A stretch of DNA of 63,421 nucleotides, counting the filler, from Licmophora abbreviata (taxonomy: Eukaryota), in NCBI GenBank assembly GCA_900291995.1. It is 13 parts of 13 records of this genome, joined end to end, with 100 filler letters (N's around TTAATTAATTAA, not from the genome) between each part and the next. Parts side by side here need not be neighbours in the genome. Positions count along the whole stretch, not along the records: positions 1,909 to 8,079 come from OLMU01004205.1; positions 8,180 to 12,125 come from OLMU01004207.1; 11 more parts are not named here. One strand, given 5' to 3'. The notes below the pieces were generated by a model. It saw only the letters and a list, made by a program, of their open reading frames with translations, had not been told where the DNA came from and did not search any database. Shown one piece after another: positions 1 to 63,421 of this stretch; positions within the stretch are counted from its first letter, which is position 1; each line of letters begins with the position of its first letter. The position numbers and the translations under genes are program-made.

Positions 1-179
1 TCCAACACGGCTTCCAGCTTTCTATCCAACACGGTATCCAACAAGGCTTCAATTTGATCAATAGTCACCATGATGCTTGATTGATACAATGAAGCAAAGT
101 AAACAAGTCAGTCGTATTCTCGTTCTCGTTCTTATGTGGCTTGCTGCTGCTAGGCTCGTAGTGCAGTCCTTCTGTCGTT

Positions 180-830
180 TTGTTCGGGGAAACCGCCCCA
201 TTGGGTCACGTTGTATCGTATGTAGTTCTGCGGGCTGACTTGCAATGTACCAGATTCTACGTATTTCCCGTATGTAGGGCTTCAGTAGGAATTTGGACGG
301 GCGCGAGCTACACACATCTCCCTTCTGGAAGAGCTCGACCATCTCGCAGCGCGCCAAACGCGATGACTTTTCTTTCGAAACGGCCAAGTTCAAAAGTCGA
401 GATTGCAATCTTTTTGCACGAAGAAATCACGAACCTGCTTCGAAAGATGCGAGAGCGAGAGCCACAACGAGTACCCTTCCAGGAACACGACGCCTCAGTT
501 CCCCCAAACGGCGAATACCCAATTTTTGCTCCTGCGGCTAAGGGCGTTGGACATTGCCTATCCTTTTTTGAGGAGACGCTTCCCCGCAACAAGCCCTTTG
601 TGTCAAATTGGAGTCAAATAAGCGACATTGACAAGTTATTGCTGGCGACAACGTTGGTTGCCAGCAGGCCGTCTGGGATTGCGCAGGACGAGAGCAACGA
701 GGACGAGGAATTTCTCAGGACAGTGAGTGACTTGGCTGCATATGCCATGCAGCGGGGACACCAGGCATCACGAAGCAAACCACCCCAAGAGGACATCGGA
801 GACACACGCGTGTCCCATTGTTCAGTTTAA
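180..830 (+). CDS. hypothetical protein (true start uncertain)
   Basis: 216-aa ORF with plausible C-terminal composition; no recognisable motif. Confidence 0.3.
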   Translation: MFGETAPLGHVVSYVVLRADLQCTRFYVFPVCRASVGIWTGASYTHLPSGRARPSRSAPNAMTFLSKRPSSKVEIAIFLHEEITNLLRKMREREPQRVPFQEHDASVPPNGEYPIFAPAAKGVGHCLSFFEETLPRNKPFVSNWSQISDIDKLLLATTLVASRPSGIAQDESNEDEEFLRTVSDLAAYAMQRGHQASRSKPPQEDIGDTRVSHCSV

Positions 831-849
831 TATCATCCAGTATCCAGAG

Positions 850-1477
850 TCAGAAGTTCTCTACGATACGCAGGAGACGCTTTGGCCGTTGGCGGCAATC
901 CATCAGCCTTGGAAGATGTTGTTCGTCGTCAGTAGCCCAAGCTAGTGCAAGAAGCAATTTGCCATAAGCTACGTTCATCTGTTTGCGTGCGCGCGTGGTA
1001 TACTGCTCGGCTGACTCCACCTTATCGTTCCAGATTGCCCTAGCTATTAATGTTGTGCACACGCTACTCTTCCTCATCGACACCAGATTCTCAAACGGCA
1101 ACAAAAATATCCGGGACTTGTTTGGAGTCAAATGGTGCTTTACAGGTGACTTGCGCTTCTTTCTTGAATTGGATTGCTTGGGTCGTCCCTTGTTCTTCAC
1201 AGACAGTAGAGGTGACTCTGGATCATTGTCGTAGACAGCAACGAAAGTGATGGACAAGTCACCTCGATTCATGATCTGTCTGTACCGTCTTGTTCATGGA
1301 AGAGTCATCTCCGATGCAATCGATAAGATTGATCGACTTGAGGGATCTCAATGGTAGTCTCCGTCCAATCGCCGAGTTCTGCCGGAACGATAATGCTTTG
1401 GGGTCGTCCAGGGAGCCCTTCGCTCCTCGGCATTCCGCGTCCAAGGCCAGGATTTGGACTCTCCAGTCGTGGTCCAT
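850..1477 (-). CDS. hypothetical basic protein, possibly two exons
   Basis: ORFs 1259-1477 and 850-1272; NLS-like SRKKRK; splice junction not resolved. Confidence 0.25.
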
Positions 1478-1908
1478 GGTAGTAGGGTGTGAAGGTCAAG
1501 CGAGAGTGAATGAACTAAAAGATGAAAGTGAACAGCGGTCGCGATGCTTGTTCGTCGGTTTTGCCTTAGCCATTTTTTTCGAAGCAACTCACGCGAATGG
1601 CGTGTTCCGAAAATATAAATATGGCGCGCCGCGACGAGCGATGAACGCGAGACCTACTGGCAGACAGACTGCTGACGTCGACTGGGGGGCTGCAGAGGGG
1701 CTCCCTCTCGGCGGAATTTGGAATCTTACGAAACGTTCCATTTTTACCTTTTACGCGTTTGGTATCATACGAGTAGGTCAAGGGTGGGGGAAGTAATCTA
1801 GTCCGACTNNNNNNNNNNNNNNNNNNNNNNNNNNNNNNNNNNNNNNNNNNNNTTAATTAATTAANNNNNNNNNNNNNNNNNNNNNNNNNNNNNNNNNNNN
1901 NNNNNNNN

Positions 1909-2336
1909 AACGAAAAGGACATCTCATCAAAGACAAATCGCAATCTATAGGTTTGAACCAAAAACAGAACGGCCAATGCAGTCACGGGTACGCCCAACAA
2001 AAGTTGAATGTAGGGGATTGTGTCCAACAACACGCCCGCCACCAGAAAGATGCCACCGAGTCGGTAGTCGGGGTCAATGACTCGGTCGGGGAGCGGCGGT
2101 GGTGCTGTCTGTTTTTGCTTTTGTTGAGTAGTCGACTCAAACAAGCTACTCAACTGCTTTGTAATGGCCCCCAGGGGATCATCGCTGCTGGGGTTAGGGC
2201 GCATTGTCATGGACAAGGATGACGGTGACTTATTGGAACTCGTGCAGCGGAAAGGGGTGTGAGGCGCAAAGCCATTCACGTCCGTCGTGCCCATGTAGAG
2301 CAGCGTTGCCATCGTCCATGTACTAAGATGTTTCAT
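1909..2336 (-). CDS. plastid-targeted DUF3119 family membrane protein, 3' truncated by gap
   Basis: MKHLSTWTMATLLYMGTTDVNG-FAP bipartite presequence; DPDYRLGGIFL...LFLVQTYRLRFVFDE resembles cyanobacterial/plastid DUF3119. Confidence 0.7.
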
Positions 2337-2837
2337 GATTGTCCAGAAGGGGTTAGACGAGGAGTTTCTAGCGACGCAGAAGGAAGCCGTCGTGCTCCTC
2401 AATCCTCAAAGCGGCTGTGATTGTTGTTGTTGTTGCCACGCTTTGTGATTTGTGATAGTACCCATGTATCATACCTCGGTAGTGCGCTTAGCGCTTACGT
2501 CAGTGACCTTGTTTTTCTAAAAGCTTTGTCGATTTGGTGGATTGATTCGGCTGGAAAGTTCCAAAACTAAGTCAGAAGTGACAATTCTGAATTTACAAGC
2601 AGCGAATGAATCAATCAATCGAACATTGCTTTGCGGCGAGAGATTGTGTCCTGCCTGCGACCATGATGATTCTGCACCCATGCGGTTGCTAGCTTACGCT
2701 CTGTGGCTCGTCCTTGTGTCTTTATCCTCTTTTTTGGAGTCTCTGGTCTCTCACTCACCAGCGGCAGCAGCGATATCAGTTCCCGGCGGCCTTACTATTA
2801 TTACCTGACCAACCAACGCGACGGAGTACGACGAGCT

Positions 2838-3551
2838 ATGGCATCGACCCGCGATGAAAGTCCCACCACTGCAAATGGCGCTCGACAGAGCGACGACATC
2901 GTCTTCGAGATGTACAAGCCGGTTCATGAAGACCAGATACGTAGACTTTTTCAAGATGGAATCATGTCGTTAGTAAACGACGCCTACCGACACGTCTTGT
3001 TTCGCTCCAAACTGGGGTGGGCGACCCTTGGACTGTCGGGTGCAGTCATGTCAGTCCTCGGCAGGTACCGAAGCGGCAGTGGAATCGCTCCCACAGTCCT
3101 ATCGGCAGGCCTCGTCCCATGTACCGCATTGTACGTGAGACTTTGGTACATTTTTCGGCGCTATACAGTTGGGGCTTTGCAAGACGATCTAGCAAACATT
3201 GATCGCGTCTATTCTTCGAACGATGGTATCTTTTTGGTGGCGAGGTGTCGTAGTACCGACGAGATTGTCGGCATGGTCGGAGGAGAACGCAAGAAAGCCG
3301 ACACGATTGAACTGCGACGCATGTCGGTCAAACAGACGTTTCAAGGGAGACGAATAGGCTCGAGACTGATCCAGGCATTGGTAGACTTTGGCCAGAAAGA
3401 AAAGTGCAACAGACTCTTCTTGACGTGCACTTCTGTCCAGTATGCGGCGCATGCGTTGTATAACAAGAATGGGTTTGAACTGAAGGGAACGTTTCCTGCG
3501 TTTATGGGGAATTCTATCCTTGTGTACCTGCTCGAAAAGAAATTGTACTGA
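2838..3551 (+). CDS. GNAT N-acetyltransferase, NAT8/camello-like
   Basis: Central hydrophobic segment, then IVGMVG, ELRRMSV, acetyl-CoA motif FQGRRIGSRL, AHALYNKNGF. Confidence 0.85.
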   Translation: MASTRDESPTTANGARQSDDIVFEMYKPVHEDQIRRLFQDGIMSLVNDAYRHVLFRSKLGWATLGLSGAVMSVLGRYRSGSGIAPTVLSAGLVPCTALYVRLWYIFRRYTVGALQDDLANIDRVYSSNDGIFLVARCRSTDEIVGMVGGERKKADTIELRRMSVKQTFQGRRIGSRLIQALVDFGQKEKCNRLFLTCTSVQYAAHALYNKNGFELKGTFPAFMGNSILVYLLEKKLY

Positions 3552-3948
3552 TCATTCTCAGAGGTACGTATAGAGAGAGGATAGCAAATAGAGCCCTGAT
3601 CTCCATAAACATACATAGACAAACCACAGGTAGCAAGTGTCTCGTTCAATCGAGTCCATCCTTTACACCCTCTCCACATTTCCTTTTTTAGCAGACAACA
3701 CAGGCATCCATCGAAGCAGGTCTGGCCGTCGTCGTGGCGAACCCAAGTTCCAAACGCGTCGCCGTCTGAGCTTGAAGGTGAGAAAGGCGCGTCAACGAAG
3801 ATGGTGTCAGATCAAGACTGGAAGTGCCATCATCATTCCAAAAGATGACGCCATTATTCTTCGTGTCGTCTGTCAACTCGTCATAGCAGCAGTTCCCTCT
3901 CGCTCCGAAGTGAAGCTCTAGTGGACTACGAGTACATAGAAAGCGGTC

Positions 3949-5092
3949 ATGTCGTCTGTTGAAAAGAAGGAGGATGCTGACTCGTCTGTCCCTGCGAAAG
4001 CAGCAGACCAGCAGCATACCTCCAGTATCAATGAACTTTCATCGGAAGAGGAGAGCTCCCAAGAAGACAGTAGCAGTGGCGCTGTCGTGGTCAGTTCCTC
4101 CTCGGCAGCACTTCGAACTGGAAAAATATCTCGCAACAGCAAACCATCCTTCCTCGCAAACTTCGACTCTTTTCTACAGCACTACGTGGCTTTCACAGCG
4201 ACTGCCGCCCATCAAGAACAATCCTTAAAGCTGCTTCAGTGGACTTTGTGGATGGCAGGATACGTGAAAAAGTCGACGGGACTTCGAAAACTGTACTCGG
4301 ATGTCTCCTGGGCACGCTATGTCTTGCGCGTCTTGGGCTTTCCCGCGTCCTTGGAGGCGGCGCGCAGTGGAAGCTGGGGAACAGGCAAGACTGTTGTTGC
4401 TGCCTCGAGTGATGAGGATGAAACTTGCAGTCGTCAGTGGTGGATATCCAGATTGGGATCGGTCATGGCCTACAGCATGATTGCCTATTATCCTTCTGAA
4501 CACATTGCTTATCTGGGGTGGATGGCACCGAGTGTCTTGCCACATGCTACTGCAAGTAGCCGCTCGACGAAATTGTTGCGCAATGCCAACTTGGTCTCGG
4601 CCTATTCATGTCGATTCTGGTTGGTATACCTGATTGCTGAAATGACGCAGTCGACGTTTAAACTCAAGGCGCTGTTTGAAGAAAAGAGAGTCTTACTGAA
4701 GGACGGAGGAGGAGGAGGGAACTACAGGTTGTGACGAACAGGAGGTGAGTGCTTCATCGACAGCTTCTTTGTGCTGCTATTGCTCTTGGTTCAATTCTTA
4801 CTCCTGTTGTGGTCCTGCTCTCCTTCTCTCTGCCTAAAAGAGCTCAACAAAAGCCTTTTCTTCCTCCTCGTCCCTTGCCACCCTCCAAGATGCTATTCGC
4901 AACCAGCAGCTACAATTGGTCCGTTCGCTGCTGTTTACTCTCCCATGCATTCATTGGTCTCTCCCCAGGTGGGATACGGATCCTTGGTTGAAGGAGAGTG
5001 TCGTGAATGGGCTCATGTGGGTCGAATCCATCGTTTCCATGTATCAGAGCATAACAAACTATCAGAAAAGCGAAAGTAGCAGCAAAATATAA
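3949..5092 (+). CDS. PEX11: PEX11-like peroxisomal membrane protein; intron 4745-4840, apparent 1-nt frameshift near 4700
   Basis: LKLLQWTLW, SWARYVLR.LG, SCRFW; GTGAGT..AAAG intron restores C-terminal LPCIHWSL...VNGLMWVES. Confidence 0.6.
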
Positions 5093-5328
5093 GTGGAGAT
5101 TGGGGGGGATAGATCCTGTTTGGTGTAGTTGGATTTTGCAAACACTGGTCTCTACTTCTAGCTAGTCTAGCGTGCAAGCTATCAGTGTAGTGAGAAGAAG
5201 CTATCTAGACTACCTGAAAGTGCATCGACAAGCCACAGAGACACAACGAAAGTCCATAGACGTGACGGAAGTCGTTCCTTTCACACGTCGATATGATGCA
5301 TGCGTCTGTCGTCGTCACACACTGCGTC

Positions 5329-6327
5329 CTACTTTAGTCGCTCTTCCAGCTGTTTCACATTTTCTTCCATGATGTCCGAACTCTTCTTCAACCCAGCTTG
5401 CACAGAATCCACAGCTTCTTCCATTTGTTTCAACGAAATCTGTGTTTGCTGCAAGACTTGTTCGGTGGAAGTCAATCGACCGTGAAAGGTAGCTGTTTGC
5501 ACATGCAACTGCGCCAATTGCTGCAGTCGCAGTGAAAGTGCAGGTAAATGCTGTGAGACTCCCTCAAGCGACTGCATCTGTTGGTGCAATTCCGCAATGG
5601 TTTGGGATTCTTGTTTGGTGCTACTGCTGGTGCTGCTGCTCATCAGTTTGTTCTTGGCCTTGCTGGCCGCCTCGAGATCACTGCGAATAACCTTGGCGCG
5701 TGTGGCAAAGTCATCGAGGGATTTGTCGTCTACGCGTCGCAACAGCGATTCCATATGGTCCAAGCGTTGGAGCAGAGAAGAGGACAGTGTGGCACCAGTG
5801 GAAGCACCCAAGGCTTTCTCGAGACGAACCAAGCGCTGCTCTAGCAGAGGAGCAGCGGATGATACAGTCTGCGTTTCTTGGGCCACGATTTCATAAGTAG
5901 TTCCATCGGTATCAGTCTTCGTAGTAGTACTCCATGTGCTCATGACTCGTTGCTCGAGTCGTGCTACCAGTGCTGCGGCTTGCTGGGTGACTTCTGCGCT
6001 GCCGCTGTCTGATTCCTTGAGTTCCCTCTCCAGCGTCGCAGCTTGCTGCTGTAGCTGATACAAGCGTAGTTCCGGGGCAATCCTGTCCGAAGTAGTAGTA
6101 GCATATCTTTGCTGCGCTTCTGTGGGACTCAGCAGGCTTTCGCCAGTGTCCAAGATTGTCGTGACGATGTCAGACTGATGCCGTCCTTCCATAGATGACG
6201 CGGTCGTTGTCGCAGCAGGTACACTTGGAACGGGCAGAGGAGCCAAGCCGTCGCTCGAAAAGACAGCTTCTCCTCCGGCTGCGTCGGCAGCGTCTATCGA
6301 GGGAGACGAGCCTTCCTTGCTACTCAT
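5329..6327 (-). CDS. DCTN2: dynactin subunit 2 (dynamitin/p50)-like
   Basis: LEQRLVRLEKALG; LPALSLRLQQLAQLH..TATF; terminal MEENVKQLEERLK coiled coil. Confidence 0.75.
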   Translation of the reverse strand: MSSKEGSSPSIDAADAAGGEAVFSSDGLAPLPVPSVPAATTTASSMEGRHQSDIVTTILDTGESLLSPTEAQQRYATTTSDRIAPELRLYQLQQQAATLERELKESDSGSAEVTQQAAALVARLEQRVMSTWSTTTKTDTDGTTYEIVAQETQTVSSAAPLLEQRLVRLEKALGASTGATLSSSLLQRLDHMESLLRRVDDKSLDDFATRAKVIRSDLEAASKAKNKLMSSSTSSSTKQESQTIAELHQQMQSLEGVSQHLPALSLRLQQLAQLHVQTATFHGRLTSTEQVLQQTQISLKQMEEAVDSVQAGLKKSSDIMEENVKQLEERLK

Positions 6328-6690
6328 TCTTTGGATTATAATTTGCAATTGGTGGCGTGTGCACGACGGTGAGAGGGGCGTTTGCTCAGTAAATGGTCGA
6401 CATGGTCAAAGCACAAACAAAAAACAAAAAAGGCCAACCAAAACAGTCCAAAATTCAGGAGCGAGCTCCAACAAGAGAAAATCATCCCAAATACCTCTCC
6501 CACGACTGACTTTTTCGTGACTCAAAATACATGACTGAATGCGTCATATTCGTGATTGATTTACTTGCCTCAGACTGACGCACTTTGTGTTCGGCGCAAT
6601 CAAATTGCGAACCAAAGATGATGGCCATCACCCATTATCTTCCATGACGGCACAATCCATGTATGATTGAGCAAACGATCGGTTTCAGTG

Positions 6691-8427
6691 ATGAGGGCTA
6701 CGAAGCTCCATTCGATCCTTATTGTGCTACTGTGTTCTGCAGGAGGAACAAGATGGGCAGAGGCAGCTTTTCTGCAAAGTGCCGGCGCTCCTATGGGTGC
6801 TTGCAAAATACGGACAACGACTAATTCGAAAAAGAAAACATCTTCCCTGCATCTATCCACATCCGACTTGGCGCGAGAATGGACTGCTCGCAACAGAGCC
6901 TCGGATGAAAGTGTCTTTCCCTCGTCTGAGTCAGTTTTGGAGCCATCGTTGTCAACCGTTTCTTCATCTGCTGTGCCTGAAGTTTCGCACAAGCCTGTCA
7001 CCTCTTCCTACACAGATCTAGCCCGAGAATGGGCTGCCCGAAACAAGGCTTCGGACTCTATTAGTGCTACAAAGTCAACGACCACTCCCCCACCTACAAA
7101 ACCGCAATTGTCTATATCTGCAACACCTCCCATTGCATCTTCTTCATTCAAATCTGAAGCCTCCGCCTACTCTGATCTTGCCCGAGAATGGGCTGCTCGA
7201 AACAGGGGCTCAGATACTGTCAATGGCGCGAGGCTAACCACCCCCTCCTCCTCAACGACACCCTTGCCGTCACCAGCTACAGCTTCTCCACGGGATTCTC
7301 CTGACACGTCTGCCGCCGCCTCTTTGCCCATGTCAGATTTGGCCCAAGAATGGGCTGCCCGAAACAGTGCCTCGGGCGCAGGGAATTTAGAAACGCCGAC
7401 CGTTTCGTCGTCTGCGAATGACTCGGTGCAAACGTCACCGACTGCTGATGCCAGCGTACCACTCCAGGAGAATGAAGTTTCTGATACTGCGACACAATCG
7501 CTGGATATTCCTGCAATAGTGTCTTCGTATGACAAGGCACTCTGGTTGGATGAACAGACAGGTAGATTCTATGAAGCGCCTCCCTCGGCTATGGCTTACT
7601 CCAGATCAGATCCAAACCCACAAGTGGAACAGATCGGTACTCTCAAGAGGTTTGCTGCCTCTCGTGGGGGTTTCGAAACCCTTCAGAAGCAACTCGAGGA
7701 TCGCAATACGGTTGTGGAGGGTGAAGGCCAATATGCTGTTGCTGATGGTGAACTGGTCGGATCGTCGAGAGGCCCGGACGTAGTCAGTGAAGCGACAAGG
7801 GTGGCCCTCAGCGAGTTGTCGACGAACGATCAATTGAGCGACGAAGAAAGACAGACCTTGATTGCGCAAATTGAGAGAATGACCGAACCCCGCCCCTATC
7901 CCCTTTTCCTGGCCGAAAAAGCCGCCGAGTTTGTTGAATCTTCGGTCAAAGGTTTGTGGAAGCCGTTTAAAGGTCCTAAGAAGTCTCTAGGACATTTGTC
8001 AGGCAGAGGGTCGCGCGGGAAGAAGCGTATCGTCGTCCTGGGCTCCGGATGGGGTGCTGCCGCTTTTCTCAAGGAAATCNNNNNNNNNNNNNNNNNNNNN
8101 NNNNNNNNNNNNNNNNNNNNNNNTTAATTAATTAANNNNNNNNNNNNNNNNNNNNNNNNNNNNNNNNNNNNNNNNNNNNCCAATGATTAAATGCTGATAC
8201 CTCTTTTGCTCTTGCTTTTCTCGATATCCGGCAGTGGCAGGGGCACGGCGCTAGCCCAGGTCGAAACCGCTCCGGAGGTACCCCCAGTGTTAGGTTCTGG
8301 AAAAGTGGGCAACCTTTTGTGGAGAAGCGTCTATCTAAGCAAACAGATCTCGTGGAGGAACCGATTGCTTGTGATAAATGACTGGACCAAAAAGAAGTTG
8401 TTTGGGCGGGACATTACAAGGGTGTAG
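6691..8427 (+). CDS. type II NAD(P)H:quinone oxidoreductase (NDH-2) with plastid presequence and long repeat-bearing N-terminal arm; middle lost in gap
   Basis: KKRIVVLGSGWGA FAD motif before the gap; LLWRSVYLSKQISWRNRLLVINDW..KLFGRDITR C-terminus after the gap; signal peptide ending AEA-AF. Confidence 0.85.
6862..7365 (+). repeat. four coding copies of (S/T)DLA(R/Q)EW(A/T)ARN at 6862-6894, 7012-7044, 7171-7203, 7333-7365
   Basis: Read directly; spaced 50, 53 and 54 aa by S/T/P-rich linkers. Confidence 0.97.
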
Positions 8428-8863
8428 CTTGACGTCACTACTAGCTCTCTACTCTTTCTAAAGAGAACGCCTGTAGGGTAATTATCTCTAGCTGGCTCAT
8501 CCCATCAACTCGTCATTCCGACTTAGGTTCCGCGATACGTCGAGGATCCAGAGTTTAGAGTGTCTTAGCATGGGTTGAAATTCCCCTCACACAACAAACC
8601 TCAACCCAACCCCAGGAAAGAGTGAGGCCGCACTGCGCGTGCCGAATGACACTCGTGACTGTACTGACAAAAACGCGACCCTTGTGGTGAGTCACGAGCG
8701 TCCATCACGTCAACTCTACGACATCAGTCACAGCGTCGGGGCATACTTACCGTTCGACTGCGATGCTGTCCTACTTTCAACTTGTAGAAAAAGCACTTCA
8801 CCTTTCTCGAAACGTATCGAGCCCTTGTTTGCTCGTCTTGACCTGTGTTGTGTGTGGTTCATC

Positions 8864-10417
8864 ATGAAGCTACAGTATTTGGCTGCATCAATCGGCCTCG
8901 TAGTACGCGCGCGAGCGGCCGCAACAGACGAGGTAAGCAAGGCCTGATTGTCACAAGAGATAGACTCTCCTGGGCTCGCGATCTTTATGTCGTATGATAC
9001 CTCATTGTTCTCTTTCATCCCTTCTCAGGCGGAGCCGAAACTTACTTTTGGTCGCTGTCAACCAACCTGTATTGACTTCGCTAGCACTCCCGACGGCAAA
9101 GTACTGGAGCATGGGGAGTACGTCAAAATGGAGTGGTACAAAAAGTACGGACTCGAAATTCACGCAGAATCAACGTACGGAGGCTACACACCGAACGGCA
9201 TGGCACGCATCTTCAATACGACCTTGTATGGGACTGATGATACGGATTTGGGAAGTCCGAACCAGGCGTGTCCATCAGGAGGGCCAGGGGTAGGCGAAGG
9301 TGGCACGCCAAAGAAGCGCGGTGAGAACTGTAGTCCACAGGGAAATATACTCATTATTCAAGAAGAGAACAAGCATCACCGCCCAGATGATAATGCCTAC
9401 GGTGGGACCTTTACATTTACCTTCGATAAGCCAATGGATGAGATTGAACTCGGACTGATGGATCTGGATGGTCCCAGCGCGGCGACTCTGTCTATCGACC
9501 AGGTCAAGGGTGGAAAGCCCATCATTGTGCCGATAAGTGGACTAGGTGACAATTCTATCCAAGAGGAAAAGATCATAGTACCCGATATGAAGGCTGTTAT
9601 GGTCAGCCCGGTCAACTCATGCGGTATCCGGTACATCTGTTTCTGTTCGGAGAAGGAGAACCCTGCGCCGATTCAGATTTTTACACCAAAACGTCCTCCT
9701 CCCTTCGAAGCGTGTCCCTTGACCAAGGAACCTACCAGCAACTTGGAGGAGATCAAGATCGTCATCGAGACCCTCAAATTCAAGGACTTGAACATGCCTC
9801 GCCACGTAACAAACATGATGGAGTTTTTTGAGCTTGTTCGGACCTTTCTGTCAGATGAGGTGAGTCGTGAGACGACGGACCGAGCGCTCGTATATTTGCT
9901 CTGGAAGACACCCGAAAAAAGGGATCCTCTTGCACCTTCCGACCCGGTACCGAGCGGTACGAGGAAGGTACCGACGACTAAGTGTCTAACAGAGCTTGGT
10001 ACGTTGGTGTTGGCTGAAATCACGGCTCTTGGTACTCTCTTCGGCATGGACGGCAAGTCGGCTGAGGTAGCTGGAAAAACCGTTACATGGACACTTTTTG
10101 AAACCATGGACGATCTCGAAGTTAAGGAACTGGTCAAATCTCTTAAAGCGCTGACTAAGACGGACGATGTAGCAGCGCTCATTGTCAAGACGGCATTCCA
10201 TAAGCTTGGTGGGGGTGGGATTCTGCAAGGGATGGGATCGGCTGTACCATGGTGGGATTGGCTGATCATGGGGACGACGATTGCAGCTCAAGTTGTGGCG
10301 GCTGCCGTGTCGAACGGTGTGAGCCTTGTCTCAGAGCTGAACAAGTTTGGTGATGTGGACACTGCTGATGTTGTTAAGGCCGACGCTGCCTGTGTGGGAC
10401 TCTTTGAAACGGATTAG
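8864..10417 (+). CDS. secreted two-domain protein; intron 8933-9028
   Basis: Signal peptide MKLQYLAASIGLVVRARA; Cys/Gly module DLGSPNQAC..GGPGVGEGG..ENC..GNILIIQE..PDDNAYGG; helical hydrophobic C-terminal domain. Confidence 0.75.
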
Positions 10418-10627
10418 GGAAAAGTCGTCCTGGTGGCACTGGAGATTGTCACACCCCCATGCAAGTTCACTACGTCCAGTTCGTGGATGTCTGCTGTCGT
10501 CATGCCACGTTCTATCAACGATCGCACCTGTTGATTTTTACATAAACGCTGTTTATTCTCACCAGAAAATCAACTGTTGCTTTGTTGTGCGCTCTCTGGT
10601 TTACATTCACATGCCATGACTACGTCG

Positions 10628-12125
10628 TTAGATTTTCAGAGGCGCCATTTCCTCGTCTGCTTCTTCAATGGTCCCATAGTCCAGTGACGCGCTCGATAGA
10701 GCTTTCATGTTTGCCACGCTGCTTCCCAACAAGGGCGAAAGCGACGACAATCTTCTATCGCTCATGAACGCAGCTGCTTCGACTTCTTCATCATTAACTT
10801 CAGCCGTCAGACACCACCAGAATCCAAATGGATGAACCATGAACTGACGTGATTCGTCGCCAAACAAACTCAACTCCACGGCACTGTCTAGCCAACTCAT
10901 CAACAGCATGAACAAGGAAAATGATGAGAGACTGAACATCATTTGAATTTCGTTTCGCATAATCGCGACGAGATAACCAGCATTCGCGAAGCACATGCGA
11001 GCCGTGACTCCCACGACCGACAACATGACAATGGTCTGCAGACTATACGCGCCGACAAAGAGAGCTCGTGGCTTGGGGTCCACCGGGACGCGTCTCAGAT
11101 GCATGCTCTTAATGAAAAAGATGCTGGCAATAACAGCCGAGAAGCCACCACAGACAAGCACCTTGGCATTATCGGGTAAAGCTGCGGTGGCTGCCAAATA
11201 ACTATGCGTCAGTAGATTCAAACCGGATCCAAGAACGGTCGTGCTCAACAACAAAAAGAACTGTCCAACATGAAAGAAAAAGCCTGCTATGCGATTGACC
11301 AGAAGCGGGTGATCCTTTGCATTGGTGCTGCTAAAATCATCCACATACAGCAGCTTGATCGTGAAGAGCAAGAAACAAGAGGAACCGAGAAAGGCGTACT
11401 GTTCATAGGTTGGTGCCTCGTACTCGAAGAATGGCGAAGCGACTAAGACGACAGATTGTAACAAGTAACCCAGCAAAAGAATGAATATGACGCCACTTTT
11501 ATCACATGCCGCTGATGATACAAAACATTCGGCAAATAGCAATGAGTCAATGCGCATCAGTCCGAGTTGAGCACACTCACACACGACGCACCATGAAAGT
11601 CATTGGACAGAAAGGATCGCGGCACTCGTAGCGATAGCAGGATACCCGCCAGGAATACTGCCCATCGGTACGGCGACTGTGCGTCAAGTACCCATATGCC
11701 GATGCTCCACGAGATGGCTTCGAGCAATGTCATGACTACCGTAAACACAGCAAAGCTCCGCACATGAGCTTCCACAGTCTCTTGACCTGCAGTTCGATAC
11801 CAGTATGCCACACGCAAATGCAAACAGCAGTGAAGAAGAGCCACAAACATTGCGACCGTCATAATACGAGTGGCATCTTCAGATTCTAACGCTCCCATGG
11901 TACTTAGACTTCCAAACAGGACGGCAAAGCACGTCATGAGAGTAACGAGCTGTGCGGATATATCAGTAGTTTCGAATCGGGTCGAGTAGCTCGTTTCTTT
12001 GGACCAAATCATCCAAAAGACGGCAAAGTACGCAAGTTCCGTCCCATCAAGTCCGTTACGCTCCGCAACTGCCATACCAACGCGAGTGAAGGCAGTAACG
12101 GTTACCAAGTTGAAGAACAAGTCGG
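10628..12125 (-). CDS. LtrA (low temperature requirement A)-like multi-pass membrane protein; intron 11512-11591; N-terminus probably continues at 12226-~12500
   Basis: DLFFNLVTV start-of-domain motif, YSTRFETTD, many TM helices. Confidence 0.65.
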
Positions 12126-12978
12126 NNNNNNNNNNNNNNNNNNNNNNNNNNNNNNNNNNNNNNNNNNNNTTAATTAATTAANNNNNNNNNNNNNNNNNNN
12201 NNNNNNNNNNNNNNNNNNNNNNNNNGGCTATGGGGTGTGATAGCGTTTGTTGGGGGTTGCCACTGTACTCTAAGAAGATAGGGCATGTCGGAATGATGAG
12301 GGCCTCTTCGTCACCTACAAACGTCGATGCACTGAGACTCGACTCGGCGTTCAATGACGGCGTGTGGACTGCCAGTCGACTCGATTGTTTTGAGATACGA
12401 ATTTCGAAATCTTCTGTTGATTTCTTGGCCGATGGCGTGGGTACGGTACCTGGTACCTCTCCTGTCTGCCGTAACTGGTGCCATTGTTTCGAATGAATGC
12501 TGACTTTGCAAGAGGCGCAGTAAGATGACGGGGGTAGAGGGGAGTTGCGTGATCTCTCGCTGCGTGATCTCTCGCTGGCTGTCGTTTCTCAGCTACCGTA
12601 CTGCTACAATATCGGTTGCATACGATTCGACTTCCATTCCTCAGATTTGCTTGTAAAGGTACGGATCAACACGAAAATCCGCCTTCTTGGGAGGGGTTCC
12701 ATGCTAAAGAATGATTGATCAAGGTGGCGAGAAAAAGAGGAAGCGATTGAAGTCGTCGTGTGCAAAGGCTAGGATGACGGAACTTGATGCTCAAGTTCAA
12801 AACGATCATGGACACTACTGATACGCTATGATACAGAACGTCCAAGCAAAGTTATGCATGACGAAATCATCTAGAATAGTCGAAGCGCTCTACGGATCGT
12901 CGGCAATCTCTTTGCAAGGAAACATGAAAGAGTGAAACCCGGAGCAGCTCGACATCTTGTGCTCTTGGGGGGCGATGC

Positions 12979-14970
12979 TCAAAAGCTAAAGTCAAAGTCG
13001 TCGAAGACGTCGAACGGCACCTTCTTGGTTGAATTTGAGCCGTATTTGCGCTTCTTGCGGCTGCCATGGGGCTTGAAGGTTGCCTTCTTCAATGAAGTCT
13101 TTGCCGTCTTCTTCTTCATAGTGGTGCTGTTGGCAGGGATGGAACGCGACGAGTCCGCTTTGCGAGTCGTTGTGCCATACAAGCTAGATAGGTTCTTCGA
13201 TGCAGGAGCTACTGACTGGTGGTCATCGAATTCTAGCGTTCCGACAGCGAACTCCATCTCTGTCGCTGTCCGCTTGGGTCCCTTCGTCTTTGCAATGCTA
13301 TTCTGTTCGAGCTTGAACTCGGGCATCGCGGTGGTGGATGCTGTCAGAGCTGCGGGAGTCTCATCGAAGGGGAGACGAATTGTGACACTCGTGGGAACAG
13401 GGGTCACCTGAGTTCGATTGGTCGTGCGAGGCGGAGTTCGAGCCATGGGACGACGCGAGGCTGCCTTGGCGTGCTTGCATGTTGTCTGTGTAGCCTCTAT
13501 GGCTGTGGGAGCAGGCTGCTCCACGGAAGTGTCGGGGTCGCGCGAGATGCGAGACGGAGCTCTCGTGGATGGAAGCGTCCCCTTACTCTTGCCCAAGGCT
13601 GCCACGAAGGAGCGACCAGTCTCGGCGGATGCATTCTCTGCTACCTTGAACGTAGGACGCCGAAGACGTTTGCTTCGCTTGGGCGGTGGTGTGACGCAGA
13701 CGCTGTCGCTCGAGGAAGTCGGTTCAGGCGATTGTGACGAAGTCGCTTTCCGTTTGATCCCAGAGAACATTTGTGTTGCACTCTTCGCGGCCGATGTCAC
13801 TTCTGCGACTGCCTTGGCCGCTTTGTCCTTGATGATCGGAAGACTATCGTTGATCTTCCTGATGAGTGCCGCGCTGACCTCGCGGATCTTGGAAAGTTCC
13901 TCAAGCGACGTCTCCATGACCTTGTCGAGTATGGCTTTGCCCTTGTCCTCCAGAGCTTCGAGATGCTGGAGCTTGCTCTTCTCGCCGACGGTTCGAATCT
14001 TCTCGATCTCCTCGGTCGCTACCTTCTTCGTCTCGACGGCAAACTCACTTGCCTCCGCTTTGATTGCGTCCAACGACTGTTGCTTGAGCTTTGAAAACAG
14101 ATCGCCCATGGCTTTCTCCTTATCATCCAGGCGCTTCATAATGTCTTCCTCCAGCTTCTGAAGACGTTCGCGCTCTGCGTGATCCTTGTCCTCCCGTCCT
14201 TCATCCACCGACGACTTTGGCTTGAAATGATGAGTGATCTTTGATCCGAACGGCTCGAAACTGCTGAGAGTCGAAGTATCTTGACCAGACTCGGATGTGG
14301 CTTCTTCCTTTTCCTGTTTCGTGTTGGACATGAGCACGTTGCCCGCGAAAGCAAGTTTGCGCTTCGACATCCATCCACGGTGCATCGTTGTGGTCAGGAT
14401 GCCTGCTCTGCGCTGCTGAACCTGACTGGGATGAGCTCCGTTCGAAAGGAACGCCAAAGAATTGGCAGAAGAGGAGTTCGAAGCGTGACTCACCGACTGT
14501 TGATGAAGCTGCGAATGGTGGAGGAGAGACGTCGACCCTTGAGAGGATGGAGGAGCGGAGGCAGGTCCGTCGTACGCTTGACCGTACTCGGGAAGCGTGA
14601 TTTGGGACATCACTGGAAGGAAGCTATCGGGCTGAGAGGCGGGCTGCGAGGAGCTCACGCTGACGGTGCTTGGCTGGCTCTCCGCCGATGGATGTGGCAT
14701 TTCAGTCCCGCGTGCGAAACCAATGACAGGTTGCTGACTGTTGCTGCGACGACGACTTTCCGCAGGGCCCATCGAATGGATGCGAGCACGCTGAACTCTG
14801 TGGAGGAATGCAGGTCGTTGTGTAGCGGGAAGAAGCGAGTCGGAGTGGCGTGGTGTGTCCTTGCGACGCTTCGATCGGCCTCGCAGCGTCGATTCTGTGC
14901 GATCCGAGCTTCCACGTCCGTAGACGTGTCTCTGCGCCTTTTTCGCGTACTCTGAGATCGCGAACGACAT
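12979..14970 (-). CDS. hypothetical protein with SQ-rich N-terminus, central coiled coil and basic C-terminus
   Basis: Uninterrupted 663-aa ORF with a heptad-rich centre and NLS-like RKKRK. Confidence 0.75.
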   Translation of the reverse strand: MSFAISEYAKKAQRHVYGRGSSDRTESTLRGRSKRRKDTPRHSDSLLPATQRPAFLHRVQRARIHSMGPAESRRRSNSQQPVIGFARGTEMPHPSAESQPSTVSVSSSQPASQPDSFLPVMSQITLPEYGQAYDGPASAPPSSQGSTSLLHHSQLHQQSVSHASNSSSANSLAFLSNGAHPSQVQQRRAGILTTTMHRGWMSKRKLAFAGNVLMSNTKQEKEEATSESGQDTSTLSSFEPFGSKITHHFKPKSSVDEGREDKDHAERERLQKLEEDIMKRLDDKEKAMGDLFSKLKQQSLDAIKAEASEFAVETKKVATEEIEKIRTVGEKSKLQHLEALEDKGKAILDKVMETSLEELSKIREVSAALIRKINDSLPIIKDKAAKAVAEVTSAAKSATQMFSGIKRKATSSQSPEPTSSSDSVCVTPPPKRSKRLRRPTFKVAENASAETGRSFVAALGKSKGTLPSTRAPSRISRDPDTSVEQPAPTAIEATQTTCKHAKAASRRPMARTPPRTTNRTQVTPVPTSVTIRLPFDETPAALTASTTAMPEFKLEQNSIAKTKGPKRTATEMEFAVGTLEFDDHQSVAPASKNLSSLYGTTTRKADSSRSIPANSTTMKKKTAKTSLKKATFKPHGSRKKRKYGSNSTKKVPFDVFDDFDFSF

Positions 14971-15447
14971 GGCGATGGTAACTGTGTTGGGATTGACTGT
15001 ATAGGACGTCTAGAGAAAGGCGCGAGATCGTAGTACGGTCGACAGTCCCAAGAGAGACGACGTGATGATCGTCTTCGTCTTTGTGAGGCATCGGCGCTCG
15101 GCGCGGGAAGGAAGATCTTGTTGTCGTAGAAAATATACGGCATTGTACGTGCGTAGCGCTCAGGTAGAAATTTACGGACGGAAGATTTGAAAAATTATCT
15201 TGCGAGCTCGTTTTAGAGACCTCGTGGGATGAACCGATGGCGCCGGCGAATTTGCTATCGGTGTGACTGTAGTATGATAGACTANNNNNNNNNNNNNNNN
15301 NNNNNNNNNNNNNNNNNNNNNNNNNNNNTTAATTAATTAANNNNNNNNNNNNNNNNNNNNNNNNNNNNNNNNNNNNNNNNNNNNCCAGGTATCATACGAC
15401 CGAGTGAGACACGACGTGCTCTAGCTTCATGATCTATTCTTCTGAAA

Positions 15448-16936
15448 TCACGATAACTGCTGCTGCTCGTCGCCTCGATCAATCCATAGCTTGGAATCGT
15501 CATCTTGGGCATCCTCACACCTCGGAATTCGCTCCTCGTTCGGCACCTCCTCGGACAACCACTTTCGAAATTCCACAAACAAGGCATCCACCTGTCCACG
15601 CTTGTAGGCCTTCCAATCCGCATGTGACAGCTCGAAAGGTTTCCTCTTGTGCCACTTGCCATTACTATCCTTCTGCGCGAGTTCTTTGGGACCTTCATTC
15701 CAGTGCATTCTCGAGCCACTGTCCAGATGCGGATAGTGTACCACAAAGGCACCACCGACTTGTTGAAACTGATACCCCCTCCGCCGCATGTGCATGACCA
15801 TGGTCATTTTGTTCTTGCCGTACCCACTGAACTGAGACTGGAAGGGAGGTACATTGTGACAATAGCGAAAGGCCAAGTAGGGTTCGTATCGATTCGACAA
15901 AACACACGGAATGTTCAATAGTTCACCCGGCGCCTGTCCGAACCAGTCCTTGTACATGGTACTCCCGTGTCCACCCCGGTTCGTTGGGTCGAATGGAGCT
16001 GCCTGACGGTGTTTCAGCGAGTCTACGAGCTCGATCGGAGTCTTGGGCATTCTGGGGATGTTGTCGTCTCGACAATCCTTGTACTCGCGACACTGACGAT
16101 TGAGTTGAAAAGCCGGAACGACCAGAGCCAGTTTACTATCATTCGACAGCGCTTGTCGAATGCTCTTTGTATACAGTATATCGTGCAAGTCCGTACTCTC
16201 CCAAAAGTCGACATCCACGTACATGACATGAGAGGTCCGTACGACGTTCAGTGCCACAGTGCGGAGGACGTTGACGGGGTAGTCGTCGGGGGGATAGTCG
16301 GACGCCGACAGGAGCTGCAGTGTGAGAGAGTGAGAATTGCAGCCAAGTTCCTGGACGAAAGTATGCAGTATCGTATTGTAGGTAGCTGTGCTGTTGTTCT
16401 TTACAAGCATGGCCACTGACATGGGTGAAATACTCCCCCATCGTTTGCAATGCTGTTCCATCATCCACAGTCGATCCTCGCTCAGCTGCGTCACGAGCGT
16501 AAACTGGACGTCATCGGGGGTGAGAGTCAAGCACGGAGGTGCACTGGTCGAAAACTTCTGAAAAGTGTCTTGTGAAACAGACAACGGTGGGGTCAAGGAA
16601 AGGTCCCGGCTGGGCTTCTTCTTCTACAGCCTGATGCTCTGAGCGGTTGTGTCGTTGCAGTTCTGAAAATGCGGATTCACCATCTTTGTTTCTCCGAAGA
16701 CTACCTGAATCTCGCCCTTGTTTGCTCCGTTCTGGGACGGTTTTCCATCGATATACCAGCGCTCCCCAGGCGCACATGGAAAAGACGAGAAATGAGAGTG
16801 ATCTGCCGCTGCAGCAGTGGAGTGATCGTTGCTTTCGCCGCCGTCTTCGTCGCTTCGTCATTGTCGCGTTATTGGTATCATTGCCATTTTCACTGCTCAG
16901 GCGTCGTCTGGATGCAGTCGAGCTGCGTCTCATCAC
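15448..16936 (-). CDS. GT49 (LARGE/B4GAT1-like) type II membrane glycosyltransferase; apparent 1-nt frameshift near 16590
   Basis: TLVTQLSEDRL, YPVNVLR, VMYVDVDF (DxD), YEPY, FSGYGKNK, FVVHYPH; upstream TM anchor in 16511-16936 ORF. Confidence 0.88.
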
Positions 16937-17221
16937 AAGAAAGAGGGTGTAGAAGAGACCAATATGGCGGACAGCAGTCTCGAGCGGCCGGCAAAGGCGT
17001 CATTGTCAAGGTCAGAACGAGTGAACGAAGTATGGCGTACGGAGGCCAGACAAAGATTTGATATGTGATATTCAATCTCGTATAAATATTATGATGCCAT
17101 CCGTTGAAAGCAAACGCGTTGGGCCGATGGAAAAACAAAGCCACAAAGTGGACACCGCCGCTCTCATCCTTCCCCCGTCGCTCTTCTTCCCATGCTTTCG
17201 TTCCAAAGACAACGCCGGAGG

Positions 17222-18884
17222 ATGTCACTTCTTACTGCTATCATCATGTTGGTTCTCTTGATGGAAAATACAAGTGCTGTTTCTACTTCGATGATCCAGC
17301 GACAACAACAACCACAGACGTCATCTGTAGATTCAAAGAGTCCCGCTTCTCCCTCTTCCCCCATCCAACGCTTGCTGAACCTCATTCCCCTCTCCGAATT
17401 CAACTTTTTCTATGAAACCAACGAAGCTCCAGTGGATAGTGAGCTGAACTGGCCCGAAGCACGATCTGTGGACATCCTTCTTGAACTCTCTCCCTTCCAA
17501 ACCATTCTCGATACAGCGCAAGTCACGGTCTTTCAACAGTCTGCTCGCTTCTTTTACGAACAGATCTTTGAAAGTCAGACTGATTACAATTTGGCGATTC
17601 GAGATTTGATCATCGACCAACAATCACTCCAACAGACGACCACTGGGGCTCAGGATGTTGTCAAAAGGCTGCAACTTCACATGAGCACGAACGTCAACTT
17701 TCGTCCCGCTTCTCCTGAGCAGGCCTTGTCCAATTCCGAACTACAGAGCATTATGGTTAACTTGTTGAATCGATTCGACTCTCATCTCATGAATCATTTA
17801 AAGACTTACGTGGACGATGATGACAGTATCTGGAAACAACTGGAAAGCATTTCTGCCAGTGACGGAGGTGAGGTCGACACGCAACTCGATCCAGGGAGCA
17901 CCTCTGACGGTTCCCTCTGGGAACAACACGGATGGGCCATTGTGATCACTTCCGTAGCATGTTTTATCATGTTGGTTGTCATAATTGCTTCGTGCCACTT
18001 ACATGGGTGAGTAGTGATTTTCTTTTATGGTTGTGGATTTTATGGATCCACTTCTCACCTTTTTACTCCAACTACTTGTGTGAACAGACGCAAACTGGGC
18101 CGTTCAGCAACTATCTTTCAAAAACTCCAGAGAACCCTTCCAACGGAGAAGACTCATGAAGTGGTGAAGAAGGAGAAGCAATTGAATCATCAGCCTCCCN
18201 NNNNNNNNNNNNNNNNNNNNNNNNNNNNNNNNNNNNNNNNNNNTTAATTAATTAANNNNNNNNNNNNNNNNNNNNNNNNNNNNNNNNNNNNNNNNNNNNC
18301 CTCCAACGGAGAAGACACATGAAGTGGTGAAGAAGGAGAAGCAATTGAATCATCAGCCTCCCCGAAGCACTTCGAATCGGCGTACCGTAGTCATGGGCGA
18401 CGCGCGGGATGCTTCTGTAGCCTCGAACACCAGCACTGCTTCCTTCAGTCCGACCCCGCAATCCGAAGAGTTCATTACTCCAACTCGTCGATCGTCTTCT
18501 CGGCGTCATCGCCTTGCTGCGTACAATACGAGTATCAGTCCTGAGCCTACCATGATGTCTTTGCGAGACCGCGCCAACATGATTTTGCAGGATGACGAAG
18601 AGGAAGAGCTGGCACTTCCGACCGTCTACTCGCGTCGCGTCATTTGGGCTCCTCCCGGTAAGTTGGGTGTGGCGGTGGACGTGGTAGACGACTATGCTGT
18701 CGTGTACAGTGTCAGAAAGGGCTCGCCGCTGGAAGAGTTCTTGCGTCCCATGGATCGAATCATGGCAATTGACGAAGTCGATACGTGGAAGATGAGTGCG
18801 GCCGATGTAACGCAAGTGATGGTGTCGCGTATGGACCGACGGAGACAGATCACCTACGAGCGGGGATTGAGACAAGAGAAGTAA
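17222..18884 (+). CDS. type I membrane protein with C-terminal PDZ domain; intron ~18007-18087, spans gap
   Basis: Signal peptide; TM WAIVITSVACFIMLVVIIAS; APPGKLGVAV..VRKGSPL...DRIMAIDEVD PDZ. Confidence 0.75.
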
Positions 18885-19017
18885 AGATTATGCGGGGTGC
18901 ATTTCCATGATTAACGATTTGCTTATCGCGAGTGATTCACACGCTCGCGCCAGTAAAGAGTAGTACATGGGGTAGGGGACTATTTTCATTGTCACGTTCT
19001 AATCTCGTCATGACCCT

Positions 19018-20547
19018 CTACAATGACACATATTGTTGTTGAGCTGCACCTCCTCTGGTGCTAGTACTACCAGCAACACTCGTCGTCGCACTGCTGTTGC
19101 TGCTGCTATTCGCATGAAAGGATTGTTGCTGATGTCGATGTTCATGTGCGTCTCGCGATTGCTTCAGGATGGCATTGGTGGCCGCCTGCACCCCCGTCAA
19201 CCCCGCTCCGGTCGTGGCACTCACGGCCGTCCAAACCAATTTTGCCGACAGCAAGGCTGGCATGGCCACTTCGGTCGCTGCTCCGACCAGCGGACCGGCC
19301 ACTTGGCGCGTCTTGTGACCGACGGGTGTCGAAAAGAAGAAGTCCGTGGGAAGCAATGCGAAATTGATGGCCCCATCGACAATATTGGTCCTTTCAATCA
19401 CGAAGACAGCATTCCGGGGTAAACGCATGGTAGCCTTACCACTACCTGGCATTCGATACTCGACCAAAAGAAAGGCATTGTGTGTCTGCAATACTTTCAT
19501 GGGCATCAAGGGTGGCAATAGGGGAAGACAGGAACTATGCCGAGGACTGCGACGTGCAAAGGATTCCAATGCGACCAGGTCGTGTTGCTGTGGCGTGAGA
19601 CCAATCGGGCGATACGAGACCAACAATCGAACACGGCCAGTGACATTGCTGTTGTTGTTGTTGTTGTTGTTGTTGTTGTCGTCGTCGTCTGACGTTTCGT
19701 ATTGATTGTTGTTTGTCTCTGCTACTTCTGCTACTGCTGCCGGTTTCTTGAGTAGTTCTTGGTCTTGAAAGAGCAGAGAGGCAGCCTGCTCTTCATCCTT
19801 CGTCCACGCGTCATGCTCTCGTTCTTCTTTGGGTTGTTGCCTTCGAATGTCCATCCATACGTCCATGACCCCACCTCCACTACAATTACTATTTTTTCCC
19901 GACGACGACGACAACAATAAGACTTGCGTGACATCCAACTCCCCCGTTCCCAAGATACGATCGTCTTGAGAGGGCAGCAGTGGCAAGGCCGACATTTTGT
20001 GTTCCACCCCCGAGGCTTCCTCGACCAATTGCACCTGCAGGACTACCGCCTGTCCATCGGTGTTGTAGTAGCTTTTGCGGAGCGGCAACTCGCCGACGCA
20101 GTTGCTCCATACCGGGTGGTTGTTATTGACAATAACGGGAGAGGTCATGACGTCGTTGCTGTTGTGTCTTTGGAAAGATGTACTAGTACTTTTAGTGGTA
20201 GTACCTTGATCTTGCTGCTGTTGTTGTTGTTCTTTTACGCATATTTGGGCAAAACTGCTAATCTTGCCATGCGCCTTGGAAAGTCCGAGATGCTTGACTC
20301 CTGGTATGAGTGCCAGTGCACTCCAGTAGGATCTTTGAAGATCGTTGGCTTCCAGTAATCTAATTTGAAGATATCCCATAATGCCCTTTTGGTGGTGCAA
20401 GAGCCGGTAGGGCGATTGTCGGTAGGCATAGTCGCTGTCCCACACCACCTTGTCGGGCTGCCGGAGGATGCGTTCGCGGGCCTTGGTGGCTTCGTACGTA
20501 TTGTTCGTAGTAGAAGTCGAGGGGGAGTCTGGCAGTGGAGTAGACAT
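19018..20547 (-). CDS. C2-domain protein
   Basis: GYLQIRLLEANDL, NNNHPVW, DDRILGTGELDV, GRVRLLVSY; poly-Q and poly-N tracts. Confidence 0.75.
   Translation of the reverse strand: MSTPLPDSPSTSTTNNTYEATKARERILRQPDKVVWDSDYAYRQSPYRLLHHQKGIMGYLQIRLLEANDLQRSYWSALALIPGVKHLGLSKAHGKISSFAQICVKEQQQQQQDQGTTTKSTSTSFQRHNSNDVMTSPVIVNNNHPVWSNCVGELPLRKSYYNTDGQAVVLQVQLVEEASGVEHKMSALPLLPSQDDRILGTGELDVTQVLLLSSSSGKNSNCSGGGVMDVWMDIRRQQPKEEREHDAWTKDEEQAASLLFQDQELLKKPAAVAEVAETNNNQYETSDDDDNNNNNNNNNSNVTGRVRLLVSYRPIGLTPQQHDLVALESFARRSPRHSSCLPLLPPLMPMKVLQTHNAFLLVEYRMPGSGKATMRLPRNAVFVIERTNIVDGAINFALLPTDFFFSTPVGHKTRQVAGPLVGAATEVAMPALLSAKLVWTAVSATTGAGLTGVQAATNAILKQSRDAHEHRHQQQSFHANSSSNSSATTSVAGSTSTRGGAAQQQYVSL
19648..19690. 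repeat. (TTG)n/(TCG)n coding microsatellite giving poly-Asn/poly-Asp
   Basis: Read directly. Confidence 0.9.
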
Positions 20548-20953
20548 GCTGCAGTGGAAGGGAGAGAGACACGAGGAGCACAACAGTGATGAATGATTGT
20601 GTTATGATTATGTGGTTTGTATCGTTGTCGTAGTCGTTGTTGTGTCGCGGGTTTTTGTTTTTTGTTTTTGTTTTTGTTTTTTGCTAGTCGACGTACAGTC
20701 GTACAGACTGTCTGTGTCATGTAGTTCAGTTTGAGAGAAAGACAAGCAAGCACTCCAACACAGTTGTCAAACCTTGGCTGAAACCAGGCCTGAAACTTGA
20801 AAGTTGAGTTCGACCGTAGACTCTGTACTACCTTCTACACAGATTCCAGAACCTCACGTTGACTTCTACTGAAGTTCTACGCAAAACTCCGAAATTGAGC
20901 CCCCACCGCGACAAAAATACCGGCATGTGATACCATCACACACACCACCCACC

Positions 20954-23900
20954 ATGACGCCGCCTCCCGTGGTTTCTTCTTCTCGCCGCAAGCGGCAACG
21001 CAAGATCGTGTCCCACTATTCGGATGACAACCCATCCACCTTTACAGTCAAGGTGAAAAAAGGAGACAAGAATAACAAGGAAACGAGCAGCAGATTCATT
21101 GAAGACTCCACGGATGGTACCACTGCCAAACGCCGCAAAGTTGGTCGACCCAGAAAGCATGCCAGAAGGACCCAAGCTGCTGTGTCACGGAAAGATGCAC
21201 CACAAGCGAACAAGAAAAAGAAGTCTGTGAAATCGCCAACGCCACCAGAATCACAACAACAAGCACAACAACAGCAGCAACACGACACTGTTCTGTCTCA
21301 CGCTTGGACCGTCGTGCCGGTTGTTCCTCCACAGTTACTGCTACTAGACCCCTTATACAACCAACAGCAACAACCTGAAAACCATCCCGTACACGGAAAG
21401 GGCTTGGGAAAGTCTCGAACACTACCAAGACCTTCGTGGGACCTTTTGAACCATAGCAATCCTACCATCCTACCACCCCCTCCTTCACCGCTGCGGGAAG
21501 ATCCCATCACATGCATGACTAGCACTGTGACTGATTCGAATGCCAGCTTCTTTTGCGTGGGGCATGCTTCTGGAAGTGTAAACGTCTATACTACAACTCC
21601 TCGATTGCAGTGTCTTCAAACTGTCTGTACCAGCGCTCTCTCGAGACAGTTGGAAACGATGCGTCGTCACAATGGTACTCTATCTTCTACTGCTACTACT
21701 TCAGCAGCACTCAACAAGAGAATGATGCACTTCTTACATTCGATTCATCGCATGGAGATGACGGAAACAGTCCTGGTAGTCTCCACGGCACAAGAAGTGG
21801 AGTGTTGGGATTTGATGAACTCTAGTGGCGATGCAGCAGCTGCGTCCTCCATTCAGTCTCGACGTGCACTCTGGAGATTCGAACTGCCGAATCCATCTGC
21901 AGTGATTTTGAACGTGCGGGCTGGCTGCACTTCTATATTCAGAATAGGGGGCAGTGTTTGGTGGTATGGGGAGCGCAAAACACGACCAAAAACGAGGAGG
22001 TGGTGCTGTTGAGCTTGTTGCGAGCGTCGTCACCAGCAAGAACGCCACAGCCAGAACTGAATAGTACTGTGACAGAACCTGTCGTGCAGTCCATTTCTCT
22101 ACCAGGTGCCACCAAGTGTGGCGCGGCCACGTTCGATCAAAGTGATGTTATGCGTGGTGATCGACTGCTAGTACTGGTGGAGTGCAGTACCGGTACAAAC
22201 AATGGTATTGCACAACCAGGTGGTACGCAACAGGAATTGCAATTGTTGTCTCGCGACGATGCGTTGCACTATACAGTCTCGTGTCGCGCTGTCATTCCAA
22301 CCAAGGCCAAGTCCAGTTTGGTGGGGAGTGGACTCTCGCAGACGGAGAAGGGTTCCTATACGTTGCTGGCGTGTACAAACAAGGGTGGTGTACGCATCTA
22401 TCAAACCAAGACGTTATTATTACTGCAAGTGTATGGGGAAAGCTTGGTATTGCATGGCAAGACTGTGCAGTGGCAAGAGGGGTTCATGTGGTTTCCAGAA
22501 TACACTAATACCAACGAGCAGCTGCAGGTGTGGAGAGACGATGCTTCTGTGGAACGAGGGGATGAGCTGCAATATCGACAAGCCATTTCTGCTGCTGGTG
22601 GTTGTAAGGAGAAAGAATTGTGTTCATCTGTACCATCACCACCGCCGGGAACTGTGGTAGTGGGGGTGCCCCAGGCTGGCAAGGAGCCAAAAGAATTGCA
22701 GGAGACATTGCATTTGTGGCATTGGTTGGATAATGGTAAGGTGGCAGCACATACCATACCGGGACCGCCCAAGAGTGGTGGAGTTCTGCCTGGATTGATG
22801 TATGCGAATGGATCGTTGTTTTGTGTATCCTACGAACGGGGGGAATTGTGGCAACTTAAGCCTATCATGAAGAGCGACTTTCCGGGAATCATGTATCCTC
22901 CGGGGTATCATGTCGTGGATGACAATGTTGAGTACTTGGAAGACGAGGATGAAGTGGATATTCTCATTGATGGTCACTTGGAAGGGCACGACGAACATGA
23001 GACTGAAGTTGGCTTCATGGCGGAGGTCAGGGCGGACGATCTCGAAGAAGCGATGCGACGAAGTTTGATAGAACAAAGCGCGGCTGCTGTGGAAGAGGAT
23101 GAAGACCCAGAAGGCGAAGACGTAGTGGTAACGGTAGACGATGACACCGACGACTTGGCTTTGACGATTTTGCCCTGCCATCCGGAACCTGGCTTGCGGT
23201 TAAACCTTGAGAACAACAATGCCGACGCCACCGCTTCTCAAGCAGCGCTTGTCAAGGGATCACCGCAGAAGGAAGACCCCTCGTATTCCTTTGTGAGAGG
23301 CGTCCTGAAGTGCTTTCCCCAGCTTGGTGGGGTAAATGAAGCGCGTAGACAGTTGGATGGACGACCGTCGCTGGATGAGCTAGTGGAGATGCCACCTGCT
23401 CCCAAACCTGTGAGAGGAAGGCAAACCAAACGAGTTGGTTTGGAGGCGACGATAAAGGCATCCATACTGCCAGAGCTGCGCAGGCTGATGTTTTCGAAGG
23501 AAGCCTGGACATACGGTGAAGGTTTTGCGTTGCAAGATGTTGACCGTCAGGCCGACTTTGCTGCCGAAACGAAACGGCGAGGGGCAGCTGTCGTGTGTCC
23601 CAAGGAAGCTTCCAAGACTTCGGAGGTGCAGTCACTAGCTGGGTTTTCTGAATCTCACGAGGACACTACGGTGGTAGAAATAGCAAAGCTGACTGTGAAG
23701 GAAGTCGAGAGTCATGCCAGTCGTGAGGATCCCGCCCATCATACTGCATCGGCTGGAGATGACACGGCTAATGTAGAATCTTCTGACGTGAGCGAAGAAG
23801 TAACTCAGAAGATCGCTTCTGCTCATGTTTCCGACGCAGCTGCCGAAGCCTTAGCCGGCATGTTTGCGTTGCATCGGGCCAGCTCGGAGGACGCAGCGTC

Positions 23901-25396
23901 GCCTCGAAAGAGGTCTGCCACCGCCGGAAGCTCACCTCCGGGACCATATGGGTCTGCTCCTGAGACAGAGACTGGGCCTACGAGTGACGATCCTACCGAC
24001 TCGTCGGTAATAATCGACCCCGAGAGTATGGGCAGCTCGCAGGCAATGTCGTCTGATCCGGGGTACGCAGTCTCGGTCGTGGTGGACGTGAATTCAGCTG
24101 CACCGGGAGTAAGCGCATCAGAGACGAAGGATGCTGTGTATGTCCATTGTGATGCGTGTAGGGGACGCATGGTGGTCCACTCGTGTGGAAAACGCGAGAT
24201 CCCTATCGACTACGAAGCCATCGAAAGAGCGGAAGAAGAAAAGCGCCGCAAGCAGGAGGAAGAAAAGAAAAGGCTTCAAGCCGAGAAGAGACGACAGGCG
24301 GATATCCGGAGACGCGAAGCGAAACGATTGAAAAGGGAAGAAGCGGAGCGGCAGAGACAGCAGGAATTGAACCGTGAGCGGGTCCGGGTTCAGGAAATGG
24401 AGGAAGCCCGTCAAGCAGTCGAAGAACAGCGGCATCAAGCCGAACTCGTCAAAGAGAGAAGACGGGCAGAACTTTGGCAGCGGCTCCTGCAAAGCCCGCA
24501 GCAAGTAGAAACGGCGAACGCGTCAAGCTCGCCGTCGGTCCCTCGCGGGTGGCAGACGCTGGGACAGTCATCGTCAGGGCAGCCGAATGCCGTCAGTGCG
24601 GATTCGTCGTCAACCTACACCGGCAATTCTTCTGGATTGGATGTAGAGCTCGAACAAAACTCTTCGCAGAATCNNNNNNNNNNNNNNNNNNNNNNNNNNN
24701 NNNNNNNNNNNNNNNNNTTAATTAATTAANNNNNNNNNNNNNNNNNNNNNNNNNNNNNNNNNNNNNNNNNNNNCTTCTGGATTGGATGTAGAGCTCGAAC
24801 AAAACTCTTCGCAGAATCAAGCCCGCTCTTCGACGTCACGGAATGTATGGGATCAGCAGTGGGCTCCGGAACGAATTCCACCTTCCGCCTCGAACCGGCA
24901 GGTGACATCGCCGGCTTCTACGACACTCTATACATCGCCGTCGGTCCGGACAGCGTCGCACGGCTTTACATCACCCAATAATGACAACGTGACGCAACGG
25001 CAGGAGAGCTCCCTGCACCAGACCACACCACCCATGACGAACCAGAGCACTGCGGATCCTGGGTTAAGCCTGTCATATTCCGATCGTCAACGATTGACTT
25101 TGGAGAGGTGCACTTCAGCTCAATTGGGGACCGTCGAAGCTTTGGCGGCGCTCGCGAATGGATTTGTACAATCCCCAAAACCTACGAGTAATGTATCTGT
25201 GCCTGAATCAGCTACGCCTAATGAAGCCGCCTCGTCGCGACCGGCAAGCCTCCCTCAAGGGACCCTGGGGGCTCCAGGTCAACAACATGGCCCCTCTGCG
25301 ACCAATCAGGCACCTCCCAATGCGAACGGGAATCAGGTCAACAAAGCGGTCGATCGGGCGTCACACTTCGGCGTTGTTAAGGCCAAAGGAAACTAA
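20954..25396 (+). CDS. large nuclear protein: AT-hook, divergent WD40-like region with RBBP5/Swd1-like motif, CxxC..HxC site, coiled coil; apparent frameshift near 21950; spans gap
   Basis: KRRKVGRPRK; SDFPGIMYPPGYHVVDDNVEYLEDEDEVD; CDACRGRMVVHSCG. Confidence 0.6.
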
Positions 25397-25632
25397 TTTT
25401 GCAGGGGAGACAGAAAGAGTTCAAACCCAGTAGACTCGAAAGAGCGAATTCTTCATAGCGCAAGTCATAACTATAGAAAGCTACTACAGCTATATGTCGA
25501 CACAGCTAAATACCGGGACGCGCAACGTATGTATCCGTGCCATAGTCTACTGGATCCCCGTACCTGGTACCACACACGATCATGGAGATATCGACTCTTC
25601 GCGAGCGTCAGTTAGGAAAGCAATTGACTGAT

Positions 25633-28610
25633 CTACTTATTGAGCTTCTGCCTTGCTGGGTAGAGACGGCACAAGGTGCGAAGCTCCTCCACGTCGTCCA
25701 CCCACGAGCTTTGATCTCCAACGAAATACAGGTAGTTGGATAGGATTTCTTCTCCTGCACTGATGTCGCGCAGCGACTGGTCCAGGCCAGCATTTAAGTA
25801 TGGCAGGTGCCTGTCGATGAATGGGCTATACATGGAGTCCACAAAATTGTGGCTTTCGAGGGACATGTCCTCAGGAATATTCTCAATATCTGCCGTAAGT
25901 TCAGTTAGAACCGAAGGGTACCCCGTATTATATGTGCCATTGCAGCCGTGGTTCACAAATGTTTGAATTCCGCAGTCTACGCCAATGCCGAGTCCACCCT
26001 GTTGTACGACGTACATGGAAAGGGCACGAAGGGGTCAGTCAGTCGGTATTCAAATCACCTGACACCGACGCAACCGAGGTCGGTCGAAAACTTACGTAGA
26101 CCAAACTCCGAAAGCCGTAAGTTTCTCTGTGTTCGTGGACAGCCAACAGATCCCTTGCCTCCTTAAAGTTGTTCTCAAGTCCCTCCAATACTTCTAATGT
26201 CGAAGGCATAATTTGAACGGGATGGACGGAATCCTCCGCGCCGATATAGGAACCTTCAGAGATATCAACCTTCGCGAACACACCACGGCCCGACGCTACT
26301 TCACTCAATCGCACCTCAAAAGATGAACTTGGGAAATTGGGTATATCCGCATCAAACTGAAGGTCCATCGATGTGCATTCTTCCGGTGTTGGTTCTTGTC
26401 GACAAAACACAATCTCCGTAGATTTCGACGGGACTTGATAAGCTACCATGGTAGGACCATCAAAATACTCGAAGGGGAGACGACCGCTCTTTGTTCGTTT
26501 CGCACGCTGCTGGATTGCAACCTGCACTTCTGCTTCGTTGGCATACCAGCTAGCTCTGGTATCATAATCTTTGAATGCCACGGCGTAGCTCCAGGCACTG
26601 GAGAAGCCACAATGAGACTGCAAACAAGTACGCGTCAGTAAGCGCATGTCCCCATGCTAAACTTCGATGAAACCAAACCGATGTCGGACTTACTTCTTCG
26701 TATACATTTATGCTCTCAAATCCAGCGTCCTCCAGCAACGTAAAGAGTTTAGAACGACCGGCGAATTTTGAGGTATTCTCTGCAGGGTGATGGATTTCAG
26801 CTGAAGCTCCCAGCTGGATAATAATCATCCCCTCTTCAGAAAGCCCATTGTACAAGGCTTTCGCAAAACTCAGGTCGTCATAGAGTGCTTTGGCGAAGCG
26901 AACGTCTGTTTCGGGGTCCCTGTTAGAAGAAGAGCAAGCGTGAGGCGAAAAGACAGTGTCAGCGATTTCAAAACGGTGCAACGATCGAAAGTTCAGAGAT
27001 AACTCACAACGCATCCATAATGATAACATCGAGAGGTTCAAACAGCATCTCCCGGCCGCCATAGCGATCCAAGAACCATGCGAAAGCATCCCCGTTGACA
27101 ATACGAGCCCTTGGGTCATCGCCACACCAATCCGCGCTGTCCACTAGGTCGCTGCAATCCGACCACTCTGGAAGATACTCTCTGGATGCGCTCACTATGA
27201 CTTCATCAATTTCAATGATGGTTGCTTCCTTGACAGTATTGTGCTTGAGGACCTCACGAAGCGTAGACCCCTCTCCACCCCCAATGATGGCCACTCGCTC
27301 GGGATTGGAATGAGCAAACATCGCTGGATGGACCAGACCCTCGTGGTAGGCTGCATCGGCTTGAAGCCTTGACTGCATCTTGCCGTCTAAGAAAAGTATA
27401 CGATCGGGTCGAAAGAGTTCCGGGTGAAGTGACTCGTACGAGCCGTCCCCGGAAAGGGAACGTCGATACTTGGCAGCTTGATTGGTTCGTGGGATAATGA
27501 CGTCAAAGATATCGAGCTGCTGGTACTCGGATTGAATCGAAGCGACCTTGTGTAAAGCAAATGAACGAAGAAACGGCTAGTGAGATCAGCATGTGGGTAG
27601 GTTGCGTGGAATGATTGTTGGTGGAGTCTCCATCTTACCGATTTCTTCATCTCCAGGTCGATATCCCCCAATATATGAACACCCATGTCCCACGTCTCCA
27701 GCGGACCAGACTTGTGAGGCCGGAACCCTCGAAGCTTGTGTGCCCACTTAACTTGAACCTGCTCATTGTCGTCATCTTCCCGAGATTTCCTCTTCTGCGC
27801 GACTCCAAACAATCGTTCGATAAGTGGAACGACGGGAACCAGCGGATTGGATCCGCAGGTGAACAAGTCGAGCGTAATGACACCTTCAGCGGGCCAAGTA
27901 TGGAAGGACACATGACTCTCCAACAAGACACCGACGCAGCTGACACCTGCTGGCACAAGCCTGTGGCAATGATAGGACAAAAGTGTCAATGACGCCTCAT
28001 TGACGACGTCTACCATTGCTCCGGCAAGCCTCTCTTCTGAATTCAAGAAAGACCGATCGACATTCTTCATGTCCACGAGCAAATGCTGTCCAGCAGGCAA
28101 GTGCTCCTCGTCGTCGTCATCGTCATCTCCTTGGTACGTCTCCACTGCATCCGGATCTCTCCCCCTGGAACACTGTTTCGATCCGTCTTTTCTGTCGACA
28201 CACACATGATGCAGTTCCTCAAAGTCGTGGTCCTCTTCTTCACTGCTTCGCCGAATGAGAAGTGACGCGCTCGTCGCAGTACGTGCCGTGTCAAAGTTCT
28301 TGGACGTATATACAGTCTTTGGAACAGGCCTTCCCTTGCGTGCGATCGGGGGAGGCAGCGGGGCGTATCCCTCGGGGTGGGAGTCGGGACGATTGCGCAG
28401 TGTCGATTGGTCGGGTGGAGCAAGCAGGGCACGTCGGGGTCCTTCCAAGAGGATGATGCGTGCTGCGCGGCCCACGGAGAAGGCCAGGAGCACGGTGGAC
28501 AGAAGACCGAAGAGAATGAACTTGAGGGAAACCATGACAACGTAGGGTCTTTCTTCTGGAGGACGGGAAACGGTCGCCTCATGGCTCGCATTGCTGTTGG
28601 CTGCGACCAT
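25633..28610 (-). CDS. AdoMetDC-aminopropyltransferase-SET fusion (long-chain polyamine synthase type); introns 27547-27638, 26920-27007, 26618-26693, 25999-26095
   Basis: GQHLLVD; GVLLES|HVSFHTWP; LDLFTCG; YHEGLVHPAM; IIGGGEG; DVIIMDALDP; GRGVFA; FVNHGC; RDISAGEEILSNY; introns restore one frame. Confidence 0.93.
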
Positions 28611-29184
28611 CAGATTTTTGACTCTCGTTCGCGTCAAAATGAACCAGACTATCAGCTAGCTCAGGAGAGCTCTGAATGCAGTACTGCAATCAGATGAGGG
28701 GAGTAGTATGCTGCCTGGTGAGAGGCTGAACCGTTCGCCTGGGGTGAGAACGATGACGGCATGACGGCTTATCGCTCATCGTCGTGCCGCGGCTGCCGCG
28801 GTCTTATCTTTGCTGGCTCGGTCTCGACTCACTCGACTCAATAACCTAGCACCCCACAGTCGAAAAGGAAAAAGAAAAACAGGCTTTGCGTCCCTCGTCG
28901 ACTTGACTCACTCAACTCGTCTACTTTCTCGTCTCGTCTCGTCTCCGCCATGCTATAGCACCAACGAGCCTGCCAACAAAATTGTTCAGTGTGATAAAAA
29001 ATAAATATCGCACTACTTGTTACAGCTCTTGTGGTCCCCATGTTAGTGTAAGAAGCTCCGGATCCTGAGTTAAGATAGCGAATGGCGACTCGCCAGTACC
29101 TGTTCTGTACCTGGTACTGTTCAGGTTTGATGGGTCAACCCAAATCCAACGCCAAAGTTCGTGTTTCATATCTCTAGAGACAGA

Positions 29185-31934
29185 CTACAGCTCTCTGTCA
29201 TACTCAGTCGACCGTCGTTCCGCGCTTGGTCCGTCTGCTGGTGCCTCGATGAGTGTAGGCCCATGTCTTTCGCTAGCAACGACCCCCAAATGATTTCCCA
29301 GGATCTCTTCTCCAGATCGAATGTCTCTTAGTGCAACTGTCCCACTAGGAAATGGCATGTGAGAATAGCGCCTGTCGGCTACGGGATTATAGATTTCATT
29401 CTTCGCGAGACCCGTTCCCATACTCGTGGACTCGTCCGGAATCGTCTCGCCCACTTTCGATCCCTGGGAGGGAGCAGTTGTGACCCCAATGCTGGGGGTC
29501 CCGCGATAGCCCCGGTTCGCACTTGACGAGATGACAAATCCCGATTCAGAATTTACCTCCTCCGTTCCCTACAAGAAACGACAGCAAAATGAGATCACGA
29601 CAGCTGCTGCTTCTGGTAGCTACGTTCGACCTATTCTTGCAACTTACCTGAATGTGTTTCACGGTTCCATATTCATCCATGAAACGACCCAGCGACTCTT
29701 GATAAACTCCAACAAGAGAGTGACCTTTGAATTCGCCGAGAATATTAACGACGGAAGGAGAGAAATGAACGGGATAAACGGCACTTTCAAGATCCACGTA
29801 TGCACCTCCGGGAATGTCAGCAACGGCAAACACACCAAGGCGGTCTTCAAGCTGCCTGACCTCGAGGGATGATGCCGCAACATTCGGGCGTTCCTGATCA
29901 AATCTCCCAACAATTTCACATTCTTCTGGAACCGGTTCTTGTAGACAATATACATGCTCCCAACCTCGAGGGGGAATTTGATAGGAAGCCATGGTAGAAG
30001 CGTCAAAGTATTTGAGAGGTACCTCCCCAGACCTTGTATGTATCATCCGTCTCTGTATCTCAAGCTCGATCCGTGCCTCGCTAGCGAACCATCTCTCCCT
30101 GCTGCGGTAAGACTTAAAGGCTACCGCATAACTCCAAGGCCCGCCAAACCCAGCATGAGGCTTAACAAGTAATACATAGATTCAAAGAGAGGCCAACGTA
30201 TATCAGACATGCGCATCACATTCGACCGCCACACAAGAAAGCAAATGCAACGACACTTACTTCTTCAAACACATGTAAACTTTGAAAGCCAACGCTCCCG
30301 AGCAAGCGACGAATAGTAGCTCTGTTTTTGTTTTTCGATAATTGTTCTGGCGGATCGGTGTAGTCAACCGTTTCTCCGAGCTGCATCACAAGAACGCCGT
30401 CGGCCGGAAGCGCCGTGAACAACGCGGTCATGAATCTGTCATTGTCATATAGAGCTTTGGCAAATGGAATCTCACTCTCTGGGTCACTGCATTCAACAAT
30501 GCGAGAAGTGGGAGGAGCAAAGTCGAGCCAGTCAGTCAACGTTTCACAACAGCAGCAACATAGTCCATTCGCATTCCAAAAGGTAGCGAACTATACTCAC
30601 AGCGCATCCATGATAATCACATCAATCTTCTCCTCGTCCGATTCCGGATCGCTGTATCGACTGAGAAACCACCCGATCGCGTCTTCGTAGTACATTCGAG
30701 ATCTCGGGTCGTCTCCACACCACTCTGCACTTCCGACCAGGTCACTGCAATCAGACCATTCCGGAATAAACTCCCGCGACACGTTCACCATAAGTTCATC
30801 AATTTCCACCATGATTGCCTCCTCGATGGACTTGTGCTTGAGTATCTCTCGAAGCGTCGCACACTCCCCTCCTCCAATAATCGCTGCCCGTTTCGGGTTC
30901 GGGTGTGCAAACATGGCGGGCTGGACTAGAGCTTCGTGGTATGCCGACTCGCCGTAGCGAGTGGACTGCATGACCCCGTCCAAGAAGATGTATCGATCGG
31001 GTCGAAAGTAGTCTGGGTGGCGTGATTCGTAAGTGTCGGTGGTCCAGAGGGATTGTTGGTAGCTCCACCGATTCCCAACCCTGTGGCTGTCGCGCGGCAG
31101 AATGACATCGTAGACGTCAATACGCTGATAGGGGGTCTGTACGGTCGCAATCCTTTCCTTATATTGGGCATCTCCATCGGACACAATATACAATTCCAAG
31201 TCCGTCTGAGGAGCAAAGGCACGACCCGCCACGGCCCATTGGACAATGGATTCCCTAGAAACATCAAACACCTCCTCGAGCACGTTGAGTAGGTGTGCCG
31301 AATCCTGTCGAAACTCCGAAATGACATACAAACACACGGTCGACCCGTACTTCGGAACCGTGTACACGTGAATGTCTCCGCCGACAATGATTCCTGTACA
31401 ACCAATGCCACCCAGACGTCGAAAGGAGTGACAGGAATACGACAGAAGATCCAAGTCGGCTCCCCCGACAAAGTCAAACAAAGCTTGGATCAACCGATCT
31501 TGGGCATGATAGGCTTCGGGTACGTTGCGAATCATGACTTCAAAGTCGTGTGGATAGTATTGAACATCATAATTTTCTTCTTCTTCTGGCTCATCATCAT
31601 CGTCATCACTTTCGTCCTCGTCCTCGTCATCGTCATAATGCTCTTCTGCCCACTCGATTCTCTCTGCTATAGTCTCCTCGGCACACTGCTCCAAAGGATT
31701 GTCGCGCGAGCCGCAGAGATGAACCCAGTCGCCAGCACTACGAATGTTCATGGCAGTGGTCGTCTCTTGCATTGTCGTCTCATGCATTGTTGTTGCTATC
31801 TGTCGTCCAGCATGGAATGCGAGAGACATTGTCAGTATCAATGACACGAGCACGGTTGGCAGTGATATAGATCTGCCGCGTGAAGTTAAAGTGCGGTCAG
31901 CATTGTTGGTAGATGTGGATCTTTCTGGACTCAT
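29185..31934 (-). CDS. paralogous aminopropyltransferase fusion with degenerate AdoMetDC and SET domains; introns 30487-30600, 30161-30260, 29569-29647
   Basis: YHEALVQPAM, IIGGGEC, DVIIMDALDP retained; AdoMetDC site reads GIIVGGDIHVYT; SET reads ANRGY and EILGNH. Confidence 0.9.
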
Positions 31935-32488
31935 TGTTCAATTTTTTTCTTCGGGTTTGTCCTTGTTGCTCATCACAGTGCGGTGGCACAAGTCTTCTTC
32001 TTCTTCTTCTTCTTCGTATTGCACTACCCGGTAACACGGTAGGCTGTCGTATATATGAACCTGATCGCTTTGCAGCGTTGACGATGATGAGAGAGAGTGT
32101 GAGTAAAGCTTGGTCGCGGCGAGCGGAACTTCAAACTTGCGAATTTGCAAATTTGGCTTGGTTCGAAAAACTGGGTGAAATTGACCCGAAAGTATGCTCG
32201 AGCTTAATGCACGAATGAAATATTATACTCTATTTGGTACGCAAACCTTGTAAACGAATACCGGTATGAAAATTTTCAATATAAAATACGCATAAACATT
32301 TAGGGACTAGGCCGTTCAACGGTTGAAGCGCGTGGGGCCCGCTCTCTAAATTTGGCCGGCCACATCTCGCCACCCGAAAAGCGTCAAAAACCAGACAACA
32401 CACACAAGACAGGGCAGACAGCGTTTCCTTCGAGTCAGTCAGTCGACTTGTACGATACATTCATGCTACCTAATCTCTCCTTTCTACC

Positions 32489-35382
32489 ATGGCAGACGCG
32501 ATGAACTCGACCTTCGGGACCGACGATGACGACGGCTTTGTCGGTTACGTGCCCACAACGACCGATCCAGGGATTGCCATCGTGCTTGCCACGGCAATCT
32601 TTTGCTTCTTGTCCAATGCCATTTTACCCTGCCTCGTCAGTCTGGGACGACGCTACGAAAAGCGACGTCTTGCGGCAGTGCAAGTCAAAGAGGAACAACG
32701 AGAAGAAGCGGTAATGATAGAGCAAGGCAAGCCAGCAGGAGAGGACGCACAGGCCGAGCAGTCGCACATGGAAGACGGTATCTCGGTCACGTACTCGTCC
32801 TTTCAGCGAGGGACTGCGACCACTCCTGTGGTCGAAAAGCCAATTTCGGCATTGCAGAATGTCTTTGATAAGGTATGTACATATCCAAACAACACGAACC
32901 AAAAACTAGTGTTTGTCGATTTTTTTATCTCTCAGAATCCAAATCATTCAAACTGCTATGCATACATCATCGACTGCTCTTAGATCATCATGCCTCCGTA
33001 CCCCGATGACAACTCGGTCCTCCGTGGAGGAGCAGGGTCGACTCTCTCCATGGCCAACAAGAGTGCACTTTCCACCGGAGCTCAGTCCCAAGTCAGTTAC
33101 AGTGCTTCGGCCATTTCTCACGCGGCCACCACCGTGCTCGACGCTCCCGGAAAGAGAACTCGTGGATATGCCCGACAGCGACGTGCCCTCATGGACCGTG
33201 CACGGTGGATGGAAGATGCTCGCCGAGAGGCGGAACGAGACAGACAACCACAAGTCATGGACGATCGACTGCCCGCGACGGCCAACGAACTCGCCAGTAG
33301 GAATCCTCGTCGCAAAAATCATCCCGTCGACACTGCCTCATCGTCGCTTCCTGGAATGACTGCCAGTGAACTTGCCGGTGTACCAAAGAGTCAGCGGCTG
33401 CAAGCGGCTTCGTCCATTGCTGGAGGCAAGGCGACAAGCGAACTAGCAACCCGACGTGGTGCCTCGGATACTATGAATCGCAGCGAGGTGGGGTCGCGTC
33501 TGACCACCACCTCGTCATCCTACGTCCGTGGGGGTCGTCGTCGTCGTCGTCGAGGACCCGCCAGCAGCCTTCTTTCCTCGTTACGACGAGACCAATCTCC
33601 GGAACCCTCCGTTTTGAGCAAGCTGGAAGATCACGTCGTGTCGCCCATGGATGCTCCGGATGCCTATGATCCTGGTCGTCCCAAACCAGCCACCATGATG
33701 GCAGGGGATGAGGAACTGGATCTGTGTTGTGGACAGCATGCGTGGTGGAAACCTGCCATGATGGGGAGAGGTCTTGATACACTTATATCCTATGGTGAAT
33801 GGGACAGGGAAATGAAGCGTATCGTCTCCATTTCACTGTCCCTGTCCGTGGAAGGGTTCTTGATCGGACTGGTGGACACTCTTACTGTGGGGATCGTTGC
33901 TGCGTATATTGGAACGGATGCGGTGGCGGCATACACCATTGTCGGGCTTGTCCTGGGGGGACTTCCGTCCGAGTTCTTTGGAGGATTCCAGGCTTCTGTT
34001 GGTGTACTCTGTCCTCAGGCGTATGGAGTAGGAAGCGACAGGCTCGCTGGACAATACGTTCAAGTGGGGGCCATCTTATATACTTCTTGCATGATTCCGA
34101 CAGCCGTGCTTGGCGTGCTATTCTCGGATGACATTATGAGGTTGTTTGGATTCGATGATGTAACCGTAGATATTGCGAGAAACTATGCTCCCTGGTTGTT
34201 TGTTGGGGAAATCATTGGCGGCCTGAGTGACTGCTACCACGAGTTGCTCGAAGTTATTGGGCATGAACAGTATTGCATGGTTGTGGGTGTCACGGAATAT
34301 CTTGTTGGATTTGTAATTATCCTTTCTGTCGTCCTCACCCAGGACAATGTTACGCTGAGAGATGTCGGTATCATTCATACCATCACGTCCATCTTCTTTT
34401 CAATTGCCAGTGTGATGTTTGTGGTGTGGAAAAAATGGATGGTCCCCTTTCATCCAGGAATCTTTCGTACCTGCGCGTTTTCTGTACGTGGTAGAGTGTG
34501 GCTCGCAGCCTGCTCGTGATTGTGCCCTCGCTAATGTCGCCCAAACCACTTCGTTTGTCTTTGCTGTGTCGCGCAGAATCGCAAGGCCGTCATGAACGTC
34601 GTCAACACCGCACTTCCTCTGTCTTTTGGGTTTCTACTGCAATACGGCGAGGTACGTCGTCTGCCATCCTTGTCTCTTTTCTTCTTTTCTTCAAAGTGAT
34701 TGCAACTCTCATTGCTGTCTTTACGCAACAGTGGGAAGTCTTGACTGTCTTTGCTGCCTTCATGGGTCCCGCGGAAGTTGCTACCTGGGGCGTCTTAGGG
34801 ACGCTGTGGGAGGCTTTCGAGTCAATGACGCAAGGGGTATCAGACGGAGGAGAAATTCGAGTTGCATACCACTTGGGTGCCGCACGACCGGCCCAGGCAA
34901 AGAAGGCAGCGTACAAGGCCGTAATTTTTGGTGTATTTATGGGCTGTCTCTTTACATCCATCATCTTTGTCTTCGGACAGAATATTGCCGTGTGGTTTTC
35001 ATCTGACCCCGCGCTACAGCACCTGATTGCCGATTTAATACCACTGATTGGCATTGGAAATATCAGTCTCACTGCCGGGAGTGTTGCTTGGGGTCTGGTT
35101 GGAGCACAGGGTCGATATCGGCTTGCGAACGCAGTTGCATTCATATCGAGTTGCCTCATCACTCTACCACTTGCGGCGCTCTTTACATATGGTATCAACT
35201 TTGATCTTAAGGGCTTGACCTCGTCTGTTGTTATTGGATACTCGGTGACCAATACAGTGTTGCTATACATTATGATTCGGTCGGACTGGGACCGTCTTTC
35301 AAAGATTGTTGTTGACATGCATGCGTCTGATGAAGTGGATGAGGAAGACGACAACGAGCAAGAGCTATTGCCTGTCACGTGA
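32489..35382 (+). CDS. MATE family transporter with long N-terminal extension; introns ~32873-32983, ~34484-34577, ~34651-34731
   Basis: IGTDAVAAY, LCPQAYG, WEVLTVFAAFMGPAEVA, IRVAYHLGA, GAQGRY; about 12 TM helices. Confidence 0.9.
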
Positions 35383-35556
35383 GCTGGACGTTGTCATACA
35401 AGTCGAGAGTGCCGTTGCGCTTCAACCACCTATTGTCGGCTTGTACCTTGAACCAGTGGCGGGCGCTCTAGAACGACAACATTGCAATAGCTTCAAGAAC
35501 AGCTAGACCGCACTTTCCGTGACTATTTTTTTTTGCTATTCAACTTTGTGTTTCAT

Positions 35557-37812
35557 TCACATCGATGGAACGTTGTACCGTTCTCTCCAGTCATTCGGGA
35601 TTTCCGTATTTGGAATCGTTCTGTAGTTTTTGTAACCATCACGCCAAATTCGCGCCCCTTCCTTTAACAAGGAGTCGGGGATCAACGTGGATGGATAGAA
35701 TTCGAGCTCCGATACCATGTATTCGACAGCATCGATTCGCTCTCGTTCTGACGTGTCGTCTCGCAGAGACCCTGAGGGCACACCGACAAGGATATCTACA
35801 CGGAGCATATCCTTGTGTGAAGCGACTCGTTCCGCAGTTTCGATCACCTGCGACCAGTCCACCCATTCTGGTATCGACCGTTCAAAACTGCCGCGTGCCA
35901 AGCTGCCGTCTCTCCGTACAATCCCAGGATCCCACATGTAGTGCGGAAACCACCTCTTCTTCCAAACCGAACAGTACCACTGCGCGACCCATGCCTTGCC
36001 CCAAATGACGAAAACTTTGAATTCCATTGCCGAGGGCTCTTCCGGCGATTCGCATCGCAAACCTCGATCCCAAGAATGAATGCGCTCTTCGATCACCAAG
36101 CCTGGTTGGACATTCAGCAGCACCCACGACTCCCATTCATCAGGTCGTTCGTAGACACTATTGGCTAGACTGGTCGCCACATCGTGGTACGTATCGTAGT
36201 TGCGGTGCTCTTTGTACTTCATTCCTGTCTGACTAATCAACACCGAGTCCTCCTGCTCGGTATTGTGATTCACTATCCACAAGTCGTAACTCTCCGCCTT
36301 GTGAGAAGGCTTCGCCACGAAGTCTGTTCTGTTATCACTCGGAAGCAAATCCAATATACTCTTGTAGTACTCAAATTGCACGTTTTCACATGGAAGTTCC
36401 GAAGCATAGCTTAATGCAATGAGGGGAGGTATCGTGACTTTGTGGTGCACTGGAAGCCAGCGCTTCAGAGCTACCTTATCCTCGTAGAATGAAATTGTCG
36501 GATTTTTTAGCCTCCCACGGTACTTCATAATGTCCCACCACCCTTCGTCGCCCTTGACGGATCGACCAATATCAAAGTCTTCAAACAATTCAAAAGGCTC
36601 TTCGAGCGTGTCTTCCTCGGGTTGATCCACTAGTGCATGTCGCATCGCCTCGACCAGAGCTGAGTGGTACTGTCGAATGATTTCAAGCTCATGCGACGGC
36701 ACATTGTCGGGAGAATCGAGCGCGTCCAGTTCTCGCACCTCTTTCAGGCGTTCCAATTCGTCCCGCAAAGCCTGAAATGCAGCTCGATGCGTCGGCTGGC
36801 CCTCGGGCCAAACGACCGTCAGGCTTTCATTCTTCTTTGGAAGCCCTGCACGGGCTTCTTCCAGCTGCACGACAATGGTGTGCCGCCTCCCCTGATGATC
36901 ATTCAACTGAAATTGAAAAAGCTGCGGTAGTTCCTCCACTATCCCTTGATCCAGCAAGTGTCGAGGTGTCCCCAGTGGCTGCCCCATTCCGGTAGACCAA
37001 TGAATAGGTTCATCGGCAAGTATATCTCGCGATGCGACAAGTGCAATGTCGCTTCCCACATGGTAGGATGCAAGCCTTGTATTAAAATAGTCACCGTCGC
37101 GATGTGTATAGACTTCCATCCATGGCACCATGGTTTCTTGCCATTTGTCTCCAGCAGGAGTCTGTAGGCCATTGGAACGGTGTGCAATCGTCATTAACGC
37201 AATCCGAAATTCCACATGATGGTTGGTGAGCTTTGCTGCATCCCCACCACCAAGACAACTCTGTAGATACCACGTCCAATGAGTACCCACATCACGAAGA
37301 GGCAAGTGCTGGCCGAGTATCCTTCCGATGAGTAGCTCCCGACCTGCCTCGGTCCATCCGTCTGGGAGTAGGGCTGGTCTGTGAATATACAGTTGTTCCA
37401 GCCAGGCCAGATAGGGACCAAATTGCGTTTTGAAATTATCATCCTTGTACTTGTTGTATTCCCGCTGCACTGCCTGAATCGTGTCGCACAAGTTGTCCGA
37501 TTCTGGGTCTTCGGGTGCCACAATGAGCTTCCAGGGAATGCGGGCGAGTTCTGTACCAGCAGGAATGAATTCTGTTGCGTAAACTTTGCGACGAGACTTG
37601 TCTTTTCGAAGCACAGCCTGGCGCTCGTCAATGATTCCCCCATTGGCATGAATCCAGTCAACCAAGTTTGTCAAGACGCGCTGTTCTTCGTCCGGTAATC
37701 GCGACGACGGGTGGTCTTGGGCTTGAACAAGTCGAGTGTGAGACAGCTGTATCAGAGCTAGAACCACGAGCGACGCCGCGATAAGGAATGCTCTTCTCAT
37801 CGACAGACCCAT
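35557..37812 (-). CDS. secreted/ER fusion of an LSMT-like (pseudo)SET domain and a TupA-like ATP-grasp domain
   Basis: Signal peptide; DWIHANGG, IPAGTELARIP, MVPW..YTH, ASRDI; EDKVALK, FVAKPSH, LVIEE, EFKVFV, LRVD, SELEFYP. Confidence 0.7.
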   Translation of the reverse strand: MGLSMRRAFLIAASLVVLALIQLSHTRLVQAQDHPSSRLPDEEQRVLTNLVDWIHANGGIIDERQAVLRKDKSRRKVYATEFIPAGTELARIPWKLIVAPEDPESDNLCDTIQAVQREYNKYKDDNFKTQFGPYLAWLEQLYIHRPALLPDGWTEAGRELLIGRILGQHLPLRDVGTHWTWYLQSCLGGGDAAKLTNHHVEFRIALMTIAHRSNGLQTPAGDKWQETMVPWMEVYTHRDGDYFNTRLASYHVGSDIALVASRDILADEPIHWSTGMGQPLGTPRHLLDQGIVEELPQLFQFQLNDHQGRRHTIVVQLEEARAGLPKKNESLTVVWPEGQPTHRAAFQALRDELERLKEVRELDALDSPDNVPSHELEIIRQYHSALVEAMRHALVDQPEEDTLEEPFELFEDFDIGRSVKGDEGWWDIMKYRGRLKNPTISFYEDKVALKRWLPVHHKVTIPPLIALSYASELPCENVQFEYYKSILDLLPSDNRTDFVAKPSHKAESYDLWIVNHNTEQEDSVLISQTGMKYKEHRNYDTYHDVATSLANSVYERPDEWESWVLLNVQPGLVIEERIHSWDRGLRCESPEEPSAMEFKVFVIWGKAWVAQWYCSVWKKRWFPHYMWDPGIVRRDGSLARGSFERSIPEWVDWSQVIETAERVASHKDMLRVDILVGVPSGSLRDDTSERERIDAVEYMVSELEFYPSTLIPDSLLKEGARIWRDGYKNYRTIPNTEIPNDWRERYNVPSM

Positions 37813-38085
37813 GTTCTCAAGTGTACGACGACGGCTGATTGAGGCGACAGCATCGGTCCGCGGGGGCCACAAAAGTAGTCTAGAAGACCATACTAACTTC
37901 CATTTCACGGTCGGACCAGGTTATCTCATTGTCGAGTTGAGTTTGAAGTCAGTTCCGTTCTGGCTTGTTTTTTGGAAACGGGTTTTACGCATGACGGACG
38001 GACTACATAGAAGTCACCCGGATGCAATGACGTGTTCGGCCGACCGCTCGATTCGAAATCATAGCTCTCACTTTCTTTCGACACC

Positions 38086-39858
38086 ATGGCGACGAGAAAG
38101 ACGGTGTTGCTCGCGTTTCTGGCCCTGCTTCTAGCTCCGTCTGAAGGTTTCTCATCAATTCTCCATGCGGGGCCATCGTCAAGAACACACCACTGGCTTG
38201 CGTCTTCGTCGTCGTTGAACCAAGACGCGGTGGGCGTTTCTACTACTACTACTACTACTAACAATACAAAAAGCGCGTTCCGGCAGGCGCAAAACTGTAG
38301 CGTCACGTTCCCACCCTATTATGATCTCAAGGACTTGAGGGCTGGACAGCGTGTGGCATCGGATGTCTTTTCGGTGACCGGTTTCGATGGTACCCAGCAG
38401 CACTCCTTCCGTCTCCTGCTCTATCCCCGTGGTGGCGGACATGCCGCGAGCAAGACGAATTCCAAGCAAGAAGACGGTGGTTTCGGCATGAGCTACAAGA
38501 TTCTGCCCATGCTTTCGTCCACCGGTAATGAAAGAGTGGGACTTTACGTACAGTATCTTCCCAAGACACCCGATGAATCGGTCGATGCTTCTTTCTCCTT
38601 GCGACTTGTAGGACAACAGGCAACTGGGCCCAAGTTTGATGTCGAGTGGACCGCCGGAATGAGGTTTGTGGACTCGGCTCTGCAAAATTTAAGAGAGGGT
38701 CAAGCAAACGACTTTGGCGCGCATATTATGGAAACAAAGCTCTTGTCCACGTTTCTGGGCATTGCTGATGAGAGCGAATTGGAACGTAGATTACAAGTTA
38801 TGGTACAAATGACATTACATCCAAGGGTATTACTATCCGACGATAGCTCTGGGAAAGGAGGGATCCTCGAGTCGAAAACGAAGAATCAAGTACCATTTCG
38901 TGATGTCTTTCCTGTGCGAGACATCCGTGCATGCTCAGAGGCAGAAGAAGTATCACACGATCCAGAACGCGTTCGCGTCGGTAAGATTGTTGTTCCTGTC
39001 TTGCGCCGTCTCAGCCAACGACCTCGCATGTTTGAGCTAGGTGCCTATCCTGGAGTCGAGTATCGCATCATGCGCATCTTTGACCCCATCACGGGCGGAG
39101 AACTCTTCAACTCAGTCCCTGGAGCAGACTATGAACTGAAACCGATTTATCCTTTAGTGGATCAGCTCGAGCGTGACTGGCCCGTTCGTGTCAACGAGCG
39201 CGAAATTCCTCGTTTGTATACAGCCGGAATGTACAATGCCATTTCCGCAATTGGTTCCCTGTTCACTGCCATTGGAGGTTTGACAGCCGCCTTTGTTATC
39301 TCGCAAGCTGTGTCGCTGTTTTTCATACCATCCCGATCCATGGATCCTACATTACAAGTCGGCGATGTTTTGGTCGTGGAAAAGGTGACTCCTCGATTGT
39401 TTCACGGCGCGAACAAAGTCGGTGATGTCGTGCTCTTCTCTCCTCCAACAGGACTGCGAGACATTGTCTCGGCGAACGGTGGACGCATCGCAGATCGCGA
39501 TTTGTTCGTCAAGCGTGTCGCCGCCGTACCTGGAGACACCGTTACTGTGGATCGTACCGGGTCTGTACGAGTGAATGGAGAGGCGGCATCCGATGGTCTG
39601 CGAGACATGTGTGGTGCTGAACCTCTGCGACTCATTGAGAGATACATTCAGCCACAAGAGAAGAGATTGATCGTTGACGGACAAGTTTTCGTGCTAGGTG
39701 ACTGCAGTTCCGTTTCGATTGACTCACGCGTATGGGGACCTCTTGAGTCCAATGATATAGTCGGCCGACCCGTGGTGAGGATTTGGCCACTGGAAAGGTT
39801 CGGACCTGTACCGAGTCTTGTGCCTGTGGAACTCATGCAAAGCGAGTGGAAAGACTAG
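38086..39858 (+). CDS. plastid type I signal peptidase (thylakoid processing peptidase-like, S26) with N-terminal MATH-like domain
   Basis: Signal peptide ending SEG-F; FRLLLYPRG..VGLYVQ; IPSRSMDPTL (Ser), FVKRV (Lys), VFVLGD, SIDSRVWG. Confidence 0.88.
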   Translation: MATRKTVLLAFLALLLAPSEGFSSILHAGPSSRTHHWLASSSSLNQDAVGVSTTTTTTNNTKSAFRQAQNCSVTFPPYYDLKDLRAGQRVASDVFSVTGFDGTQQHSFRLLLYPRGGGHAASKTNSKQEDGGFGMSYKILPMLSSTGNERVGLYVQYLPKTPDESVDASFSLRLVGQQATGPKFDVEWTAGMRFVDSALQNLREGQANDFGAHIMETKLLSTFLGIADESELERRLQVMVQMTLHPRVLLSDDSSGKGGILESKTKNQVPFRDVFPVRDIRACSEAEEVSHDPERVRVGKIVVPVLRRLSQRPRMFELGAYPGVEYRIMRIFDPITGGELFNSVPGADYELKPIYPLVDQLERDWPVRVNEREIPRLYTAGMYNAISAIGSLFTAIGGLTAAFVISQAVSLFFIPSRSMDPTLQVGDVLVVEKVTPRLFHGANKVGDVVLFSPPTGLRDIVSANGGRIADRDLFVKRVAAVPGDTVTVDRTGSVRVNGEAASDGLRDMCGAEPLRLIERYIQPQEKRLIVDGQVFVLGDCSSVSIDSRVWGPLESNDIVGRPVVRIWPLERFGPVPSLVPVELMQSEWKD

Positions 39859-40321
39859 CTACTCTTAAGATAGTTGACGATGGATCTTACAACAAGGTGC
39901 CTTCTGAACAGCGTTAGGGGTTGATTGGACCTGTGAAACTCCTGGAATTGCGTGTCAATGATACTAGATGCTAGGGTTATGACCTGGAGTCTGACTGCTG
40001 AATTTGGGTATCGTATGATAGCTGTATGATGCCGGTACATTTTTTTGCAGTCGCTCTCTAAATATGCGACTTATTATGCGTAAATATTTGTATACCTACC
40101 CGCTTACTATAATTTCTTTTACTTTCCAAGAGTATCCAATGAGACCCTAAGCAAAATGAGATGGTACGCGCACGCGCTACACCTCGTCAGTGACCGTTAT
40201 CCGCTGTGCCAGCAGTCCTCACATATTCAATATTCTCAACATCATCGCTCACTTCCCGATTCCCGACATAATCTCTTTGATGTCGCTCTCATCGGCATGA
40301 CCACGTGATGAATTGGCTACA

Positions 40322-41594
40322 ATGGTGCTAATCAAGCGACGATCATACACACCGTCAGTTGTGACGAACACCCCACACAAGTATGCACTTCGCCTGCCCA
40401 GTGGGGACGGTCGAATTTCACCACCAAGTGCCTGCACGCCACAGGTAACTGTGTCACCAGAGTCGGGTGCCAGTCGGTCCTTTTCCTTCGATTCTGAAAG
40501 ACGGCCGATCTCAGGCGTGCACTCAAAGCTAGCTACGCCTTCCTGGCTCATCAAGGTGGTGGGTGCTTTGATTCTTTTATCTTGGATGGTTGGCTCAGTC
40601 TTCACCTCGCGCGCTCGTACAGCGCTCCACGACTTGAAGTATCAGCATCAGTTGTCCCGTATTCACCATGAGGAAGCACTTCAGATGCTCAATGAAGCTG
40701 AAAACTCACGGCAAGCTATGCAACGGCAAGTCCATCAGCTTCAGCACACCCAGAAGGTTCTTCAGCACGAGAAGCGAGTCAAGGCAGAGATGGCCGACGC
40801 CGGTGCCGTAGAGCCCGAACCCGCTGTGAGGAACTTCCTTGAGCAGCGTCAACAAATCTTGGCAGGAAGGATTGATGCGCTCCAGTCCTATATTCAGACG
40901 GACAGTAAACGAGAAGTCATTGAAAAGTAAGTGCCCGATGTACGACTGTGGCGTCATGGTAGACAAGAAAGGTTCGACTTATCGTGTCTTCTTCGTATTT
41001 TGTTTACATAGATACGGTCCTGGACCCCATCGAGTGGAATTCAAAGTCGAATTTGCCGAGAATTCTGGCAAGTACGAGTCTTTTGTTTTGGAGATGGCAC
41101 CAGTTGACGAAATGCCACACTCGGTACATGTATTTCTTGAAATGGTCTCAAACAAACTTTGGGACGATACAATGTTTTGGAGTCGTCCAGAAGCCGAGCA
41201 TATTATCACTTCATCGTTGGCCAACTATTACACAGGAGATACGAAAAGCCATCACTTTGAAGCCCTTGGCTTGAATGGCGTTAGCTACGCTGAGTATTCC
41301 AGTGAGTTTCCTCATAGACAATACACGGTCGGCTTTGCCGGGCGCGGTCCAATCTTTTATATCAACACAATGAACAATATCGCCACTCACGGTCCGGGAG
41401 GCCAGGCACATCATGACTTGCCCGACCAAGCTGACCCATGCTTTGCTGTAGTCCTGGAGGGACTGAGCGTCGTTGAAAAGATGCACCATTTAATTCTTCA
41501 GGAGGATCAACGAGGAAATGGGGGCAGTGAAGAGTCATGGCGGGAGCACGCTGTGGCCCATGTTGTCCAGGCGAGGATTTTGAGCCGCCGCTAG
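40322..41594 (+). CDS. membrane-anchored coiled-coil plus divergent cyclophilin-like domain; intron 40927-41011
   Basis: TM anchor; YGPGPHRVEF, MPHSVHVFL, TVGFAGRGPIFYIN, DPCFAVVLEG. Confidence 0.7.
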
Positions 41595-41907
41595 CTGGCT
41601 GACGGGTGAGGACGTAGGGGTGAGATGAGTTAGTTCAATGTGGAACGGTAAACGCTACCGTTCGACTTAAATTGTGTCATAAAAAGAAGGTCTCTTTGAC
41701 CTATTAGCAGTATTCTACCGGCACGACTTGCTATGATTGGCGCGCATATTGTACCAGGTACGAGTAGACCAAGGCGTTGATTGGTTCGATTCGACACGCG
41801 CACACACCCATGATGACCATGATTGGAAGGATGTGTTTTTTTGTTTTTTGCGTCGGCAAAAGACTCTGCCCTTTCAATCTGGTTTAACTCACAAGTAGTC
41901 AACAGTG

Positions 41908-42859
41908 ATGCAATCCAATAATCAAACATCCTCACCGTCGCCTCGCTGTGCGATCGTCGTCTTTGCCAAATGTCCGATCCAAGGAAAGTCCAAAACTCGT
42001 CTGGCGCCGCTGCTGGGAGAGGACGGAGCCGCGCAGCTAGCCAGGGCCATGCTCTCGGACGTGCTCGTGTCTCTGTCCGACCACTGTGTGAGTACGAATG
42101 AGAACTGTACCTTTGTCTCAAAGAGTGGTTCACTGGCGTGCGCTGACCGTCAAGTCGTGCTCTTCTCCTGTCTGATCGAAGTCAGTGCAGACGCTCAAGA
42201 TTCTCGCGTACGCACCGGGGAATGCCTCTGGGAGGGAGCACATGGTTCAGATCCTCCAGTCGCTGCAACTGGAACGCCAGTGGGCTCTCGAACCCATGCT
42301 CTCGGGAGATCTGAAGGCATCTGACTTGGGAGCGAAACTGACCTATGCGTTGACGAATACGAGGAGGCTACTGTTGGACGAGTCGCGGGGACGCAACGAT
42401 GGGGCCGTCATGTTCTTGGGGATGGATGCGCCGGAACTGCCCCTGGACGAAATCGTGACTGCGCTGCTGCATCCTCGGACAGCTCATCTCTGTCCTGCCA
42501 GCGACGGGGGATACGGCATGCTGTGTGTGCCTCCGGGCGCTCCGGATAGTATTTTCCAACATATTCGGTGGTCGGACCCACTTACATCTCTATCACAGCT
42601 CAAAGCACTGACCGATGCCGATGTGCCCGTCAAACTTGGTCGACTCATGAATGACATTGACGAACCAAAAGATGTGCAACAGTTGACGATCCGATTAGCA
42701 GCTCAGTCAAGTAAAGGCTCGTCGCATTCGTCGGATATTGAAACGGACGTGTTGCTGCAAAACTCATTCGGGATGCGGCACGATACATCAACTTGTCCAC
42801 ATACGACCACAGCATTGCAAAGACTAGGACTGCTGAAAGTACCCGAGGTATTATTATAA
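41908..42859 (+). CDS. DUF2064/CofC-like glycosyl/nucleotidyltransferase (TIGR04282-like); intron 42088-42190
   Basis: IVVFAK.P..GKSKTRL, DLGAKL, GMDAPEL, PASDGGY, DIDEPKD. Confidence 0.85.
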
Positions 42860-44395
42860 TAAATCCCGAATAAACGGAAGGGCTGCTCGCACTTTCCAGG
42901 ATGATTCACCAGCCTCGACGTTGCAATGGGCATGCTTTCGCATGGATTTCCATTCATTCTGCAACATGCCTTGTACCGCCGTTTCTGTTTGTGGAAACAC
43001 CAGGATGCAGTTGCTCTCGACATCCATCACTTCACTTCTCGCACCGAAATTTCCCGATCCTACCATGGCAGCTGCTGTATAGTAACAGTCCTTGCCAGAG
43101 TCAAGATGGCGGCAATTGATCCAGAGTCCCTTGGCGTGAAAGGTCCAACCGGGGCGTTCGAAAAACAGGAGTTCAGCATGGGCAAGTCGCTCAGCTATGT
43201 CCCTGTACAAGGCAGAAAAGATTGTAGGGACAAAGTCTCCTCTTCGGGGTCGACCTGGTTTCGGTGCAAAGCCGTGACTGCTTGGTCCAGCTGTCAATAA
43301 GGTAACGTGTTGTAGCTGCGATAGGAGATCGATTGTAGCGTCCGTTGGATTCAAGTAAGCACTCGAAAGCTGCACTGTCGTTTCAGTATCGTGTGCTTCG
43401 TGCGCTGCCAGTAGAAGTGTCCTTGTCAACTCTGCGTCCGACGTAAAGGACAAGTCTGAAGAGAAGAACCCCAGCGGTGCCTGAAACGTCGGTACTGCGA
43501 AAGCCACAACAGCCTCTGTCGAGTCATCGTTACGTATCGGCTCCTCGCACAATTCCGTGCCTTCGTCGTTAGACCCATCCATGATGCTACACAATGAGTT
43601 CATGAGCTCTGTTTTGGCCGCTGAAGTATTCTTCGGTACAGAGGATGAAGAGCCAAGATAGTGTTCACCGTATTGACACAGAGCGTCCACAAGATCGACG
43701 TAAAACTGGACAAGACCACCAGCTCCCTTCTTGAACAACATGTATCTGTCCTGCCGGTCGTCAAAGTACTCTTCGCTCAGGTTGGCCCCGGACAAAATGA
43801 GTTCATCATCAATGATATATGCCTTAATGTGAAAAACTCCCGCTACTTCATTCAAGGGCGATGGCAGTAGCAGTCGACGTGGTTCTGGGAGTGCCTGAAA
43901 GAGGAACAAGCCGCCAGCCGATCGCTCCTTCAAACGTTCGTACACTGCCTGAGCGGACGAGGTCTTCTTCTTTTTGTCGCTCTTGCTCTGGTCTTTGAGC
44001 GCTACAGGTCGAAGAGCGCGGTTCGCGTCGAGCAGTACTTTGACTTGAACATGCGAGGGGACGTCGGATAGGGCATCAAGTAGCTCGAGTTCCCGCTCGC
44101 CCGTTCCAGTCCCGATGTAAAGTGATGCCAGATGGACTCGTCGTTCCGCCAATCGAATCTTTCGACACAAGTATTCGTGAAAGTCGCGAGGCGTTGGAGG
44201 ATCCAGTGGTGATGACGACGAAGATACGCTCCCTATGTGCGCAGGAGAAAGCGGAAAGCAGCGTAGAGGAGGTGCTGAGGCAGTGATAGTGTGTGGCGGA
44301 ACTCGTGTCGCCACCGATTTCTCGACAAGACTTCCTCTCGCGGCATTCAAGAGCCTCTGAGCCAATCTCAGAGATTCTCGAGTAGCGTGAGACAT
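42854..44395 (-). CDS. PGS1: CDP-diacylglycerol-glycerol-3-phosphate 3-phosphatidyltransferase (PLD superfamily)
   Basis: LASLYIG, FHIKAYIIDD, SGANLSEEYF..RQDRY, WTFHAKGLW, GSGNFGARS. Confidence 0.92.
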   Translation of the reverse strand: MSHATRESLRLAQRLLNAARGSLVEKSVATRVPPHTITASAPPLRCFPLSPAHIGSVSSSSSPLDPPTPRDFHEYLCRKIRLAERRVHLASLYIGTGTGERELELLDALSDVPSHVQVKVLLDANRALRPVALKDQSKSDKKKKTSSAQAVYERLKERSAGGLFLFQALPEPRRLLLPSPLNEVAGVFHIKAYIIDDELILSGANLSEEYFDDRQDRYMLFKKGAGGLVQFYVDLVDALCQYGEHYLGSSSSVPKNTSAAKTELMNSLCSIMDGSNDEGTELCEEPIRNDDSTEAVVAFAVPTFQAPLGFFSSDLSFTSDAELTRTLLLAAHEAHDTETTVQLSSAYLNPTDATIDLLSQLQHVTLLTAGPSSHGFAPKPGRPRRGDFVPTIFSALYRDIAERLAHAELLFFERPGWTFHAKGLWINCRHLDSGKDCYYTAAAMVGSGNFGARSEVMDVESNCILVFPQTETAVQGMLQNEWKSMRKHAHCNVEAGESSWKVRAALPFIRDLL

Positions 44396-45011
44396 TTCTA
44401 GGTAAGTAAAACAGCTCACATAGGTAAACACGGCAGTCCAAGGCGGATCAAGGTCTTCCTCATTGCATTGATTTTAGGCAAGAGTAATGAGAGACGAGAG
44501 GGTTGAGAGGGTGACGAGATGCCAGCAAGATTCTCGAAAATCGAACCATTCGACTCGACTCACTCAATCGCGTGGACCCGTCCGTCCCTCGGCAGGACAC
44601 TGGTAGCTTGCAGTGCGCGCGCGCGTGCCTAAACTTCGTTAGAGCACGATGTTTACTTTGTATTAAAGATTTAATATTATATAAGTACACAAAACACGTA
44701 CATGTCTTTAAGTATCTCGAAATATAGTCTTAAGTCACGTATGCCGTATTCAGGCAGGTCCGTTTGAGATTGGTCCTGGATGTGACGCCGCCACAAAATT
44801 GCTCGCTCGCAGAAAACGTTTTGTCTCACTTTTTCCTGCTTTGTTGCACCGCATCATTAGATTTGTTGTTGACGAACCTCAACGCGATCCCTTCATCGAC
44901 AAAGACTCCCTCCTACACTTCAGCCCGGCAGCCTTGAGTGGCGCCTACGAATCGACAAGACACGGCAAGAAGTCAAAACTTTCAATTCATTTTGAATTCA
45001 AACCAAACACA

Positions 45012-47144
45012 ATGGTCAGAACGATGAACTTTCTTGCAGTCCTGTGCCTCCTCGTCATCAGTCCAGTGCTTGGTCAGCATCAATCGCTGAATCGTCCCAC
45101 GGGAGCGCCGTCTCTGTCTCCGGCCCCGACCATGACGCCAGTCCCGACAAGTCCATCGGCGGCGCCCACTGAGACCACGGCACCGAGTCCAAGTCCTTCT
45201 GCGGTCCCTTCTTATTCGCCTACCGGTACTTCACTTCCAACGCTCACTCATTCAGTTGCACCAACTGACTCTCCTGCTCCCAGCCCTAGTCCTAGTGCAA
45301 TGCCTTCCTACATGCCCTCCCACTCACCTTCGATGGTTCCCAGCGTCTCCCCGTCTGATGTGCCCTCGGAGTTTCCCTCAGTCAGTCCTTCGACTGTGCC
45401 GAGCGCAACGCCCTCTGTATCATCCGCTCCATCAGCTGCACCGTCGATTTCGTCAGCTCCAAGCGCGGCTCCTTCCACAACACCGAGTGTGAGTCCGAGC
45501 GAGCAACCCAGTGGGAGTCCTTCTGCGGCACCGTCCCTTTCTTCCCAACCAAGTGTGTCGCCGTCCAATGCCCCTTCGGACCAGCCATCGATGTCTCATG
45601 TCCCCTCAGCCCAGCCGAGTGTTTCGCTTGAGCCATCTTCCAGTCCTACCGAGGCACCGTCTACCGCGCCTACCATCTTTCACGACAAGCTCAAGACCGT
45701 CGTGGCTATAACGTTCGACAGCTTGGATAGTCCTATTCAGGGCAATGCGTTGCTGGCGTTTGAAAAGACGACATTAGCTTTTCTCCAGGTCAAGGCTAGT
45801 GCTCCTAAGGACTTCACACTCGCGTTTACAAGTGTAAGTGTGACAGAGCAGACCTTCATTCCTCATCGTCGAGAGTTGGCAACTGGCTCCAGACGGGTCC
45901 TTCATGATCCTGGATTGCGAATTCGTGTGAATGTCACGGCTGACATCATCCCAGGAAAACCCCCCGCCGGCTTTTCCTTCACCGATACTGTATCGAAGAC
46001 GCTCTTGGATAACTACGTCGAGTACACTGAGGCACTGGAAGCAGACGATCCGTACTTTGGCGACGTTGCGGTGGTTGCAAGCTCCACGACTGACATTCCG
46101 TCGGACAAAGTGACAGCTGGTAAAGCTGCTGGAATAGTTGTAGGTGCATTCGCTGCATTGGCCATTGCCGTCGGCTCTGCGTTTTACGCCATCCGTCACC
46201 GCGACGTAGTGTATGCACGAAGTGTTGGGTCCGTCGCCAAAGATGATGACCCTTACATGATCGGCCACAGCAGCTCTGGCTCGACGGATGCTACTCCGTA
46301 CCTTGGGCCAGGAGTCACCATGAACCCCACAAGTCCGAATTCATTGGAAGGGGGTAGGGCTCTTGGGGCGATGCTCCCACGATCGTACTCCATTTCATCC
46401 GGTGTCTCCAAAGACTCGCAACCTTCGAAGAGCTCCCTACGATACAGCGAAAGCGGTGGTACAGGGCAGCCGAAGTCTCTCCTAGACACTGTGGTGAGCG
46501 CGGATGAATCAAAGGAAGAGGAGGCAGATGCTGGAAGCCTTGGGTCAATTCTCACGACGGAAGTGCTCTCGGCTCACTCTGGAAAGAAAGATCCTCCGAC
46601 GGGGAAAGTGGCTTCGAAACAGAACCCTCCAGGCACCCTCCTTGGCATCATTCGAACGCTACCTTCCAGCTGCTTTTCGTCAGATGACGACCTGAGTCAC
46701 ATTGCTGGGGAGGATATTGATACACCCGCTTCGAATACGTCGTCGCTCTCTTCCTTCACAGAGTTCTTGGAGAGTGAAGGAAGAGAAAAGACTCTCGGTG
46801 CCCGTCCAATGGGAGAATCGGAACAGACGCAGTATCGAGAGTCGCATTCGACCGGCAGTGCACCGTCAATGAAGAAGGAAGGCATTTACGACGTGTTTGC
46901 ACCTCCTGGCCCGCTGGGCATCGTTGTCGACACTACGAAGAATGGACCTGTCATTCATTCCATGAAATCCTCTTCTCCCCTTCTGGGTCTCTTAGCTCCA
47001 GGCGATCTGATTATTGCTTTGGACGACATGGATACGCGTGGGATGACGGCAGCCACCCTCACACGCATGATGGCCAAGCGGTCGCACGAGAAAGAGAGAA
47101 AGATTACTCTCCTTGCGTTGGGAACTGGTTCAGACTACGACTAG
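45012..47144 (+). CDS. type I membrane protein with PSxxP mucin-like stalk, TM and C-terminal PDZ domain
   Basis: Signal peptide; about 190 aa of PSxxP repeats; TM GIVVGAFAALAIAVGSAFYAI; APPGPLGIVVD...GDLIIALDD. Confidence 0.85.
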   Translation: MVRTMNFLAVLCLLVISPVLGQHQSLNRPTGAPSLSPAPTMTPVPTSPSAAPTETTAPSPSPSAVPSYSPTGTSLPTLTHSVAPTDSPAPSPSPSAMPSYMPSHSPSMVPSVSPSDVPSEFPSVSPSTVPSATPSVSSAPSAAPSISSAPSAAPSTTPSVSPSEQPSGSPSAAPSLSSQPSVSPSNAPSDQPSMSHVPSAQPSVSLEPSSSPTEAPSTAPTIFHDKLKTVVAITFDSLDSPIQGNALLAFEKTTLAFLQVKASAPKDFTLAFTSVSVTEQTFIPHRRELATGSRRVLHDPGLRIRVNVTADIIPGKPPAGFSFTDTVSKTLLDNYVEYTEALEADDPYFGDVAVVASSTTDIPSDKVTAGKAAGIVVGAFAALAIAVGSAFYAIRHRDVVYARSVGSVAKDDDPYMIGHSSSGSTDATPYLGPGVTMNPTSPNSLEGGRALGAMLPRSYSISSGVSKDSQPSKSSLRYSESGGTGQPKSLLDTVVSADESKEEEADAGSLGSILTTEVLSAHSGKKDPPTGKVASKQNPPGTLLGIIRTLPSSCFSSDDDLSHIAGEDIDTPASNTSSLSSFTEFLESEGREKTLGARPMGESEQTQYRESHSTGSAPSMKKEGIYDVFAPPGPLGIVVDTTKNGPVIHSMKSSSPLLGLLAPGDLIIALDDMDTRGMTAATLTRMMAKRSHEKERKITLLALGTGSDYD

Positions 47145-47243
47145 CGCAACAACTGACTCTTCTCTCTTGACGAAGCTATCGGTTGTGGACTTTCCTGAAA
47201 CCTCATTTTAGATGTCTTCATAAACTACTCTATTCTGTACGGA

Positions 47244-49546
47244 TTACAAGTCCGAGCCAAAACTTTCTTTTGTGCCAGCTACGCGGGCATCGGCATCTTC
47301 ATATACATTGTATTCTGCCTTTTCGTCGGGTGAGCCCATGATATCGGCAAGCAGCTCCGCTTCTAGTTCGGCAGCTTCGTTCCCAAGTCCTTCTTCACTC
47401 AGCCACCGTTCTGCGTCTAGTGCTGCTGCAGCGCCGCTTCCGGCACTTGTGATGGCCTGTCGATAGATACTATCGGCCACGTCCCCTGCCGCGAAAATTC
47501 CAGGCATAGACGCATGCGTACCATCGCCAAAAGTCTTGACATACCCAGGGCGCTCCTCGTCAAAATCGACAACACCCTGCAAAAACGATGTTGCTGGCGT
47601 GTGTCCAATAGCAACAAAAACGGCATCGACCGCCAGTCTAGTCTCTACTTGGGTGGTGGTATCCGTCAAAATGACCTCCTTGACGACGCGCTGCCGGGAG
47701 TCCTCAGCGTCAAGATCAACCTGATCTGTGTCGCCTTCACTATTGTCAATCGGTTGACCGACAATCTCTTTGACAACAGTATTCCATCGAATCGTAATGT
47801 GAGGGTGCTCAATGACACGTTGAGCCAGAATCTTGGATGCCCGGAACGTATCCCGCCGATGAACGACCGTGACGGACCGGCTGGTTCTCGCCAAAACGAG
47901 AGCATCTTCCATGGCGGCATCTCCTCCTCCAACAACTACGACGTCTTTGCCTCGGTAAATGGCACCGTCGCAAGTCGCACAGGAGCTCACTCCACCTCCT
48001 CGCAGTTCCCACTCCCCAGTCACATTCAGCCAGTTGCTCTCGGCTCCAGTTGCCACAATAATGGAATGCGTTTCGATTTCAGAACTGTTGGTGATCACTT
48101 TGAAAGGACGCTTCGATGCATCAATACTCAGCACAGTATCATCCTCCCATACTGCACCAAACGACGCTGCCTGCATACGCATGGACGCAATCAGCGCTGG
48201 CCCGGTCATGTTGGTATCCGCTACCCCACTGTAGTTTTCAATCACAACGCCCTTCCCCTGCAGCTGACCTCCCATGGGAGGACATACAACAAGGGGTGCC
48301 AAGCCAGCACGCGCCGCATAAATAGCTGCGNNNNNNNNNNNNNNNNNNNNNNNNNNNNNNNNNNNNNNNNNNNNTTAATTAATTAANNNNNNNNNNNNNN
48401 NNNNNNNNNNNNNNNNNNNNNNNNNNNNNNCTAGTCCCAGCGGGTCCTCCGCCAATAATGACGACACGTTCCGGAAATGCGCCTGGCGTCCAGCGGTGAA
48501 ACAGTTCCGTCTCTTCGTCATCATCGACCTCCGTTTCGACTTCAGCATCGCGTTCCTCATCTTCCCGGCGCTCCAACTCCTCCAACAACTCTTGCTTGGA
48601 GAAGGAAGTCAGCGAGACCTTCTCTTTGCTAGCCCGAGGCTTTGTCGTTTCCGACGACTTGCTGTCCTCACTTTGTTTATCTCCCGGTGAGCGATCTTCG
48701 TCTGAAAAGCGCGGAATGAGTTTGGGTGCCTTCTTGTACTTCTTCTTGAGCTTTCGTGCCAACTGATTCGCGGCTGATCCCACACAGTCGCCGGCTTTCT
48801 TGTTCATATCCCGACATTTGGTATGCACACTGACGATACTGCCCTTGTCCTTGGAAGCATCCATTTCAGCATAGAATTCTGTAAGAGCCTCCACTGTAAG
48901 CGCGACATTGTCCATTTCCGCTTGACGAATGACCTGTTGTGTCATTTGCCGAAGTTGCTGTTCACCGGCCCCACTGAACTCGTTCCACTTCTTGTTGTTT
49001 AGAAAAAAGGCAAAAGTGGGGAGAGAACGAACCTGATAGCGAGAGGACAGTTCATACATGGTATTGGTATCGACCTTGACAAAAACTGCCTTGTCCTGAC
49101 CTACTTCCTTGGCTAGCTTTTTGAAAATGGGAGCCATCATGCGGCACGGTCCACAGCCATCTGAGTGCATGATATCGTACGTGGTACGAGGAGAAACTAG
49201 TGAGTCGTCGACCGCCGCGCTTGCGTGGGGCACTGCAAACTTCTGTTTCAGAGAGAAACTTACCGCTATAAAAGTCTACAATGACAGGAAGACCCGTGGA
49301 TGTGGCATGTTTCTCTAAAAGACGATCGAATTCTGCAGAGCCAAAATAATGAGAAACAAAGGCGAACAAATTCATTCGTCAGTCAGACCACAAAAGCAAA
49401 CTGCAACTTCATTCGTTTCAAGCTCTCTACGTACCATGCGTTGATCGAATATGTCTCACTAGAGGACGGGCGGCGGCTGAGCCTAGCAGAATGGCACCGA
49501 GGAGCAGACGCAACGCCGCAAACGACCGCATCGTTCCCATGGTCAT
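47244..49546 (-). CDS. signal peptide-thioredoxin-NADPH thioredoxin reductase fusion; introns 49333-49434, 49161-49263; spans gap
   Basis: DFYSDGCGPC; VVIIGGGPAG; GVSSCATCDG; VVGGGDAAME; HRRD; FAAGDVAD..YRQAITSAG. Confidence 0.9.
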
Positions 49547-49933
49547 CGTCGAGGCAATGGTGTGCGCCTTTTCGCGTTGGCCGCTGGCTTGTCCACGTGG
49601 CGTCGTGATCTGGACGGCAAGTAGAGATTCCGAATTCCTTTCACACCATCGNNNNNNNNNNNNNNNNNNNNNNNNNNNNNNNNNNNNNNNNNNNNTTAAT
49701 TAATTAANNNNNNNNNNNNNNNNNNNNNNNNNNNNNNNNNNNNNNNNNNNNCTGAAAACGGACGCGAAGCCTGCGTCAAACCAACACGAAACATGTCACG
49801 TGTCACATCTGGGATTACTCGTAGTTTCCAAAACGGTACTGTCTCGTACTTCACGACCAGACTCTTCATCACTTCTCTCACAAATCATCTAATCTCACAG
49901 TCAAAACTACCTCGAAGTACTAAACACAACAAT

Positions 49934-51147
49934 ATGGTGCAAGCGAACGAACAACCGCAAGAGAAGAACGCGGCGATGAAGTCACCCAAGCAGAGCCCCG
50001 GGACGAAGCCTTCGGTACAAGCTCCGCCTTCCATCAAGGACAAGACGCAGATTGGGCGCCGATTGACGGAAGCTGTCGACGCCTCTCCGGTGACGAATCG
50101 TAGTGCTGATCTTGTGCCTCTCAACCGGGAATACAACTTGCTCCACAATCGTCTCCGGTCCTTGACTGCAGCACTTCGCGCTCATCATGCCTCGATGGCC
50201 CAACTTGATAAGACGCAGATGGAAGTAAGTCACGTGAAAGAGTTATCCAATTTGTGAATGACCTTGTTCTCATCACAGATTTACTGACCCATATCTCCCT
50301 ATCATTGCCTCTTTCTCCTGTCCAGGTTGTCAAGGAAGTTGCGGAATTCTCGGCGCAATCACCCATTCACAGTCATGTTGCAGGCGCCGCCGCGGGAACC
50401 ACTGCCAAGTCCCCCAACTCGTACGTGGGGGTCTACGAAGCCCTTTCCAAGAATAACAAGCAGGAGATGAGCAAGTACCAAGCTACCATTCTCGACTATG
50501 TGCTGGAATGGGATCGTGTGGTCACGAATCGTGTTGAGGGTGAACTCAAGGAAACCCACCGTCTCAACGGTATCCTCAACCACTACCAGACGAAAGTTGA
50601 TGCCCTTCGCAAGGACATCAACAGACAGCTGGACAAGGGCAAACAGAGTCCTGCCCGCAAGACGGACAAGCTTAAGCGTAACGAAGAGAAACTCAAGGTC
50701 GCATGGGAAGAGCACGAGCGCAGTGCCTCCCGGCTTTGTGACCTTCTCCAAGCGGCGACAGAGCATGGATGGAAGGATCTCTTTCCGCTCGTGGTGGCCA
50801 TGTCCAAGTTTGACGCTGAGAAGAGTACGAAGGAACAAAGCATTCTGTCCAAGATGGAAGTAGTTCAGACTTTATTACTCTCTACAGCGAATGAGGATCA
50901 TGCCAAACCACCACCTCCACCCGAAGAGGAATCGAGCTCCGACGAGGGATCCGAAGATACCGAGGTCAAGAAAGGAGGAAAGGTCACCCCTGAATCTGCC
51001 TCGTCAGAGGATTCCGAAGATCAGTCGGTCGAGAGTCTAGTCACTCCCAAGAAACCGGAACTAGCAAGTCCAACTGCTGTGGCCGAATATGAAAAGAAAG
51101 GCGCTAGCGATGGCGCTCCGGCCATGCCTGCACTTCAAGAGGTCTAA
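49934..51147 (+). CDS. BAR-domain-like helical protein; intron 50225-50325
   Basis: Amphipathic coiled coils, HYQTKVDAL, KLKRNEEKL; acidic tail. Confidence 0.6.
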
Positions 51148-51420
51148 GCCTGGAACAACAGGGTCGTGGGGCATACCGGGTATGCAATAATCTGTGTTTG
51201 GTTGGCGTTTTCATTGTTCCTTTTCGTAATTACTAGTAATGCTGTATGATTTTCATTTCCTACATGAACATTATTTATACTTCCGCTATAAATTACACAC
51301 GATCGTACACAACGAATCATAATCATCACAGAATCAATCGTCTCTTCTCGTCTGCAGTCATCGTATGTTGATACAATTGACGCTTCGGACTCTCTCTTAC
51401 TGCCGCATTCGATATTCATG

Positions 51421-52393
51421 TTATCGAAGCCGAATGACCGAAGGATCCATGGATCGAGTGGCATCCCAGGAAATGACTTGTTTCTTCTTCTTCTGCGGTT
51501 CCCCCAGATCCGCGAATGGCTGTCTGCAGCACGGACAGGGCGAGCCGTCCTGCATCTTGACGAGCCAATCGACAATGCACTCTTCGTGAAAGGCATGCTG
51601 ACACTCACTGTTGGACGACCATATGAGGGACTCGCCTTCTTCGTATGGACATAAGCATATAGCACAGCAATTGGGTACGGTGCCCTGTTGGTTTGGCAAG
51701 ACAACGTATCCTGCTTCAGTATCCAACGCGTCCATCTCGTAATCGTTCAAGACGGCCAAGTGATTGCTGCATCCTTCTTCCTCCTCGTCAGTGCAGCCGT
51801 CGCTGTTACTACCAAGTTCTTCGTCCGCGGCGTGGTCGCTGGTGCGAGAAGTAACATTCATCGTGACGGCCAAGCAGTCGTCGTCAAGTTCCGAATGTCC
51901 CGGAGCAGCAGCAATGGTACTCAAGTCGTGTGGGATACAGTCATGATCGGTCGTCGACTCGTCGTCGTTGTGTCTGAGACCAGATTCCATCTCATCCAAG
52001 GGGTCATCCGGTACCGTCTCGCTGGCATCCTCCATGCTGCATTCCTGTCTCTCTTCGACAGGATCGATCTCCTGTTCCTGAGCTGCTGCTGGTGCAGCAT
52101 CAGCCTTTTCTTGTACATAATGATCCATTGAGACAATCTAGTCGATAGCAAAAAGGCATAGAATGCATCCATCCGTGTGAGCTTTCACTAAGTGAATGAG
52201 TGTATGCATCCAAGACTGGAGATGATCCGCGTTGCGCTCACCATTTTAACGTGATTCTTCATGAAAGCTTCTTCCAGTTGCTTCTTTCTCTCTTCCGGTG
52301 TCGTAAGATTGGCCTCTTCTTGTTGCATCCGTCTCGCTCGGACGACTTCGGCAAACTGCTGATCGCTCTCGTTTCGATTGTCCTGAATCCAGG
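51421..52393 (-). CDS. RING-H2 E3 ubiquitin ligase, 5' truncated by gap
   Basis: CAICL..Y...CQHAFHEECIVDWL...CPCCR. Confidence 0.9.
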
Positions 52394-52856
52394 NNNNNNN
52401 NNNNNNNNNNNNNNNNNNNNNNNNNNNNNNNNNNNNNTTAATTAATTAANNNNNNNNNNNNNNNNNNNNNNNNNNNNNNNNNNNNNNNNNNNNTATAAAG
52501 TACACTGTACCATCCACTAGTAAAGTAGCTAGCTATTGCGTTTAGCTTCAACTCTCATCCGGTACCTGTGGTACCAGTGTGAATGCCTACGTCCAGCGCG
52601 CCCGATTCGTACTTGAAGATTGCAAGGGAGGGGGGGGGACGGACGGGAAAACCTGCGCACCCCTTGATTTGCCGCGCGAGCGGCGAGAGGGCGGGTGAAG
52701 GGTCAGAGCCAATTTCGGGATTTGGACAATCTCGACAGCCTGCCCCCAGCAAAGACTTTCATGCTCGCACGTGGTATGATACATGGAAAGTGGTGGTCTA
52801 TTCGCAGTACCACACAGTAATCGGGCACAACGTAGAATCGAGAAAACGCTTTGCTT

Positions 52857-54086
52857 ATGCCTCCGTCGGAAATCTTTGGCATTAGAGAAAGCGCTATCCG
52901 AAGGAAGCGTAATGTTCTCGTCGCAAGCATCGTCATCCTTGCTTCAGCCATAATTGCAGCAAGTCGTTGGAATTCTCTGTGGTATATCGACGAATACGAA
53001 GGTCTCCCAATGTCCACTCCCATCGGCACACCCCAAGCATCCAACTGGACGAACCATAATCTTCCAAAGCAGGTGTTCCAGAGTCGAATCCATCCTATTC
53101 CTCCCGGAGAATGGGCTCGACTAGACAATCTCAAATGCCGTGCACAAGGGGTCAAGGAATATCCTGCAGAGTCACTAGACCAACGAATGCCCTACGCCAT
53201 CATGCTTGGAACAATGAAATCAGGAACCACTGCCCTTTCACGCTATCTTTACCAACATCCGTACCTTGTTCGTCCGCGCGGCCACAAAGAGATTCACTTC
53301 TTTGACATTGAATACGACGATGAGATCGCCTCCGAAGAGGGGATACCGCGGAAAACGACCCGGCGAGCGTATTCTCAATCGCTCCGAGATATCATTCGCG
53401 ATGATGGATTCCAACAAATGCGCGGCAACAGTTCAATGGTGGTCATCGACGATTCGCCGAGATACCTGTTTTGGTCAGATCGAGTACCCGCGAGAGTGCT
53501 CTGTGTGGCGCCGTGGGCTAAGACGTTTGCCATCCTACGCAATCCAGTGGACCGTGCCTTCTCTCATTACACTATGCTATCAACCAGTAGAAGGAACAAG
53601 GATGTCGACATATCATTTGAAGACTGGGTGGAAAAAGATTTGCTCTCCTTGCGAGAGTTGGGTGTCGTGCGAGACTGGAGAAGCCCAGGGCAGTTTGACT
53701 CCTTCGCGGGATCACAGGCGGAGCTTGAGGCATGGAAAGCATACACGCGAACAGGAACGCAAGGTGTGCTCGGTCGAGGCCTGTACGCTATTCAACTAAG
53801 ACATTGGTTCAAAGCGTATGAAGACTTTGGAAAGGATTCGTCTGACATATACATTGTAAGCAGCGAACGCATGCGAGACAACACGGAGGATATCTATCGT
53901 GAAGTGCTCCAGTTTCTTGAATTGCCGTATGTCCCACTGAAAGATAGCTCAGAACAATACACAGGACATTACCAAAATCAAATGAATCTTGCGACCCGCG
54001 AAAAACTTGAGAAATTTTTTCGACCCTACAACCATCAGCTCTACGATCTCCTTGGTAGCACTTGGAACACGACGTGGGAGCGTTGA
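52857..54086 (+). CDS. Golgi-type sulfotransferase (heparan sulfate 3-O-sulfotransferase-like)
   Basis: N-terminal TM; GTMKSGTTAL (5'-PSB), KEIHFFD, LRNPVDRAFSHY (3'-PB), FFRPYN. Confidence 0.9.
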   Translation: MPPSEIFGIRESAIRRKRNVLVASIVILASAIIAASRWNSLWYIDEYEGLPMSTPIGTPQASNWTNHNLPKQVFQSRIHPIPPGEWARLDNLKCRAQGVKEYPAESLDQRMPYAIMLGTMKSGTTALSRYLYQHPYLVRPRGHKEIHFFDIEYDDEIASEEGIPRKTTRRAYSQSLRDIIRDDGFQQMRGNSSMVVIDDSPRYLFWSDRVPARVLCVAPWAKTFAILRNPVDRAFSHYTMLSTSRRNKDVDISFEDWVEKDLLSLRELGVVRDWRSPGQFDSFAGSQAELEAWKAYTRTGTQGVLGRGLYAIQLRHWFKAYEDFGKDSSDIYIVSSERMRDNTEDIYREVLQFLELPYVPLKDSSEQYTGHYQNQMNLATREKLEKFFRPYNHQLYDLLGSTWNTTWER

Positions 54087-54145
54087 TAAGTTCGTTAACA
54101 ATTTCCTTTCATGCCGATAGATTCGTTAACAATTCCTTTCATTTC
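54085..54145. repeat. imperfect ~31-bp tandem duplication at the sulfotransferase 3' end
   Basis: GATAAGTTCGTTAACAATTTCCTTTCAT then GATAGATTCGTTAACAATTCCTTTCAT. Confidence 0.85.
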
Positions 54146-54899
54146 TTTGGCTGCTTCTCCTGTATGATATATGTTGCATGTGTGCTTCATTCAATCTGCG
54201 TTGCATCTCCGAATACCTGAGATGAGAAAAGTCAGACCTGCTTGTCTATTCGGTCGTACTAGCATTCTGGGTTATCGAAATCTTTCGGCGGAAGACAAGC
54301 TCCCCGCTACGTTCCATTGTTCGGATTTTCTGGAACAACTGCAACCACCCGTATCAGAGATGGATTATCTCTGGAAAACTCTATATGGAATGTGTTCCTT
54401 TTCCATTCAGAAAAAGATTGCCCCATGGGGAAATATACGGTACATATTCTATTAGATTAGATTGGGTTGGAAAAGAATGGCAAAGCACTACGCAGTGAGC
54501 CGACAAAGCACATCTGTATCCTTTACTTCTCTATTACTACTGAGCAAGCCTCACCGAGGCAGAGACTGAAGACAGGCCAAGTGCTGGTCCTCTAAGGTCG
54601 TGATGAAGGCCAAACAAAAGGCCTCACCNNNNNNNNNNNNNNNNNNNNNNNNNNNNNNNNNNNNNNNNNNNNTTAATTAATTAANNNNNNNNNNNNNNNN
54701 NNNNNNNNNNNNNNNNNNNNNNNNNNNNTGTTCTTTCTCCTCCCTGGCCGTGTACATAAAAGTTTGTACGCAATTGCCACAGGGTATGCCTCGGCAGTAA
54801 AACGGTTTGGTAACAAATGCTTGCGGTGTTATTATAATCTCTATGATAAAACATAATTTCATGAAAGAAAAGTAATCCAGGTGCTAGTGTCTGGACTAA

Positions 54900-57113
54900 G
54901 CTATGTCGAGCCGCAGAGCGCCTTCTCAGAACTGAAAATCATATCGGTCGCAAACGTTTCAGCAAGACGACGAGGACTCAGCTGAGGGAATTGAGACTTC
55001 GTATGCCACTGCAGAGGGAAACGAAGAGGAACCTTACCTGCCAACTGCGTCGTAGCTTAAAAGTGCGACGAACGGTATCAAGCAGTAACCAGCCGAGCTT
55101 GGAATGGAACTTGTCAAAGTCAGGCAGACGAGTCGTCTTCCTCGCAAAAATCAACATGACAGACTGTGCCACTGAGACACCAAGGAGGAGACTTGAATAA
55201 GCCGCGACAAGAAAGCGGATGGTCTCACTCTGATGTCCGGACTTCTTGGCCCACTGATCAGCAGCAGTGACTTCCTCCATCAACGCATGCTGAATATTCA
55301 GCTCACCTTCAGGAGTAAAGACAGGAAGGAAATGCGTGGTGTCGTCGTCGTCAAGGACACGAGGGTTCCTCGGTTCATCATCGGAGGTCAGCCAAAGGAC
55401 TGGAAGATGCTCAAACTCTTCGTCTGTAGGATAACGAGAGTGTAGGTTCAACAGTCCATTGGCCGAAAATAGTTCAAAATGGAGGTGGAAGCCATCTTCA
55501 TTAGGAGCACAGATAGACTGTGTACCACCATGACGATGCAAGCCATCATTCACCCAAACACGGTTCTCACGAGATTGACCAGTGGAGATCAAGCTTTGGG
55601 CGTTGTTAGGAAGATACGGCGCCTCATGTAATCCCACGAGGTATTTCATACCCTCGGTCTCTATCGTCCTTGACTAATCCGTTGGCAAAACCTTCCATAT
55701 CGACGGGTTGTGAGGTCTCTTTGAGGATGCAAACAGAACGACCCATAACGGAGACGTTGGTACCACCATCGGCGCAGATATGTCCGGTCCCAGTGGATTC
55801 CTGTGCGTAGCTCTGAATGGAGAGCGCATCTTTGAGGTCGGGCAAAAGACGATAGGTCGCCTGGCGCATGATCAGACATGCATGGTTCACGTGGGTTCCT
55901 GTAATGAGCCGAGCCCCGCGCACGTTGCCGGGACTGGCCTGCCTGGCAACTTCTGCCCANNNNNNNNNNNNNNNNNNNNNNNNNNNNNNNNNNNNNNNNN
56001 NNNTTAATTAATTAANNNNNNNNNNNNNNNNNNNNNNNNNNNNNNNNNNNNNNNNNNNNCGTGGGAGACATCTTGGCCCACTTGTCCAGAGGGATGGGCA
56101 TGTTACTCTTGGCCTTCTGCCACCGGCCCAAGCTTGGACGAGCATCACCTTTGCAGACCTGTGGAGAATCAGAAGAATCGCCGCTCTTCATATGGCCTTT
56201 CTCAAACTGAGTCTTGGCTTCCACACGGAAGGAATGGATGAGAGACTGGAGTTCCAGCTCTTTGGAAGGGTCAGACATCATCTTGACCCACACCTTGAGG
56301 GATGGATGAGTGATCTTTGCAATGAAGAATCGACAGATTGGGGCAGACGGAAAGGGGGTTCCATTTTCCTTGAGACGATTGACGCACTTGAGGAACGTCG
56401 CCGCCATCATACGTCATACCACACTTGGCACCAAATTCGAGTCGAGCAAGGAGCCCGATGGCATTAGTGGCGAGATCAGTGAGGATGTCATGGTCAACAG
56501 AAGCACCTGTAAGCTGGCGGAAAATTTCAACACCAGTGAGTTCTTTATCAAGGTAGGCAGCAGCATCAGTGTTGGGTGTTGCCGTCATGAGACAGTCCTT
56601 GAGGAAAGGATCCTTGGCTTGGAAATTTTTATAAAGCATAGGTTTGTCGAGCTCGTCGGGAAGTCATAGCGAAGAAGGTCGCCGACACCACCCGTGAGGG
56701 ATAGTTTAGTAGTAAAGTACTCTAGCCAGTCTTCAATTTGTTCCTCAACTGCAGACTTAGCGGACAGCTTAGGAATGTCACGCATGTCAACCTTGAAAGA
56801 AGGAGTTTGTAGACCACTAGCTAAATGCGGAAGTGGTGCCAGTAGACTGCACAGCAGAAGCATAATCAGGCACACCACCAGTATGAGACATGGTGGAAGA
56901 AGGGTCGGGATCATAGTCACCAACAAAAGTGAGCCAGGCATCCTCAGTGCAGGAGTCAATGAGGTACCCTTCTGCTCCTTGGAGGAAGAGAGCCAGGCAA
57001 TCACATTGGCTTGGAAAGCCAGCAAGAACAAAGCGATGGAGGACGATGATAGTCCTTTCTCATCGAGTGCCTCTTCAAGTCGCTCGGAACTGGAGAGGCG
57101 AAGGGTCACAAGA
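54900..57113 (-). mobile_element. degenerate Ty1/copia (CoDi-like) retrotransposon, gag-protease region
   Basis: ADGGTNVSVMG...VDMEGF protease-like; HEAPYL..SLISTGQ; RYPTDEEFEHLP...LTSD; LGWL..DTVRRT; frameshifts and stops. Confidence 0.75.
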
Positions 57114-57799
57114 TGACAGAAACCTGCCGTTTCAAGATGGACGACTCATTTGACTCGGAGACGAGCTCGGAATCAGGCGTCAAGTTCTCAAAACAGGAAG
57201 GGAACTCCTTAGCATAGAGGGTGAGCAAGTCAATGACTGTTGTCTTGCCACTTCCAGCGGGGTTATGACGTCTTCAACCAGTACATCCTTGCAATGATGC
57301 CAAGGACTCCGCAAAGTAGGAGGATCTTTCTCTACCTCTGCATAAACACGAGCCAATTCAATGGCATTGTCAAACTGTATTGCATCCGTGCCAAAACAAG
57401 ACCCGAGGTTATCATCAGGTTGAAGGTATTGTGTTAAGCAACAGGCAGGAGGACTGTCACTGACCCACAAGTAACGCACTTTTCCCATGCCATATTCAAG
57501 TTCAGAGTACTCGGCAACAGTCCTGTTGAAGCTACAGATTCACTCATAGCGGATGGTCCTTACCAAAGATCGTACTAGCTAGCTACCAACCATCAACCAT
57601 GCATGATTTTTGGCAAATGCTGTCTCCATTGACCCTTTCCATTCAGCCAGGACAGACAGAGGAACAAAGAATGACACATGCATCCCAAATCTGTTCCACG
57701 CATATCGCATATTGGGACAGATGGCCGGCCCTCCCTTCCGAAAACCAGCCAGCTACAAAACGAACCAGGCTGTGTCACACACCTTTGATAAGTAACATA

Positions 57800-58230
57800 T
57801 GATGATATTCACTACTGGCTGCACGCATTTCTACTCCACGTCATTGGTTTCCCTGTCTGCCTTTGTTGACTTTCCCTTGCTCACCAACATGAGGAGCTTC
57901 TTCAAAGGGGGGTGAACACTTGTGTACTTGCGCCATTCTCGCATCGCTTCCGTGTGTTCACGAATGTGCTGGCTGACTGCCTTGGGGTCCGGTAGCATTG
58001 TGGGGCAAGTCAGGCTGGATGGGAGGACGGGGAGGAGGGTTGAAGGGGATGTCTTCACTGATGGTGATGTACACGGCTGGAGTGACGACGAGTCCGAGGT
58101 AACCATGTGATCCTCTGCCTCAGTTGGAGGGGACAGAGGCAGCATTGGCTTTGAGCTGCGTACGAAGGGTGGCGAGGGTTTCGAAGTTGGGAAGTCCATC
58201 ATTTTTGTTGACGGGAACAAAGGATCATCA
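57800..58230 (-). mobile_element. second copia gag N-terminal remnant
   Basis: GLPNFETLATLRTQLKANAASVPSN*GRGSHGYLGLVV..PFNPPPRP, with an in-frame stop at 58120-58122. Confidence 0.7.
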
Positions 58231-58500
58231 AGACTTAGCTTTCTCTCTTAAAGAGGCCAGAGAGGCAAAACCAAGGAGAATTCTAAGTTATGAGTGATAC
58301 TCGACTGATGTTGTGTGGAGATGGTCGTTGGCGCCGATTTGGCTGTTGCGAAGATGGCGCGCAACGTGATTGGGGATTGACCGCTGGCTCGTTAAACTCC
58401 GGGTGACTTGGTGACTCCGGGTGAATTGTGAAATCTACGGAAGACCCTACAGCGCTCACAAATACAGAGCCAACAGCAGACTGACGGGAAGGGCTTGAAG

Positions 58501-59308
58501 ATGACGATGATGTCTTCTTTTTCCCGCCGCACGGCCTTGACTGCGTGTGGACTGCCTCTGAGGCAGTCAAAAGGGTGTCTGAGCGTGCCGGTATTCGGCG
58601 GTAAAAGAGAGATGAGCTCGGAGAGCAAGGACAATCTTCTCCCCGTAAGCATGCGGGTGTGATCGCGCGCAGCGAGGAGACGCATTTCGAGGACCGTCAA
58701 CGTCTCTCACGCCTCTCCTTTTCTTTTTAATCTTGCAGACCTCATGGACGGACATATTTGAGCGCTCTTCAAAGATCTTCTTCATGACTGAAATCTGGCG
58801 TGCGATGTGGCTCTCGGCCGAGGTGGCCGTCAAGCCAAAGGTTACCATCAACTACCCCTACGAGAAGGGATACCTCAGTCCTCGGTTCCGCGGGGAGCAC
58901 GCACTTCGTCGTTATCCTTCAGGAGATGAACGCTGCATCGCTTGCAAGCTCTGTGAAGCTGCCTGTCCCGCGCAGGCCATTACCATTCAAGCTGAGGAGC
59001 GCGAAGATGGGGCTCGGCGAACTACGCAATACGACATTGATATGACGAAGGTGAGTCCGGGAATTGAAGGATGTCACTATTTGTAGCAATGTCAACTAAC
59101 CATCCATTTTCTCCACCCAAAGTGTATCTATTGCGGATTCTGTCAGGAAGCTTGCCCAGTGGATGCCATTGTGGAAGGACCGAACTACGAGTTTGCCACA
59201 GAGACGCACGAGGAGTTGCTCTACGACAAGGAAAAGCTCCTTTCCAACGGAGACAAGTGGGAGAAGCAAATTGCCAGAAACTTGATGAGTGAACACCTCT
59301 ACCGTTAG
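58501..59308 (+). CDS. NDUFS8: mitochondrial complex I TYKY subunit; exons 58501-58644, 58739-59050, 59123-59308
   Basis: [56 protein letters not shown]; Arg/Ser-rich presequence. Confidence 0.98.
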
Positions 59309-59433
59309 GAATACCCAGCTGCCTAGCAACAAATCCTTGTGACAAGGGACTACATATCTGACACGGGCACCAGGTAGTTCTAGTAGAATTCGAGGAGTCT
59401 CTATTTCATTAATGTTGTAGTAAGAAGATTGAC

Positions 59434-60870
59434 TCATTCATCTGTGACGACGAGCGTATGAAGCCATCCTCTGTGGACACTTCGTATGCGTTCGTCCTCA
59501 AAATGATCCATCCATGCAGGAGTGAATACTGCGTGTTTTCTAAGTTCCTCGTCCTCCCAAAGGTGTACCTGGACTACCTGTTCTCCATTCTTGCCGATAA
59601 TTGTTGTCCGATCAAAGTGAGCTTCAAACTGACGACAAGGCATCTCAATTACTCCTGCCTGCACAATCTCAATGGGCTCGAGGATTGGTTTCGTTGTATC
59701 GGAACTTATTCCCACTGCCCAAACACTGCCATCGTCCATGAGAATTGCCGTGTGATGTGATCCACATGATATGTCAAGCACAGTCTTGTCCTTGGGAAGC
59801 CCTTCCAGCTCAATAGGGAAGAAGGCATCGACCGCCTTGCCCCAGTCATCCGACGACGTCGGAGCGGCTACGTTCTTTCCCCATACAAAGACGAGGTTGT
59901 CCTCCGTAGCGGCAGCCGAGTGATTCAAGCCGGCTGCAATCTGCCGTATTCTTGGGGAATCAAGAGTGTGACGAGCGCCATCCCTGGTAACGCGAAATTC
60001 CTTCACCAGCTGTGCGTACGCAACGTTCCGGTCTGAAATCGCGCCGATGCCCAGTTGGCCCCTCTCACCTTTCCCCCACGAAAACAGCTCTCCAACTTCG
60101 TTAACTGCAAGACCATGCTGAAGGCCAAGTGCTACTCGCACGATGGGATGTTCTTGAGCAAGCCTGTCTCGTCCATCTACAGCGAAGACAGAACTCAGTC
60201 CCATGACAGGGGACGGCGTCCAAACGTTGTTGCTGGTTTTGCCTGTTCCGCACTGGCCGTTATGGTTGAGACCAAAGGTAAACAGGTCACCTCCCTTGGT
60301 CAGGAATGCTGTCAGTCCTGCGCTAATGTCGATTTGAGTGACATCTCCATGGCCGTTCACGGAAGACCATTCTGCGACAACAGAGTTCTTTCGAGCGTCG
60401 TCCCATTGACCCTCAGGTTCATCCGCCGATCCCGTCATCAAAGACACGATCTTCCCAGCGACAGAGGACGCAAAAGATTCACTCTCTCCCATCGCGTCAT
60501 GAAGCGTTTGCTGAACTGCATAATCGCGCACAAACGTTGGGAGCCGTCTCAACCGGAGCAGCGCTGACAGTTCATGTGGACGCCCGGCAATCAGAAGCTC
60601 CGAAGAGCCGGTGGTTATCGCAGAGTGACCCCATCCGGCGGACACCGAGACAACTGACCCCTTCTCACTCGTATCGTACACCAGCAAGGGAGGGCCGTCG
60701 GGCGCTCCTTCTTGCTCGTCCTCGTGTCCAGGAATTGTCCTGAGAAGGTCCGACGCACCCGTGCCAAAGGCACCGGTCCACCCCTCTCCCATGGCGTATA
60801 CTGCCATTCCTCGTTTTGAAGACGAGCAGTACACTCTCCTGCCTGACCTCAGCAAAGTTCTCAGTCGCAT
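59434..60870 (-). CDS. RCC1-repeat protein with mitochondrial presequence (RCC1L-like)
   Basis: VSAGWGHS, TFGLNHNGQCG, VALGLQHG, SWGKGERGQLG, IAAGLNHS, ISCGSHHT. Confidence 0.88.
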   Translation of the reverse strand: MRLRTLLRSGRRVYCSSSKRGMAVYAMGEGWTGAFGTGASDLLRTIPGHEDEQEGAPDGPPLLVYDTSEKGSVVSVSAGWGHSAITTGSSELLIAGRPHELSALLRLRRLPTFVRDYAVQQTLHDAMGESESFASSVAGKIVSLMTGSADEPEGQWDDARKNSVVAEWSSVNGHGDVTQIDISAGLTAFLTKGGDLFTFGLNHNGQCGTGKTSNNVWTPSPVMGLSSVFAVDGRDRLAQEHPIVRVALGLQHGLAVNEVGELFSWGKGERGQLGIGAISDRNVAYAQLVKEFRVTRDGARHTLDSPRIRQIAAGLNHSAAATEDNLVFVWGKNVAAPTSSDDWGKAVDAFFPIELEGLPKDKTVLDISCGSHHTAILMDDGSVWAVGISSDTTKPILEPIEIVQAGVIEMPCRQFEAHFDRTTIIGKNGEQVVQVHLWEDEELRKHAVFTPAWMDHFEDERIRSVHRGWLHTLVVTDE

Positions 60871-61293
60871 GGTATTCGTTTAGTGAGGTCGAGCCGCCGA
60901 AGCACTTCGTCGACGATGATCGCACCACGGCGGGTATGATGAGAGTCGATCGGCGGGATGTCGAAACTCGAAACGAANNNNNNNNNNNNNNNNNNNNNNN
61001 NNNNNNNNNNNNNNNNNNNNNTTAATTAATTAANNNNNNNNNNNNNNNNNNNNNNNNNNNNNNNNNNNNNNNNNNNNTGAGGAAAAAATGACAGGACGCA
61101 CGGCTCATGCCTCGTCTCCCGTCGCAGTAGGCCAACAGAGATCCCACGTTAGTCCTTGCGGAGCATACAGTGAGGTGGAACGACCGCAGGCTTGTGGAAT
61201 TTTCTGATAGGTCACGGTAGGAGGTTTGTAAACGGCACATAAAGAGAGAAAACCGAAAGAAGTTCGGATCTGGTAGTTTCGGCCGTTGTGAAA

Positions 61294-62712
61294 ATGACCG
61301 AGTCAAGCGGGCTGCGCAGAGGTCGCCCCGTTCTCTTTGGCCTGTTCCTGCTTTCCATTATTGTCTCGCTTGGAATGCTATCGCAGTCTCTGCACTATTC
61401 CAGGGGCGGGATGTCTCCGGATCTTAGCTTTCTGGCTCCCGTAGTAGATGAAGCACCGGCTGCCGGTCGCTCAGTCTCGATAGAAGCGACAGTCAAGCCG
61501 TCGGAAGCGTCTCCCATCCCCACCAGTACCAAAAAGAACCCTCCACCAGAGAAAACTGTTGCCCCACAAGTCATTGCATTCGCCATAACGGTCACTGAAT
61601 GCTCTCCTTCAGCATTCTCGTACTTGGATGGGGCCGCGGTCATGGCTTATGCCATCGACAAGCACTCCATACGAAATCCCAAGAGCGGAGCGAAATACGA
61701 TTACAAGCTATACGCCTTTCTCCATCCAGACGCGGCCAACTGCACCGATGCACTGAGCTTGATTGGATACAATGTACAGATTAAGCCGACGCCGATCAAC
61801 GTGGAAGACATACGGGGACCTCACAAGGAGTTCGTCGATGGAGCTGGATGTTGTGGAGCCAAGGAGTTTCTCAAACTCTACTCATATACTCTGACTGACC
61901 ATCCGATCGTTGTGCACTTTGATACGGATATGCTGCTACTCAAACCCCTCGACGACCTGTTTGATGCTATGTTGGAAGGTACCTCTTCTCCTGCACGGGA
62001 ACGCTTGCCCGTCATGTGGACAAGCAATTCCACCGAGCTACCGGGGCGGATAGAGGCCTTCTTTACACGAGACTACAACATGATGTTGCCTGGCTCTCGT
62101 CCAACGCATCAAACGGCGGTACAAGGTGGATTTTTAGTGATTCGCCCGAACGTGACTCAGTTTGAAATGTACCGCGAGATCATTCTCGAAGGTGACTACA
62201 TGCCAGATGACGGGTGGGGCTCTTCGAAGGGACTGCGCTTCGGTGGCTTTTATGGAGCGCCACAGATCCAAGGACTGTGTACATATTTCTTTGGACACGC
62301 TCGTGCGGGACACTCGGTGGAGCTGAATCGGTGTCGAATCAACAGCATGGCGGACACTCCTTATGCCAACGAAAAGGGATACGAAGGCAAATGCAGGACG
62401 CAGGAGGAAGAATGCGAGAACTGTGCACAGACCAATCTGACGGATATCATGCTCGTTCACTACACTGTCTGTGGGAAACCCTGGTCGTGTCGCGAGCACA
62501 AGGAAGATCTCTGTGGCGCAATGCTCGAGGAGTGGTTTGTCTATCGGAATGAAATGGAGGAAAAATGGTCCGAGGAGCATGCGTCGTACAATACGACAGC
62601 GATACGGCTCAAAAAGCCTGTGGATGGGAATAAGGAGCTACGACAAGTCACGTTTTGCGAGAAAGGGCGTTACGCTTCTGTTCGATATCCAAGAGAACTA
62701 ACGAAGAAATAG
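61294..62712 (+). CDS. GT8-like type II membrane glycosyltransferase
   Basis: TM anchor; CCGAKEFLKLYSY, VVHFDTD (DxD), QGGFLV.RP, HYTVCGKPW. Confidence 0.85.
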   Translation: MTESSGLRRGRPVLFGLFLLSIIVSLGMLSQSLHYSRGGMSPDLSFLAPVVDEAPAAGRSVSIEATVKPSEASPIPTSTKKNPPPEKTVAPQVIAFAITVTECSPSAFSYLDGAAVMAYAIDKHSIRNPKSGAKYDYKLYAFLHPDAANCTDALSLIGYNVQIKPTPINVEDIRGPHKEFVDGAGCCGAKEFLKLYSYTLTDHPIVVHFDTDMLLLKPLDDLFDAMLEGTSSPARERLPVMWTSNSTELPGRIEAFFTRDYNMMLPGSRPTHQTAVQGGFLVIRPNVTQFEMYREIILEGDYMPDDGWGSSKGLRFGGFYGAPQIQGLCTYFFGHARAGHSVELNRCRINSMADTPYANEKGYEGKCRTQEEECENCAQTNLTDIMLVHYTVCGKPWSCREHKEDLCGAMLEEWFVYRNEMEEKWSEEHASYNTTAIRLKKPVDGNKELRQVTFCEKGRYASVRYPRELTKK

Positions 62713-62766
62713 CACGAATTGTCAATGTAGTGCGTTGCCATTGTGGTGTTACGCGGTTCTACTGTT

Positions 62767-63421
62767 TTAACACAATGCATTGCTTGTGACATTCAAGACT
62801 TCGCAAGCAAGTCGTGCATACTTTTCCGAGTAGCCTTTCTTTGTCACCTGCGCTTGGCGCTGCCTTCCGTATCCCAAATGTACAAACGGAGCTCCCAAGT
62901 ACACGTCAACGGTCAAGTTCTTCATCCAGTTCATAACCTTAATCTGTATCTCATCAAAAGATTTCGGCTTCATCTCCCATCGTTTCAGCTGTTCTGGTGT
63001 AAAGAACATGGCATTTAGACAGACACGGTACCCAGGAGGAAACGTCCTGCTGCCTTCTAGACTGCGAAGCGTCTCGCCCTTCGTCAAGAAAAGGTCATGC
63101 AGCGCTTGCCAGGATTTGGGATGCTTTTCGAATTCTTTGACGCTCGGCAGCCCAATGACATCTTTTCCACCGTAGCTTTCCACCGGCAGTGGAAGTTGCA
63201 AGTCCGGTGTCTCTTGAATAATTCCATCCAGCCGAAGCTGGTAGTCAATGAGTTTGTTATTGACGACCATCCCACTCACCCACGAGACCTCTGGGTGTGC
63301 CCGCGTGTATTCCAATGCCCTGGTGATCGCTCCTCCAGTTGGTAGGTACACGATATCGTCATCGATCTTGACAAAAGTCGAGTTTTGGTATTCTTGCCGC
63401 TCATAGTCCTGAAAAATGCGA
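62767..63421 (-). CDS. GT-A-like protein, 5' end outside window
   Basis: STFVKIDDDIVYL DxD-type motif; VSGMVVNN. Confidence 0.6.
   Translation of the reverse strand, partial: RIFQDYERQEYQNSTFVKIDDDIVYLPTGGAITRALEYTRAHPEVSWVSGMVVNNKLIDYQLRLDGIIQETPDLQLPLPVESYGGKDVIGLPSVKEFEKHPKSWQALHDLFLTKGETLRSLEGSRTFPPGYRVCLNAMFFTPEQLKRWEMKPKSFDEIQIKVMNWMKNLTVDVYLGAPFVHLGYGRQRQAQVTKKGYSEKYARLACEVLNVTSNALC

Follow-up and report, generated by a model that had tools for sequence, protein, structure and literature searches.

The DNA analysed here (63,421 bases from Licmophora abbreviata, called ‘the window’ throughout) contains, at positions 6691 to 8427, what is best explained as a diatom nuclear gene whose product is a type II NAD(P)H dehydrogenase (NDH-2) of the Ndi1/NDA type, targeted to the plastid and with a disordered N-terminal arm in which a short, tryptophan-centred ‘sticker’ motif occurs four times. 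Comparison of these motifs with the helices through which PYCO1 contacts Rubisco's large subunit (RbcL) supports placing the two in a single short-motif family. We propose, as a reading whose chances we judge to be evenly balanced, that the arm makes a plastoquinone-reducing NDH-2 a multivalent client, tethered to the Rubisco matrix. The parts of the locus are listed below; bit scores for the stickers refer to a profile built from proteins other than NDH-2.

6691-8079, plus strand: open reading frame (ORF) up to the gap, 463 aa, ending in KKRIVVLGSGWGAAAFLKEI
6691-6768, plus strand: signal peptide, aa 1-26, ending WAEAA with F following; hydrophobic core at aa 5-14
6769-6861, plus strand: transit-peptide-like stretch, aa 27-57; 5 K/R, 0 D/E, pI 10.5, S/T-rich, predicted to be disordered
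6862-7530, plus strand: sticker arm, aa 58 to about 280; disordered, acidic, S/A/T/P-rich
6862-6894, plus strand: sticker 1, SDLAREWTARN, from aa 58; AF2 helix 58-67; 26.9 bits
7012-7044, plus strand: sticker 2, TDLAREWAARN, from aa 108; AF2 helix 110-117; 34.1 bits
7171-7203, plus strand: sticker 3, SDLAREWAARN, from aa 161; AF2 helix 159-170; 36.9 bits
7333-7365, plus strand: sticker 4, SDLAQEWAARN, from aa 215; non-helical in AF2; 27.2 bits
7531-8019, plus strand: module preceding the NDH-2 core, aa 281-443, common to the wider NDH-2 clade; it includes a beta-hairpin (LWLDEQTGRFYE) and two helices, LQKQLEDRN at aa 331-339 (nt 7681-7707) and RPYPLFLAEKAAEFVE from aa 401
8020-8079, plus strand: beginning of the Rossmann fold that binds FAD in NDH-2 (KKRIVVLGSGWGAAAFLKEI), by direct reading of the sequence
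8080-8179, no strand: gap (N44, TTAATTAATTAA, N44), concealing about 400 aa of the NDH-2 core
8180-8234, plus strand: pyrimidine-rich stretch that probably closes an intron at its 3' side, with 8234 and 8240 as last bases of possible AG acceptors
8235-8427, plus strand: last exon, with the membrane-anchoring NDH2_C C-terminus and stop codon (PF22366; match to P0117)

Upstream of the gap, the arm and the FAD-binding GxGxxG motif (RIVVLGSGWGAAAF, aa 446-459) lie in a single uninterrupted ORF on the same contig, which reaches GSGWGAA and aligns at this point with the GTGWGAA of P0117, a 901-aa full-length orthologue, and of the clade as a whole. Pfam returned nothing significant for the 463-aa ORF, and 0 families for the last 60 aa before the gap. 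Downstream, the frame beginning at 8182 encodes the NDH-2 C-terminus, with a stop at 8425-8427, and the Pfam domain NDH2_C (PF22366) is recognised at 8230-8424 with 55 bits (cut-off 27.7; E 9.4e-15). The stretch from 8180 to 8234 contains an in-frame stop, similarity to P0117 starts only at about 8233, and a splice acceptor probably sits near 8234/8240, its exact site being our best estimate.

P0117 itself scores 108.5 bits for PF07992 and 57.2 bits for PF22366, and its core matches yeast Ndi1 with an E-value of 4.9e-67. The N-terminal piece of the window protein aligns with it at 40% identity (E 3e-83), such that stickers 1-3 correspond position for position and sticker 4 falls in an alignment gap, with no counterpart; the C-terminal piece is identical to residues 838-901 of P0117 at 56 of 64 positions. 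Nothing in the window corresponds to residues 435-837 of P0117, and the Pyr_redox_2 core with the second dinucleotide-binding site, present in P0117 (PF07992), coincides with the gap. Since P0117 is collinear with the window and is a single protein of 901 aa, arm and enzyme can be taken to form one polypeptide; the ORF, the NDH2_C domain and the collinear P0117 all bear out the preliminary description, in which the protein was an NDH-2 with the arm joined to the enzyme. Chlamydomonas has a plastid NDH-2 of the NDA type, NDA2. With yeast Ndi1 (PDB 4G6G) the window protein has in common the first GxGxxG motif and the NDH2_C domain, both of which it retains; its sticker arm and pre-core module lie outside the known NDH-2 fold, and the first 410 residues of P0117 are not represented in any solved NDH-2 chain.

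The bipartite plastid presequence that had been proposed for the protein likewise finds support, its features resembling the diatom type and being conserved across the clade: among the 21 clade members with an N-terminus, 20 (counted by eye) have a hydrophobic segment that closes with a small residue and then F or W, and so does P0117. The literature gives an ‘ASAFAP’ rule for plastid presequences. Going by these features of the sequence, the protein would share its compartment, the plastid stroma, with Rubisco, and it is the plastid targeting only that suggests plastoquinone as the electron acceptor.

It might be argued that the whole arrangement is artefactual; that is, that only the concatenation of contigs, or a mistaken gene model, brought the arm and the NDH-2 pieces together, or that the protein is not plastidial. 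The window is indeed stitched from contigs by 12 linkers with stops in all six frames, one of which interrupts the NDH-2 gene, and a look through sequencing runs brought up no RNA data, but the arm and the GxGxxG motif share one ORF on one contig, P0117 independently has the same order of parts, a second relative (P0001) runs on into the NDH-2 core for about 200 aa, and the presequence pattern recurs across the clade as counted above; an artefact of this kind strikes us as far-fetched. Contigs from 4 sequencing runs of low-depth marine-metagenome DNA yielded 8 pieces of 151-330 nt, among which none spans the gene stretch and no joints were seen; one piece, of 151 nt, extends past position 8079.

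A six-frame translation of the window holds exactly four matches to the pattern [ST]DLA[RQ]EW[AT]ARN, all within the ORF at 6691-8079, and a looser pattern recovers the same four and no extras. They are spaced 50, 53 and 54 aa apart, with the consensus [M/Y]-x-D-L-A-R-E-W-A-A-R-N, in a stretch (aa 27-260) composed of 21% S, 14% A, 11% T and 9% P. Their Leu codons read TTG, CTA, CTT and TTG, and codon differences summed over the six motif pairs amount to 21 synonymous and 9 non-synonymous. The intervening linkers have protein identities of only 22-31% and DNA identities of about 55% (z 0.9-4.0 versus shuffles), and Tandem Repeats Finder reported no DNA-level repeat; with dissimilar linkers and no tandem repeat, the stickers have been retained as the spacers drifted, and these patterns show selective maintenance of the sticker array. 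In all of these respects (four near-identical motifs at this spacing, synonymously varying leucines, unrelated S/T/P-rich linkers) the preliminary description proved accurate. The arm of about 400 aa that it reported exists too, but not as one unit: its first part, the sticker arm, covers about 220 aa, from aa 58 to about 280, and its second, the clade module, about 160 aa (aa 281-443).

In AF2 models, helices form at three of the four window stickers (block pLDDT 59-76, against a model mean of 56.4), with linkers below 50, and at two of the three stickers of P0117 (model mean pLDDT 49.7), where sticker 2 is non-helical. The stickers are best explained, on these predictions, as short amphipathic helices. 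A CP12-like or EPYC1-like motif was also considered and dropped, the residue patterns not fitting. Searching with the arm as a whole was of little help: a word-based homology search with residues 40-260 scored 8,000 candidates and gave only 2 matches, its word index being overwhelmed by the low-complexity linkers, and a profile search gave 1 match of 1,083 candidates, neither figure being a measure of motif prevalence. ESM Atlas returned no usable match for the arm, nor for P0106.

What, then, might the stickers bind? The preliminary description gave the PYCO1 large-subunit helix as AAEWGSMN, with the register A-x-E-W-x-x-x-N, and this agrees with PMC10288592, in which two helices, AAEWGSMNQ and ASEWASMNT, are described as binding the Rubisco large subunit. 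All four window motifs match this register, reading A-[RQ]-E-W-[AT]-A-R-N. According to the same paper (PDB 7YK5), W580 of PYCO1 occupies an RbcL pocket formed by F102, F104, L361, F366 and F482, and N584 hydrogen-bonds to Y89. We compared the motif with both PYCO1 helices by means of a family profile of 37 instances from which PYCO1 was left out. The helices score 22.4 and 19.5 bits, within the range of the family (minimum 17.0, median 26.5), as the proposed kinship with PYCO1 stickers would have it, whereas the best of 63,621 background 9-mers reaches 12.1 bits. The family positions equivalent to the PYCO1 contact residues are conserved over the 37 instances, with N at +4 in 34 (under a pattern allowing N, S or K); R or M stands at +3 in 35, and M or Y at -7 in 33. 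Sequence searches of the PDB, for which the arm, P0046 and a four-repeat profile served as queries, did not retrieve the PYCO1 fragment, as the motif is too short for HMMER thresholds. That variations of the large-subunit helix occur in other proteins is stated by Oh et al. (2023; PMC10288592) in a single sentence; our literature search brought up no description of such an NDH-2, nor of the motif family beyond PYCO1.

The candidate pocket appears to be general. From metagenomes we assembled a set of 30 red-type RbcL ORFs, 27 of them diatom-type with 490 aa and the other three truncated or of different length, and all seven of the residues Y89, D92, F102, F104, L361, F366 and F482 are present in 27/27 of the former; these metagenome sequences suggest a pocket common to diatom-type RbcL. 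As to strength of binding, PMC10288592 reports no gel shift with the C-terminal PYCO1 fragment that carries the large-subunit helices, and loss of the gel shift upon mutation of the small-subunit sticker. In the Phaeodactylum Rubisco co-IP tables available with that paper, neither ‘NADH dehydrogenase’ nor B7GCF0 is present; this absence is uninformative, as the Phaeodactylum NDH-2 may be without stickers and B7GCF0 is a partial gene model of 170 aa.

The same motif also occurs in arrays in three other plastid-targeted proteins, namely a Phaeodactylum coiled-coil protein (4 copies), a proline-rich protein (6) and a protein of 1,882 aa (17), mostly at a spacing of 45-61 aa. These arrays are acidic (pI 4.3-5.1), and each of the three proteins has a signal peptide, after which comes F, Y or the string GAFAP. 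Pfam gave no match for P0106, which is the Phaeodactylum protein at the B7GCF0 locus, or for P0116, and a sub-threshold match only for P0032. The last 170 aa of P0046 are identical to Phaeodactylum XP_002184798.1 (170/170), and its array mixes LAREWATLN with three copies of LAKEWASMN, thereby forming a bridge between the window-type and the PYCO1-type motif. A profile made from the three non-NDH-2 carriers finds exactly 4, 3, 2 and 1 stickers (26.8-37.3 bits) in the NDH-2s of the window, P0117, P0100 and P0001, respectively; the next-best site in these proteins does not exceed 4.6 bits, and the highest score among 45,283 background 16-mers is 12.1. Most of the NDH-2 clade has zero stickers. 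Together, the locus and the other carriers show a motif that is modular and under selection.

It also invites another reading, which is that the stickers bind some plastid partner, shared by their carriers, other than Rubisco, with the PYCO1-RbcL contact as a weak side interaction; candidates would be another scaffold of the pyrenoid or the thylakoid, a protein of the shell, or linkers of the basic, PYCO1-like kind, to which acidic arms would be drawn by charge. A motif found in at least four unrelated families with plastid presequences needs a common partner and leaves its identity unnamed, the large-subunit contact of PYCO1 is too weak to shift Rubisco by itself in the experiments described in PMC10288592, and the acidity of all the arrays would suit partitioning into a basic condensate. 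Saying this, the sole structural information on the motif family concerns RbcL, contacted by way of the conserved W and N, and the pocket is invariant in the 27 diatom-type sequences; a partner other than Rubisco is, to our minds, unlikely, if deserving of attention.

The module that follows the arm bears on a further possibility. Most of the 99 homology matches to the ORF cover only aa 260-463, and AF2 confidence within the module (aa 281-443) reaches a pLDDT of 92. To it belongs the clade's N-terminal helix, LRxEIAxRN, whose register is that of the stickers, and clade alignment A2 shows L331 and N339 to be nearly invariant. Among 45 NDH-2 relatives (47 rows matched, of which P0043 and P0046 were dropped as not NDH-2), collected with a pattern that fixed L at -4 and N at +4, the position of W is taken by I in 36 and L in 9, with E at -1 in 33, A at +1 in 30 and R at +3 in 36. 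In the sticker-bearing subclade this helix has diverged to LQKQLEDRN, LKKELEYRN and LQKQIDARN. The stickers could hence be internal duplicates of the clade helix (EK-x-L-R-x-E-I-A-x-R-N) that do the same job, for example in membrane association, dimerisation or autoregulation, with the likeness to PYCO1 a matter of convergence. The register-matched helix of the 45 relatives, with its two nearly invariant residues, would suit such an origin, and its divergence in the very subclade that bears stickers fits a role passed on to them. However, an intramolecular function is insufficient to account for W-type arrays in PYCO1 and in proteins that have no NDH-2 domain, and the clade helix attains only 1-3 bits on the W-type profile. 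A common origin is moreover compatible with Rubisco binding, in that the clade helix could itself be a weak sticker. We consider the duplicate reading decidedly improbable.

Returning to the proposed Rubisco tether, we propose that in one sub-lineage an NDH-2 gene gained a disordered arm between its transit peptide and the conserved N-terminal module. The catalytic domain would be held on the stromal face of the thylakoid through the NDH2_C helices, where it would reduce plastoquinone, and the four weak stickers, with spacers of about 40 aa, would bind RbcL sites multivalently. As a consequence, the enzyme would partition to those membranes that touch the Rubisco matrix, i.e. the pyrenoid-penetrating thylakoid, and it may also help to hold matrix and membrane together. 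Its role might then lie in non-photochemical plastoquinone reduction, or in cyclic flow, feeding the proton gradient near the lumen in which CO2 is released. Rubisco binding, pyrenoid location, quinone substrate and physiological role are each what we infer for this NDH-2.

If the proposal is right, plastoquinone would be reduced non-photochemically on the thylakoid that crosses the pyrenoid, and electron flow there could acidify the lumen where bicarbonate is converted to CO2. Plastoquinone reduction and the CO2-concentrating compartment of diatoms would thereby gain their first molecular link, which would render the energy source of CO2 release in the pyrenoid-penetrating thylakoid directly testable. 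On the recruitment and arrangement of the parts of the diatom pyrenoid, published accounts describe PYCO1 as absent from centric diatoms and report that no repeat linker was found in Thalassiosira. The NDH-2 locus and the other carriers define the motif precisely, and furnish a short list of candidate pyrenoid clients or tethers for tagging and mutation.

A precedent exists in Chlamydomonas, where, as described by Meyer et al. (2020; PMC7673724), EPYC1, RBMP1/2, SAGA1/2 and CSP41A share a Trp-containing helical motif, by which a linker, membrane proteins of the traversing thylakoids and an enzyme-like protein are targeted to the pyrenoid and its parts tied together. The logic would be the same here, one portable Trp helix being used across several types of protein, with the difference that the Chlamydomonas motif binds the small subunit of Form IB Rubisco and was found by experiment to be necessary and sufficient for targeting (PMC7673724). 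Nor do the window stickers conform to that motif, in which W is followed by R/K and the residue at +4 is hydrophobic; they have A/T after W, and N at +4. It is tempting, if rather doubtful, to see in the family a shared Rubisco-binding motif system of the diatoms’ own, directed at the large subunit and a counterpart of the Chlamydomonas one. [M/Y]xDLA[RK]EW[AGS]x[RM]N would in that case be a portable pyrenoid address on PYCO1, on the three carriers and on the NDH-2 of one lineage; LRxEIAxRN would be a weak ancestral sticker, and plastid NDH-2 would be Rubisco-associated across diatoms.

The resemblance to EPYC1, CsLinker, SUPA1 and PYCO1 lies in a design of stickers and spacers that repeats about every 50 aa, in which predicted helices stand in disordered spacers, and in having at least three repeats in a largely disordered protein (four in the window, 50-54 aa apart). 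Condensing linkers are, though, free-standing scaffolds without a catalytic domain, and have a basic pI; the window arm has an acidic pI and no more than four stickers, and a covalent bond ties it to a membrane enzyme, an NDH-2. The arm is more likely a client or tether than a Rubisco-condensing scaffold. With PYCO1 in particular it shares the A-x-E-W-x-x-x-N register, a short predicted helix in a disordered context and plastid targeting of the protein, but PYCO1 has two such helices, at its C-terminus, with M at +3, whereas the NDH-2 has four, which carry R at +3 and are conserved over a longer N-terminal part ([M/Y]-x-D-L), and which lie in an arm that is acidic and fused with a membrane flavoenzyme. 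PYCO1 is basic, has no enzyme domain and relies mainly on KWSP small-subunit stickers; no KWSP motif is found in the 463-aa ORF, as read from its translation. In terms of charge, a published linker search set a pI above 8 as its criterion and PMC10288592 gives a pI of 10.03 for PYCO1, as against 4.85 for the window arm (aa 58-260) and 4.25 for that of P0117; the acidity of the arm counts against a simple linker-like reading.

The locus is, with near certainty, a plastid-type NDH-2 gene carrying a selected arm with four ‘stickers’, its features and those around it being as follows.

Features of the window
1809-1908, 8080-8179, 12126-12225 and others (12 places): contig spacers
5332-6327, minus strand: dynamitin gene (PF04912, E 3.7e-27), upstream of the NDH-2 gene
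6691-8427: NDH-2 gene
6895-6909, 7045-7059 and 7204-7218: post-sticker [RKSG]-[AG]-S-D
7681-7707 (aa 331-339): diverged counterpart of the clade helix EK-x-L-R-x-E-I-A-x-R-N
8865-10417, plus strand: downstream gene, signal-peptide-like start, one apparent intron

From the ATG at 6691 the reading frame runs for 463 stop-free codons to KKRIVVLGSGWGAAAFLKEI, the first Rossmann motif of NDH-2, and terminates at the second spacer; all 12 are identical (N44, TTAATTAATTAA, N44), and we take them to be six-frame-stop spacers for contig joining. On the 3' side lies a run rich in pyrimidines, in which 8234 and 8240 are the last bases of possible AG acceptors; beyond it the frame encodes a C-terminus, NDH2_C (Pfam: 55 bits, E 9.4e-15), up to the stop at 8425-8427. 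Searching with a profile of the four repeats yielded just one protein, P0117, an orthologue of 901 aa with Pyr_redox_2 and NDH2_C, whose core matches yeast Ndi1 (E 4.9e-67). The N-terminal piece of the window protein aligns with P0117 residues 8-434 (40% identity, E 3e-83) and the C-terminal piece with 838-901 (56/64 residues identical), so that the gap conceals some 400 residues of catalytic core; stickers 1-3 correspond position by position to those of P0117, with sticker 4 opposite an alignment gap. Since P0117 is full-length and has its parts in the same order, arm and enzyme form one protein, and the possibility that the two are not joined can be dismissed. The window is assembled from contigs of ~1-24 kb, and gene order across spacers is not assured in general; in this gene, however, the order is sound.

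Where the second Rossmann beta-strand ends (aa ~617-626), P0117 reads KVLVSSST, and P0064 reads KVIEASSS; the window counterpart falls inside the gap. An acidic residue here usually accompanies NADH preference in NDH-2s and, as it is absent, P0117 may accept NADPH.

The preliminary description had also proposed a bipartite plastid presequence, and here the prediction holds up: residues 5-14 form a hydrophobic core within a segment ending ...WAEAA|F, and the next 31 residues contain five K/R and zero D/E. The hydrophobic segment closes with a small residue and then F or W in P0117 and, counted by eye, in 20 of the 21 members with an N-terminus in A2 (an alignment of the window protein with plastid NDH-2 clade relatives, 23 sequences); the window and its clade thus fit the ER signal plus ASAFAP pattern that is the rule for stramenopile plastid proteins in the portion of the literature covered.

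Pattern searches of the window recovered the four motifs at exactly the coordinates and spacing (50/53/54 aa) first described, and strict and looser patterns gave zero further matches elsewhere in its six frames. Codon differences summed over the six motif pairs are 21 synonymous and 9 non-synonymous, the linkers share only 22-31% protein identity, with DNA near random expectation, and Tandem Repeats Finder detected no DNA-level repeat in the array, which on its sequence is an old repeat with the 11-residue motif alone retained. Helices are predicted by AF2 at window stickers 1-3 and at 2/3 P0117 stickers, and the linkers fall below pLDDT 50, both models being of low overall confidence. After the sticker in NDH-2 arms comes [RKSG]-[AG]-S-D (RNRASD, RNKASD, RNRGSD), which stands at corresponding positions in P0117 and P0100; the other carrier proteins have acidic residues in place of this serine context. 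The conserved serine adjoining the helix could be a candidate phosphorylation switch, such as is known for EPYC1.

What had been described as a ~400-aa arm is indeed present as a region, but comprises two parts: the sticker arm proper (aa 58-~280) and a clade-wide module. Exhaustive phmmer searching with the 463 aa gave 99 matches at E <=1e-3 (35 of them at E <=1e-10), most restricted to residues 260-463, a module common to the plastid NDH-2 clade and predicted as a hairpin and four helices (AF2, pLDDT up to 92). The sticker part occurs in only three of the 23 sequences in A2, namely the window protein, P0100 (two stickers) and P0001 (one); P0117, with three, is the fourth sticker-bearing NDH-2. 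Within the module, directly after the clade transit peptide (relatives P0003-P0098) and before YAVADGE, lies the clade helix, which has the register of the sticker (L...hydrophobic...RN) with I or L in place of W. Across 45 relatives the W position is filled by I 36 times and by L 9 times; 33 relatives have E at -1, 30 have A at +1 and 36 have R at +3. Window L331 and N339 are near invariant across A2. It is therefore conceivable that the stickers arose by duplication of this older helix, their evolutionary seed, in which case their partner might not be Rubisco, a reading favoured by the presence of the same-register helix across the whole clade and by its divergence, to LQKQLEDRN-like forms, in the sticker-bearing subclade itself; just as plausibly, the clade helix could represent a weak form ancestral to the stickers.

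Through the sticker region phmmer also matched three proteins that are not NDH-2s, with stickers spaced mostly 45-61 aa apart.

Non-NDH-2 sticker carriers
P0046/P0106, 587 aa full length: signal peptide ending in G, then F; four stickers (one LAREWATLN, three LAKEWASMN); C-terminal coiled coil
P0068/P0116, 1,001 aa full length: signal peptide, then Y; proline-rich repeats; six stickers
P0032, 1,882 aa: GAFAP after a hydrophobic segment; 17 stickers, many DLAREWGAMN

Over its final 170 residues P0046 is an exact match (170/170) for Phaeodactylum tricornutum XP_002184798.1 / B7GCF0, whose public model covers those 170 aa only. UniProt accessions B7GCF0 (the four-sticker coiled-coil protein, P0106/P0113) and B7GCF7 (PYCO1) are only seven apart, which hints that the genes are perhaps close on one chromosome. 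In the N-terminal half of P0032, five stickers are interleaved with copies of another repeated module, ~35 aa long (…DLYQQRNQHLVAAVEAGHETRWGVLETDKAAAE…); this giant plastid-presequence protein could act as a multivalent scaffold.

Among the 37 motif instances from seven proteins, positions left free by the pattern are conserved (33 have M/Y at -7, 26 have D at -5, 35 have R/M at +3 and 32 have D/E at +8), and 34 have N at +4, where N, S and K were permitted. A profile from the three non-NDH-2 proteins finds exactly 4, 3, 2 and 1 stickers in the four NDH-2s; these score 26.8-37.3 bits, against <=4.6 bits for the best remaining sites. The PYCO1 large-subunit helix is as first described: AAEWGSMNQ (577-585) is the helix seen by cryo-EM in the hydrophobic cleft of the Rubisco large subunit, a second copy being ASEWASMNT (532-540) (Oh et al. 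2023, PMC10288592). On a profile built without PYCO1 these helices score 22.4 and 19.5 bits, inside the family range (minimum 17.0, median 26.5) and above the best background (12.1; 63,621 9-mers). Judged by such scores, the stickers quite probably belong to the PYCO1 large-subunit-helix family.

In the PYCO1 cryo-EM structure W580 occupies a pocket of F102/F104/L361/F366/F482 with a bond to D92, and N584 is bonded to Y89 (PMC10288592). A diatom rbcL barcode primer pattern gave 117 metagenome loci, with red-type RbcL ORFs in 30; all seven residues, in the paper's numbering, are present in all 27 of these metagenomic ORFs that are 490 aa long. Diatom-type Rubisco thus has this pocket as a general feature, one that the Rubisco-binding hypothesis requires but that does not discriminate.

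We consider it evenly poised whether the stickers would bind RbcL in vivo and so enrich the NDH-2 on membranes touching the Rubisco matrix. The same source describes the PYCO1 helix-large subunit interaction as weak, with no Rubisco shift by the large-subunit helices alone (PMC10288592), and the Phaeodactylum Rubisco co-IP tables lack both B7GCF0 and any protein listed as NADH dehydrogenase. Condensing linkers are basic, whereas the window arm is acidic (pI 4.85; other carriers' arrays, 4.3-5.1); this charge would also make it easier for a basic PYCO1 phase to take up the arm, even with no contact to Rubisco. As two defining features of a linker (being basic and free of a catalytic domain) are absent, the arm is more plausibly a client or tether. 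By analogy with plastid NDA2 of Chlamydomonas, with chlororespiration in diatoms (PMC3003802) and with the alternative electron pathways that power the Chlamydomonas CO2-concentrating mechanism (PMC11449004), we infer that plastoquinone reduction would feed a proton gradient for CO2 release.

The working principle resembles that of the Chlamydomonas Rubisco-binding-motif system, in which the pyrenoid is organised by one tryptophan-containing helix shared by the linker, thylakoid-tubule membrane proteins and an enzyme-like protein (PMC7673724), but motif, target subunit and Rubisco form all differ, which places the window sticker outside that motif family. Neither an NDH-2 at the pyrenoid nor a description of the sticker family was found in the literature searched, including passages of a 2026 review and of two diatom pyrenoid proteome preprints; Oh et al. 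remark, in one sentence, on helix variations in other proteins (PMC10288592), and PYCO1 is the only described diatom carrier in this literature.

Neither neighbouring gene is evidently linked to NDH-2, and the downstream one (8865-10417) gave no Pfam family. The best relatives of the dynamitin are only 37% identical (the sole named one from Cyclotella atomus), so the source diatom appears to have no close sequenced relative in the collection searched. Short, low-depth DNA contigs in marine metagenomes from three studies match 6400-8079 with 0-4 differing letters per piece, and the organism is therefore marine and rare in the metagenomes sampled.

Follow-up and report, generated by a model that had tools for sequence, protein, structure and literature searches.

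The locus described here spans positions 25633-39858 of a Licmophora abbreviata window, by which we mean the whole stretch of DNA analysed (63,421 nucleotides, filler included). A scan of the whole stretch found the locus free of N; elsewhere in the window there are 24 runs of 44 N, the closest to the locus being 24730-24773. As proposed by the first-pass annotation, a single gap-free contig carries five genes, each element present at its place and in the order given: an AdoMetDC-aminopropyltransferase-SET fusion (G1), its paralog (G2), a MATE transporter, a SET + ATP-grasp protein (G4) and a signal peptidase (G5). The identities of these genes hold on the evidence of Pfam, motifs and predicted folds; start codons and the second intron of the transporter gene are models read from the DNA, without RNA support. 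Nine of the 25 window ORFs match a Pfam family, and the other ORFs of this gene-dense window belong to unrelated families (dynamitin, GT49, PLD, RING, RCC1, sulfotransferase and GNAT).

A complete polyamine-synthase fusion and a partly dead paralog

G1 (25633-28610, minus strand) encodes 874 aa in a splice model with exons at 28610-27639, 27546-27008, 26919-26694, 26617-26096 and 25998-25633 (including the stop), and the four introns between them are GT-AG, measure 76-97 nt and have GTAAGT, GTGAGT or GTAAGA donors. Pfam finds AdoMet_dc (1.7e-23) and Spermine_synth (1.9e-25) in its exons. The SET part, which is split by an intron, gives no significant Pfam match on single exons; in P0152, a relative with 62% identity to G1, Pfam recognises AdoMet_dc, Spermine_synth and also SET, at 2.4e-6. 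That the fusion is complete, as first described, is borne out by the motif table, in which all three motif sets are intact: LLESHVSFHTWP, IIGGGEGS, IIMDALDPE, GRGVFA, FVNHGCNGT and GEEILSNYL. Named relatives that share this three-domain Pfam composition are diatom proteins, and the closest solved aminopropyltransferases are 7xif, 1uir/3anx from Thermus thermophilus, and 2e5w. With this set of domains, G1 would decarboxylate S-adenosylmethionine, transfer the aminopropyl group onto an acceptor amine and carry out N-methylation via its C-terminal SET module.

G2 (29185-31934, minus strand; 818 aa) has exons at 31934-30601, 30486-30261, 30160-29648 and 29568-29185, and its three introns lie at alignment positions matching three of those in G1, to which it is 37-40% identical. 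It scores 1e-22 for Spermine_synth in Pfam and its aminopropyltransferase motifs are intact, whereas, in contrast to the diatom fusions, its decarboxylase and SET motifs are lost. AdoMet_dc has no Pfam match in G2 even at E<=1; the motif table shows IVGGDIHVYTVP in place of the G1 motif, which means that the decarboxylase self-cleavage site is gone, and SANRGYRGT in place of FVNHGCNGT, which means that the NHxC motif of SET is gone too. The lost decarboxylase motif is equally absent from the other two reading frames. Judged by motifs, the dead-decarboxylase form recurs across the synthase family: the Glu-Ser site is missing from 21 of 68 relatives, nearly all of which retain the GGGE and DxLDP aminopropyltransferase motifs. 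In a FastTree phylogeny, one group unites G1 and P0152 (SH-like support 98); G2 falls with six relatives, all without the Glu-Ser site (support 96), in a clade built of long branches that could itself be an artefact of attraction. Because the tree places them in separate groups, G1 and G2 are old paralogs that still lie head to tail, 574 bp apart. The earlier description of a tandem paralog is thus right in that a paralog adjoins G1, but the paralog is ancient and partly dead, not a recent copy. The N-terminal membrane anchors attributed to both synthases are visible as hydrophobic stretches in hydropathy profiles (residues 24-42 in G1, 22-40 in G2), with a topology inferred from flanking charge alone.

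Multi-domain AdoMetDC-aminopropyltransferase fusions were reportedly described in diatoms by Michael in 2011 (FEBS Lett 585:2627). From the accessible portions of the literature, they consist of the same parts as G1—a bacterial class 1b AdoMetDC, a bacterial-type aminopropyltransferase and SET—and by sequence G1 and G2 are members of this diatom AdoMetDC-aminopropyltransferase(-SET) family. The same partial sources link the fusions to long-chain polyamines, contain no demonstrated product for any enzyme of the family, and do not describe a complete member paired with a partly dead neighbour; a 2025 JBC paper, in its accessible part, presents the diatom fusions as an area still needing study. 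A bacterial fusion of this kind yielded norspermidine, not a long chain, according to the available text of PMC6356823. Human spermine synthase resembles G2 in combining a dead AdoMetDC-like N-terminal domain with an active aminopropyltransferase domain, the dead domain being essential via dimer formation (PMC12803844, accessible sections). Unlike the human enzyme, G2 has a membrane anchor, a further dead SET-like domain and a complete paralog adjoining it. By this comparison, the dead decarboxylase-like and SET-like parts of G2 would most likely be scaffold or dimerisation surfaces, and G2 would need decarboxylated AdoMet supplied by G1 or another enzyme. We infer a possible G1-G2 heteromer, for which the trypanosome AdoMetDC "prozyme" pairing provides an analogy.

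A MATE transporter divergent from the synthases

The MATE gene (32489-35382, plus strand; ~870 aa) has candidate exons at 32489-32872, from 32984 to ~34487, and a last one to 35382, with a first intron at 32873-32983 and a second, uncertain, at ~34488-34651. Two MatE repeats (Pfam, 3.5e-19 and 1.4e-15) are shared with eukaryotic MATE transporters; in the Atlas, the transporter lies nearest to clusters of eukaryotic MatE proteins, diatoms being commonest, and the best of them is MatE with Bacillariophyta as the commonest taxon (score 0.98). No PDB sequence match was found at E<=0.001 with 229 aa of the core queried. Unlike eukaryotic MATE transporters, the protein carries, ahead of the transporter core, an additional N-terminal hydrophobic segment and a low-complexity stretch of ~340 aa (hydropathy). 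Members of the MATE family exchange organic cations for protons or sodium, and one of them, yeast ERC1, influences AdoMet accumulation; the locus MATE is a candidate organic-cation antiporter, for which this analysis found no polyamine link.

The ATG-to-ATG distance between G2 and the MATE gene is 554 bp (31935-32488), in agreement with the ~555 bp first reported, and this divergent intergenic region is possibly a shared promoter. Its sharing by the two genes is among the observations that speak for a full pathway cluster kept together by selection, in which G1 and G2 would synthesise long-chain polyamines and methylate them, the MATE would carry polyamines, or the cation AdoMet, by proton antiport across the membrane bounding an acidic compartment, for instance the silica deposition vesicle, and a luminal G4 would modify or ligate the polyamines. 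Within 12 kb there are four non-homologous genes whose predicted chemistry and topology fit one another (synthases facing the cytosol, an antiporter for cations and an enzyme of the lumen), and both the antiport activity of MATE proteins and the ERC1 effect suit such a scheme. Against it, a k-mer comparison found no 8- to 12-mer common to all three upstream regions beyond random triples. Furthermore, the families concerned are large, with 32 aminopropyltransferase-domain fusions in Nitzschia inconspicua (source available in part) and, in the accessible part of 10.1101/2020.11.23.393678, 24 SET genes and eight fusions in Seminavis robusta; the window was picked after the fact, and rough arithmetic from gene totals puts the chance of one such adjacency at ~2-20% per genome. 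We consider selection for a full cluster quite improbable.

A SET and ATP-grasp fusion from a family with ties to polyamine chemistry

G4 (35557-37812, minus strand) is a single-exon gene for 751 aa that gives no significant Pfam match, SET reaching only a sub-threshold 0.022 and ATP-grasp nothing. HMMER relatives, Atlas matches and predicted folds define it, the folds confirming both domains of the secreted SET + ATP-grasp fusion seen at first pass: an LSMT/SETD6-type SET module (~residues 30-395; model pLDDT 88.5; Z 22.9 to SETD6 3qxy_A, rmsd 4.2, 302 aligned) followed by a TupA-like ATP-grasp module (~396-751; pLDDT 89.2; Z 13.9 to DcsG 6jil_B, rmsd 3.6, 212 aligned). Among the structural matches listed for the latter, 50/50 are ATP-grasp enzymes, and 29/30 Atlas feature matches for G4 fall in PF14305 clusters. 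The "secreted" label was read from a signal-peptide-like N-terminus (hydrophobic residues 3-21, hydropathy) and not from a signal-peptide predictor; G4 would enter the secretory pathway.

The SET module has the fold of Rubisco LSMT, SETD6 and SETD3, and belongs to a large SET family, mostly with signal peptides and many paralogs, that may be the one reportedly described in Mar Biotechnol 22:551 (2020). Unlike that family, G4 has the extra ATP-grasp module and is missing the conserved final tyrosine (ADEPIHWST versus AGExIYxSY), so this SET module may be without methylation activity; the His of the NH motif is also gone in three of six ATP-grasp-fused relatives. The second module shares its fold (Z 12-14, ~210 residues) with TupA-like amidoligases (PF14305), Ddl, RimK, LysX/ArgX and DcsG, together with the Lys, Glu and Asp nucleotide/Mg positions (K501, E575, R577, E597, D668 and D673 are kept in family alignments), and is apparently an active TupA-like ligase. 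It differs from these ligases in being eukaryotic, secretory-routed, SET-fused and below Pfam significance. ATP-grasp enzymes form amide bonds, as G4 would do in an ATP-dependent manner, whereas the polyamine-lysine bonds known from silaffins are of the alkyl type. That G4 attaches polyamines covalently is for this reason a guess, and the mismatch also tells against a full cluster.

HMMER recovered 477 relatives of G4 at E<=0.001, aligning to the two modules separately. Among 31 relatives scanned with Pfam, SET was found in 16, nine of which also have Spermine_synth, with AdoMet_dc listed in seven of the nine and above cut-off in four. On domain content, these fusions tie the SET family of G4 to polyamine chemistry independently of position, which is a new link that also lends something to the full cluster; G4-type and G1-type SET domains show no detectable relationship to each other. 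Since its SET relatives are fused to aminopropyltransferases, G4 plausibly acts on the substrates of G1 and G2, that is, polyamines or polyamine-bearing lysine-rich wall proteins.

Neighbours by function or by chance

In a chance neighbourhood, the common descent of G1 and G2 would be the sole relationship, the other three genes (the MATE, G4 and G5) would simply be neighbours in a gene-dense genome, and the G4 family would act on proteins that have nothing to do with polyamines. G5 (38086-39858, plus strand; 590 aa), separated from G4 by a 273-bp divergent intergenic region (37813-38085), fits this explanation. It contains Peptidase_S26 (Pfam, 2.6e-30) at residues 404-574, preceded by an unassigned N-terminal part, carries SRSMDPT and KRV motifs, and its PDB sequence matches are bacterial signal peptidase I only (e.g. 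4nv4, 1b12). By these features G5 is a Ser-Lys type I signal peptidase of bacterial/organellar type, not the ER type that processes secreted proteins, and is probably an unrelated neighbour, as had been suspected. A chance neighbourhood is also consistent with the gene-dense window and its unrelated ORFs, and with the best 150 relatives of G4 being mostly stand-alone ATP-grasp (98) or SET (39) proteins. The ATP-grasp family reaches beyond diatoms (Haptophyta is the commonest taxon in its best Atlas cluster, and two metagenome loci have a GC of 0.63), and its metagenome members sit among housekeeping genes. None of 30 such loci, nine of them at least 6.6 kb long, contains aminopropyltransferase, MATE or S26 genes, and none of 33 neighbouring ORFs scanned belongs to related Pfam families, a result for distant paralogs of the G4 ATP-grasp module (<=41% identity), not orthologs; this lack of a conserved neighbourhood counts against a full cluster as well. 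However, the SET-aminopropyltransferase fusions raise the link between G4 and polyamines above that of a random neighbour, and in Seminavis robusta both SET-family genes and fusion genes have their peak when the cell wall forms (10.1101/2020.11.23.393678, accessible part). We view chance alone as rather unlikely.

Of the co-located polyamine pathway proposed at first pass, what stands is the gene identities, the family membership of G1 and G2 and the tie between the G4 SET family and polyamines; the transporter, with no polyamine link found, is the part that does not. The motifs of G1 and G2 and the fusion evidence for G4 thus point to a functional gene pair, possibly plus G4, rather than to a demonstrated pathway cluster. 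On balance we lean towards an anciently diverged pair of membrane-anchored polyamine-synthase fusions, possibly joined by G4 as a third member, with G5 a bystander and no substrate assigned to the MATE. In such a pair, the most likely role of G1 and G2 would be to make N-methylated polyamines, possibly of the long-chain type, at the cytosolic face of an endomembrane.

Organization of the locus

We lean towards reading the region from 25633 to 39858 as the site of a functional and anciently paired duo of synthases—one complete, the other partly dead—with a SET plus ATP-grasp protein as a plausible third member, a MATE transporter left unassigned and a signal peptidase that is unrelated to them. 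The window is eukaryotic, with a GC content of ~0.50 and genes split by short GT-AG introns. The first-pass annotation had placed two synthase genes, a MATE transporter gene, the SET plus ATP-grasp gene and the signal peptidase gene, in that order, on one gap-free stretch, and this is confirmed: gene models could be built for all five, and 25633-39858 contains no N, the 24 runs of 44 N all lying elsewhere (the nearest at 24730-24773). These runs form 12 pairs in the window, each with 12 bases between its members (e.g., 1809-1908, 24674-24773 and 60978-61077) and none inside the region, which look like masks or scaffolding marks rather than natural sequence. Of 14 ORF pieces taken from the region, each running from stop to stop, six have Pfam matches: AdoMet_dc, Spermine_synth (twice), MatE (twice) and Peptidase_S26.

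The AdoMetDC-aminopropyltransferase-SET fusion gene, G1, lies on the minus strand, and its predicted splice model (exons 28610-27639, 27546-27008, 26919-26694, 26617-26096 and 25998-25633) encodes 874 aa, with introns of 92, 88, 76 and 97 nt whose donors are GTAAGA, GTGAGT, GTAAGT and GTAAGT, respectively. Its paralog G2, also on the minus strand, is predicted to encode 818 aa (exons 31934-30601, 30486-30261, 30160-29648 and 29568-29185), and its three introns align with the positions of three G1 introns. The MATE gene is modeled on the plus strand from 32489 to 35382; its first intron, at 32873-32983 with a GTATGT donor, is clear, and the second, predicted near 34488-34651, is uncertain. G4, the SET plus ATP-grasp gene, is a single exon of 751 aa on the minus strand (37812-35557), and G5, the signal peptidase gene, is one ORF of 590 aa on the plus strand (38086-39858). 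The distance from the G2 stop to the G1 start is 574 bp, and MATE and G2 diverge, as had been proposed with an estimate of ~555 bp, across the 554 bp measured between their starts. MATE and G4 converge, their stops being 174 bp apart, and G4 and G5 diverge, with 273 bp between their starts.

Diatoms are the source of the named relatives of the central genes (Arcocellulus cornucervis, Helicotheca tamesis, Epithemia clementina and MMETSP diatom transcriptomes). The nearest G1 relative in the collections searched is only 62% identical and the window's own proteins are absent from them, so the species has no close sequenced relative there. The remainder of the window shows ordinary gene content in a Pfam scan of its ORFs. 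It includes an ORF for a GNAT acetyltransferase at 2670-3551 on the plus strand (Acetyltransf_1, 2.4e-16), 22 kb upstream; some enzymes of the GNAT family acetylate polyamines. Three long ORFs did not match any Pfam family at E<=0.001: 21826-24672 (plus strand, 949 aa), 44712-47144 (plus strand, 810 aa) and 12979-15009 (minus strand, 676 aa).

Two paralogous synthases, one complete and one partly dead

The G1 family consists of proteins of 800-1000 residues that carry the Pfam domains AdoMet_dc, Spermine_synth and SET. That G1 is a complete fusion, as first claimed, is borne out by the motifs of all three domains. Its class 1b AdoMetDC domain (AdoMet_dc, 1.7e-23) has an intact Glu-Ser self-cleavage motif, LLESHVSFHTWP; its aminopropyltransferase motifs IIGGGEGS and IIMDALDPE are intact; and so are GRGVFA, FVNHGCNGT and GEEILSNYL, which correspond to the GxG, NHxC and ExxxxY motifs of SET domains. 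Single G1 exons have no significant Pfam SET match because an intron splits the domain. When five G1 relatives were scanned against the Pfam SET cut-off of 22.4 bits, three scored above it (P0152, 28.3; P0153, 25.8; P0155, 27.8 bits) and two just under it (P0156, 20.2; P0157, 22.2 bits). The aminopropyltransferases of known structure nearest to these synthases are 7xif, the Thermus thermophilus enzyme (1uir/3anx) and 2e5w. The Thermus aminopropyltransferase is broad in its specificity and plays a part in the formation of long polyamines.

G2, which is 37-40% identical to G1, had been described as a tandem paralog; it is indeed an adjoining paralog of G1, but not a recent copy, and the motifs of its decarboxylase and SET domains have been lost. 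Spermine_synth is matched in both proteins (1.9e-25 in G1, 1e-22 in G2), with IIGGGE and IIMDALDPE kept in each, and these aminopropyltransferase motifs are the only ones that G2 retains. At the decarboxylase cleavage site it reads IVGGDIHVYTVP, in which the Glu-Ser site is gone, and no Pfam match to AdoMet_dc was found in G2 even at E<=1. At the SET positions, the NHxC motif is replaced by SANRGYRGT and the last motif reads GEEILGNHL, which leaves the SET signature broken. A frame error as the cause of the missing SET motif was rejected, the motif being absent from the other two frames as well.

G2 is one of many such proteins. The Glu-Ser site is missing in 21 of the 68 family relatives, including P0153, P0155 and P0265-P0281, and paralogs with a dead decarboxylase seem, from these sequences, to occur regularly in diatoms. 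In one tight clade of seven, FRxGxGxVSLxAWP takes the place of the self-cleavage site. In a FastTree phylogeny of 69 rows, which excluded the too divergent P0289, G1 pairs with P0152 (support 98) and G2 falls in a clade with six relatives (support 96), all of which lack the Glu-Ser site. As G1 and G2 are separate in the tree, we regard them as old paralogs that are still side by side, and this placement rejects an origin by recent tandem duplication. The G2 clade may be an artifact of long branches and a quick tree method.

Both synthases had been credited with N-terminal membrane anchors, and hydropathy agrees, revealing one strongly hydrophobic stretch in each (residues 24-42 in G1, 22-40 in G2). 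Because the positive flank follows the anchor in G1 (charge +3 after it vs 0 before), the positive-inside rule would place the catalytic part in the cytosol. In human spermine synthase, a dead AdoMetDC-like domain is still required for dimerization (PMC12803844). We have adopted this enzyme as our model for G2, whose own dead AdoMetDC-like domain would, by analogy, serve in dimerization. Diatom fusions of this kind are known, and the accessible portions of the literature propose, but do not show, that they make long-chain polyamines.

Modular architecture of the SET and ATP-grasp protein

G4 yields almost nothing to a sequence-based domain search: Pfam gives SET at 0.022 (15.6 bits vs the cut-off of 22.4) and nothing else, and a word-index protein search returned a single match. 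HMMER retrieved 477 relatives at E<=0.001, 207 at 1e-10 and 65 at 1e-30, which match either residues ~30-400 or residues ~400-750. The two modules follow a hydrophobic N-terminal stretch at residues 3-21 (hydropathy). The earlier designation of G4 as a fusion of SET and ATP-grasp holds at the level of the fold, in predicted models of both modules.

The N-terminal module (residues 30-395; 31 sequences, pLDDT 88.5) is, in its predicted model, a SET fold followed by a C-terminal substrate-binding domain of the LSMT type. The model matches SETD6 (3qxy_A; Z 22.9, rmsd 4.2, 302 aligned), SETD3 (3smt; Z 20.8) and Rubisco LSMT (1p0y_C; Z 19.3), as well as a subunit of the plastid RNA polymerase complex, while the next class, SMYD, is far below these (Z ~11). 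Its motifs are degenerate. Against the family consensus of Y[NS]HRNG, G4 reads YTHRDG, and at the AGExIYxSY motif it has ADEPIHWST, in which the last Tyr is absent. SET is joined to ATP-grasp in six proteins (G4, P0002, P0004, P0006, P0011 and P0045); Asn-His is kept in only one of these and His in three, and the final Tyr is missing in five, the sixth being unaligned at the site. Judging from these residues, the odds that the SET module of G4 still performs methylation are about even or lower, and it may instead bind the substrate of the ligase. Diatom-specific SET methyltransferases are on record in the portions of the literature available to us.

The C-terminal module (residues 396-751; 35 sequences) was modeled with a pLDDT of 89.2 and a pTM of 0.90. 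Foldseek gave 89 matches at E<=0.001, headed by ATP-grasp enzymes (E ~1e-5, TM-scores 0.34-0.49). In VIA-align, the model superimposes on DcsG (6jil_B; Z 13.9, rmsd 3.6, 212 aligned), and all 50 of the matches listed are ATP-grasp proteins: Ddl, ArgX/LysX, RimK, carboxylases, carbamoyl-phosphate synthetase and PPIP5K/Asp1 kinases. Six positions of alignment A1 are invariant or at least 90% conserved (K107, E181, R183, E203, D274 and D279, that is, K501, E575, R577, E597, D668 and D673 of G4); the Lys, Glu and Asp residues probably occupy the usual nucleotide- and Mg-binding positions, the role of each being our own reading. As for the type of ATP-grasp, Atlas features put 29 of 30 matches in clusters of PF14305 (TupA-like ATP-grasp; scores 0.90-0.92), an assignment that we treat as a lead only. 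Pfam PF14305 itself does not match G4, and one of 35 family members reaches 0.011. A search of PDB sequences with the ATP-grasp profile gave a chance match only (E 0.26). One metagenome contig of 2.9 kb carries two ATP-grasp relatives of G4 in succession (L005:206-2767).

A link between the G4 family and polyamines comes from domain fusions. Pfam detects SET in 16 of 31 G4 relatives and, in nine of these 16, also Spermine_synth; seven of these nine have AdoMet_dc listed as well, in four cases above its cut-off. Among the 158 proteins of a domain search, 98 have ATP-grasp only, 39 SET only, eight SET with aminopropyltransferase, five SET with ATP-grasp, and eight are of the G1 type. The fusions of SET with aminopropyltransferase tie the SET family of G4, independently of gene position, either to the chemistry of polyamines or to the same set of substrates. 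Within the same 158 proteins, no kinship between the SET domain of G1 and the SET module of G4 was detectable. Some relatives of the module belong to large fusions: P0121 has two SET modules and an aminopropyltransferase, P0110 an extra Agenet domain, and P0112 and P0145 a C-terminal ShK domain. In Seminavis robusta, 24 diatom-specific SET genes and eight AdoMetDC-aminopropyltransferase genes peak with cell-wall genes (10.1101/2020.11.23.393678).

Transporter, signal peptidase and the meaning of the neighborhood

The transporter has two MatE repeats (Pfam, 3.5e-19 and 1.4e-15), on which its assignment to the 12-helix core of MATE proteins is based, and hydropathy of its first half, where alone segments were counted, reveals several hydrophobic segments. 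Its nearest Atlas clusters hold eukaryotic MatE proteins, most commonly from diatoms. Before the core, 32489-33800 encodes an extra N-terminal hydrophobic segment and ~340 residues of low complexity rich in Ser, Arg and Ala. With 229 aa of the core as query, no PDB sequence matched, and we found no evidence bearing on the substrate. G5 contains a Peptidase_S26 domain (2.6e-30) with the Ser/Lys dyad motifs SRSMDPT and KRV, read in translation. As the domain matches only bacterial signal peptidase I among PDB sequences and has motifs of the Ser/Lys type, we assign G5 to the organellar type. This rejects a role as ER signal peptidase for secreted products, and the original suspicion that G5 is perhaps a mere neighbor was well founded: it is most likely a bystander. 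Its first ~380 residues (38086-39240) matched no Pfam family and, by sequence, no solved structure. The N-terminus resembles a signal peptide with a Phe after it, a pattern typical of diatom plastid targeting, and may be such a signal.

The first-pass annotation saw in this region a full pathway cluster for the synthesis, transport and attachment of polyamines, which we now consider improbable. In a tblastn survey of 30 metagenome loci with ATP-grasp relatives (nine of them at least 6.6 kb), there were G4-like matches only; neither G1, G2 and G5 nor MATE, queried with its first 629 residues, had a relative there, and the 33 neighboring ORFs from seven loci belong to unrelated families only (e.g., P450, dynein, HLH and cyclophilin); these loci carry distant paralogs of G4, which makes them a weak test of neighborhood. 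No 8- to 12-mer is common to the three upstream regions, which is no more sharing than in random triples. Furthermore, the families are large—one Nitzschia species has 32 aminopropyltransferase-domain fusions, and Seminavis the 24 SET genes mentioned above—so that a fusion gene next to a SET-family gene is not rare by chance. We put such adjacency at roughly 2-20% per genome, from gene totals and for a window picked after the fact. That the whole neighborhood is due to pure chance we nevertheless hold to be rather unlikely.

Very little probability attaches to the most ambitious scenario, a selected and compact diatom gene cluster for silica polyamines with live and dead synthases, a MATE loader and a luminal SET-ATP-grasp ligase. 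Here, the membrane-anchored synthases would heteromerize and set chain length and methylation, and the proton-coupled MATE would fill the acidic silica deposition vesicle with polycations or with AdoMet. In the lumen, the SET-derived module of G4 would read lysine or polyamine, and the ATP-grasp module would amide-link polyamines to acidic wall proteins. If true, a component of a biomineralization matrix would for the first time be assigned a biosynthetic gene cluster.

We return to the reading that we favor, an old synthase duo with G4 as its plausible third member. Long-chain polyamines have a central part in the silica formation of diatoms and, to our knowledge, no enzyme has been experimentally shown to make, move or attach them. 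A 2025 paper still describes diatom fusion proteins as in need of study. The literature searched describes no such cluster and no SET-ATP-grasp fusion, and the diatom work in it does not link MATE with polyamines; relative to this literature, the live/dead pairing, the secreted SET-ATP-grasp protein, whose SET module is degenerate, and the co-location are new. The stretch thus offers a short list of candidates: the synthase pair, the secreted SET plus ATP-grasp protein and a cation transporter. A complete synthase with a partly dead partner could explain how the enzyme is regulated or how chain length is set, and the link between G1, G2 and G4, if true, would be a question directly open to knockouts and heterologous expression.
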